Notes under the pieces: generated by a model
Told to the model about the DNA's origin: nothing
Seen by the model: only the letters and a program-made list of their open reading frames with translations
Database searches by the model: none
Source of the DNA: Candidatus Thalassarchaeaceae archaeon
GTDB taxonomy: Archaea; Thermoplasmatota; Poseidoniia; Poseidoniales; Thalassarchaeaceae
Assembly (NCBI GenBank): GCA_045568075.1
Contig: JBJLBP010000001.1
Coordinates: 300,001 to 332,000 of the forward strand
Direction: 5' to 3'
DNA: 32,000 bases
Position numbers and translations under genes: made by a program
Shown here: one piece after another, positions 1 through 32,000 of the stretch
Layout: each line of letters opens with the position of its first letter
How positions within the stretch are numbered: position 1 is the first letter of the stretch

Positions 1-1
1 A

Positions 2-604
2 GGTAACACACTCTGCACCAAGATAGGCTATGCTGACACCGATACCGACTTTACCTCTCAGGTTCAGTCAGTTGTCGATGGTGGCTGTGACAGTGTAATG
101 TTGATTTCGTACGCTGCAGATGGTGCTGCAATCGTTGAGGAGTTATCTGCTCAAGGATTCGCTGGTGCAATCTACGGTGGAGATGGAGTTGCTGAAGAGG
201 GACTTTGTGCCTCTATGGCAGACAACTCAATCTGTGACGGAATAGTTGCTACCAAGCCAGCATCTGCTACACCTAACGAGCGCTCGATGGCTTTCGCCGC
301 AATTTGTGGCGATATTCCAGACTGTGCTGGTGGTATCTACACCGCTGAGGCATTCGATGCTATGATCATCATGGGATACGCGTACTTCGCAGGCGCATCT
401 GCACCTGCTGGTACCTCAATGACCCAGTTGATTGCAGCAACAGGCCAAGGCTTCGTTGGTGCTAGTGGTGTCCACAGCTTCGATGCTGCTGGAGATGTAG
501 CCGGTAACGGATACTGCGTCGGTACGTTCAACGTCGACGCGGGCGCTGTGTCGTTCGACTGCGACCGATTCTGGTCGCGCGACGCCGGCGTGCAAAACGC
601 GTGA
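2..604 (+). CDS. ABC transporter substrate-binding protein, branched-chain amino-acid type (LivJ/LivK-like). This is the C-terminal part; the 5' end lies outside the window.
   Basis: Frame 2 is open from base 2 (GNTLCTKIGYADTDTDFTSQVQSVVDGGCDSVMLISYAADGAAIVEEL...) to the TGA at 602-604. The pattern 'DFSxQvxxixxxxxDxvxxxxxxxdgaxixxq' is typical of type-1 periplasmic-binding folds. The gene sits directly upstream of the liv permease/ATPase genes. Confidence 0.7.
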   Translation, partial: GNTLCTKIGYADTDTDFTSQVQSVVDGGCDSVMLISYAADGAAIVEELSAQGFAGAIYGGDGVAEEGLCASMADNSICDGIVATKPASATPNERSMAFAAICGDIPDCAGGIYTAEAFDAMIIMGYAYFAGASAPAGTSMTQLIAATGQGFVGASGVHSFDAAGDVAGNGYCVGTFNVDAGAVSFDCDRFWSRDAGVQNA

Positions 605-638
605 ACTCGTAGAGAACACGCACTGGGAACGTAAAGCT

Positions 639-684
639 CCCCAGCGGGAAATACCCGCTGGGGGGCCCCCCTAACCCCCTTTTT
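639..684 (+). terminator. Perfect 10-bp GC-rich hairpin followed by a T5 run, between the binding-protein gene and the permease gene.
   Basis: CCCCAGCGGG (639-648), loop aaata, CCCGCTGGGG (654-663), then a C-rich stretch and TTTTT at 680-684. Confidence 0.55.
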
Positions 685-722
685 GAAACTGCAGAGTTGA
701 AACTGAATTCTAATTCCCAACG

Positions 723-3700
723 GTGTGCCAGATGATGGAATCTGCCAGATCCGCTTGGAATTCCCTCCCTCGTGGCCAGCGACGCCTGATCATCTCACTG
801 GCAATAATGGTCGATGCCTGGGTCGGTCTTCGCTACGGTTTCGGCTCGCTTAATCTCCTTGACAAGATTCTGAGTGGCGGTATTCCGAATGACATGGTTT
901 GGCTCCTTCAGATTGTCATCGCAATTTCGGGCGGATTTATGCTCATCAAGATCCTCTTCGACGATGTCCCCGAACATCCCATCCGCTCGATAGGAATCGC
1001 TTGTTCACCTCTCTTTCTTCTCTTCATAGTCTACTTGACTCTAGATATCCTGTTCAAAGGAATGTCTGATGATGCAATCATCACTCTCGATTTGATTTCT
1101 ATCAGTGTCGGCACACTGACATGGTCAACGACTTATCTGGCGATAGCAGTCGGCCTGACGTTGACATACAAGGTCCAGCGATACGGAAATTTCGCACAAT
1201 CTGAATTCTTCATGATTGGGATGTATCTGTCCATGGTTATGGTCTGGGTTGACCAATTCTACCCATTAGCCTCAGCACCACGTGATGGCGTTCTGGTCTG
1301 GTCATTGCTGCTATGGACTATCATCGGTGCCTTCGTTCTCACAGGAATCGCTGGAATCGTCATCGACCGTTTGGTCTACCGTGGTTTCCGCCAGAAAAAC
1401 GCCTCACCTCAAGTGATGATGATTGCCTCACTCGGTATCGCTCTAATCCTTCGCGCCTTGGTCTACTTACGATTCGGCGCGGGAAAGAAAATGTTCGAAC
1501 CAGACGCTGATTGGCGAGTCCCGTCCCTTCGTTGGGACATTCCCACTACCAAGTTGCGATTTTACCTTGGAGATCGCAGCATCGATGAGGGTTCTACGTA
1601 CACTCTGAATTCCTGCGATGCTGAGGGCGGAGAACGAATAGTCGTCGAAGGTAGCAAACCGCTCTTTGAGACATATGATTTGGCGACCAATTGTGTCGAT
1701 CAAGCGACGACCGGCTATGCTTACTACAAGGGAGCAATGCCGGCCGTGATTTTCATCTCGGTGATTCTACTTCTGATTCTCCTGAACAAGACAAGGCTCG
1801 GTCGCCGCATGCGTGCTGTGGCCGACAACCCCGACCTAGCCGCCTCTAGCGGCATTAACGTCGAGAACGTGCAGATGACTAGCGCTTTCCTTTCGGCTGG
1901 CCTCTCGGGTATGGGTGGAGCTATCTTTGCGATGACGCTGCGCTTCACACCAGAGACCGCTTTCAGTCTACTTCTCCCCTCATTCGCCGTCATTGTCCTC
2001 GGTACGATAGGATCGATTCCTGGTGCTATCATTGGCTCGCTCATCGTCGGTTTCGTCCGAGCCCTCTCATCTCCTGTCCTAATTGGAATAGGACAACCCC
2101 TTGGGCGTTCAAATTACACAGCTCTCGACGGTGTCATGCCCTACATCTTCCTCATCGCCATTCTGATGATTATGCCCGAGGGAATTGGCGATGCCTATGA
2201 GAAATGGAAGGTCAACCGACTTCGCAAACGCGCGGAACAGGTTTCGGCGCCTAGCAAGAAGACCGGCGCGGTCTTGGCCTTCCTTCCAACTGGAATGTTC
2301 GGATTGCATAATATGCAGCAGCGCAAGGAGTCTCGCGGGCAATCGATGATGATTGCAAGCGTAGGGGCCTATGTCTTCCATCGAATCTCAAATTTCATTG
2401 GGGCTAATTCCTTCTCTGAAGGTGCTTGCTCTCAAACCTGCCAGGATAACGAAGGTGTCTCCTCTAACCTCGAATTAGTCACAGGTAGAAGTGATGGAAC
2501 TCTTGTTATCACCGACTCCCCATTTACAGAGGCTAATATTGACTCACCACCGAGCGATGTTGCACCTTATCTGCATGAGAGTTGGGCTGCAGAGCATCTC
2601 CAATCCATGAATGAGAAATGGTATGATCTGATGTCCGGAGAAATGATGCTTCTCGATATCATTTCAACGCTCGGCGATATCATTTGGCCAGCTCTGCCTC
2701 TACTCGTATGGCTTGTCGCAATTGTCGAAGGCGTTTACTTGCTACAAGGCCGCGATGACGACCCTCTCCGCCCAATCATCTCGAAGTTCGAAGACGCTAC
2801 TTCATCCACAGGCACCGGCTTCTCGGGACTCACGATTTCAATGAAGCAATTAGGGACTCACCTTGATTCAATTCCGAAGAAAGTTGGCCCCATAATCGAC
2901 TCCCTGACTGATAATTTACGTCGCCCCTTCTCGCGTGGAGAAGTCGATAGAAGTGGAGGAGATCACTTGGCTATTTATGGGCGCGAGAGTCCGAAGGGTT
3001 CGTGGATAATGTTCGGTGTTTTTATGTTCATTCTTCTCCTATTCTTGGCTTGGCTTCCGGTTGCTGAGCAAGATGGAATGCGCTTCATCAAGGTGCTTCA
3101 GGTATCGAATGTACTTGTCACACTCTCAATATTTGCCTTGATGGCTTTCTCTCTTAACTTACACACGGGTGTGACAGGAATGGTCAATTTCGGTGTGATT
3201 TTCTTTGTAGGAATTGGGTCGATTGTCGTCGGTATCCTCAGTGCTCCATCGGAACTCCATGGATACGACTGGCCGGTTATTCCCGCGACGATTGTAGCGA
3301 TTTTGGTAGCGGCGCTGGCGGGATGGATGCTAGCTTATCCGACAGCCCGTCTTCGAATGGATTACTTCGCAATCGTTACGATTTCGCTTGGCGAGATTGT
3401 CAGGGTTCTGCTAGCCGGAGAACCCCTACTTCGGGCTGGATCGTGGGGTTCCTCAATCGGAATCTCACGCTACACTCTACCTGGTGAATCATGGTGGTTC
3501 TGCGGCTCGGATGTGCCGAATAAGGCACCTCTTGCTGGCCTTGATGCGACACTTGGCACTGCTGATGATATCATTCAGAGGATGGAACCGTCAGATTGCC
3601 GCGAAGCGGTCGATTTGTCGAGTCCCGCGGTATCTATTGGTGACTTGATGAATCTCGGTGAGCCGGCGCCTTACATGCTGCTACTCGCAGTCATTGGCAT

Positions 3701-4448
3701 CCTCAGTACCATCTTCGTCTGGTGGTTGCTTGACACTATACTCGCCTCTCCATGGGGTCGCATTCTGCGCGCTATCCGTGAGGATGAAGAGGTCGCGCAG
3801 CACCATGGTCACGACGTTCTCACGCACAAGGCGGCGAGCCTAGCGCTTGGCGCGGCAATTGCTGGCTTTGCCGGTGCGCTTTGGGCTTGGAAGCTGACAG
3901 GATTCCAGCCCAATCACATGATGCCAGCCAGGTCGACATTCCTCGTCTGGGCAGCATTCATCGTTGGTGGCGCTGCCAATAATCGAGGCATGGTTGTCGG
4001 TGCTTTCATCATCGTCTTGATGGAATTCGTCTTCAACGTCCTCGTCGCTGGCCAAGGATCTTCAGACCTGCCATTGCACACTACGGCGGGACATATCGAT
4101 AGTCTGTTTGAATGGCTAGTAGTTGACTCGTGGGAGGTAGTCAACATCTTCCTCGTGCTCGCTCTGCTAGGTTGGCTCACGAATAGAGCCGGACTACGCG
4201 AAGTCGGTTTTGCCGGCGCAGTCACATTTACTTTCACTGGCTTGATGATGGGTCAGCGATCCATCGATGAAACATTCTCCGGCGGATTACAAGCCGATAT
4301 GGCCTATGTCAAGGTCCTTCTCATTGGCTTCCTAATCCTCTTCTCTCTCAAGTTCAACCCGAAGGGTCTGTTGCCAGAGGTTCCGAGCCGCCCGGATCGC
4401 CCACAAGCGGCAGAAGCGGGCGGCGAAGGAGGTGATTCAAGTGAGTGA
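723..4448 (+). CDS. livHM: Fused LivH-LivM branched-chain amino-acid ABC permease (1241 aa) with an extra N-terminal TM region and large inserted loops.
   Basis: The N-terminal half has LivH-like segments (YLAIAVGLTLTYKVQRYGNFAQSEFFMIGMY; RLGRRMRAVADNPDLAASSGINV). The C-terminal half has LivM-like segments (FSLNLHTGVTGMVNFGVIFFVGIGS; SPWGRILRAIREDEEVAQHHGHDV; LALGAAIAGFAGALWA). The listed start is GTG 723; ATG 732 is an alternative. Confidence 0.8.
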   Translation: MCQMMESARSAWNSLPRGQRRLIISLAIMVDAWVGLRYGFGSLNLLDKILSGGIPNDMVWLLQIVIAISGGFMLIKILFDDVPEHPIRSIGIACSPLFLLFIVYLTLDILFKGMSDDAIITLDLISISVGTLTWSTTYLAIAVGLTLTYKVQRYGNFAQSEFFMIGMYLSMVMVWVDQFYPLASAPRDGVLVWSLLLWTIIGAFVLTGIAGIVIDRLVYRGFRQKNASPQVMMIASLGIALILRALVYLRFGAGKKMFEPDADWRVPSLRWDIPTTKLRFYLGDRSIDEGSTYTLNSCDAEGGERIVVEGSKPLFETYDLATNCVDQATTGYAYYKGAMPAVIFISVILLLILLNKTRLGRRMRAVADNPDLAASSGINVENVQMTSAFLSAGLSGMGGAIFAMTLRFTPETAFSLLLPSFAVIVLGTIGSIPGAIIGSLIVGFVRALSSPVLIGIGQPLGRSNYTALDGVMPYIFLIAILMIMPEGIGDAYEKWKVNRLRKRAEQVSAPSKKTGAVLAFLPTGMFGLHNMQQRKESRGQSMMIASVGAYVFHRISNFIGANSFSEGACSQTCQDNEGVSSNLELVTGRSDGTLVITDSPFTEANIDSPPSDVAPYLHESWAAEHLQSMNEKWYDLMSGEMMLLDIISTLGDIIWPALPLLVWLVAIVEGVYLLQGRDDDPLRPIISKFEDATSSTGTGFSGLTISMKQLGTHLDSIPKKVGPIIDSLTDNLRRPFSRGEVDRSGGDHLAIYGRESPKGSWIMFGVFMFILLLFLAWLPVAEQDGMRFIKVLQVSNVLVTLSIFALMAFSLNLHTGVTGMVNFGVIFFVGIGSIVVGILSAPSELHGYDWPVIPATIVAILVAALAGWMLAYPTARLRMDYFAIVTISLGEIVRVLLAGEPLLRAGSWGSSIGISRYTLPGESWWFCGSDVPNKAPLAGLDATLGTADDIIQRMEPSDCREAVDLSSPAVSIGDLMNLGEPAPYMLLLAVIGILSTIFVWWLLDTILASPWGRILRAIREDEEVAQHHGHDVLTHKAASLALGAAIAGFAGALWAWKLTGFQPNHMMPARSTFLVWAAFIVGGAANNRGMVVGAFIIVLMEFVFNVLVAGQGSSDLPLHTTAGHIDSLFEWLVVDSWEVVNIFLVLALLGWLTNRAGLREVGFAGAVTFTFTGLMMGQRSIDETFSGGLQADMAYVKVLLIGFLILFSLKFNPKGLLPEVPSRPDRPQAAEAGGEGGDSSE
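4428..4435 (+). promoter_or_regulatory. Shine-Dalgarno site GGAGGTGA for livG.
   Basis: GGAGGTGA lies 5 nt upstream of GTG 4441, embedded in the 3' end of livHM. The ORF-track start, GTG 4432, lies inside this motif. Confidence 0.6.
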
Positions 4449-5241
4449 ACCAGTGCTCAAAGTCGAGAATCTAAGAAAGGAATTCGGCGGACTCGTCGCT
4501 GTCAAGGATGTCTCGTTTGAGGTCGGACCGGGTGAGTTCGTTGGATTGATTGGGCCAAATGGATGTGGTAAATCGACGACATTCAATTGCATCAGTGGGC
4601 TGCTTCAGCAGACTTCTGGCAAGGTTGCTGTCTTCGGCGAGGACGCCTCGGAGATGCGCCCTGACGAAATCCAGAACTTGGGCTTCACTCGCACGTTCCA
4701 ACATACACGTTTGTGGCGGCAAATGACAGTGATTGAGAATCTGTTAGTGCCACCACGTCAGCAATTCCAACCGCAACCTCTCAAAGCGATTCTTTGGCCA
4801 TTCACGCGACCCGCTGAGGAGGCTCGTTTGGCTCGCGCCTACGAGGTTCTCGACCAGCTTGAGGTTCCTCATATGGCTCATAACCTCGCGAGCGAGCTTT
4901 CTGGCGGCCAGTCGAAACTCGTTGATATCGGCCGCTCGATGATGGGCGACCCGCAGCTCTTACTGCTTGACGAACCGGTTGCTGGGGTCGCCGGCCCTCT
5001 CGCTCTCAAGATTTTCAATAATCTGCGAAAGATTGTCGATGAGACTGGAATTTCAGTCCTGATTATCGAACACAATATGGATTTCATCCTACGTCAAGGA
5101 GTCGACCGAATCGTCGTCATGAAAGAGGGGGAAATTCTCATGGTCGGCACTCCGGACGAGGTTCGAAGCAATCGTGCGGTTATCGAAGCGTATCTCGGAG
5201 CGGTAGGCGATGAATCGGAAGAAGGAGGTGAAGAAGAATGA
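4441..5241 (+). CDS. livG: Branched-chain amino-acid ABC transporter ATP-binding protein (LivG-like).
   Basis: Walker A GPNGCGKST, signature LSGGQSKLV, Walker B LLLLDEP, H-loop IIEHNM. I prefer GTG 4441 (ORF track gives 4432) because of the SD spacing. The gene overlaps the livHM stop (4446-4448). Confidence 0.9.
   Translation: MSEPVLKVENLRKEFGGLVAVKDVSFEVGPGEFVGLIGPNGCGKSTTFNCISGLLQQTSGKVAVFGEDASEMRPDEIQNLGFTRTFQHTRLWRQMTVIENLLVPPRQQFQPQPLKAILWPFTRPAEEARLARAYEVLDQLEVPHMAHNLASELSGGQSKLVDIGRSMMGDPQLLLLDEPVAGVAGPLALKIFNNLRKIVDETGISVLIIEHNMDFILRQGVDRIVVMKEGEILMVGTPDEVRSNRAVIEAYLGAVGDESEEGGEEE
5224..5231 (+). promoter_or_regulatory. Shine-Dalgarno site GGAGGTGA for livF.
   Basis: GGAGGTGAAGAAGAATGA: SD, 6-nt spacer, and ATG 5238 overlapping the livG TGA (5239-5241). 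Confidence 0.65.
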
Positions 5242-5954
5242 GCGAACGCATTCTCGAGGTCAAGGGCCTCAACGGTGGATACGGCTCTGTGCAGATTCTC
5301 TACGATATCGACCTCTACGTCGACAAGGGTGAATTCGTAACTATCATCGGTCCCAACGGCTGTGGTAAATCGACTCTCATCAAGACGATTTTCGGCATCG
5401 CAACGCATTACTCAGGCTCTGTGGTCCACAACGGCGACGAGGTTTCTGGATGGCGAACTGACCAATTGGTCAATCGCGGAATTGCCTACGTCCCTCAAGT
5501 CAACAACGTCTTCCCTTCACTGACTGTGCACGAAAATTTGCAGATGGGTGGCAATAAATTGCCTACCAAGTTGCTGAATGAAAGAATCGAGCGCGCACTG
5601 AATATGTTCCCTGATTTGCGCGATCGTACTCACGATCTTGCAGCTTCTCTTTCGGGTGGTGAGCGCCAGATGTTAGCTATTTCTCGGGCGCTCATATCCA
5701 ACCCGACCTTCTTGTTACTGGATGAGCCTACTGCTGCTCTTTCTCCGCTTTATCAGCAGCAGATTATCGAGCGCATCGATTCGCTGCGCTCGGAGGGAAT
5801 TACTGTGCTGATAGTGGAGCAGAACGCACGGTTGAGTTTGGCTCGCTCAGATCGAGGTTACATCTTGGCGAGCGGAAAGGTAGTCCACACCAGCGATGCT
5901 CAGCACATTCTGACCGACCCTGAAATCGGCGAGTATTTCCTCGGATCTCATTGA
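5238..5954 (+). CDS. livF: Branched-chain amino-acid ABC transporter ATP-binding protein (LivF-like).
   Basis: Walker A GPNGCGKST, signature LSGGERQML, Walker B LLLLDEP, VEQN H-loop. At 238 aa it is typical of LivF. ATGA overlap with livG. Confidence 0.9.
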   Translation: MSERILEVKGLNGGYGSVQILYDIDLYVDKGEFVTIIGPNGCGKSTLIKTIFGIATHYSGSVVHNGDEVSGWRTDQLVNRGIAYVPQVNNVFPSLTVHENLQMGGNKLPTKLLNERIERALNMFPDLRDRTHDLAASLSGGERQMLAISRALISNPTFLLLDEPTAALSPLYQQQIIERIDSLRSEGITVLIVEQNARLSLARSDRGYILASGKVVHTSDAQHILTDPEIGEYFLGSH

Positions 5955-5958
5955 TTGC

Positions 5959-6570
5959 TTAGAGAGCCAGAACTCTCTGCACTGCTAGAGGGATGAAATG
6001 CATAGATTCTGCTAACCTATGTCCATCTTCGACTTCAATTAGTTCGACGGTCGGATTCGAGTCCGAGACTTTTCGTGAAGATTCGATAGGCACGATATCG
6101 TCTTGTGTGCCATGAATGATTACTGCAGGGTGATGCAGGTTCGGCCACGACATTTCATCGGCGCTGGTGATGAAATCCCAGCCGAACTTGACCTCGTGGC
6201 CGAAGCCATGGTGGAAGTAAGCGTGTGAATCACTCTCTTCCCATTCGCGCAGGCCGGCCTCGCCGGCTCGAGCACGAAAGTTCTCGGCGAGGCCGAAGGC
6301 GGGAGCCATCAAGACTAGTCGAAGGGGGCGATCACGAAATCTCGCCGCAGCATTTGCGATTGCAAGCCCGCCGTATGATGACCCCATGATGACATCGAGA
6401 TCGTCATTCTCCTCAATTGCCCGAACGACGACCTCAGTCTGCTCAGCGATGGTCCAACCATTCTCGCTCATCGCTGGAGAAACAACATCCCAGCCGAGAT
6501 TCTCAATCATCCAGGTCGGCTTCGACCCTTCGGCAGAACTCTCCAAGCCATGAGCCCAGAGAATCTTCAC
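5959..6570 (-). CDS. Small alpha/beta-fold serine hydrolase/esterase (203 aa).
   Basis: Nucleophile elbow G-S-S-Y-G-G (IMGSSYGGLAIA), a late IIHGTQDDIVP (Asp) and a C-terminal DGHRL (His). The size and order are typical of minimal alpha/beta hydrolases. Confidence 0.6.
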   Translation of the reverse strand: MKILWAHGLESSAEGSKPTWMIENLGWDVVSPAMSENGWTIAEQTEVVVRAIEENDDLDVIMGSSYGGLAIANAAARFRDRPLRLVLMAPAFGLAENFRARAGEAGLREWEESDSHAYFHHGFGHEVKFGWDFITSADEMSWPNLHHPAVIIHGTQDDIVPIESSRKVSDSNPTVELIEVEDGHRLAESMHFIPLAVQRVLAL

Positions 6571-6574
6571 CGAA

Positions 6575-7003
6575 TCACTCCGCTCCGCAGAATTTCAAAG
6601 CCACGAATTCAGTATTCGTCGGCTCACGATTCATCGATTCAGCATCCATCACTCGAAGGTGCAGCTCACCGACCACATGAATCGTCGCATGATACAGATG
6701 CCCACCATGGACATGGTGACCATTGTCTGACATGATTGTGTGAAGGTGAGTGAATGGACCGTCAGGTCCGGGCATCAGATTCCCTTGAGTCGAGAGTAAT
6801 TCCATCGGTCCATCGTGGTCGAGAGTCTGGTAAACTCCGTCTGAGTCTAAGTATCCTATACGAATATCTCTGACTCGGCCAATTCCGCTCGTGATCGCCG
6901 CGCACTTGATTCCATGCTCAGCCAAGCTCTGGATTGATGCGTGAATCTCTTCGCCGGGGTCAAGTCGCAGAATGACGTCATCTCCTTCTCGGATGAACTC
7001 CAT
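6575..7003 (-). CDS. PPC-domain protein (DUF296, PF03479-like).
   Basis: ILRLDPGEEIHASIQSLAEHGIKCAAITSGIGRVRDIRIGY...ELLSTQGNL...THLHTIMSDNGHHVHGGHL...TIHVVGELHL matches the PPC/DUF296 pattern (GxxEixSLxGxi...HlHxxxxxxdGxxxGGHl). It lies 4 nt upstream of the hydrolase gene, so they are likely co-transcribed. Confidence 0.7.
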   Translation of the reverse strand: MEFIREGDDVILRLDPGEEIHASIQSLAEHGIKCAAITSGIGRVRDIRIGYLDSDGVYQTLDHDGPMELLSTQGNLMPGPDGPFTHLHTIMSDNGHHVHGGHLYHATIHVVGELHLRVMDAESMNREPTNTEFVALKFCGAE

Positions 7004-7093
7004 AGACCGTCCACCGAGAGGGAGTGCTTCAATGCCACGTAGGTTGTTTTTCCCTCTCTCAATCGCGATTATCCACTGTCTGAGTAGGCTGTT

Positions 7094-7200
7094 CTTCCGG
7101 TGGGCACGGCGAACCCCAGTCAGAAGTTGCAGTGGAAGGGCTCAGCCCCTCATTTTGGCGACGTCAAGCGATGAAACCCTCCAGTGGAAGCAGAGGGGTC
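7094..7200. other. Cluster of three ORB-like (origin recognition box-like) dyad elements, one with a 3' G-string. This is a candidate Orc1/Cdc6 binding region or replication origin.
   Basis: The three elements are 7179-7200 CTCCAGTGGAAGCAGAGGGGTC, 7127-7140 TTGCAGTGGAAGGG and 7094-7107 CTTCCGGTGGGCAC. They sit in the largest non-coding gap of the window, immediately 5' of mcm. See the findings. Confidence 0.4.
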
Positions 7201-7232
7201 GAGATTCCCATCCGCTTTGTTCATAGACCACG

Positions 7233-7240
7233 GATTATCA
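7233..7240 (+). promoter_or_regulatory. TATA-box-like element for mcm.
   Basis: GATTATCA lies about 25-35 nt upstream of the candidate mcm starts (GTG 7257, ATG 7266, ATG 7272), consistent with a leaderless or short-leader archaeal transcript. A near-identical GATTATCC at 7067-7074 may serve the divergent PPC operon. Confidence 0.3.
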
Positions 7241-7256
7241 CTTCCCGCGCCCGGCG

Positions 7257-9425
7257 GTGAAATCAATGACGATGGCAGCACACGACTCCTCTGCGCGGTG
7301 GCGGACTTTCTTCAATGAAGCCAAGGAATCGGAGATCGTTCTTCTCCTGTCAAAACAGTCTGAAAATGCTGTTCTTCCAATCACTTTCCACGAACTCCAG
7401 GCCTTCGACCCAGAGTTCGCCGAAGACGTGCTCATTGATCCACGCAATATCATCGATAACGGGCGTGACACGCTCACAGAGATCTGTCGTGAGCGCGGGG
7501 AGGACATCGATTGTCTGCTACGCGTGGGTGAACTGCCCAAGGACAGCAGGCGCGACCTTCGTGATGTGGGTAGCCGTGATATTGGGAAATTACGTAGCGC
7601 TGAAGTTATTGTGACAAAAATCAGCGAAATCAAGCCTCGTATTCACCGTGCTGTCTTCCAATGCGAGGCTTGCGGTCACACAGTAGAGAAGATTCAGGAC
7701 AACGAGCGCGAACTCAAGGAGCCGCTTCGTTGTCCCGAGGAAACTGGTTGTGGAGAGATAGCAGGCCGCTCTGGAGGAACCCGTTTCATATTGGTGATGA
7801 ACGTCTCTCGAATGGTAAACAACCAGTGGATAGAGGTGCAAGAGGTTCCCGAGAACGTGCCGAGTGGAGCCCAACCATCTCGCGCTCACGTTCTCGTTGA
7901 AGGCGAACTTGTGAACAAGCATCTTCCTGGTCAGAGGGTCATAATCAACATGATTCCAGTTGTTCATTCTGAGGTCAAGAGGAATAAGAAGACCCCGATG
8001 TTCGACATCATCTATCACCTCGTAAGTTCTGAGCACGAAAGCACTCCATTCACTGAGATCAAAATTTCTGATGAGGACCGCGAAGCAATCATCGATGTTG
8101 GCTCGCGCCCGGATCTTTTGCAATTGATGCAGCGCTCGATAGCGCCATCGATTTACGCCACCGGAGTAGTGCATTACGTCAAGCGCAGCCTCGCTCTCCA
8201 GCTCTTTGGAGGCGTATCTCGCATCAATAAGGACGCGACGCGCTCTCGCGGCGACGTCCACATCCTGCTAATGGGCGACCCTGGAGTCGCTAAATCCCAA
8301 CTTCTGAACTACATGTCAAAACTCTCACCGCGAGGCATGTTCGCGACCGGCGGTGGTGTCTCGGGCGCAGGTCTCACTGCCGCCGCTGTTCGCGACGATT
8401 TCGGTGGCGGCGGACGCTTCGCCCTCGAAGCCGGTATTCTTCCACTTTCAGACCGTGGAATGGCGGCGATCGACGAATTCGACAAGATTAGTGAGGAAGA
8501 TCGCCGCACCATGCACCCCGCTATGGAACAACAGCGCCTCGATGTCTCAAAGGGCGGTGTCAAAGCGACTCTGAACACCCGCTGCGCTGTATTGGCAGCA
8601 GCTAACCCGATCCGAGGGCGATTCACTAAGCGAGGTGCGAACGAGAGCGTTATGCATTCATTCAATGAGACAGGTCTTCCTCCAGCCCTCGCCTCTCGTT
8701 TCGACATCATCTGGATGTTGCGAGATGAGGTCCGGGTCGATGATGACGAGCGTATCGGTCGTCACATTCTCGAGATCAGAACTCAGGGAATCAGCGAGTC
8801 GAAGATTGACGAAGCGATGGAATTAGACCTCCGCGAAGCTGACGAGGGTCTGATTTACGACAAAGGAGTCGATGGTTCGGAGCACCTCACTGTAGAGTTT
8901 CTTCGCAAGTTCATCGCTTATGCTAAGCGTAACATCCACCCCGATCTCAACACCGACGCGAAGGCGCTGATTCTCGATTATTACACCAAGGAGAGACAGT
9001 CTTTCGGCCGAGATGAGCAACAGTATGCCGAGACCGAGGTAATCCCGATTACTCCGCGTGCGCTTGAGGGTCTGATTCGCTTGACTGAAGCTCACGCAAG
9101 AATGCATCTTCGCGAGATTGCCACAGCCGACGACGCGAAGATGGCGATGGCTATCTTCCGCCACTGGCGCGAGGAAGCAGGAATCGAGGATGAATCGGAA
9201 CTGATGTCCGGGGTGTCTGTTTCTCAAAGGAACGCGGGTAATGTAGTCAGAGCCGTATTACGAGACCTGTGCACAGACAAGGGTGTGGCTGAACTTACCA
9301 ATATCCTCAACCGCTGCGAAAACCGCGGTGTCAAGAATTTCCAAGTCGAAGAGGTGCTCTCTAACATGCTTCAGAGTGGCGAACTCTTCAGCCCTCGCAT
9401 CGAGGAGTATTCTTTCGCCCGCTGA
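7257..9425 (+). CDS. mcm: MCM replicative helicase (minichromosome maintenance protein).
   Basis: N-terminal C4 zinc motif CEACGH...CPEETGCGE, Walker A GDPGVAKSQLL, Walker B AAIDEFDK, arginine finger SRFDI, and a C-terminal winged-helix-like tail. No intein. The start may be ATG 7266 or 7272. Confidence 0.95.
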   Translation: MKSMTMAAHDSSARWRTFFNEAKESEIVLLLSKQSENAVLPITFHELQAFDPEFAEDVLIDPRNIIDNGRDTLTEICRERGEDIDCLLRVGELPKDSRRDLRDVGSRDIGKLRSAEVIVTKISEIKPRIHRAVFQCEACGHTVEKIQDNERELKEPLRCPEETGCGEIAGRSGGTRFILVMNVSRMVNNQWIEVQEVPENVPSGAQPSRAHVLVEGELVNKHLPGQRVIINMIPVVHSEVKRNKKTPMFDIIYHLVSSEHESTPFTEIKISDEDREAIIDVGSRPDLLQLMQRSIAPSIYATGVVHYVKRSLALQLFGGVSRINKDATRSRGDVHILLMGDPGVAKSQLLNYMSKLSPRGMFATGGGVSGAGLTAAAVRDDFGGGGRFALEAGILPLSDRGMAAIDEFDKISEEDRRTMHPAMEQQRLDVSKGGVKATLNTRCAVLAAANPIRGRFTKRGANESVMHSFNETGLPPALASRFDIIWMLRDEVRVDDDERIGRHILEIRTQGISESKIDEAMELDLREADEGLIYDKGVDGSEHLTVEFLRKFIAYAKRNIHPDLNTDAKALILDYYTKERQSFGRDEQQYAETEVIPITPRALEGLIRLTEAHARMHLREIATADDAKMAMAIFRHWREEAGIEDESELMSGVSVSQRNAGNVVRAVLRDLCTDKGVAELTNILNRCENRGVKNFQVEEVLSNMLQSGELFSPRIEEYSFAR

Positions 9426-9429
9426 GCCT

Positions 9430-11127
9430 ATGAGCGATGACCGTTCGCTTACCTTCGTGAGCAGCGGCGAGCCGCGCGGCGATATCTCGAAGCCCTCGGA
9501 TCTAGATCCACTGGGTCTTGGCTTCATGTGCGGCCTCGAAATCCATCAGCAACTCAAAACCGGCAAGCTGCATTCGCGCATGCCGAGCACACTCTATGAG
9601 GTGGGAATCGATGAGATACCCCCAGATTGGGAACGGCAGAGCCGCCGCCTTCGAGCTGCTCAGGGTGAGGGCGGCCGTGTCGACGTAGCGGCGCGCTTTG
9701 AGGCGCGCCGCAACCGCTCCTTCGTCTATGTTCAATCGCCTAATTCGGGTTTGATCGAATTAGACGAAGCACCTCCACTATCTCACGACGAAGCAGCCGT
9801 TAGCGCTGCTTTGACAATCAGCGCGATGATGGCTGCGAAGCCAGTTCCATTCTTGCAAGCTATGCGCAAGACGGTAATCGATGGCTCGAATACCAGTGGA
9901 TTTCAACGTACGACACTGATTGCAACCGACGGCAAGATTCAGACAGATTTGGGTGCCGTCGGCGTCGATGTAATCTGCCTCGAGGAGGATTCAGCTCGCA
10001 AATTAGACACTAAATCCACCGCGGGTGGGGAGGTAGTCATCTACACTCTCGATAGACTCGGAGTGCCCCTTGTTGAGATTGCAACCGCTCCAGATGTGCA
10101 GACTCCTGAGCATGCTAAGGAGACGGCACTCGCTCTAGGAACAATGCTCCGTGACACCCGTATGGTGCGTCGCGGATTGGGTTCGATTCGTCAGGATCTC
10201 AACGTCAGTATCGCTTGTGGTGACCGAGTCGAAATCAAGGGTTGTCAAGATCTAGATTGGATTCCTCGGATCATCCGACTTGAGATGGCTCGCCAATTAC
10301 ACATGTTCCGTCTCGCGACCGAACTTCGTTCCGAGGCGAGTCTTCCAGCACTTCCAAGCGACCGACGCGATGATCAAACTCCTGTCGAAAATCGCGTCGC
10401 CAAAGCCGCAGCAGCCCGAATTCCGATGCAACTCCAAGATGTGACTGGCGCCTTTGTCGACTGCACATCGACAATGATTGAGCGAGCACTGGCCAAGGGA
10501 GATAGCGTCAAATCAACAATCCTACCAGGATTCGCCGGCCGAATCGGAACCAAGCAATTAGACGAGGAGGGCTCTCAACTACCTCGCCTCGGCCGAGAAC
10601 TTGCTAGCGCCGCCAAATTAGCTGGTGTCGCAGGAATTTTCCACTCCGACGAACTACCAGCCTACGGAATCGGTCAGAAAGAGGTCGACACAATCAGAAC
10701 AGCCCTCGAGCTTGACGAATCAGATGCCTTCGTCCTCTGTGTAGCACCAGAGTGGCAAGCCGACCTCGCACTCGAATCAGTCATCACCCGAGCCCGCCAA
10801 GCCTACCACCGTATTCCGCAAGAAGTCCGCAACGTCGTCATTCGCAAGGGAGCGCCTGAAGACGGCACCACTACCGCCATGCGGCCACTTCCCGGTGGAG
10901 CGCGGATGTATCCGGAGACCGACATCCCAGTCGTGCCTCTCGACGAACAGCGCTGGTCGAGCATCAGTGATGATCTACCACTCAACAGAATCCAGAGAAA
11001 CGAGAGACTGAGCGCCTATGACATATCTAGTAACCAAGTAGAAGCCCTACTTGGAGCCGAACTTGATGATGTTCTCGTCACTGCTGTTGAAGGTGGACTA
11101 TACGGCTGCCCGAGGCGTGCCAGCTAA
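9430..11127 (+). CDS. gatE: Glutamyl-tRNA(Gln) amidotransferase subunit E (archaeal GatE), covering the catalytic core and insertion domain. It ends prematurely relative to the tail domain.
   Basis: GLEIHQQL cradle motif, TLIATDG, GVPLVEIATAPD, RQDLNVSI and ARMYPETDIP are GatB/GatE family hallmarks. ATG 9430 lies 4 nt after the mcm stop. The ORF stops at TAA 11125-11127. Confidence 0.85.
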   Translation: MSDDRSLTFVSSGEPRGDISKPSDLDPLGLGFMCGLEIHQQLKTGKLHSRMPSTLYEVGIDEIPPDWERQSRRLRAAQGEGGRVDVAARFEARRNRSFVYVQSPNSGLIELDEAPPLSHDEAAVSAALTISAMMAAKPVPFLQAMRKTVIDGSNTSGFQRTTLIATDGKIQTDLGAVGVDVICLEEDSARKLDTKSTAGGEVVIYTLDRLGVPLVEIATAPDVQTPEHAKETALALGTMLRDTRMVRRGLGSIRQDLNVSIACGDRVEIKGCQDLDWIPRIIRLEMARQLHMFRLATELRSEASLPALPSDRRDDQTPVENRVAKAAAARIPMQLQDVTGAFVDCTSTMIERALAKGDSVKSTILPGFAGRIGTKQLDEEGSQLPRLGRELASAAKLAGVAGIFHSDELPAYGIGQKEVDTIRTALELDESDAFVLCVAPEWQADLALESVITRARQAYHRIPQEVRNVVIRKGAPEDGTTTAMRPLPGGARMYPETDIPVVPLDEQRWSSISDDLPLNRIQRNERLSAYDISSNQVEALLGAELDDVLVTAVEGGLYGCPRRAS

Positions 11128-11131
11128 GGCA

Positions 11132-11572
11132 ATGGCATCGGCTATGCTCGACAATACTCGATTGGAGATTGCCGAAGGTACCGATTACGCAACCGAAGAG
11201 ATTCCTTGGCCCATTCTGACACTAGCCATCTACGCGCGCGAAGAAGGTATCATCACTCGCGAAGGTCTCGTATCGATGACTCGAACTCTTCTGCTTGAAG
11301 GCCCCTCATTCACTACCACAGAGTTCGAAGATCGTCTCAAATGGTTTGCAGCAAGGGCCGAGCAAGACGGCTTCACTCCAGCCGATTCATCAGCAGTCGA
11401 GGATGCTGTCAACGCCGTCCTTGCCGACCGTGTTGATTTCGTAAAAGAACGCGGTTTAGGCGCAATAGGGCCACTAATGGGTATGGTTATGGGTGAATTG
11501 GGAGGGGCTGCCGATGGTAAGATCGTTAGCCAGACCTTGAAGCAGAAAATCAACGAAATCTTGGAAGGTTGA
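11132..11572 (+). CDS. gatE: GatE C-terminal helical/YqeY-like tail domain, encoded in a different frame from the GatE core (a frameshifted or split gene).
   Basis: ...DRVDFVKERGLGAIGPLMGMVMGELGGAADGKIVSQTLKQKI is the GatB/YqeY tail signature. This frame is open from 11051. ATG 11132 is the first ATG after the upstream stop. Confidence 0.6.
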   Translation: MASAMLDNTRLEIAEGTDYATEEIPWPILTLAIYAREEGIITREGLVSMTRTLLLEGPSFTTTEFEDRLKWFAARAEQDGFTPADSSAVEDAVNAVLADRVDFVKERGLGAIGPLMGMVMGELGGAADGKIVSQTLKQKINEILEG

Positions 11573-11635
11573 TTGCTTTCAAGCACTGTTCATCCCGAGT
11601 AAATTGATAGACTATACACACAGCCATCGGCCTCC

Positions 11636-12187
11636 ATGGCGACGAATCTCAAACCTGTATCTCTCGTCGTCGTCGTCGTTCTCATCATCCTCACCCCAGC
11701 CATCCAGAACGAACTCCGTGACAAGGCTGCAACCTACGTCAACGATAGCGAATCCTCTCATGATGGACTACCTGACTCGTGGAATAACCAACAGGTGCTT
11801 TGCGTCATGTTCCCAACCGACGCACCTCACTCCGAGTTTGCAACAGGCGTCACCATGATCGAAACCGACGGAACCACACTCGGCGTTAACACCGACTTCA
11901 ACGGAACCGGGGCTTGTGTCGGTGGCTTCACTGGCTATACTGAGGGCATGCCCTTCTTCCTCGACGCGACGAATGGTACTGATGGCGATCTTGCAGTCGG
12001 TTACGACATGGGTGACTGGGGTCCCTATGTTCACACAATTGGTGGACTGAACGCCAACAATCTCACCGGAGATTTCACTGGAGCCTACTGGGAATTGCAC
12101 CACAATGGGGAAATTTCGATGGTTGGAATAGGCGATGTTTTGCTCTCCGAAGGTGATGTTCTGCTCTGGCGCATCGGCACATGGTGA
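11636..12187 (+). CDS. DUF4430-domain protein (transcobalamin-like beta domain) with an N-terminal membrane anchor or signal.
   Basis: N-terminal hydrophobic VSLVVVVVLIILT. The C-terminal GPYVHTIGGLNANNLTGDFTGAYWELHHNGEISMVGIGDVLLSEGDVLLWRIG fits the DUF4430 pattern (xIxGxx...gWxyxvNGxxxxxGxxxxxLxxGDxixW). Confidence 0.6.
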   Translation: MATNLKPVSLVVVVVLIILTPAIQNELRDKAATYVNDSESSHDGLPDSWNNQQVLCVMFPTDAPHSEFATGVTMIETDGTTLGVNTDFNGTGACVGGFTGYTEGMPFFLDATNGTDGDLAVGYDMGDWGPYVHTIGGLNANNLTGDFTGAYWELHHNGEISMVGIGDVLLSEGDVLLWRIGTW

Positions 12188-12245
12188 GTGTGTAATTCAG
12201 CAACCATGAAGTGGGACCTGACATCCAGACAGACGGGGTTACTCC

Positions 12246-12899
12246 ATGTACGACTTCCACAACATCGCTTTGACACCGACTCAGGCATTCCTACTGAACG
12301 CTGGAATCCTCTCCGTGATCGTCCTTGCCTTACTTCGAAGTGAGCGTAAATTGGATGATTCTAACCCGCTCGCGATGCTCGCGATTTTGGCTATTTTTGG
12401 AATCGGTGGAAGGGTTCTGCTTGAGCCTCTCCCTAACGTCCAGCCTGTGACTGTAATCGTGTTACTGGCTGGTATTTACTACGGCGCCCCACGTGCGCTT
12501 GCTCTCGCAGGTATCATCGCGCTCGTCTCAAACGTCGCTGTCCTCGGCCATGGCCCTTGGACGCTATTTCAGGTGGTTGGATGGGGAGCTGTCGGCCTTG
12601 CTGGCGCTTTGTTCGCCGACCGACTTCTGAAGGATGGCGAGCTGCAATTGCACCGAGTTGCAGCGCTCGCCATGATTTCTGGAATTGCTTTCAATTGGAT
12701 TGTATCTTCGAGCATCTTGTTGAAGACTGATGTATCGATGCTCGCGCCTTACTTGTTGAATGGATTACTCTACGATCTCTACCACGCTGTTGGCAACCTC
12801 GTCTTCGTCGCGTGGCTCGCAGCCCCGCTGGGCGAGATAATGCTGCGTCATAGGGTCAAGCCAAGCGCCGAAGCGGTGAGCGAAGTTGTCACAAACTGA
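12246..12899 (+). CDS. Polytopic membrane protein, ECF-transporter S-component-like (about 6 TM).
   Basis: 217 aa with alternating hydrophobic helices. NVQPVTVIVLLAGIYYGAPRALALAGIIALVSNV resembles the conserved loop/helix of ECF S components. It is adjacent to a DUF4430 gene, which is a recurrent pairing. Confidence 0.45.
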   Translation: MYDFHNIALTPTQAFLLNAGILSVIVLALLRSERKLDDSNPLAMLAILAIFGIGGRVLLEPLPNVQPVTVIVLLAGIYYGAPRALALAGIIALVSNVAVLGHGPWTLFQVVGWGAVGLAGALFADRLLKDGELQLHRVAALAMISGIAFNWIVSSSILLKTDVSMLAPYLLNGLLYDLYHAVGNLVFVAWLAAPLGEIMLRHRVKPSAEAVSEVVTN

Positions 12900-12906
12900 G
12901 CTCACA

Positions 12907-13251
12907 ATGGTCCTTGTGACCCGAGCCGACCTCAAGCTATCCAAAGGCAAGTTGGCTGCCCAGTGTGGTCATGCTGTGATGGAATGTGCACTGCGTGCCA
13001 AGAAAGAGTCCCCGAGAGAACTCGACCGCTACCGGCGCGAGGGGGCTCGGAAAATTGTTTGCAAAGCGGCTGATGAAGAGGCCCTTCGTAAGATTCTAGC
13101 TCATGCCAAGTCAGCGGGTGTCATCGCATATCTGGTGAAGGATGCGGGCCATACTGAGATACCTCCTGGAACGGTAACAGTTGTAGGACTTGGGCCCGGC
13201 CCGCGCGGTGAAATCGACAAGATTACCGGTCACCTCCAACTCATGGGATAA
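12907..13251 (+). CDS. pth2: Peptidyl-tRNA hydrolase, archaeal/eukaryotic type (Pth2).
   Basis: MVLVTRADLKLSKGKLAAQCGHAV...KIVCKA...VKDAGHTEIPPGTVTVVGLGP...IDKITGHLQL is the Pth2 family pattern. I prefer ATG 12907 (114 aa) over the ORF-track TTG 12886. Confidence 0.9.
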   Translation: MVLVTRADLKLSKGKLAAQCGHAVMECALRAKKESPRELDRYRREGARKIVCKAADEEALRKILAHAKSAGVIAYLVKDAGHTEIPPGTVTVVGLGPGPRGEIDKITGHLQLMG

Positions 13252-13334
13252 GCGCCTAATTCGCTCCTATCCAACCCGTTCGTGTCATCGGCTGGCACAG
13301 TCGAAACCGAGCGTTCCTCCCGAAACGAAAGAAG

Positions 13335-13406
13335 CCCCCACAGAGGGATTCCTCTGAGGGGGGTGTTGAGAGATTCGGCGAAGCTGGGAGACCGAAGTCC
13401 CCCAGC
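13335..13406. terminator. Two GC-rich hairpins between convergent genes.
   Basis: Hairpin 1: CCCCCACAGAGG-gatt-CCTCTGAGGGGG (13335-13362, one mismatch). Hairpin 2: GCTGGGAGAC-cgaa-GTCCCCCAGC (13383-13406, one mismatch). On the minus strand they are followed by the T-rich CTTCTTTCGTTTCG (13334-13321). Confidence 0.45.
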
Positions 13407-13447
13407 CTGCCTTACGTGGTTCAGAATCTGTTAATCACTGATTCAGT

Positions 13448-14074
13448 TCAAAGTTGGTCTTCGAGCATTCCGCCCAATAGAGCGCCAACGCCGATTACGA
13501 CACCGTCGAGTACCCAAGTACTCGCAGCCTCGACCATGTTTCCGCTACCCATGACTTCAGCAGCCATTGTGTCAGCACCGGTAACACCTGCGCCGAGTGC
13601 TCCTGCCATAGCAACCACAGCGAATGCGGTCATCCAGCCATCACACCTTGATGCAATAGCACCAATCAATGCACCAGCAGCGACCATCATCAGCATAGGC
13701 CATAGGTCAAATGCCCACATGGTGACGATTTCATCGCCACCAGTGTCTGCTGCTCCATCGACTCCTGCTACAATATCAGTCAGTCCTGCTGCATCTACAG
13801 TGCCTTCGCCTACCATTGCAAGTGCTAAGCCAGCACCAACAACCTGCATTACCAGTCGCATCACGTTTCCGATCCACGCATCTGTGTCCTGTAGGTCACC
13901 AGTCATTGCACTGATCCAGGTGAACATAGGCAGAACGTGTGCTCCTGCCATAGCCGCCATGACGACAGCGAGTAGTACTCCCATCATCACAGCATTGCCT
14001 TCACCGAGAACCAGCCACGACACCGCGAAAGCGCCGCCAAGTTCTGCCATGTTCGTTTTCCAATCCATTTCCAT
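13448..14074 (-). CDS. Gly/Ala-rich polytopic membrane protein. It may be a divergent MIP/aquaporin-like channel without NPA motifs.
   Basis: Strong SD on the minus strand (GGTGAGGAGGA, 14091-14081) lies 6 nt before the ATG (14074). Two internal half-repeats resemble MIP halves: AELGGAFAVSWLVLG...GAHVLPMFTW...QVVGAG, and AFDLWPMLMMVAAG...GADTMAAEVMG. The overlapping plus-strand ORF is a low-complexity shadow. Confidence 0.6.
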   Translation of the reverse strand: MEMDWKTNMAELGGAFAVSWLVLGEGNAVMMGVLLAVVMAAMAGAHVLPMFTWISAMTGDLQDTDAWIGNVMRLVMQVVGAGLALAMVGEGTVDAAGLTDIVAGVDGAADTGGDEIVTMWAFDLWPMLMMVAAGALIGAIASRCDGWMTAFAVVAMAGALGAGVTGADTMAAEVMGSGNMVEAASTWVLDGVVIGVGALLGGMLEDQL

Positions 14075-14080
14075 ATTATT

Positions 14081-14091
14081 TCCTCCTCACC
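14081..14091 (-). promoter_or_regulatory. Shine-Dalgarno site for the 13448-14074 gene.
   Basis: The minus strand reads GGTGAGGAGGAAATAATATG. Confidence 0.6.
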
Positions 14092-14196
14092 TAAGCGAGT
14101 GCTCTCGCGCTATTCGGCGACTATATAATCGGAACTGACTGAAACCGGAAAAAAATACCGTTTTTGCTACATTTTTCAGAAACCCGGTGTGCCTGA

Positions 14197-14238
14197 CAAC
14201 ACTTGATATCCAACACTTCATTGAGTGTTCTTAACACC
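14197..14238 (+). promoter_or_regulatory. Candidate operator: AACAC(T/C) direct repeats plus a 6-bp inverted repeat, upstream of the cupin gene.
   Basis: ACAACACTT (14197-14205), CCAACACTT (14210-14218), TTAACACC (14231-14238), and AACACT-tcattg-AGTGTT (14212-14229). Confidence 0.3.
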
Positions 14239-14243
14239 ATCCG

Positions 14244-14834
14244 GTGCTACGCACCGTATCCCGAACCGTCAAGAATCGCCACCCACCCTCGCTACCCATG
14301 GTGGTGCAGGTCGCCCTCGATCCAGATGTCCGTGAAACCCTGCTTACCGAGTGTACAGGCCTTACAGGCCTGGTTAATTGGCTCGACACCATAGATCGCC
14401 GCCCAGGGCTAGCAGAACTCGATGAACACCTGAGCGGCCTCGAAATCAATGTCGCAGCTCTCAAGGATTGCATCGGCTACGCCGATGATGGTTACCAGCG
14501 TAATCTCATCAAAAAAACCGAGTTCTACGAACTCGTCGCAATCTGCTGGACCCCTGGTCAAGACACTCCCATCCATGATCACGTTGGCTCAGACTGCGCC
14601 TTCCTCATTGCAGAAGGCGTCTCTACCGAGACGATCTACGAGTTGAATGACGAGGGCCTTGCGGTGCCCACGGAGGTCAGAACATACCAGGTCGGAGAGG
14701 TCTGTGCGGCAGAAGAACCCGACATTCACCGTGTTTCAAATGATACGAATGGCGAACTCATAAATGTCCACGTCTACACTCCCCCTCTGCACGCTTACAA
14801 CATTTACATGCCTGCTTCCGAATCGACTGCGTAG
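14244..14834 (+). CDS. Cysteine dioxygenase type I-like cupin (CDO family).
   Basis: YQRNLI...ELVAICWTPGQDTPIHDHVGSDCAFLIAEGVSTETIYE...IHRVSN matches the CDO_I cupin motifs (W-x-P-G-Q-x-S/T-x-I-H-D-H...G-x-L-x-E). The start is uncertain: GTG 14244 or ATG 14298. Confidence 0.7.
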   Translation: MLRTVSRTVKNRHPPSLPMVVQVALDPDVRETLLTECTGLTGLVNWLDTIDRRPGLAELDEHLSGLEINVAALKDCIGYADDGYQRNLIKKTEFYELVAICWTPGQDTPIHDHVGSDCAFLIAEGVSTETIYELNDEGLAVPTEVRTYQVGEVCAAEEPDIHRVSNDTNGELINVHVYTPPLHAYNIYMPASESTA

Positions 14835-14882
14835 CAGTCGCGAAATAATTGAAATCGAATTCACCATCGACGCTGTATTTTC

Positions 14883-16172
14883 TCAGCAATCGACACCAGC
14901 GTCGAGTTTGTACTGGTCGTAGACTTCGCGGAAGAGTTGCATATCTGACTCGAAAGTCTCGGGTAACAACGGTCCGAATGAAAATCGGAAGAATCGAGTG
15001 TAGGGCGATTGGTAACTTGGGTCCTTAGAATGAGGGCGAGCCATATCGCAATCCGAGGCGCAAAGAATTGCAGCACCTCGCTTGAACAACCGCTCGTTGA
15101 GCTCCGCGCTAGTCATCCCTTCTGGTAATTCGAGCCAGTGGTAGAACCCACCATTGCCGGTAAAGACACCCAAGCCCATCTCCTCAAACGCCTTGCCGTA
15201 ACGCTCTCGCTGCCAGTTGTAATGCCCTTCAACTGCCTTCCGGGCCTTCTTGACACGCTCTGGTTCGAGCAATTTGACTGCATAATGTTGCGATGGGTGA
15301 CTGACACCACCCATTCCAAAACTCGAGTAATTTGCCATTGTCTCGATATTGGTCTTGCTTGCGACGATCCATCCTATGCGAATTCCAGGAGATTGCAGAC
15401 CCTTCGTGCAGGCCCCAGCGATGAACACATTGCTCTTGTCCAAGTCCTGCACGAATTCGATTCCACTGACTGAAGGTGAGTGGAACATTTCGTAGGCTTC
15501 ATCGAGCAATATGCCGTTTCCGGGCTGCTCGGCTATGGTGATTAATTCCTTCAATTCCTCTCCCGACCGCGTCTGGCCAGACGGATTTTGTGGGTTGGAA
15601 ATTACTGGCATCAGAGCGGTGCCATCAGCAACGCCAGTGCGATCAAAATATTCTGCATTCCTCGGATGAAAATTATTCTCCTTACTGAAAGGAACGATGT
15701 CGTATTCGGTATTAGTTTGAGTTAGAATATCGAGGTAAGCCGGCCATTCGATATTTCCAATCTTGACCTTTACATGCTCCTTTAGGAAGGCCATCACGGT
15801 GTAAATTCCTGGCCGACCGCCCGCGAAGACCATCACATTCTCGGGCGTGATTGTAGATCCATAGCGCGAGTTGTAGAAATCAACAATCGCCTCGCGCAAA
15901 CTCGGATGCCCCCATGCCTTTGGGTAGAAGCGATCCTCCCAAGTCACCTCTACGCTGGCAGGCAACTCCGGCCCACCGAATTTTTCCAAAGGAGTCGTCA
16001 GAGGGAAGCCTTGTGACCAAGGGTGAGTGCCTTCGGTACCCATGAAACTGCCGAATGAATCGGCGAAGGCGTAGAGAGTCTCGTAGATCCCCATTGGCGG
16101 GCAATTATCCGAAAGGAAGGATTCGAATTGGTCTGATTTTGACTCATCCCCGCCTCCAGATTCGCTTGCCAT
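14883..16172 (-). CDS. PLP-dependent aminotransferase, class I/II (aspartate-aminotransferase fold).
   Basis: VISNPQNPSGQ (substrate/PLP loop), ILLDEAYEMF (D-x-x-Y), and ACTKGLQSPGIRIGWIV (PLP lysine followed by the G-x-R-x-G motif). Confidence 0.8.
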   Translation of the reverse strand: MASESGGGDESKSDQFESFLSDNCPPMGIYETLYAFADSFGSFMGTEGTHPWSQGFPLTTPLEKFGGPELPASVEVTWEDRFYPKAWGHPSLREAIVDFYNSRYGSTITPENVMVFAGGRPGIYTVMAFLKEHVKVKIGNIEWPAYLDILTQTNTEYDIVPFSKENNFHPRNAEYFDRTGVADGTALMPVISNPQNPSGQTRSGEELKELITIAEQPGNGILLDEAYEMFHSPSVSGIEFVQDLDKSNVFIAGACTKGLQSPGIRIGWIVASKTNIETMANYSSFGMGGVSHPSQHYAVKLLEPERVKKARKAVEGHYNWQRERYGKAFEEMGLGVFTGNGGFYHWLELPEGMTSAELNERLFKRGAAILCASDCDMARPHSKDPSYQSPYTRFFRFSFGPLLPETFESDMQLFREVYDQYKLDAGVDC

Positions 16173-16266
16173 GGCTCACCGTTCAGCCTACGATACATCA
16201 TCATGTTCCTGTCAAGAGATGCTGAATTAAGTCACGGAGGAAGAATTAAACCACTTCTGAATTAGT

Positions 16267-19200
16267 GTGGAAAACGTGTTCTTCCACCTCAGAACCCGTG
16301 ACCTCGTTGCATTCGCTCTGGTCCTTCTCATGTTGGGAATGAGCGCTTCTTTCGGAATCGCCCCAGAGGATGAACGGAAATCTACCTCTTTGGAAGATGA
16401 AACTCCACTTCTTATGACCCACTCAACAATCACCGACATCGGCTTCTCCGCTGACTCGATTTACACAAACACAACAATCGCCGCGGGCACTTACAACGGC
16501 TGTGCAATTCTTGAGAATCAAAGCATGGTTTGCTGGGGTGACAATGAGTATGGTCAACTCGGCGATGGGACTACTGACGGATCGGTGGTGCCGATTTACG
16601 TCAACGTTGCCGCTAACGAAACTCCTGTCGAGGTCACGGTTGGACAAGTCACAGCCTGTGCCTTGATGGAATCAGGGAACATCTACTGCTGGGGCTCAGG
16701 TTACTATGGTAAGATGGGTAACGGTGAGCCCTGGGGTGATGATTATGTGAATACAGAGATGCGTCAAGTATTGCTTCCTGAAGGTCAAGGCGGTCAAACG
16801 GTCTCGATTTCCGGCGGCCACATCTGCACTATCCTCGACAACGGTGACGTCTACTGTTGGGGTCGAGGCAACCAAGGTCAACTCGGATATGGAGGCACAT
16901 CAAATCGCAATATTCCAGCAAAGGTAAATTTGCCCGGACAGCGAAGTGCGATTGCGATTTCGACCGGGACCTACATGACTTGTGCTATCACGACCGATGG
17001 AATGGGCTACTGTTGGGGCGAAAATGACGAGGGACAACTCGGGAATGGCACTACAAATACGAGGCGAACGACACCCGTCGAGGTCCTCTTTCCATCTGGA
17101 TACACCCCTGTTTCTATCTCGGCTGGCGATGACTTCTCCTGTGCTTTGATGGATAATCGCAAGGTGATGTGCTGGGGTGAGAATAACGATGGTCGCTTGG
17201 GCCAAGGTCCTTTGGCAACCGATGATGAAACAACGCCTGTTTGGGTGAGTATGGAGAATAGTGAGACGGCTCATTTCCTTGATATCGGAACAAAATCTGC
17301 TTGCATGATTCTGGATTCAGGGGAAACCAAGTGCTGGGGTACAAATGAGGAGGGCCAAATAGGCCAGGGAGACACCAATATCGACTATTATCCAACTCCA
17401 ACTGAGGTGAGCGGTAACCACGACTTCGTCGCTCTTTCAATCAATTCAGATACTATTTGTGCGATTACATCTGACGCAGAAGGATACTGCTGGGGAGATA
17501 ATGAGGCTGGCCAGACTGGACGTGGATCAATAGATACCGACGAACCGACACCAGGTGAAATTTTGTTTACTTCGAATCACCTGATGCTCGACGATCGTGA
17601 TCCGGATGAAGACGGTATTCTTTCGATCTTCGACCCCTTCCCAAGAGGGTGCATTCCAGGCAGTTGGTTCAATTCCACTCTGGGTGATTGTCAGTGGAAC
17701 TCCCCTGGTCATTACACAGATCAAGCAGAGTTGACTCAGGAAATTCCTTGCCCGATTGGCAGCTATCAGCCGTATACGGGTCAGTCGAGTTGCTTACTCT
17801 CGCCGTCGGGTAATTACACAGACGTTGAAGCATCGATTACACCAACTCCATGCCCAGCCGGCCAATATCAGCCAGCTGAGGGCCAGACCGCGTGCATCGA
17901 GAACGATGCTGGCCACTTCTCACTCGAAGGTTCAGTCGAGCAAGACCCCTGTCCGAAGGGAACCTACCAGCCTTCTACCGGACAGGCGGATTGCCTCAAT
18001 GCCGACCCCGGACATTTCGTCAATGTTACGGGCTCAACGTCCCAGACGCCGTGCTCGCAAGGGACCTATTCATCTACGTCGATGGCAGAATCTTGCACCG
18101 AGGCGAGCCTTGGTTATCATGCACCCAATACGGGTTCGACAGAGCAGACAGAATGTGCTGTCGGAACTTTCGCTGACGAGACCGGCCTTGCGCAATGTAA
18201 GGATACTGCTCCCGGTCATTTTGTTGCCTCCACAGGAGCATCCAGTGAGACTCCATGCCCTCCCTCGCAGTACCAGCCTTTGGGAGGGCAATCCTCCTGT
18301 TTGCTAACTGACCCAGGGCATTATACGACCTCGGATGGCTCAATCGAGCAAACCGAATGCACTTGGGGATATTACCAGAGTGAGTCTGGGTCTATTCGTT
18401 GTCTGACCTCTAAACCAGGTCACTACGTCAATCAATCTGGCGCCGCTGAACAGACTCCTTGTTCTCCTGGTTCATTCCAGAACCAGTATGTGAAACGAGA
18501 ATGCATCGAGGCCTTTGAAGGATATTTTGTCGCAGAAGCGGCCTCGCCCTCTCAGACCCGTTGTCCACTTGGGTATTACACAGATTCGAGAGGCTCGTTA
18601 GAGTGTAATCTCGTCTCTCCAGGGCACTACACCACTACAGAAGGGGCGACAGCTCAAACTCCCTGTTCGAATGGTACTTATCAGCCTGAATCTGGACAGT
18701 CATCCTGTCATTACGCAGACGAAGGGCATCATGTTCCTGAGGAAGGTGCAAGCCAACAAATTCCGTGCCCACCGGGTTCTTTTCAGGCGCTGACTGCTAT
18801 GCAATTCTGTATCGATACCGATCCGGGTTATCACACTCCTGAGCCAGGAATGACCGAGCAGATTATCTGCTCAGCAGGAACCTTCCAACCCGATGCCGGC
18901 CAAGGAATATGCCATCAAGCGGACAAGGGGCATTACGTTCTAATTTCTGGAATGACCGAGCAGACGATTTGCCTCGCGGGTTGGTTCCAACCTGAAGTTG
19001 GTCAGCTTGAGTGTTTGCAGGCACAACCTGGCTACTATTCTCCAGCGGCGGGAACCGCTGATCAGATTGCCTGCGAGCCCGGTACATATCAGGGTCGGAC
19101 GGGAGCTTCCAATTGCAATAATGCCGAGATTGATCACTACGTTGAAGCAGCAGCCTCAACTTCCCAGACGCCATGCCCTGAGGGGTCATCTCAACCATTA

Positions 19201-19323
19201 GAGGCACAATCAGAGTGCATCTTCCCTCCGGGTCTAAGCACACAGACAATTCTCTTGGTTGCAGGAAGTGTTGGAGTGATTTTAATCACCGGCCTCGTTC
19301 TGATTATGCGTAGAAGAAATTGA
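16267..19323 (+). CDS. Surface protein paralog 1 (1018 aa): signal sequence, 7-blade RCC1-like propeller, TSP3-like DxDxDG site, 32-Cys ladder of 34-aa repeats, C-terminal TM and RRRN tail.
   Basis: N-terminal LVLLMLGMSASFG. Seven blades: CWGDNEYGQLGDG, CWGSGYYGKMGNG, CWGRGNQGQLGYG, CWGENDEGQLGNG, CWGENNDGRLGQG, CWGTNEEGQIGQG, CWGDNEAGQTGRG. DDRDPDEDGILSIFDP linker. Repeats of C-P-x-G-x-Y-Q-P-x-x-G-Q-x-x-C / x4-P-G-H-Y-x4-G-x3-Q-T-P-C. TM helix ILLVAGSVGVILITGLVLIM. GTG start. Confidence 0.85.
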   Translation: MENVFFHLRTRDLVAFALVLLMLGMSASFGIAPEDERKSTSLEDETPLLMTHSTITDIGFSADSIYTNTTIAAGTYNGCAILENQSMVCWGDNEYGQLGDGTTDGSVVPIYVNVAANETPVEVTVGQVTACALMESGNIYCWGSGYYGKMGNGEPWGDDYVNTEMRQVLLPEGQGGQTVSISGGHICTILDNGDVYCWGRGNQGQLGYGGTSNRNIPAKVNLPGQRSAIAISTGTYMTCAITTDGMGYCWGENDEGQLGNGTTNTRRTTPVEVLFPSGYTPVSISAGDDFSCALMDNRKVMCWGENNDGRLGQGPLATDDETTPVWVSMENSETAHFLDIGTKSACMILDSGETKCWGTNEEGQIGQGDTNIDYYPTPTEVSGNHDFVALSINSDTICAITSDAEGYCWGDNEAGQTGRGSIDTDEPTPGEILFTSNHLMLDDRDPDEDGILSIFDPFPRGCIPGSWFNSTLGDCQWNSPGHYTDQAELTQEIPCPIGSYQPYTGQSSCLLSPSGNYTDVEASITPTPCPAGQYQPAEGQTACIENDAGHFSLEGSVEQDPCPKGTYQPSTGQADCLNADPGHFVNVTGSTSQTPCSQGTYSSTSMAESCTEASLGYHAPNTGSTEQTECAVGTFADETGLAQCKDTAPGHFVASTGASSETPCPPSQYQPLGGQSSCLLTDPGHYTTSDGSIEQTECTWGYYQSESGSIRCLTSKPGHYVNQSGAAEQTPCSPGSFQNQYVKRECIEAFEGYFVAEAASPSQTRCPLGYYTDSRGSLECNLVSPGHYTTTEGATAQTPCSNGTYQPESGQSSCHYADEGHHVPEEGASQQIPCPPGSFQALTAMQFCIDTDPGYHTPEPGMTEQIICSAGTFQPDAGQGICHQADKGHYVLISGMTEQTICLAGWFQPEVGQLECLQAQPGYYSPAAGTADQIACEPGTYQGRTGASNCNNAEIDHYVEAAASTSQTPCPEGSSQPLEAQSECIFPPGLSTQTILLVAGSVGVILITGLVLIMRRRN
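17650..19218 (+). repeat. In-frame coding repeat array: 32 cysteines and about 15.5 units of about 34 aa (about 102 nt), ephrin-receptor-like/GCC2_GCC3-like.
   Basis: The span from first to last ladder Cys codon is 1569 nt (523 aa). Cys spacing alternates at roughly 13 and 19 residues. Confidence 0.8.
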
Positions 19324-19382
19324 CTCGGTCCGACATTGAATGCGCACTACCGTCGGAATGACTAAAGCAAACCTAGAACCAT

Positions 19383-22300
19383 GTGCCGTCTATGATAGAT
19401 AGCCACCGATTGAAGCCTTTGCTTGCTCTTTCTTTAGTCGTCATGATGCTTGGCATGAGTGCCTCAATTGGAATATCCGAAGACTCTCCTCCAAATGAGG
19501 AATCAGAACTCCCTCAAGTCATTGAGCCGAGATCCACACATGGTGGTCTAAACATTCCCGGTTCGACCGCGGGTTCAGTTTATTCAGCCTCGACGGTTTA
19601 TGCCTCGTGGAATTACAGTTGTGCAGTCCTCAATACCAACGGCATGAAGTGCTGGGGTGAGGGTAGTTATGGGAAACTCGGACACGGCTCCGGAGGCAAC
19701 TCCGTGGAGCCTGTTAACGTCCTGCTCGGAAATAACGCAGGAATCAGCACAGCAACAGAGGTTGGAGCGGGTTTGAGTCATCACACCTGCGCCATGATGA
19801 CCGATTCCACACTGCAGTGCTGGGGCGAAGATTGGAATGGTCAGAATGGTCACGGTAGTGGTGGTGGCTGGCATGGTGGAGATACCTCTCCAGTGGTAGT
19901 GAATATGCCCACCGGGCGGACCGCGCTGACAGTAACCAACGGTGGCCATCACACTTGTTCAATTATGGACAATAGTTCATTGTGGTGTTGGGGACGTGGC
20001 GGAACGGGCCAACTCGGAACTGGAAGTTTGAATGACCATTACGTTCCTGAATTAATTTCATTGCCACCAAATGCCTCACCAATCGCTGTTTCAGCCGGCT
20101 GGGATAGCACTTGCGTCATACTCCAAAATAACACTGGGATGTGCACTGGTTGGAATGGTTATGGCCAACTTGGTGATGGTACCCAAACCAATGCATCCAC
20201 ATTTACTCCTATGTCTGTACTACCTCCAAATAGTAATTTATCAGCAATCTCTATGGGAGTTAGTCACACTTGTGGTTTGTTGAAAAATGGTAGTATCTAT
20301 TGCTGGGGAAATAACGCAAATGGGCAGCTTGGTGACAACACAACTGAATCAAGAAACGACTCATCGGTGCAAGTAATTCTGCCCGCAGGTAGAACTGCCA
20401 TCACTGTGGATGCGGGGATGCACCACTCATGTGCCATCCTCGATGACGATAGTGCCGTGTGCTGGGGTGACAATGAGTATGGTCAAATCGGAGACGATAC
20501 CACCACTGACCGCCTAACTCCTACAGCTATATCGTTCCCAGGGGGTATCGGTGTGGCTACGATTAGCGCAGGTCGCGTTCACAGTTGCGCGGTCGTAATG
20601 AACGGATCGACATACTGCTGGGGAGCTCACCACCTCGGTCAACTCGGCAATGGTTTGGGCGTCGATAGCGACATTCCAATGTATGTCAATCTCAGTACTG
20701 GAGGGCAATATTATCACGCATCTCTTGGCGAGAGAGATCTCGACGATGATGGAATCCTGTCGATTTTCGACGACACACCTTACCCTCCTCCTATCTGTCC
20801 AATGGGGCAATACGTGGTCGGCTACGAATGCATCGAAGCATCTCCTGGTAATTACACTCCTACATCTGGTATGTCTGAACAGTTCCCCTGCCCAGCAGGA
20901 ACCTACCAACCTGAATATGGACAGGCCTCATGTTATGATGCACCACTAGGATACTATGTCCCATCTAATAGTTCAATCAGTGCGATGACGTGTCTAGCAG
21001 GGACCTTCCAGAATCAAACCGGTCAGACTTCGTGTATCGATTCTCCTCCTGGAAACTACACCAATACTGATGCTGCTTCTGAGCCGACCATGTGCGGCGT
21101 CGGACTATACCAACCACTGAGCGGCCAAACCTCATGCCTCGCGAGCGATGCAGGAAATTTTGTAGAAAGTGAAGGCCAAACGGAGCAGACTGCTTGTGAA
21201 GTGGGCACCTACCAACCGGGAATCGGGCGCACAAATTGTTTCTCGGCCGAAAAGGGCCACTATGTGAGTCAGGAGGCTGCAACCGACCAGACAGCGTGTG
21301 AGGCTGGAAGTTATGCTGATGAAAGCGGCTTAACCGCCTGTAAAATGGCAGATCCCGGGCATTATGTCGGGTCTATGGCAGCTGTTACACAGACCGCCTG
21401 TGCACCGGGTGAATACCAACCTCAATCATCCCAGACCTCTTGCCTCACGACTGAGGCAGGTCATCAAAACCCCGACATCGGTTCTACAGATATGATTCCG
21501 TGTGAGGCCGGATATTACCAACATGAGACTGGCCGAACGTATTGCCTCGCTGCAGACCCCGGGTCTTACATCCCAGCCCCTGCAGCTTCGGCTCAAATCG
21601 AATGTCCTGCAGGAACCTACTCTCAAGAATCAGCCAGCACTAGTTGTATTGATGCAGACGCTGGTTTTCACATTCCAGAGTCAGGCTCAACGGACCAAAT
21701 CGAATGCGTTGCAGGAACTTATTCTTCCGATGCAGGGTCCACAGTCTGTGCCAGTGCAGACCCCGGATATTACGTGTTGAGTAAACAAGCAACCGGCCAA
21801 ATTGCGTGCGACGCAGGATCTTATCAGCCAGAATCTGAGGCTACTGGTTGCTTGCAGGCCATCCCTGGACACTATGTTGAGTCCAGCGCAAGCGACTCTC
21901 AGGTTTCTTGCCTCGCTGGAACCTATCAGGCAGAGGCTGGGAAAACTAGTTGCATTACCGCACCTCCAGGAACTTACGCTGCTGAAGAATCCTCAACCAC
22001 AGTCGAAAACTGTGGCCCCGGAACCTACCAACCGGATTCGGGCCAATCCTCCTGTCTCGAAGCCGAGGTAGGTCACATCGTAGATTCTCACGGCGCAACC
22101 GAACAGATTGCATGCGAAGCTGGAACCTACCAACCCCTAACTGCACAGACTGAGTGTGAAACCGCCAGTCCTGGAAGTTACGCTGCATCTCCCGGCTCAG
22201 CAGAAGCAACTCCATGCTCGCCTGGAACCTATCAGCCAATGTTCGGAGCTGATTCCTGTCGCCTCGCTAGTAAGGACCATTTCGTCGAACTTGAGGGTGC

Positions 22301-22607
22301 AATCAGTCAGACACCTTGCCCTTCGGGCGAGTCTCAAATGAACGAGGGCCAGCCATCTTGCATCGTTGATGTGGATAACTCACTACCTATCGAAATGATT
22401 GCGATTGGAGGCGTGGTCGTCCTAGCCCTAGCAGGATTCATGCTCACTCGTGGTAAGAGTGAGCCTGAGCCAGTACCTCAGCGCCGTCGAAGACCACCTA
22501 AGGGTGCCCGTCGCAAGAGGAAGCGACCTGAGAGCGCACGTAAGGAAGAAGAGGACCAGAATAAGTGGGGAAGGCCTTCTGAGGACTCAGGAGGTGAAGA
22601 GGAATGA
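19383..22607 (+). CDS. Surface protein paralog 2 (1074 aa): same architecture, with a long Arg/Lys-rich then acidic cytoplasmic tail.
   Basis: N-terminal LSLVVMMLGMSASIG. Blades: CWGEGSYGKLGHG, CWGEDWNGQNGHG, CWGRGGTGQLGTG, CTGWNGYGQLGDG, CWGNNANGQLGDN, CWGDNEYGQIGDD, CWGAHHLGQLGNG. ERDLDDDGILSIFDD linker. A 32-Cys ladder. TM helix MIAIGGVVVLALAGFML. Tail RRRRPPKGARRKRKRPE...GGEEE. The start is GTG 19383 or ATG 19392. Confidence 0.85.
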   Translation: MPSMIDSHRLKPLLALSLVVMMLGMSASIGISEDSPPNEESELPQVIEPRSTHGGLNIPGSTAGSVYSASTVYASWNYSCAVLNTNGMKCWGEGSYGKLGHGSGGNSVEPVNVLLGNNAGISTATEVGAGLSHHTCAMMTDSTLQCWGEDWNGQNGHGSGGGWHGGDTSPVVVNMPTGRTALTVTNGGHHTCSIMDNSSLWCWGRGGTGQLGTGSLNDHYVPELISLPPNASPIAVSAGWDSTCVILQNNTGMCTGWNGYGQLGDGTQTNASTFTPMSVLPPNSNLSAISMGVSHTCGLLKNGSIYCWGNNANGQLGDNTTESRNDSSVQVILPAGRTAITVDAGMHHSCAILDDDSAVCWGDNEYGQIGDDTTTDRLTPTAISFPGGIGVATISAGRVHSCAVVMNGSTYCWGAHHLGQLGNGLGVDSDIPMYVNLSTGGQYYHASLGERDLDDDGILSIFDDTPYPPPICPMGQYVVGYECIEASPGNYTPTSGMSEQFPCPAGTYQPEYGQASCYDAPLGYYVPSNSSISAMTCLAGTFQNQTGQTSCIDSPPGNYTNTDAASEPTMCGVGLYQPLSGQTSCLASDAGNFVESEGQTEQTACEVGTYQPGIGRTNCFSAEKGHYVSQEAATDQTACEAGSYADESGLTACKMADPGHYVGSMAAVTQTACAPGEYQPQSSQTSCLTTEAGHQNPDIGSTDMIPCEAGYYQHETGRTYCLAADPGSYIPAPAASAQIECPAGTYSQESASTSCIDADAGFHIPESGSTDQIECVAGTYSSDAGSTVCASADPGYYVLSKQATGQIACDAGSYQPESEATGCLQAIPGHYVESSASDSQVSCLAGTYQAEAGKTSCITAPPGTYAAEESSTTVENCGPGTYQPDSGQSSCLEAEVGHIVDSHGATEQIACEAGTYQPLTAQTECETASPGSYAASPGSAEATPCSPGTYQPMFGADSCRLASKDHFVELEGAISQTPCPSGESQMNEGQPSCIVDVDNSLPIEMIAIGGVVVLALAGFMLTRGKSEPEPVPQRRRRPPKGARRKRKRPESARKEEEDQNKWGRPSEDSGGEEE
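20796..22361 (+). repeat. In-frame coding repeat array of paralog 2 (32 cysteines, about 34-aa units).
   Basis: The span from first to last ladder Cys codon is 1566 nt (522 aa), with the same alternating Cys spacing. Confidence 0.8.
22590..22597 (+). promoter_or_regulatory. Shine-Dalgarno site GGAGGTGA for paralog 3.
   Basis: GGAGGTGAAGAGGAATGA: SD, 6-nt spacer, and ATG 22604 overlapping the TGA (22605-22607) of paralog 2. Confidence 0.65.
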
Positions 22608-25600
22608 ATCGCTTGAATGAATCATATCGACGGACGATACTTTCCCTCTCCCTCGCGTTGCTAATGCTCGGGATGTCTGCGGCTTTCGCCCTCGATGCTG
22701 GAGAGTCAGAATCTCTGCCAGAGGAGCAGTCGCCTCGCGATAATCACTCACCACTCCACGAGCCAGGCGCACCTCTAGGGTCGGTCTACACCAACCTAAC
22801 CATCACCCAAGGATACAATCATGCCTGCATGATTCAAGCGAATCATAGCCTGATTTGTTGGGGCTCTGGAGGCTCTGGTAGATTGGGCCATGGTTCTTCC
22901 ACTAGTTCAGTAACTCCTGTCTATGCTAATCTTCCAGCCAATGAAACTCCTGTAGAAATCGGTGCTGGATGGTGGCACACATGTGGACTGATGGAATCTG
23001 GTAAGATTTACTGTTGGGGAAATGGTGGATTTGGCCAAATGGGCAATGGCCAAACCCAAGATAACAACTACGAGATGATACAGGTTTCACTCCCATTTGG
23101 AAGAACTGGGAAAACAATTGCAGTCGGTGAACACCACGCCTGCACTATCGCCGACAATGACGAGGTCTATTGTTGGGGCAATAACGAGCAAGGAGCAGTA
23201 GGAGCCTCAGGATACCAAGACGCGGAAGCAACTCCTGTTCATGTTGATCTGCCTGGCACTCTTTACGCGATATCTATTGGTGCGGGCAATGAACATACTT
23301 GTGTTGCGGTGAATAATGGAAGAGCATATTGTTGGGGAGAGAATTGGAATGGGCAACTCGGATATGGTGGCTCGGAATGGGCTTCATACCAACCACGAAT
23401 GGTCCAGATACCCGGAAATCGCGACGTTGTTTCGATTGCCGCCGGAGGTTGGCATTCCTGTGCTATCCTTGACAATGGCAAAGTCATGTGTTGGGGCCTA
23501 GACAACTGGGGGCAACTAGGAGATGGTGGTTCGAGTGAGGACCAGTTTACTCCTGTGTATGTCAGCATGGGGTCCAATACGGCTCGCGCAATTGTGACAG
23601 GTTGGGACACCAGTTGCATGATTCTCGATTATGGCCAAACCCAGTGTTGGGGTAAAAACAACAAAGGAGAGGCCGGTACTGGAGACACTGGCGTAAATGA
23701 GTACACAACTCCCGCTACTGTAGCAGGTTCCCACGACTTTGTCTCGATTTCGATGATCGATGAGGGAGCTTGTGCTATCAACTCCGATGCTGAGGTGTAT
23801 TGCTGGGGTGACAACTGGTATGGTCAAGCAGGAAACGGTCAAACAAGCACTCAAGAGTATAGTCCAGTCGAACTCGATTACAGCAATAATCACGCCAAAA
23901 TGAATGATCGTGACCCCGATGATGATGGGATTTTGACGATATTCGACCCAAGCCCCTACGGATGTATCGCGGGAACTTGGATTAACATTTCAACAGGAGA
24001 TTGTGCTGCCACCGACCAAGGCTACTACACAGATCAACCCCAGATGTACTACCAGATTCCTTGTGCGAATGGCACCTATCAGCCAGCTAGTGGGCAAGCG
24101 AGTTGTCTATTGGCACCCGCTGGATATTATGTCGATTATGAGGCCGCGGTGGAGGCAACACCCTGCCCTGCTGGCGAGTATCAGCCTACTGAAGGTCAGA
24201 CAAGTTGCCTTGAGACCATAGTCGGACACTACACCACTGGTGGGGACGCCAACCCGATCCCATGCGCTCCTGGATCTTATCAACCGGCCTCTGGACAGAG
24301 CGAATGCATACTCGCCGATCCAGGTTACCATGTTGATTCGAGTGGTTCATCAACCCAATCTATGTGTGCACCGGGCGGATACTCTGCTGGTAACGGCACC
24401 GCAGATTGCACTCTCGCGGAACTCGGTAGATTCGTCGCCGGTACTGGAGCCACAGGTTCTGATACCTGCGGCGTAGGAACTTACGCAGACGTTGAGGGAC
24501 TCGTCGCATGCAAAGATGCCGACGCAGGACACTACGTCGATACCGAAGGTGCATCTGAGCCTACTCCATGCCCTACGGGTCAATACCAGACAACAACGGG
24601 TCAAACCGAATGCATGGATACTGAAGTCGGCCATTACACCTCTGATGAAGGCAGCGCGAATCAACGCGAATGTGATCGAGGAAGCTTCCAAAGTTCAACG
24701 GGTGCATCTAGTTGTGATGCAGCCGAAGTGGGCCATTTCGTCGATGAAATGGCCGCTTCAGAGCAGACTCCCTGTACTGCGGGTTCCTACCAAAATGAAC
24801 CTAGTAGCACCTACTGCAAGTATGCATCAGAAGGCCATCACGTTCCCGATGCAGGCTCGTCTAGTCAAACTCGATGTCCAGTTGGTACATTCTCAGACAC
24901 CACTGGCCTTGTCGAATGTCACCAGGCCTCGCCTGGATACACAGTGATAGTCGAGGCATCCACCTCGCAGGATGCTTGCGAGATCGGTACTTACCAGTCT
25001 GACTTCGGTCAGACACATTGTGATGATGCGGAGATGGGACACTATGTTCCATCCGAAGGTGCTGGCGCCCAGACTCCTTGTTCCATGGGCACCTACCAAA
25101 GCCGAACTGGGCAGTCATCTTGTATCGATGCCGAACCTGGTTACTTCGCAGGTCAGGAAGGCATGACCAATCCTGACTTCTGCACGGCGGGAACATACCA
25201 ACCAAACTCAGGACAGAGTGCCTGTGATGATGCGGAGATGGGACACTACGTGGAATTGAGTGGAAAGACCGAACAGACCCCTTGCAAGCAAGGGAATTAC
25301 CAACCAAGTCCAGGTCAGACCTCTTGCCTAGAGGCAGATGCTGGCCACATCGTTCCAGAGAGTGGCGCGTCGGCTCAGACACCGTGCGAGCCAGGCACCT
25401 ATCAGGATCGAACCGGCGAGATTACCTGTCGCCTCGCAGCCAAGAATAACTATGTCGATGAAGCCGGTTCCGACTCTCAAAAGAAGTGCGCAACCGGCTA
25501 TTCTCAACCCGAGCGTGGTCAGAGTGAATGCCTGAAGGATGCTGCTGAATCATCCCTGCCGATTATACCGATTGCAGGCGCGGTAGTCGTAGCTGCAGCT

Positions 25601-25726
25601 GTTGGTTTCTTCATGATGAATCGAGGCAAGTCGGGTGGCCCACCGAAGGGTGGTGCATCAGGTGGTAATATGCGCCGCGGGCCTCCACAAAAGGGAGCCA
25701 AGCGACGTAAGAAGCGACCTGAGTGA
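22604..25726 (+). CDS. Surface protein paralog 3 (1040 aa): same architecture, with a Gly/Pro/Lys/Arg-rich cytoplasmic tail.
   Basis: N-terminal LSLALLMLGMSAAFA. Blades: CWGSGGSGRLGHG, CWGNGGFGQMGNG, CWGNNEQGAVGAS, CWGENWNGQLGYG, CWGLDNWGQLGDG, CWGKNNKGEAGTG, CWGDNWYGQAGNG. NDRDPDDDGILTIFDP linker. A 32-Cys ladder. TM helix IPIAGAVVVAAAVGFFMM. Tail PPQKGAKRRKKRPE. Confidence 0.85.
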   Translation: MNRLNESYRRTILSLSLALLMLGMSAAFALDAGESESLPEEQSPRDNHSPLHEPGAPLGSVYTNLTITQGYNHACMIQANHSLICWGSGGSGRLGHGSSTSSVTPVYANLPANETPVEIGAGWWHTCGLMESGKIYCWGNGGFGQMGNGQTQDNNYEMIQVSLPFGRTGKTIAVGEHHACTIADNDEVYCWGNNEQGAVGASGYQDAEATPVHVDLPGTLYAISIGAGNEHTCVAVNNGRAYCWGENWNGQLGYGGSEWASYQPRMVQIPGNRDVVSIAAGGWHSCAILDNGKVMCWGLDNWGQLGDGGSSEDQFTPVYVSMGSNTARAIVTGWDTSCMILDYGQTQCWGKNNKGEAGTGDTGVNEYTTPATVAGSHDFVSISMIDEGACAINSDAEVYCWGDNWYGQAGNGQTSTQEYSPVELDYSNNHAKMNDRDPDDDGILTIFDPSPYGCIAGTWINISTGDCAATDQGYYTDQPQMYYQIPCANGTYQPASGQASCLLAPAGYYVDYEAAVEATPCPAGEYQPTEGQTSCLETIVGHYTTGGDANPIPCAPGSYQPASGQSECILADPGYHVDSSGSSTQSMCAPGGYSAGNGTADCTLAELGRFVAGTGATGSDTCGVGTYADVEGLVACKDADAGHYVDTEGASEPTPCPTGQYQTTTGQTECMDTEVGHYTSDEGSANQRECDRGSFQSSTGASSCDAAEVGHFVDEMAASEQTPCTAGSYQNEPSSTYCKYASEGHHVPDAGSSSQTRCPVGTFSDTTGLVECHQASPGYTVIVEASTSQDACEIGTYQSDFGQTHCDDAEMGHYVPSEGAGAQTPCSMGTYQSRTGQSSCIDAEPGYFAGQEGMTNPDFCTAGTYQPNSGQSACDDAEMGHYVELSGKTEQTPCKQGNYQPSPGQTSCLEADAGHIVPESGASAQTPCEPGTYQDRTGEITCRLAAKNNYVDEAGSDSQKKCATGYSQPERGQSECLKDAAESSLPIIPIAGAVVVAAAVGFFMMNRGKSGGPPKGGASGGNMRRGPPQKGAKRRKKRPE
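23963..25531 (+). repeat. In-frame coding repeat array of paralog 3 (32 cysteines, about 34-aa units).
   Basis: The span from first to last ladder Cys codon is 1569 nt (523 aa). Confidence 0.8.
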
Positions 25727-25731
25727 CTCGA

Positions 25732-25736
25732 TTTTT
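25732..25736 (+). terminator. Oligo-T (T5) tract, a candidate archaeal intrinsic terminator ending the three-gene unit.
   Basis: TTTTT lies 6 nt after the TGA of paralog 3. There is no comparable T-run after paralog 1 or inside the paralog 2/3 overlap. Confidence 0.35.
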
Positions 25737-25773
25737 GGATTCTCTTTGAGGTTAGGCGGGTGGTTCGCTTGAA

Positions 25774-26844
25774 ATGCGAACCCGTCTTGTGGCAGCCATG
25801 CGCGAGCATCCCTCCGACAGGGTCGACCTTCGCTCCGACACGGTGACACAGCCGACCGCAGCGATGCGTGAAGTGATGGCGGAAGCCGAAGTCGGCGACG
25901 ATGTTCTCGGCGACGACCACACGGTAATCGCTCTGGAAAACCGGCTCGCGGCCATGCTCGGCAAGGAAGCAGGTCTCTTCGTGCCGAGTGGAACTATGTC
26001 CAACGCCATCGCCATTCGTGCTCACACAAATCCTGGCGATGAGGTGGTCACCGAAGCCACCAGTCACATCTACATCTACGAAGGAGGTGGCTTCGCAGCC
26101 CTATCCGGATGCTCAATTGCCCTCGTTCCCGGCCGAGCAGGAATCATGGATCCGGCCGATGTTCGCAAAGCCATCCGTAAGGTAGACGGCAGTTTTGGTC
26201 ACTTCCCGAACGGCTCTCTCGTCTGCGTCGAAAACACCTCGAACCGCGGAGGTGGTTCTTGCTATGATCAAGAAATACTCGACGAAATCGGGCGCATCGC
26301 TCACGAAAACGACTGCAGTGCTCACCTCGATGGTGCTCGAATTTTCAACGCGGTCGCCGCTACTGGAACTGATATCGCACGCATGGTACGAGAATATGAC
26401 ACAGTCTCTATCTGCCTCTCCAAGGGACTTGGTGCACCAATCGGTAGCGTTCTTGTCGGACCACGCTCCTTCATTGATTTAGCGTATAGATGGCGGAAGA
26501 TGTTCGGTGGCGGCATGCGTCAAGCTGGAATCTTAGCCGCCGCCGGTCTCTACGCACTCGACCAACATGTCGAGCGATTGGCAGAAGATCACGACCGCGC
26601 GCGCCGCCTTGCAGCGGCGGTCAACGAAATGGATGGCTACGCGGTCGACATGAATTCAGTACAGACCAATATGGTGTATATTTCAACGGCTAATGGAGAG
26701 GCCCAGAAAGTTGTGGATCAGTTGGCAGAGCATGGTGTGGACACTTTGACAATCGACGATTCCACAGTTCGCGCAGTCATCCATCTTCACATCACAGACG
26801 AAGATATCGAGCGCGCAATCGCAGCATTTGCCACGACGCAATGA
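25774..26844 (+). CDS. ltaE: Low-specificity L-threonine aldolase (PLP-dependent, beta-eliminating-lyase fold).
   Basis: [70 protein letters not shown] (PLP Lys) and [14 protein letters not shown] are canonical threonine aldolase blocks. Confidence 0.9.
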
Positions 26845-26883
26845 AGGCGAACCATTCATCATCAGCGCGAATTCCGCAAGTTG

Positions 26884-27813
26884 ATGCGAACCGTTCTGGC
26901 CCTCGCGATGGTGGCTCTTTTGCTGGCCCCCATGGGAGCGTTAGCCGAGAGCGCACCAATCTGGACGACAGCCCGCCATCAGGATGATTCCGGAACTTTC
27001 GGCGGGCTGAAACTTGCCTTAGGGAACGGTACAGTAGGCGCGAGCAAGACCTCGCAATACAGCGATTTACCAAATATCGTAGAGGTTTACACAGCCACTT
27101 GGTGCATGAATTGCGTTTCCAGTGAGTACGCGATGGATCAGGCGACTGAGGGCACAGATTCGGTACTTATTCACTACCATCGTCATTGGTTTGAGATTGA
27201 GGATCCATTCGGCTCGAACAGCACCGAGGAGCGTTGGGTTGCAGCATATGGAGACTCGTCAAAGGACAATGTTGGTACTGAGAGGGCAGCGCCGACCTCT
27301 GTCATCGATGGACAGAGAATGCACTCTGGTTCATCCCCCAAGGGAACTTCTCTTGTCGACGATTACTCGCAATCTCTGCTGGTTGGTAACCGTGCTTGGT
27401 TCATGGATGGAACAATCGACTTCTCTGTTGACTTCACTGATGGAGCAACCTTCTCTTGGAATTTCGACAATCTCGTATTTTCCTGCGCTGACGAATGTCC
27501 ACCTCAAACGACGACCCCGTGGATTCTCTTCGTGGAGGACTCGGCGCGCTTCGAGGACGGCTCGAACGGACTCGATGATTACGTGCATGTTGCTCACTCG
27601 GCCGTGCAACTTGATGGCACAAACGGCACGGCCGCGCTCGACATCCCTACGACATCAGATGGAGAAGACATGAACGCTGTACTGCTCATCGATTGGAACG
27701 TCGAGCACCCTCCAGATCCCGGCTTTCACAATCCACTTCCAGCGGTAGGAATCGCAACTTTTCTCTCACTTCTAGCTGCTATTCCACTGACCCGCGCCTC
27801 GCGTCAAGAGTGA
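26884..27813 (+). CDS. Secreted, C-terminally anchored thioredoxin-fold protein with a W-C-x-x-C motif (DUF1223-like).
   Basis: Signal peptide MRTVLALAMVALLLAPMGALA. VEVYTATWCMNCVSSEY...VLIHYHRHWFEIEDPFGS...EERWVAAYG...APTSVIDGQ parallels the DUF1223 pattern (ELFTSxGCSSCPPAD...HVDYW...D.F....RQxxY...TPQxvVNG). The C-terminus is DPGFHNPLPAVGIATFLSLLAAIPLTRASRQE, a hydrophobic helix followed by basic residues. The ORF-track start is TTG 26881. Confidence 0.6.
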   Translation: MRTVLALAMVALLLAPMGALAESAPIWTTARHQDDSGTFGGLKLALGNGTVGASKTSQYSDLPNIVEVYTATWCMNCVSSEYAMDQATEGTDSVLIHYHRHWFEIEDPFGSNSTEERWVAAYGDSSKDNVGTERAAPTSVIDGQRMHSGSSPKGTSLVDDYSQSLLVGNRAWFMDGTIDFSVDFTDGATFSWNFDNLVFSCADECPPQTTTPWILFVEDSARFEDGSNGLDDYVHVAHSAVQLDGTNGTAALDIPTTSDGEDMNAVLLIDWNVEHPPDPGFHNPLPAVGIATFLSLLAAIPLTRASRQE

Positions 27814-27867
27814 GTTGCACACACCTCAGCAATCGGCGAGTTCAAGAACCCCCTCCGAGCATCCTCG

Positions 27868-30800
27868 ATGCTCGGTGGTGTCATGGTTCAGGAAGTCGGC
27901 TTGTCGGTAACCAACGAGGAGGTCCCTCCCGGCCCTCTGCCGACGTGGTTACTCGACCACATGCGTCGCCAGAGTTGCGACCCTCAACCACACTCCATGG
28001 GTGGACCGTCTCGGGTTCTAGTGTTGTATGCGGGAGAGGAGGCGAGACGAGAGAATCTCGAGCGGCTCGCTGACGAGGGTGTGGTGATTGACAGGACTCT
28101 GCACCACACCCTCGACTCTCTTGAGAAATCTTTGCTGGCTGATTTGCGAATGCCGCGAGTGTTGTCACTTTCGGGCGGCTGGAGATTGGTCTTGGATGCC
28201 GCTTGCGCTGAGGCGGCTGCGCGGCTTGAGTTTCCAATCCTACACCCCATTCCGAGTCTCGACTGGAATCGCAACAAGACTCGTTCTCTGGCTTCACTAC
28301 ATTCGGTCTTGGCACGTGAAGGATGCCTCGATGAGTGGGACGGCGCTGGAATAGAGGGATTTTCACGTGTGTTGAAGGGGCTTGAGGAAGCACTCGGAGG
28401 GACTCATCCAGATTTTGTCACCAGCCGAGTTATTGAGTCGCTGAAGGCGTCACTGGAAGCCGACTCGACACCGTTCAGCCTATCGGAAGTAGATGGAATC
28501 ATCATGCTTGACCACGCGCCGATGATACCAGCATGTCGTCTGGAATTACTCGAAGCAATATCTCTTCACAAACCAATTCACCAATTGGTTAACCCAGGAA
28601 ATTTCAGGCTGGGAGAACACGGGTTGCTGATTCATGACGATTATGCTCTGAAGAATCTGGATGGCGTGCCGTGGGTTCCGACTCACGAAATCGCTGACCT
28701 CTCGGATTTGGGGCGCTCTCCACACAGGCGCTTCCGATTGCAGCGAGAGTCGCATTCAATTGCTCAGGCGACTCTCATAATCGCAGAGCAATTACGCTCT
28801 GATCCGGATAGCAGTATTCTGATTGTTGACCCGACTGCGGCAGATGATCCACACCAGTGGAGCCGTGCTCTAGCTGACCTCGGGGCTGCGCTGCCAGGAT
28901 CTGAGGCGATGGCGTCGAGTAAGCCTCTTGGACACTGGATGGCGAGCCTTGCTGGGATTTGCCATGGACCGAATGCATGGTCTTTGGAGGGTCTGCGAGC
29001 GCTGGCTCTGCAGCGCTCGTTAGCATTATTCGATGAAATCGATGGACATCCTGCGATTGATGATTTAGTTGCTGAGGCAACTGCAGATTTGCTGACAGAT
29101 TTGGCACGTAGTGACCACTTACTTGGTGGACCCGGGGCTCTCGAACGCTGGCTTGCAACTCTTGCGCGGGATGAGACCGATCCACGCAAAGGCCCAGTCA
29201 AGGAGGCGACGCAGTGGTGGCTACTTTCACTTGCGAATTCTAATCGTGCGCTAATGGCTGATTATGATAAGCAAGTACTTTCCAATCAAGAGTTTTGGCA
29301 AGGCTGTCACAGTGGTCAACATCTACCGGTTGCCAGCGCTCCAGAAACTGGTGATGAATGGCTCATTGCAGCGCTATCGAGAATAAATCTCAGTGCAGGA
29401 ATCGAAGCCGGCGACGGCTCGGTATCGCTCCCAGCCGCCGTTGTTCAGAACCTCGTCGACGCTCATTCGAGACTGAGAAAGATGCAGGAGACGACAGGTC
29501 AATCTAATCCCTCAGGGGGCACCGAATGGGTTGAGGAATTAGAGACGATTCTATCTTCAACGCCGGTGCGCAGTGGAGGTGGGGTCAGCCGAGAAAACAT
29601 CCGCTTGACCACACCAGAGGGCGCTCTAGGCTGCACTGCAGACCTCATCATCCTCGCTAATGTCTCCAGTTCATCTTGGGATTTGCGAGTTTCAAAGGTT
29701 CCATTTTTTGGTGATGAGGAAAGGCACAAACTCGGTATCCTTAGACCCGACACTCCGATTCGTCAGGCCAGGCACCACCTCGCACACCTACTCAGCGCGG
29801 CGAGTAATGAGATTGTCATTCTCGATCCGAGTGAAGATAAATCGACTCCAGTAGCAGCACCAATTCGAGAATGGGCGCGTGTCAATAGCCCAGATTCAGA
29901 AGCTCCCCAACTGGAGGAATCGCCTAATCGTGAGAACGACGCGCGCAACCAGCGCTGGACAGATGGCCGAGAACTCAATTTGATGCGAGCAGCTTCGCGT
30001 CCAGCGCTGAACCCAGCGTCGATTTCAATCCCACTTGATGTCGAAATTCAATCGGACAGAGAGCGAAGACAACCCCGGAACACCGACGACGAAGGTTACC
30101 TTCCCGAAGCAGCTCAACCTCACATTTGGGCCATCGAAAAGGACCAACTTTTGCGGACACATAGAGGTGCTGGACTACGACCGCGACTAGCCACTAGATG
30201 GCCGGTCGTCGGTGGTCCAAACCGTGAGACCATCGATCCTCGCCCCCTCCGTCCTAAAGCAACAGGATCACAACCTTACAATTCTCGTCACGGCTATCTT
30301 GAAGGAGCGGAGCAGTCAGTCGAAATTTGGTCTGCAAGTCGCCTCAAAGAGTGGGTCACCTGCCCGAGAAGGGGGTGGCTAAGCAGGGGATTGTCGGCCG
30401 AGGAGGAAGAACGTCAGAGAGAGGACTTAGACTCACGAGCACAAGGAAATTTACTCCATGAAGTTCACCACCGGATCCTTGAACGCATCCTCGGAATTGA
30501 ACAAGGAATCGAGCGCACAATTGACCAAATCCAGAAGGGGGAATTTCCTCAAAATATCACATCAAGCGGACTCTCGGACGCCGAATTACAATCGATTGCT
30601 CTCGACGAATTATCCAACCTTGCACCTTGGTTGGAACGCACCGATGCGGTATCGAGCGCGAGGCTGAGATTGCTAACTGGATTCTCGCGCGCAGAGTGGT
30701 TAGATTGGCTGAAGGATGGTTCTCCGATTAGTCCAACAGGACGAATCGGACGAATGGTTACTGCCGAATGTTCTCTAGAAGGAACGATTCCAATCGCGAC

Positions 30801-31482
30801 GGAATGGGAGGCGCTGTCATTCAATTCGGCCGGGGTCGAGATTTCTATTCCTGCTAAGATCACAAGCCCTGGGAAGCAGAAATTGCCACCACTACGGCTT
30901 CGTGGACAGATAGACAGAGTCGACTTGCTTCCATTCGACGCTGAAATGAAAGTCCTTGTCGACGAATCCGGCTCGAATAGCATCGCCCCATTGAGGCTCG
31001 CAGGCAGTGATTGGAAACCACGCCGTCTGATCATTATACGCGATATCAAAACAAGTGAGGGCGACCCTCTCAAACGCCACAAAGTAGGTTTGCTGGAGGA
31101 ATTACAACTCGCACTCTACGCCCGAGCTTGGGAGGTAGCCCATCCCGGAGACCTCGTTGTGGCCACAGGAATCAGCGTGATTGGCCACAACACCGACCAT
31201 TTACTCGAGGTTTCGAACCATCTGGCTACTAATTCAAAATCGAGGAACTTCGGCAATACGAAGAAGCAGCAGACACCCTCTCGATATCGCTTCCCAGACG
31301 AGGACGCAGAGAGCAAAAGCGATCCATTCCGGGCTTGGTTGGCTCAGAGACTATCCTCAGCCCTCGCGGCCGCAGCGAGAGCGGCCGAAGGTCGAGTTCA
31401 CCCAACACCGAGCAAGGATGCGTGCAAGTTCTGCCCGGTAACCTCGGTGTGCAATGTGAGACACAAGGGGGATGACCGATGA
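27868..31482 (+). CDS. addB: AddB-like helicase-nuclease subunit: no visible Walker A, and a C-terminal PD-(D/E)XK nuclease with four Fe-S cluster cysteines.
   Basis: The C-terminal domain carries SASRLKEWVTCPRRGWL (Cys 1), GNLLHEVHHRIL, LRGQIDRVDLL (D), IIIRDIKTSEG (D-x-K), QLALYARAW (QxxxY) and CKFCPVTSVC (Cys 2-4). This is the AddB/Cas4-type iron-sulfur nuclease layout. At 1204 aa it is similar in size to bacterial AddB. It precedes a UvrD-like gene with an ATGA overlap. Confidence 0.7.
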   Translation: MLGGVMVQEVGLSVTNEEVPPGPLPTWLLDHMRRQSCDPQPHSMGGPSRVLVLYAGEEARRENLERLADEGVVIDRTLHHTLDSLEKSLLADLRMPRVLSLSGGWRLVLDAACAEAAARLEFPILHPIPSLDWNRNKTRSLASLHSVLAREGCLDEWDGAGIEGFSRVLKGLEEALGGTHPDFVTSRVIESLKASLEADSTPFSLSEVDGIIMLDHAPMIPACRLELLEAISLHKPIHQLVNPGNFRLGEHGLLIHDDYALKNLDGVPWVPTHEIADLSDLGRSPHRRFRLQRESHSIAQATLIIAEQLRSDPDSSILIVDPTAADDPHQWSRALADLGAALPGSEAMASSKPLGHWMASLAGICHGPNAWSLEGLRALALQRSLALFDEIDGHPAIDDLVAEATADLLTDLARSDHLLGGPGALERWLATLARDETDPRKGPVKEATQWWLLSLANSNRALMADYDKQVLSNQEFWQGCHSGQHLPVASAPETGDEWLIAALSRINLSAGIEAGDGSVSLPAAVVQNLVDAHSRLRKMQETTGQSNPSGGTEWVEELETILSSTPVRSGGGVSRENIRLTTPEGALGCTADLIILANVSSSSWDLRVSKVPFFGDEERHKLGILRPDTPIRQARHHLAHLLSAASNEIVILDPSEDKSTPVAAPIREWARVNSPDSEAPQLEESPNRENDARNQRWTDGRELNLMRAASRPALNPASISIPLDVEIQSDRERRQPRNTDDEGYLPEAAQPHIWAIEKDQLLRTHRGAGLRPRLATRWPVVGGPNRETIDPRPLRPKATGSQPYNSRHGYLEGAEQSVEIWSASRLKEWVTCPRRGWLSRGLSAEEEERQREDLDSRAQGNLLHEVHHRILERILGIEQGIERTIDQIQKGEFPQNITSSGLSDAELQSIALDELSNLAPWLERTDAVSSARLRLLTGFSRAEWLDWLKDGSPISPTGRIGRMVTAECSLEGTIPIATEWEALSFNSAGVEISIPAKITSPGKQKLPPLRLRGQIDRVDLLPFDAEMKVLVDESGSNSIAPLRLAGSDWKPRRLIIIRDIKTSEGDPLKRHKVGLLEELQLALYARAWEVAHPGDLVVATGISVIGHNTDHLLEVSNHLATNSKSRNFGNTKKQQTPSRYRFPDEDAESKSDPFRAWLAQRLSSALAAAARAAEGRVHPTPSKDACKFCPVTSVCNVRHKGDDR

Positions 31483-32000
31483 GCGAGGACTCAGATGAAA
31501 TCACGCTCAACACCGGCCAGCGGCTGGCGCTCAATCTCGATTCACATATTGTCATCGACGCAGGAGCGGGAACTGGAAAGACGATGACCATCGTCGAACG
31601 AGTAGTCCAACATTATCTCGAAGAAGATCAGCGGGCAACACGAATTCTCCCTCAGCCTGAGAGACCTCGCCGACTTGAAGGTGGCACAATTGTCTCACCA
31701 ATGGCGGAGCGCAAGGATTTGCGGGATTGGGGAGGATTGCTCCCTGGGGAGGTCGTTCTACTCACTTTCACCGTCGCAGCAGCCGATAAGATGCGTGACG
31801 AATTGAGGCAGAAAATCGCTCGTTTAGGAGTCGGTTCCTACGGTTCCTCGGGCGGCTATGATGCAGATCCACGAATCACCGACAAAGGCTTCCCCGAGCA
31901 GCTTCTGATGTTGGTTGAAGATGCTCCGATTGGCACAATCGACTCATTCTTCAATCAACTCGTTGCTCCATTCCGAAGTTTGCTGGGTGACGAATTAGGC
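31479..32000 (+). CDS. addA: AddA/UvrD-family superfamily-1 helicase, N-terminal part; it continues beyond the window.
   Basis: This ORF is not in the ORF track because it has no stop in the window. ATG 31479 overlaps the addB TGA (31480-31482). The frame is open to base 32000. Translation: MSEDSDEITLNTGQRLALNLDSHIVIDAGAGTGKTMTIVERV... (motif I AGAGTGKT), LLTFTVAAADKMRDEL (motif Ia), APIGTIDSFFNQL (the TIHSF-like motif). Confidence 0.75.
   Translation, partial: MSEDSDEITLNTGQRLALNLDSHIVIDAGAGTGKTMTIVERVVQHYLEEDQRATRILPQPERPRRLEGGTIVSPMAERKDLRDWGGLLPGEVVLLTFTVAAADKMRDELRQKIARLGVGSYGSSGGYDADPRITDKGFPEQLLMLVEDAPIGTIDSFFNQLVAPFRSLLGDELG

Follow-up and report, generated by a model that had tools for sequence, protein, structure and literature searches.

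Does an origin recognition box (ORB) placed immediately upstream of mcm, the gene for the replicative helicase, mark a chromosomal replication origin, or does it represent an operator at which an initiator of the Orc1/Cdc6 family could act upon the neighboring gene? This question is raised by a non-coding region in a 32-kb stretch of DNA from a Thalassarchaeaceae archaeon (hereafter the window), for which the original prediction named both alternatives and described an arrangement of inverted ORBs flanking a short spacer. In the present work, we have compared this region with the upstream regions of mcm in related genomes, located the gene for the initiator in relatives of the window genome, and considered other readings that could account for the same motifs. 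The features of the region are listed in Table 1, and their conservation and possible significance are discussed below.

Gene content and non-coding sequence of the mcm locus

The gene arrangement around the region is as the original prediction described it: mcm, the product of which contains the expected Pfam domains and matches PDB MCM homologues (E 1e-112), is divergent from a gene with a PCC/DUF296 domain, and all three of the motif strings reported between the two genes lie where they had been placed. The 253-bp gap was also correctly regarded as the largest non-coding stretch of the window. A longer apparent gap of 508 bp (11128-11635) was considered in this respect and rejected, as it holds a GatB_Yqey domain, the C-terminus of a frameshifted gatE. 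An open reading frame of 84 aa that runs across the region (6972-7226) was likewise rejected as a gene, because length differences of 40/41 bp and 45 bp break its reading frame; it has no Pfam match, and conservation along it falls into separated blocks. A structured RNA behind these blocks was also rejected, as the searches returned no Rfam match, no consensus fold on either strand and no tRNA.

Table 1. Features of the mcm locus (positions in the window; assignments of non-coding features are predicted from sequence)
Feature	Position	Strand	Characteristics
PCC/DUF296-domain gene	6575..7003	-	Pfam PF03479; divergent partner of mcm, common control region
Weak dyad-like element	7093..7107	-	CCCACCGGAAG; faces the PCC-domain gene; 7.3 bits
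Mini-ORB (dyad only)	7127..7139	+	TTGCAGTGGAAGG; 52 bp start-to-start from the full ORB; no G-string
Inter-dyad spacer	7140..7178	.	Length fixed; sequence poorly conserved; 59% GC
Full ORB	7179..7200	+	Dyad TCCAGTGGAA (7180-7189), 5-nt linker, G-string GGGGT (7195-7199)
TATA-like block	7220..7228	+	TTCATAGAC; -46..-38 of the ATG; conserved as highly as the ORB
Shine-Dalgarno (SD)-like block	7249..7260	+	GCCCGGCGGTGA; conserved in the alignment of 75 gaps
mcm, replicative helicase gene	7266..9425	+	719 aa from ATG 7266; Pfam MCM_OB, MCM, MCM_lid

A full ORB upstream of mcm

The principal element of the region (CTCCAGTGGAAGCAGAGGGGTC, with TCCAGTGGAAGCAGAGGGGT at 7180-7199) is oriented toward mcm and starts 86 bp before its ATG. 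An ORB is defined by a dyad, which is read by the winged-helix domain of the initiator, and by an asymmetric G-rich element, which is read by the initiator-specific motif of its AAA+ domain. The archaeal consensus for these sites is CTTCCAGTGGAAACGAAAGGGGT, while that of the Methanomassiliicoccales, a related order of the Thermoplasmatota, is GTTCCAGTGGAAATGG-AGGGGTA with a linker that is one base shorter, and the individual ORBs that have been tabulated include GTTCCACTGGAAACAG-AGGGGT and TTTGCAGTGGAAATGA-AGGGGT (Borrel et al., 2014, PMC4153887, Table 2). The window sequence, CCTCCAGTGGAAGCAG-AGGGGTC, is the same as the ORBs of the Methanomassiliicoccales in its dyad, its shortened linker and its G-string. 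Its dyad, of the TTCCAGTGGAA type, agrees in all 10 nt of 7180-7189 with the core of the consensus sequences that have been published, and the distance of 5 nt from the dyad to GGGGT is the spacing of the Methanomassiliicoccales, which is kept in the 72 matches upstream of mcm that are described below.

The pattern TCCASWGGAA-N5-GGGGT occurs once in the 32-kb window when 0-1 mismatches are allowed; the number expected from shuffling is 0.01, and any match at all was obtained in 1 of 100 shuffles. With a weight matrix for the ORB, 7180-7199 is the sole match in the window that reaches 12 bits (its score is 34 bits). When dyads are scored by themselves, the best two of the window are that of the full ORB (20.2 bits) and that at 7127 (16.6 bits), all others being found at the frequency seen in shuffled sequence.

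Conservation of the ORB in related genomes

Species-representative genomes were searched with the MCM protein, and 80 loci were obtained in which MCM is 60-98% identical. All of these loci belong to Marine Group II (Ca. Poseidoniales), those that carry a family name are from the Thalassarchaeaceae (MGIIb), and the set is without mcm loci clearly assigned to the Poseidoniaceae or to other Thermoplasmatota. The start of mcm was mapped in 75 loci, and in 74 of these the sequence extends for more than 230 bp upstream of it. In 72 of the 75, mcm has the PCC-domain gene as its divergent neighbor, and in the other three the sequence in which it could be sought extends for at most 320 bp upstream of mcm. 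The region between the two genes measures 207-220 bp in most relatives and 263 bp in the lineage of the window, where it is longer because of an apparent duplication of 45 bp.

Of the 75 loci, 50 have the strict ORB pattern, located 83-87 bp before the mcm ATG, and the remaining 25 have one- or two-base variants of it at the same place. With up to one mismatch allowed, the pattern gives 73 matches on both strands of the 1.30 Mb made up by the relatives' loci and the window. Seventy-two of these matches lie at -75 to -95 of mcm and on the mcm strand, with zero background elsewhere, and the 73rd is the distal element of a single locus (L080), where it constitutes a full inverted ORB. The distinct Marine Group II sequence covered by the analysis amounts to about 65 kb. 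It represents less than about 4% of any single Marine Group II genome, and for this reason no regulon is proposed. When the 75 gaps were aligned with MAFFT, conservation was highest in five blocks: the distal dyad (TTGCAGTGGAAG), the proximal CTCCAsTGGAAg...GGGGT, the TATA-like block, the SD-like block and the start codon. The columns of the ORB have near-maximal information content, and the spacers between the blocks vary freely. Absence of the motif upstream of orthologous mcm genes had been named at the outset as an outcome that would refute the prediction, and the motif is kept across the 75 loci.

The order of the blocks suggests how the ORB relates to the mcm promoter. The full ORB ends 20 bp before the TATA-like block, which by its position is a putative TATA box of mcm, and the SD-like block may comprise the transcription start region together with a Shine-Dalgarno sequence (GGTGA). 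The ORB is found at -83 to -87 of the ATG in all matches, just upstream of the predicted core promoter.

These comparative data refute the view that the motif is a chance resemblance without function, to which we assign a negligible probability. The only point in its favor is that the motif is short, and against it stand the 0.01 matches expected per window and the retention of a single position by 72 loci, among which MCM identity falls to 60% and the spacer columns vary. Judged by its pattern of conservation, the ORB has been kept in place by strong purifying selection in 75 related genomes.

Arrangement of the accompanying dyads

The full ORB is accompanied upstream by a second dyad, and an exact 9-mer, CAGTGGAAG, is common to both elements. 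Mini-ORBs are dyads of about 13 bp that are without a G-string and lie near a full ORB, and the element at 7127-7139 has this form. The dyad TGCAGTGGAAG that was originally noted at 7127-7140 is genuine. A matrix match of at least 9 bits is found 51-52 bp upstream of the full ORB in 75/75 loci, and the variant TGCAGTGGAA of this distal dyad is also among the sites listed in PMC4153887. The spacer from dyad to dyad is 40-41 bp long in all 73 loci measured, and from start to start the two elements are separated by five helical turns.

The original prediction had taken the 7127-7140 element to be inverted relative to the full ORB, with a G-string of its own at 7117-7113. Neither feature is supported by the orthologous loci, since the plus orientation scores higher in all 75 of them and a GGGG run is present on either side in at most 3, leaving at least 72 of the 75 with no G-string. 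The string that was described as a further mini-ORB-like copy at 7094-7107 does exist, and on the minus strand it corresponds to the third element of Table 1, which lies within the segment of about 45 bp that is apparently duplicated in the window lineage. Dyads that resemble an ORB and score at least 6 bits occur at this position in 14 of the 75 relatives, compared with 2.6% of background windows; on the basis of this count and of its own low score, the third element is weak and lineage-restricted.

These results bear directly upon the possibility that the region is a chromosomal origin, either the primary one or one of several, at which Orc1 would load MCM beside the mcm gene and which would be uncoupled from orc1. 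We regard this possibility as unlikely, although several observations are in agreement with it, viz. the intergenic occurrence of a canonical full ORB with one or two dyads, the weak inverted dyad on the left in 14 of 75 loci including the window, which would make up a loose ORB(-)...ORB(+) arrangement, and the full inverted ORB of locus L080. The minimal origin pattern that has been published, however, is ORB(-)/DUE/ORB(+), where DUE is the unwinding element, and this pattern is not what is conserved upstream of mcm. In all 75 loci the two conserved elements have the same orientation and form a direct repeat, and 61 of the loci lack an inverted partner, a left inverted dyad reaching 6 bits in 14 loci and 9 bits in 4.

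The base composition of the region also argues against an origin. The gap has a GC content of 56.5%, compared with 52.9% in the window as a whole, and the 40-mer with the highest AT content in the gap ranks only at the 10th percentile, which bears out the reservation made in the original prediction that no AT-rich unwinding element is visible. The high GC content of the inter-dyad spacer means that it does not provide an unwinding element in the window, and the GC content of this spacer relative to its locus averages -0.06 (sd 0.105) in 73 loci; such an element is found neither in the window nor consistently across the family. For the family, the GC content of the whole gap is on average 0.018 below that of the locus, compared with 0.07-0.23 for the spacers of ORB pairs at orc1 in other archaea. 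Furthermore, an origin would have to share the entire region of 207-220 bp with two promoters. The cumulative GC-skew minimum of the window is located at about 22 kb and not at 7.1 kb, the span being too short to decide, and no consistent GC-skew switch was found over +/-10 kb in 32 loci, a scale at which this measure is uninformative.

Location of orc1 in MGIIb

No orc1/cdc6-like gene is encoded in the window, in accordance with a caveat of the original prediction, and no Orc1-like gene is present within +/-10 kb of mcm in any locus, where a search for P-loop reading frames returned ABC-transporter ATPases only. An Orc1 profile of Aeropyrum, Sulfolobus and Pyrococcus sequences, the last of which served solely as a probe, recovered proteins of the Thermococci, Archaeoglobi and Crenarchaeota alone, with none from Marine Group II. 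A 14-base pattern for a single ORB was also tried on the public collection and gave, among the matches listed, chance matches only.

The gene was located by means of Orc1 sequences from PDB alignments, which provided a DNA pattern for the sensor-2 peptide HGDARxALDLL. This pattern identified 120 archaeal orc1 loci on metagenome contigs, from which a marine clade was picked by tetranucleotide similarity and BLAST, and protein search named this clade as Thalassarchaeum/Thalassarchaeaceae. The Thalassarchaeaceae Orc1 is a full-length homologue of 412 aa, which aligns from end to end with the ORB-bound crystal structures 2qby_A and 2v1u_A (E ~1e-89); the proteins in these structures are Sulfolobus Orc1-1 and Aeropyrum ORC1. 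A cognate initiator is accordingly encoded by relatives of the window genome, including the assemblies from which two of the mcm loci (L043 and L048) are derived. The identity proposed for 7179-7200 is upheld by this Orc1-1 orthologue in the lineage together with the match to published consensus sequences and the fixed position in 75 related genomes, and there is strong support for 7180-7199 as an ORB.

The location of orc1, which had been suggested as a check, is far from mcm. In the two assemblies above, the orc1 loci (L326 and L328, respectively) lie on other contigs than the mcm loci, with a distance of at least 170 kb between the two genes. The region of +/-10 kb around the MGIIb orc1 is syntenic in all loci. 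The intergenic regions that flank the gene contain no ORB of at least 10 bits, and the gap of about 390 bp upstream of it is AT-rich (20% GC compared with 39% in L326, and 41% compared with 60% in another locus, L330) and contains no dyads. A syntenic sister clade, the Orc1 of which is 55% identical, also has no ORB of at least 12 bits in the sequence covered of its orc1 loci. As a positive control, the same scan found a strict ORB within 1.5 kb upstream in 29 of 62 other archaeal orc1 loci, and in other archaea an ORB directed at orc1 is repeatedly encountered some 60-90 bp ahead of the start of that gene.

The difference between these 29 of 62 loci and the ORB-free flanks of orc1 in MGIIb and its sister clade is a point in favor of an origin that has become detached from orc1. 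Adjacency of oriC to an initiator gene (orc1/cdc6 or whiP) is usual but not obligatory, Hyperthermus butylicus being a known case in which the gene is not adjacent. It is conceivable in these terms that in Marine Group II the chromosomal origin, or one of several, has moved from orc1 to the promoter region of mcm and is now compact and devoid of an AT-rich unwinding element of the classical kind, although we consider such a relocation distinctly improbable. The distance between mcm and orc1 means that the usual adjacency is not found here, and a better-looking candidate for an origin is present 4-5 kb from orc1.

A second ORB locus near orc1

This candidate consists of two sites. A full ORB is located about 4.2 kb downstream of orc1, inside a gene for a protein of 875 aa with an N-terminal HTH_5 domain, and it is preserved in four genomes of 38-60% GC. 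Its codons are TCC-Ann-GGA-Ann-GAn-GGG-GTn, and the encoded residues vary (S/I/T, T/N/S, E/D) precisely at the degenerate positions of the ORB. The confinement of residue changes to these positions argues that selection acts on the DNA motif itself. The second site is a mini-ORB (TTCCACTAGAAAT, 17.3 bits) at -87 to -75 of the ATG of the 875-aa gene, in an AT-rich intergenic gap (35% GC in a genome of 60% GC), and its distance to the start codon reproduces the geometry at mcm. On this sequence evidence, the ORB and mini-ORB with their AT-rich gap, 4-5 kb from orc1, make up a more plausible candidate for an oriC of the conventional kind. An unusual dyad variant, CACTAGAAA, is found both at mcm (L043) and near orc1 (L326) in a single assembly.

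The intragenic site also has a bearing on a third reading, in which the mcm element is a genuine Orc1/Cdc6 site that serves for titration or inactivation of the initiator (as datA does), for chromosome organization, or for helicase recruitment. The sequence evidence for Orc1 binding would apply equally to this reading, and sites without an obvious promoter role do exist, both in the ORB clusters of the Thermococcales dp1 locus, which are bound by Cdc6 outside the unwinding region (PMC1904270), and in the MGIIb ORB within a coding region near orc1. A promoter function is however the simplest explanation for the exact register that the mcm element keeps with the TATA-like and SD-like blocks and for its invariant pairing with a divergent gene, and for titration a fixed position would not be needed and more sites would be expected. 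We consider this reading to be very unlikely.

A similarly low probability is attached to the reading in which the region is the operator of another protein and its likeness to an ORB is coincidental or convergent. The protein could be a winged-helix regulator, the PCC-domain protein, the gene for which is always adjacent, or a paralogue of the Orc1-2 type, and Marine Group II has been reported to have a second, fast-evolving paralogue, Orc1/Cdc6-2. Palindromes with TCCA-N2-TGGA cores are generic for dimeric and winged-helix regulators, and binding of Orc1 at mcm is itself a prediction. Against this, both halves of the ORB match at the spacing that is typical of the clade, an asymmetry for which a simple dimeric binder of palindromes would have no need. 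The bipartite motif is also selectively kept near orc1 despite the amino acid changes, and the CACTAGAAA variant occurs at both mcm and the orc1 neighborhood within single assemblies.

A predicted Orc1/Cdc6 operator

The reading that we favor, with a probability somewhat better than even, is that 7127-7200 is an Orc1/Cdc6 operator in the divergent control region of mcm and the PCC-domain gene. Of the two alternatives that were originally proposed, the operator fits the data better, and the origin layout of inverted ORBs with a short spacer is not conserved. The operator is ranked above the origin for several reasons. The mini-ORB, the ORB and the TATA-like and SD-like blocks are in a fixed register, and the compact gap that holds them also serves a divergent gene that is invariant. 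Their geometry recurs at the HTH gene near orc1, and in other archaea an ORB directed toward orc1 recurs at a comparable position before the start of that gene. A fixed distance between ORB and gene is also seen at true origins adjacent to orc1, and for this reason the distance by itself is compatible with an origin.

In the mechanism that we propose, the region would constitute a two-site binding module, in the control region shared by mcm and the PCC-domain gene, for an initiator of the Orc1/Cdc6 family. Orc1 would recognize the dyad of the full ORB through its winged-helix domain and GGGGT through the initiator-specific motif of its AAA+ domain, and about 10-20 bp would then separate the bound protein from the BRE/TATA region of mcm, which lies downstream of it. 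The weaker dyad, five helical turns upstream and on the same face of the DNA, could permit cooperative binding. Occupancy by the initiator, possibly dependent upon ATP/ADP, might then raise or lower the transcription of mcm and perhaps also that of the PCC-domain gene, and the supply of helicase would thereby be tied to the status of the initiator, as with the DnaA boxes in bacterial promoters. We infer the binding of Orc1 at 7127-7200 from its motifs, and a change in transcription upon binding, as well as its direction, is a presumed consequence.

Studies of Pyrococcus bear upon both parts of this proposal. Cdc6 has a high affinity for a single full ORB but only a weak one for a lone mini-ORB, and in ChIP-chip experiments Cdc6 was found almost solely at oriC and at the nearby dp1 cluster (PMC1904270). 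The latter pattern implies that the use of canonical ORBs as operators away from the origin is not an established habit of initiator-type Orc1.

Significance of the mcm ORB

Marine Group II archaea are uncultured and globally abundant. In the full-text literature that we searched, neither an ORB at mcm nor a replication origin of Marine Group II is described. ORBs themselves are well known, though almost solely as parts of origins beside orc1, and here a canonical ORB is locked to the mcm promoter in 75 loci. What is new is an ORB/mini-ORB pair that is fixed at the predicted promoter of the helicase gene and detached from orc1 across the examined Poseidoniales. If Orc1 binds to this pair, it would provide a direct regulatory link from initiator to helicase in archaea, a counterpart of the bacterial genes that are controlled by DnaA boxes. 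If an origin at mcm were true, its architecture would fall outside the ORB(-)/DUE/ORB(+) rule in archaea that are among the most abundant of the surface ocean. The locus also provides a caution for origin-prediction pipelines, as a match to the ORB beside a replication gene is not necessarily an origin.

Comparison with known systems

The region at mcm shares the bipartite ORB, the mini-ORBs and the intergenic location with origins of the Cdc6/Orc1 type, viz. oriC1 of Sulfolobus, oriC of Pyrococcus, and the predicted origins of the Methanomassiliicoccales in which ORB pairs flank orc1/cdc6.1. As with many orc1 genes, the ORB is directed at its neighboring gene from about 60-90 bp ahead of the start. 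Unlike these origins, the mcm site lacks both a conserved inverted partner for its ORB and an AT-rich unwinding element, its neighbor is mcm and not orc1, and it contains one full ORB in a gap of 207-263 bp that also holds two promoters.

Reuse of an initiator box outside the origin is familiar in bacteria, in which DnaA boxes are present in the promoters of dnaA, nrdAB and other genes and at the titration locus datA. The box is again found beside genes related to replication, where the initiator has a second function in regulation. Their likeness to the mcm ORB is a functional analogy only, as they belong to another domain of life and both the box and the promoter machinery are unrelated. Among archaea, the Orc1-2 protein of Sulfolobus uses a different, short promoter motif. 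This protein is presented as a non-initiator Orc1 paralogue that globally regulates transcription in the DNA damage response (PMC9738581), and to that extent it offers a precedent for a protein of the Orc1/Cdc6 family at promoters; the box at mcm, however, is a canonical ORB of the initiator type.

The ORB cluster in dp1, the gene for the small subunit of PolD in the Thermococcales, is bound by Cdc6/Orc1 both in vivo and in vitro (Matsunaga et al., 2007, PMC1904270) and represents another example of conserved ORBs at a replication gene. Like that cluster, the mcm site combines one full ORB with a mini-ORB and lies outside an origin unwinding region. The dp1 cluster differs in being intragenic and within the 5-kb neighborhood of oriC and cdc6, whereas the mcm site is located at a promoter and far from orc1, and the closer counterpart of dp1 in MGIIb is the ORB inside the 875-aa gene near orc1.

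The region upstream of mcm

The gene encoding the PCC/DUF296-domain protein (window 6575-7003, minus strand) is divergent from mcm in 72 of the 75 Poseidoniales loci, and the length of the gap between the two genes is almost constant among these loci. This invariant pairing, together with the near-constant gap, suggests co-regulation or a replication-related role of the PCC protein. The window contains an apparent 45-bp tandem-like duplication at 7039-7111 (GTAGGTTGTTTTTCCCTCTCTCAATCGCG vs GTAGGCTGTTCTTCCGGTGGGCACGGCG), which is confined to its lineage and makes the gap 263 bp long instead of about 218 bp. The weak dyad-like element of the original prediction (7094-7107) lies within the second copy of this duplication. 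In one relative (locus L080), the distal element upstream of mcm is an inverted full origin recognition box (ORB), and a genuine ORB(-)/ORB(+) pair results, its members separated by about 40 bp.

Coordinates of features in the loci of relatives (L-numbers)
Feature	Location	Strand	Remarks
Gap upstream of MGIIb orc1	L326:9612-10000; L281:4180-4383; L279:1216-1616; also L328, L330, L332
Full ORB inside the 875-aa HTH_5-domain gene	L326:15457-15480	minus	coding region
Same intragenic full ORB	L328:15453-15476; L330:15369-15392; L279:6980-7003
Distal element as full ORB, inverted	L080:9713-9732	minus	TCCACTGGAAGAGTGGGGGT; one relative only
AT-rich gap with the 875-aa HTH gene on one side and two DUF3860 genes on the other	L326:15923-16172; L328:15922-16175; L330:15835-16008

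Other genes in the window

The gene gatE (9283-11572) is seemingly frameshifted: ORF 9283-11127 encodes the GatB_N and GAD domains, and ORF 11051-11572, in a different frame, encodes the C-terminal GatB_Yqey domain. The break may reflect an error in the assembly, loss of function as a pseudogene, or programmed frameshifting. Three successive genes at 16267-25726, whose products of 1018-1074 aa carry RCC1-repeat and ephrin-receptor-like domains, look like a tandem family, probably of surface proteins. A 1241-aa ORF (723-4448), which contains two branched-chain amino-acid permease (BPD_transp_2) domains in one frame, seems to encode a LivH/LivM-type permease fusion that also has a long extension at the N terminus.

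The orc1 neighborhood and a candidate origin

In Thalassarchaeaceae (MGIIb), orc1 is preceded by an unusually long gap of about 390 bp, the distal part of which is extremely AT-rich (about 20% GC vs 39%). The proximal 130 bp of this gap harbor a conserved block (CTTATTACCTC ... GAATCCCCGTTGTTC), and ORB-like dyads are absent from the gap. The Walker A motif of Marine Group II Orc1 is atypical, reading GVPGSGKT or GVTGAGKT (L281:4384-5619, L204, L237); in the sequences examined from Thermococci, Archaeoglobi and Crenarchaeota it is GxTGTGKT.

A second AT-rich gap, adjoining the HTH gene and two DUF3860 genes, has a GC content of 35% vs 60% for the genome and contains a conserved mini-ORB (dyad only; TTCCACTAGAAAT) at positions -87 to -75 relative to the HTH gene ATG, as well as GTTACAT repeats. 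This gap is a plausible candidate for the Marine Group II oriC. In MGIIb, the HTH_5-domain gene itself carries the intragenic full ORB, which lies downstream of orc1 at a distance of 4.2 kb and whose codons TCC-Ann-GGA-Ann-GAn-GGG-GTn are constant in L326, L328, L330 and L279 while the encoded amino acids vary. This intragenic ORB is similar to the ORB cluster to which Cdc6 binds in the Thermococcales dp1 gene.

Follow-up and report, generated by a model that had tools for sequence, protein, structure and literature searches.

A tandem triplet of predicted surface proteins joining an RCC1-type propeller to a cysteine ladder in a Poseidoniales archaeon

A shared head-stalk-anchor architecture

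The stretch of DNA we analysed (32,000 nt, hereafter the window), from a Thalassarchaeaceae (MGIIb, Poseidoniales) archaeon, carries three consecutive genes encoding proteins built to one plan: a signal peptide, a seven-bladed RCC1-type propeller, a DxDxDG linker, a cysteine ladder, one transmembrane (TM) helix, and a basic tail (Table 1). This shared architecture is real and far beyond chance. With moderate confidence, we interpret the products as modular head-stalk-anchor surface display proteins whose binding heads have diverged into three kinds in the clade that carries the triplet. Literature searches found no paper on this protein family, consistent with its description as uncharacterised in an earlier reading made from the sequence alone (the sequence-only reading), and the neighbouring genes (MCM, GatE, and PTH2) agree with an archaeal origin.

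Both main domains proposed in that reading were recovered by profile searches, direct cysteine counts, confident models, and fold matches. The Pfam WD40_RLD/RCC1-like domain matched paralogs 1, 2, and 3 (E 4e-72, 8e-59, and 4e-94, respectively), all exceeding the 150-bit curated cut-off, and the RCC1 and RCC1_2 repeats were likewise matched. The 14 propeller cysteines of each paralog form seven C-x9-C(W/T)G pairs, one per blade, and the paralog 3 propeller resembles UVR8 (Foldseek TM 0.92, E 2e-32; UVR8/RCC1 matches up to TM 0.92). Behind the propeller, Ephrin_rec_like matches cover five to six stretches per protein (E 3.5e-44, 2.5e-37, and 1.9e-39), and each paralog has 32 cysteines whose spacing switches without exception between 20 and 14, so that about 523 aa hold 16 repeats of 34 aa. 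AlphaFold modelled the paralog 3 ladder on its own as 32 stacked beta-hairpins, for which the Chlamydomonas mastigoneme Mst1 rod (Foldseek E 5e-26, TMq 0.53) was followed by Elapor1 and TNFR CRDs as fold matches; phmmer also linked the ladder to 8tx1 (E 3.5e-13). Such a stack would make a thin rigid rod, by our estimate roughly 30 nm long. Ladder repeats have scaffold residues alone in common and are not homogenised, which fits a spacer role.

Each protein contains exactly 46 cysteines (14 in the propeller and 32 in the ladder) and two hydrophobic segments, one N-terminal and one C-terminal. The signal region is conserved across 27 family members, its core (L/M)MLGMSA(S/A) is kept in all three paralogs as previously described, and the peptide is presumably cleaved. 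Hydropathy, cysteine content, and family conservation together support the earlier proposal of a type-I membrane-anchored topology with a C-terminal TM helix and basic tail. The cysteines would pair as 23 disulfides, one per blade and one per ladder repeat (C-x13-C), consistent with their even count, the placement of the first and last ladder cysteines in 13/14-spaced pairs, and the invariance of all cysteines. In agreement with the sequence-only reading, Pfam searches of the three paralogs detected no enzymatic domain, nor any kinase or other signalling domain.

The acidic motif D-x-D-x-D-G-I-L-x-I-F-D occurs once per protein. Its three Asp (D437, D439, and D441 in paralog 3) are invariant across 27 family members (alignment A1), its Gly is invariant in a nine-sequence alignment (A2), and comparison with the assembly L037 revealed zero or almost zero nonsynonymous change (dN/dS about 0). 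The Pfam TSP_3 profile (PF02412), suggested earlier as a check, gave no match to this linker at E<=1. By analogy with the general DxDxDG motif, the linker may bind Ca2+ and act as a hinge where the head meets the stalk. N-x-S/T sequons, previously described as frequent, were enriched only in paralog 2 (15 observed vs 7.8 expected, P=0.006), mainly on the propeller; the counts for paralog 1 (9 vs 7.3, P=0.29) and for paralog 3 (7 vs 6.9) are no higher than chance would give.

Table 1 Features of the triplet, with positions in the window.
Feature	Position	Strand	Basis and remarks
Candidate TATA element, A/T-rich GAATTAAAC box	16243..16251	+	Sequence; ~20 nt upstream of paralog 1 start
Paralog 1	16267..19323	+	1018 aa; ORF, Pfam, 46 Cys; signal peptide, propeller, acidic linker, 16-repeat ladder, TM helix, RRRN tail
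Signal peptide, paralog 1	16267..16353	+	Hydropathy; basic n-region, hydrophobic core, LMLGMSAS
Seven-blade propeller, paralog 1	16447..17586	+	Pfam, Cys count; C-x9-CWG pair per blade
Acidic linker, paralog 1	17593-17634	+	Equivalent of paralog 3 linker
Ladder, paralog 1	17650..19218	+	Pfam; 32 Cys, 16 x 34-aa repeats
Juxtamembrane, TM, and tail, paralog 1	19219-19320	+	Equivalent of paralog 3 region
Paralog 2	19383..22607	+	1074 aa; ORF, Pfam, Cys count; probable start ATG 19392
Signal peptide region, paralog 2	19383-19469	+	Equivalent of paralog 1 region
Seven-blade propeller, paralog 2	19569..20723	+	Pfam, Cys count; blade 4 has CTG
Acidic linker, paralog 2	20730-20771	+	Equivalent of paralog 3 linker
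Ladder, paralog 2	20796..22361	+	Pfam; 32 Cys, 16 x 34-aa repeats
Juxtamembrane, TM, and tail, paralog 2	22362-22604	+	Equivalent of paralog 3 region
GGAGGTGA: Shine-Dalgarno-like element (22590-22597), then ATGA stop/start overlap of paralogs 2/3	22590..22607	+	Sequence
Paralog 3	22604..25726	+	1040 aa; ATGA overlap with paralog 2; AlphaFold model pLDDT 81
Signal peptide region, paralog 3	22604-22687	+	Modelled as helix 5-26
Seven-blade propeller, paralog 3	22772..23899	+	Pfam, Cys count; model pLDDT about 90
Acidic DxDxDG linker (RDPDDDGILTIFDP), paralog 3	23906..23947	+	Invariant Asp; pLDDT below 50
Ladder, paralog 3	23963..25531	+	Ladder-only model pLDDT 91.8; 32 Cys, 16 x 34-aa repeats
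Juxtamembrane SLPIIPIAG, TM helix, basic cytoplasmic tail (RGKS...PPQKGAKRRKKRPE), paralog 3	25532..25723	+	Hydropathy
Candidate oligo-T terminator, T5 tract	25732..25736	+	Sequence; directly 3' of paralog 3 stop codon; conserved in L037

Organization and expression of the triplet

The open reading frames and their shared orientation were reproduced exactly, as were the 59-nt gap between paralogs 1 and 2 and the ATGA overlap between paralogs 2 and 3. However, because L037, the nearest relative, has CTG in place of the GTG at 19383, and orthologs of paralog 2 begin MIDS, the true start of this gene is probably the ATG at 19392, for a gap of 68 nt. Genes 2 and 3 are annotated with a 4-nt overlap in L001 and L002 as well. 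No T-run was seen within the 1/2 gap or the 2/3 overlap of the window, and the only candidate terminator noted follows gene 3. As proposed earlier, the triplet is probably co-transcribed, with a Shine-Dalgarno-like element at the overlap. The box upstream of gene 1 (its equivalent in L001 reads CTATATAT) might be an archaeal TATA element, which would yield a leaderless or short-leader transcript. In L001 and L035, a longer, A/T-rich gap separates genes 1 and 2, so that a separate promoter for gene 2 is possible in these assemblies.

Distribution and evolution of the family

About 40 Poseidoniales species have a single copy, with 30-31 ladder spacings and nearly always 16 repeats. Its position is conserved, with an aminotransferase gene on one side and a beta-eliminating lyase gene on the other. 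Among the genomes compared, the triplet is confined to one clade (the window, L001/L029, L035, and L037), and it recurs intact in the independent assemblies L001, L002, L035, and L037. Paralogs are 38-47% identical to each other and orthologs 60-66%, with 1:1 orthology and the gene order a-b-c kept across the clade, so that the triplet is an old tandem expansion. Judging from propeller identity to the single-copy genes (47-49% vs 32-36% for paralogs 1 and 3), paralog 2 is the ancestral-like copy, while paralog 3 has its head nearest paralog 1 and its tail nearest paralog 2.

This conserved order and 1:1 orthology, along with the equal stalk length and co-transcription, would be explained if the paralogs were obligate partners standing side by side in a single complex, their stalks together carrying a head of three propellers. 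Translational coupling of genes 2 and 3 and purifying selection on all three are also in line with such a complex. Yet a single copy suffices in most species, indicating that the family does not inherently depend on oligomerisation between paralogs, and ladder surfaces are unconserved beyond scaffold residues, leaving no evident interface between chains. Comparable hairpin stacks of the TNFR/EGFR type are, moreover, usually single chains, and we consider a hetero-oligomer quite improbable.

Purifying selection acts on all three genes, which nevertheless evolve faster than their neighbours (dN/dS 0.22-0.26 vs 0.03-0.13; for paralog 1, 0.24 at 93% identity to its L037 ortholog), the propeller being fastest (0.35 in all three, vs 0.17-0.22 in the ladder). 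In L011, the identity of the surface gene drops to 45% while neighbours hold 67-89%. These rates, the exchange of heads at a fixed locus (see below), the potential for the sequon-enriched propeller of paralog 2 to act as a glycan shield, and the use of RCC1 propellers by phages in tail-fibre proteins could all suggest a variable coat, reminiscent of Giardia VSP-like Cys-rich type-I coats, serving as target or decoy for Poseidoniales viruses or grazers, with an arms race driving duplication and head evolution. We assign this scenario a low probability: dN/dS is 0.35 at most, there is no hypervariable patch, the paralogs are stable as 1:1 orthologs across the clade, and we saw no switching machinery, silent cassettes, or gene conversion between paralogs. 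Variation is only weakly concentrated on the canonical propeller face and dN/dS stays well below 1 everywhere; the lack of a clear sign of rapid evolution at a binding site also tells against our preferred reading of the heads as binding modules. The GxxH loops do differ among the paralog heads: those of paralog 2 are His-rich, a trait shared with the single-copy genes, and those of paralog 3 Trp/His-rich.

Head exchange on a conserved chassis

In a sister lineage, the same slot is occupied by a protein (P0178) with an endonuclease I head, 13 repeats, a TM helix, and a SYMYSEDMRR tail. Over its full length, the chassis of this protein shares 45-50% identity with that of propeller-headed orthologs. 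A ladder with the same 20/14 spacing also lies behind many other prokaryotic heads, e.g. Exo_endo_phos, PKD, and Ig-like. Stalk, TM helix, and tail thus look like a reusable chassis, a general device for displaying heads outside the cell.

This exchange bears on whether the proteins instead form a cell-envelope canopy substituting for an S-layer, in which propellers would pack as the outermost layer, paralogs would co-assemble, and stalks would determine how wide a pseudo-periplasm is, a part played in other archaea by SlaB or tetrabrachion stalks. A core gene, present once and at the same locus in about 40 species, with nearly invariant stalk length, would suit such a coat, as would its evolution ahead of its neighbours, typical of surface layers. 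No MGII S-layer protein is reported in the MGII literature examined, and many archaeal S-layer glycoproteins carry a C-terminal TM anchor. The C-terminus of one relative also gives a near-threshold PGF-CTERM signal; that of paralog 3 has no match. However, a nuclease head on a 13-repeat stalk is hard to square with a lattice-forming head, sequons are unenriched in two of the three paralogs, and single genomes encode several RCC1-headed surface proteins (canonical ones, pairs of 1500 and 1730 aa, and giants of 1650-4600 aa), which looks like a repertoire rather than one coat protein. A canopy role is hence unlikely.

The tails raise the prospect of a transmembrane receptor, in which ligand binding at the propeller would be signalled across the TM helix to a tail recruiting a cytoplasmic partner, as in a kinase-less analogue of the plant receptor CRINKLY4, whose ectodomain has the same order of parts. 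Clade-specific tail motifs are conserved (SYMYSEDxR, PPKGAKRRKKRPE, and WGRPxE), and in paralog 2, which has 80 aa after its last Cys, the tail is strongly conserved (dN/dS 0.05). Nevertheless, the paralog 1 tail is only RRRN, the proteins carry no signalling domain detectable with Pfam, and no conserved signalling genes lie near the surface gene in the window or its relatives. The nuclease-headed protein retains the same tail motif, pointing towards anchoring, sorting, or positioning and not ligand-dependent signalling, and a rigid rod of the estimated length would be a poor transmitter of conformational change. We regard signalling as very improbable.

Proposed role and relation to known systems

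In our preferred reading of these proteins as head-stalk-anchor display systems, a Sec-type signal peptide would export the chain, the C-terminal TM helix and basic tail would hold it in the membrane, and all 46 cysteines would be extracellular and disulfide-bonded. The 16-repeat ladder, as about 32 stacked hairpins, would keep the propeller off the membrane via the invariant, probably Ca2+-binding, hinge, leaving the head as the functional module. Tandem triplication would then have provided, from one operon, three equally long stalks whose heads differ in the chemistry of the canonical face. Each head most likely binds an extracellular ligand of its own, be it high-molecular-weight organic matter, particles, or other cells, although the propeller could have a structural or catalytic role instead.

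The view that RCC1 and Ephrin_rec_like domains are mostly eukaryotic reflects the literature but not sequence databases, where neither is mainly eukaryotic: RCC1 propellers stapled by disulfides are common among proteins of bacteria, archaea, and phages, and the ladder follows the many other prokaryotic heads mentioned above. A eukaryotic counterpart that the sequence-only reading did not name is the CRINKLY4 ectodomain, the nearest known architecture. There too, a propeller whose blades each hold one C-x9/10-CWG disulfide is followed by a Cys-rich, TNFR-like region and then a TM helix. The CRINKLY4 propeller, which is homologous, bears a putative ligand groove, but the archaeal proteins are without the CRINKLY4 kinase. 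In fold, the archaeal propeller can be superposed on UVR8/RCC1 and the ladder on the mastigoneme rod of Chlamydomonas.

Three tandem surface proteins of one architecture

The three long co-oriented ORFs of shared architecture (paralogs 1, 2 and 3; 1018, 1074 and 1040 aa) that a sequence-only reading had picked out as surface proteins are real and had in essence been read correctly: their coordinates are exact, and Pfam recovered the same two domain types in each (table below). Inspection of the sequence likewise bore out the junctions, a 59-nt gap between genes 1 and 2 and a GGAGGTGA...ATGA overlap between genes 2 and 3. The extent of paralog 2 stood as an ORF but needed a new start, since GTG 19383 reads CTG in the closest relative and orthologs begin with MIDS, so that ATG 19392 is probably the real start codon. 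Given an A/T-rich box ~20 nt 5' of gene 1, the absence of T-runs from the 1/2 gap and the 2/3 overlap, an SD-like element and overlap joining genes 2 and 3, and a T5 tract 3' of gene 3, the triplet appears to be expressed as one operon.

By direct count, each paralog contains exactly 46 cysteines, 14 of which make up seven C-x9-C(W/T)G pairs with one pair in each blade, while the remaining 32 follow one another at strictly alternating intervals of 20 and 14, yielding sixteen 34-aa repeats (the ladder). All 46 lie between the only two hydrophobic segments, of which the N-terminal one closes with a conserved LMLGMSA(S/A) and the C-terminal one is followed by a basic tail. This arrangement agrees with the proposed type-I single-pass surface topology, for which we infer signal-peptide cleavage. 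N-x-S/T sequons, thought to be frequent throughout, are enriched in paralog 2 (15 observed vs 7.8 expected, P = 0.006) but occur at chance level in paralogs 1 and 3, for which heavy N-glycosylation on the grounds of sequon enrichment was rejected. NCBIfam holds no model or family for the full-length proteins.

Coordinates of the three paralogs, their conserved motifs, related genes at other loci (L numbers) and further genes of the window
Feature	Location	Strand	Basis or remark
Paralog 1 ORF	window 16267-19323	+	ORF call and translation
Paralog 2 ORF	window 19383-22607	+	ORF call and translation; start probably ATG 19392
Paralog 3 ORF	window 22604-25726	+	ORF call and translation
Ladder repeat 6, paralog 1	window about 18106-18150		conserved motif
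Ladder repeat 6, paralog 2	window about 21253-21297		conserved motif
Ladder repeat 6, paralog 3	window about 24419-24463		conserved motif
Tail, paralog 2	window 22458-22604		clade-specific conserved motifs
Tail, paralog 3	window 25628-25723		clade-specific conserved motifs
P0178, nuclease-headed gene in the propeller-gene slot	L086/L087 6001-8292		also P0177, P0182, P0186, P0233
Tandem pair of a related subfamily (example)	L044 7989-12518 and 12511-17757		further pairs in L045, L049, L050, L053
Giant relatives	L046 5937-13430		also L064, L069, L071, L075, L077
Permease-like 1241-aa ORF	window 723-4448		two BPD_transp_2 regions
ABC ATPase genes	window 4432-5241 and 5238-5954		
GatE	window 9283-11572		overlapping ORFs 9283-11127 and 11051-11572
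Putative 240-aa ORF	window 13416-14138		no Pfam match; overlapping antisense ORF 13448-14074
PD-(D/E)XK protein, 1204 aa	window 27868-31482		

The head is an RCC1-type propeller

Profile searches placed the N-terminal heads of all three proteins above the curated gathering scores of RCC1-type propeller families, with WD40_RLD (PF25390) matched at E-values of 4e-72, 8e-59 and 4e-94 (243.9, 200.3 and 316.5 bits for paralogs 1, 2 and 3; cut-off 150 bits), RCC1 (PF00415) at 150-165 bits (cut-off 21.7), and RCC1_2 (PF13540) repeats also above their cut-off. An AlphaFold2 model of paralog 3, built from a 27-sequence family alignment (mean pLDDT 81), comprises a 28-stranded propeller at a pLDDT of ~90 and a ladder at 80-90, with disorder in the acidic linker, in the tail and next to the signal peptide. 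In Foldseek comparisons, the propeller matched UVR8 most closely (TM 0.88-0.92, E 2e-32; 26% identity at TM 0.92), as well as RCC1 and HERC2 (TM 0.77-0.87) and RPGR. The seven blades, the confident model and these structural matches together confirm the predicted seven-bladed propeller; in a minor departure from the seven CWG blades first described for all three proteins, blade 4 of paralog 2 reads CTG. At the sequence level, UVR8 and RCC1 (E 2e-41) are much nearer than ACR4 of the CRINKLY4 family (E 6e-12). From the topology, Ran-type GTPase exchange activity is implausible for an extracellular archaeal domain.

Across the family, the C-x9-C(W/T)G pairs are invariant, and the chemistry of the GxxH loops differs clearly between members: these are rich in His in paralog 2, as in the single-copy genes, and in Trp and His in paralog 3, whereas paralog 1 has lost them. 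A comparable blade cysteine pair, C-x(8-11)-C-[WFY]-G, is present 13-28 times per protein in most prokaryotic RCC1 matches without a ladder (P0019-P0102), including proteins from Saccharibacteria, Actinomycetota and Poseidoniaceae. Such proteins appear to be secreted and to carry two or three tandem propellers stapled by disulfides.

The regular cysteine ladder, a probable stalk

Behind the propeller, Ephrin_rec_like (PF07699, formerly GCC2_GCC3) was matched in tandem, in 5-6 stretches per protein, at E-values of 3.5e-44, 2.5e-37 and 1.9e-39 for paralogs 1, 2 and 3 (148.8, 126.9 and 133.6 bits vs a 23.1-bit cut-off), in line with the repeat type first suggested. The repeat consensus is xxAxpGhYVxxxGstxQTpCxxGtYQpxxGQtsC. 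A model of the ladder alone (pLDDT 91.8) is a monotonous run of 32 two-stranded hairpins with a 17-aa period, for which Foldseek returned the mastigoneme protein Mst1 as the best PDB match (E 5e-26, TMq 0.53), followed by Elapor1 (E 1e-4) and, weakly, TNFR-type CRDs (E 0.04-0.1). Among solved structures, sequence similarity was limited to Mst1 (E 3.5e-13). As the first and last ladder cysteines fall in 13/14-spaced pairs and the cysteine total is even, we infer that the C-x13-C pairs form disulfides, one per repeat. Based on the per-hairpin rise in such stacks, the rod would be an estimated ~30 nm long.

Repeats within one protein are 37% identical and share scaffold residues only, so the ladder behaves as a spacer in which the number of units matters and not their surface. 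Between paralogs, repeats at the same position are 38-49% identical vs 35% at different positions. Concerted evolution or gene conversion among repeats or paralogs was considered and rejected, because repeats at matching positions are no less alike than repeats at different ones and the paralogs share 38-47% identity. Repeat 6 is individually conserved in all three paralogs as C.VGT(F/Y)AD(E/V)(T/S/E)GL..CK, all others keeping scaffold residues only, and might mark a kink in the stalk or a place where it binds a metal or a partner. As a simple, highly regular rigid spacer, the 34-aa one-disulfide repeat might also serve protein engineering.

Linker, membrane anchor and tails

Propeller and ladder are connected by an acidic segment, RDxDxDGILxIFD, and none of its three Asp residues varies among 27 family members. 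A TSP_3 (PF02412) assignment, put forward for checking, failed: at E<=1 Pfam returned no TSP_3 match for the isolated 49-aa linker, and none was found in the full proteins. We therefore dropped the TSP3 label and retain a generic DxDxDG Ca2+-loop motif.

Cytoplasmic tails are between 4 and about 50 aa long. RGKS...PPKGAKRRKKRPE is common to paralogs 2 and 3 (tail motif RGKS...PPKGA(K/R)RRKKRPE), whereas the paralog 1 tail is RRRN only; the paralog 1 ortholog in L001, a locus of a related genome, instead carries a long acidic tail with WGRPEE at its end, resembling the paralog 2 tail, with which it shares a WGRP(S/E)E motif. A further motif, K..(K/R)(S/A)Y(M/L)Y(S/A)ED(M/L/I)R, is common to the tails of the clade with a single gene copy and of a nuclease-headed protein. 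PGF-CTERM/archaeosortase anchoring was considered for paralog 1 (PPGL...RRRN) and rejected, as the C-termini of paralogs 1 and 3 gave no match to PGF-CTERM (TIGR04126). In a distant relative, P0067, the C-terminus (LLPGFGPYMAMIALLTAAIGIRSKQDN) is a near-threshold PGF-CTERM (23.6 vs 24.5 bits) in place of a plain TM helix and tail, suggesting that the family uses alternative anchors.

A conserved genomic slot and an old triplication

The triplet lies among archaeal housekeeping genes (MCM, GatE, PTH2, a cysteine-dioxygenase-like gene, an aminotransferase, a beta-eliminating lyase and an AddAB-like nuclease/helicase). Annotation of the homologs, which come from MAGs of Candidatus Thalassarchaeaceae, Poseidoniales, 'Euryarchaeota' and 'Thermoplasmatota', goes no further than 'hypothetical protein' or 'alpha-tubulin suppressor-like RCC1 family protein'. 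When GTDB species representatives were scanned with a 9-sequence alignment, 228 relatives emerged, and the full architecture was essentially confined to Poseidoniales, mostly Thalassarchaeaceae. In about 40 species a single copy occupies a conserved slot (aminotransferase on the minus strand, the gene, beta-eliminating lyase, a 310-aa ORF, PD-(D/E)XK, UvrD), almost always with 30-31 ladder spacings, i.e., 16 repeats.

The triplet itself, by comparison with this broadly kept architecture, is restricted to one clade, namely the window and three species-level relatives (L001/L029, L035 and L037). All three genes are intact and in identical order in these independent assemblies, which excludes an assembly artefact or interrupted ORFs, and L001/L002 too are annotated with a 4-nt overlap between genes 2 and 3. 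The nearest genome is a Thalassarchaeaceae MAG (JAQXEV01), with proteins 90-98% identical. The paralogs are less similar to each other than to their positional L001 orthologs (60-66%), indicating an expansion older than the clade, without gene conversion. The expansion is also asymmetric: the propeller of paralog 2 is nearest to the single-copy genes (47-49%, vs 32-36% for paralogs 1 and 3), while paralogs 1 and 3, one on either side of it, are each other's nearest relatives (48%). Tail likeness differs from head likeness, as it unites paralogs 2 and 3. That the three proteins form an obligate hetero-oligomer is, in our estimate, quite unlikely.

Relative to the nearest relative, L037, dN/dS was 0.24, 0.26 and 0.22 for paralogs 1, 2 and 3, compared with 0.03-0.13 for six neighbouring genes; by region, it reached 0.35 in all three propellers, 0.17-0.22 in the ladder, about 0 in the linker and 0.05 in the paralog 2 tail. 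All three genes are thus functional and constrained, yet among the fastest-evolving of the region, the head foremost. The contrast grows with distance: L011 has neighbours 67-89% identical to those of the window, but its single gene is only 45% identical to paralog 2. A search for a hypervariable binding face found no clear one, loops of the canonical face showing only a weak excess of variation; we regard a variable coat driven by viruses as an improbable account of these genes.

Exchange of the head at the same locus

When searched without the propeller, the same 20/14 ladder was found behind endonuclease I (PF04231), Exo_endo_phos, PKD and Ig-like N-terminal domains. One such protein, P0178 (763 aa), is encoded precisely at the propeller-gene slot in a different Thalassarchaeaceae genome and consists of a signal peptide, endonuclease I, 13 ladder repeats, an RPLWLT...TM segment and a ...RSYMYSEDMRR tail. 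Over the whole stretch between its first aligned repeat and its C-terminal end, P0178 shares 45-50% identity with propeller-headed single-copy orthologs, about as similar as those orthologs are mutually. This identity and the shared slot imply that stalk, TM helix and tail are orthologous and that the head was exchanged. P0178 is accordingly predicted to be a membrane-anchored, stalk-displayed extracellular nuclease of Thalassarchaeaceae.

We consider this exchange the strongest clue to mechanism, as it points to the ladder as a display stalk and to the head as the part that would do the work. Under the reading that we favour and hold to be fairly probable, the paralogs are type-I head-stalk-anchor display proteins: a rigid stalk would hold a working head outside the cell, the TM helix and tail would anchor it, and the three diverged propellers would act as putative binding heads, each for a different extracellular ligand. 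Binding is proposed for the heads because related propellers that are extracellular or viral commonly serve in it (BLIP-II, phage tail-fibre proteins, a putative CRINKLY4 ligand groove). An S-layer-like canopy would be consistent with a core single-copy gene, a ruler-like stalk length and the near-threshold PGF-CTERM signal of P0067, but it sits poorly with a head swapped for a nuclease at the same slot and with several different RCC1-headed surface genes within single genomes, and we judge it unlikely. Least likely of all is a CRINKLY4-like receptor that has no kinase: the nuclease-headed protein retains the tail motif, which favours anchoring or positioning over ligand-triggered signalling.

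Beyond the display of separate binding heads, the locus might, in a more speculative and rather doubtful extension, provide the main outer surface of Thalassarchaeaceae, a forest of ~30 nm fixed-length stalks with exchangeable heads that would serve both as an S-layer substitute and as a substrate-capture surface. If so, its heads would be propeller or nuclease, multiplied to three in the window clade, and prokaryotic roots would run deep for both the CRINKLY4-type ectodomain, held to be 'plant-unique', and the Ephrin_rec_like repeat, held to be 'eukaryote-born'.

Marine Group II (MGII) archaea are uncultured and among the most abundant microbes of the surface ocean, and in many waters no planktonic archaea outnumber the Thalassarchaeaceae. 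A surface gene that is core, syntenic and fast-evolving, with a very clean architecture and a natural exchange of propeller for endonuclease I at one locus, offers a testable handle on how MGII heterotrophs touch and harvest high-molecular-weight organic matter. To the first reading the analysis adds a conserved locus, a ruler-like stalk of 16 repeats, an age and an asymmetry for the triplication, and the head swap, through which an 'unknown receptor or adhesin' becomes a modular display model open to testing.

Related subfamilies and other genes of the window

A second Poseidoniales subfamily forms conserved tandem pairs of about 1500 and about 1730 aa, which combine an RCC1 propeller with a shorter ladder and with 9-12 true TSP_3 repeats (Pfam E 1.5e-19, 9 stretches); the longer member also carries He_PIG and an EF-hand-like site. 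These pairs are probably the 'thrombospondin genes' counted in earlier MGII papers. Among giant relatives, one of 2498 aa has 57 ladder spacings and a SAP domain, and others of 3400-4600 aa have 2-5 tandem propellers. Single MAGs (for example PSPW01, PSPG01 and JASMKR01) encode several RCC1-headed surface genes at different loci.

GatE, subunit E of the archaeal Glu-tRNAGln amidotransferase, is spread in the window over two ORFs that overlap, and tblastn with the intact 676-aa GatE of L003 passes from frame +1 to +2 near nt 11100-11117, which points to a frameshift, whether a genuine disruption or an error of sequencing or assembly; its start is probably near 9469 and not at 9283, which overlaps MCM. 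A 1241-aa ORF with a long N-terminal extension, followed by the two ABC ATPase genes, is predicted to encode a fused LivH/LivM-type branched-chain amino-acid permease. The 1204-aa PD-(D/E)XK protein is followed in relatives (L001/L003) by a 1640-1710-aa UvrD-helicase/PD-(D/E)XK protein, and the two are a candidate AddAB-like helicase-nuclease pair conserved beside the surface-protein slot. Lastly, a putative 240-aa ORF of uncertain coding status evolves very fast, with 38-63% identity to L001, L035 and L011 compared with 77-94% for flanking genes.

Comparison with known systems

The family is uncharacterised and built from known modules: no description of it was found in the literature on RCC1, Ephrin_rec_like (PF07699), S-layers or adhesion in MGII, CRINKLY4, or mastigonemes, and the MGII papers examined made no link to RCC1 or the ladder repeat. 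On the cell surface, these papers cover only archaella, 'thrombospondin' and flotillin genes, with 'thrombospondin genes' the sole adhesion candidates mentioned by Rinke et al.

The closest known architecture is the CRINKLY4 (ACR4/CR4) ectodomain (PDB 7a0j), which has, in the same order, a signal peptide, a seven-bladed RCC1-related propeller, a Cys-rich region and a single TM helix, and whose blade motif, C(x~10)CWG with one disulfide per blade, resembles the C-x9-CWG of the paralogs. CRINKLY4, however, has a cytoplasmic Ser/Thr kinase, whereas Pfam matched no kinase in the paralogs with their short tails; its blades are about 39 aa long, compared with 52-54 aa (the canonical RCC1 size) in the paralogs; and its Cys-rich, TNFR-like part is a 90-aa beta-sandwich with six disulfides, at the position of which the paralogs have a 16-repeat rod of about 520 aa with one predicted disulfide per repeat. 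Given these differences, the paralogs are ectodomain analogues and not members of CRINKLY4. The authors of the CR4 structure, who also described a putative ligand groove in the propeller, considered the blade disulfides unique to CRINKLY4 and the family unique to plants; judging from the cysteine pairs, the blade disulfide instead appears widespread in prokaryotes.

For the ladder, the nearest system is the Chlamydomonas mastigoneme protein Mst1 (PDB 8tx1, 8wa2 and 9b4h), in which an extracellular ephrin-receptor-CRD-like tandem with disulfides about 11 A apart is reported to confer robustness. Both share a regular, rigidifying disulfide ladder, but Mst1 is eukaryotic, bears more disulfides in its repeats, polymerises into a filament via Ig-like domains and a polyproline-II helix, and has neither propeller nor TM anchor. 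Repeats of the Eph receptor CRD, Elapor1, 4-1BB and CD40 are also beta-hairpin stacks, as modelled here; compared with Ephrin_rec_like and TNFR-type repeats, the paralog ladder is distinguished by a strict 34-aa period, a single predicted C-x13-C disulfide and 16 uninterrupted copies. A review of Eph evolution held that Ephrin_rec_like 'emerged in ancient eukaryotes' and ascribed bacterial cases to HGT, a view that the distribution does not fit, with a core syntenic gene in more than 40 archaeal species and the same repeat behind bacterial heads. Both this repeat and the CRINKLY4-type propeller, treated in the literature as eukaryotic inventions, are widespread prokaryotic extracellular building blocks.

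RCC1, UVR8, the HERC2 RLDs and BLIP-II have the same seven-bladed fold, which in the paralogs is predicted to be extracellular and disulfide-stapled; the known roles as Ran GEF, UV-B sensor via a Trp cage or E3-ligase adaptor have no place on the outside of an archaeal cell. BLIP-II comes nearest in lifestyle, as a binding protein that bacteria secrete, but its sequence match is weak (E 2e-9). Phage tail-fibre proteins (Pseudomonas phages PollyC and Littlefix; BFVD) also hold an RCC1-type propeller within a fibrous protein, but these are viral, without Cys ladder or membrane anchor, and the likeness is one of propeller fold only. With archaeal stalked surface proteins (SlaB, tetrabrachion, the Haloferax S-layer glycoprotein) the paralogs would share a large size, a C-terminal membrane anchor and a long, distance-setting stalk. 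The paralog stalk, however, is modelled as a disulfide hairpin stack and not as a coiled coil, and the head that it carries can be swapped for a nuclease.
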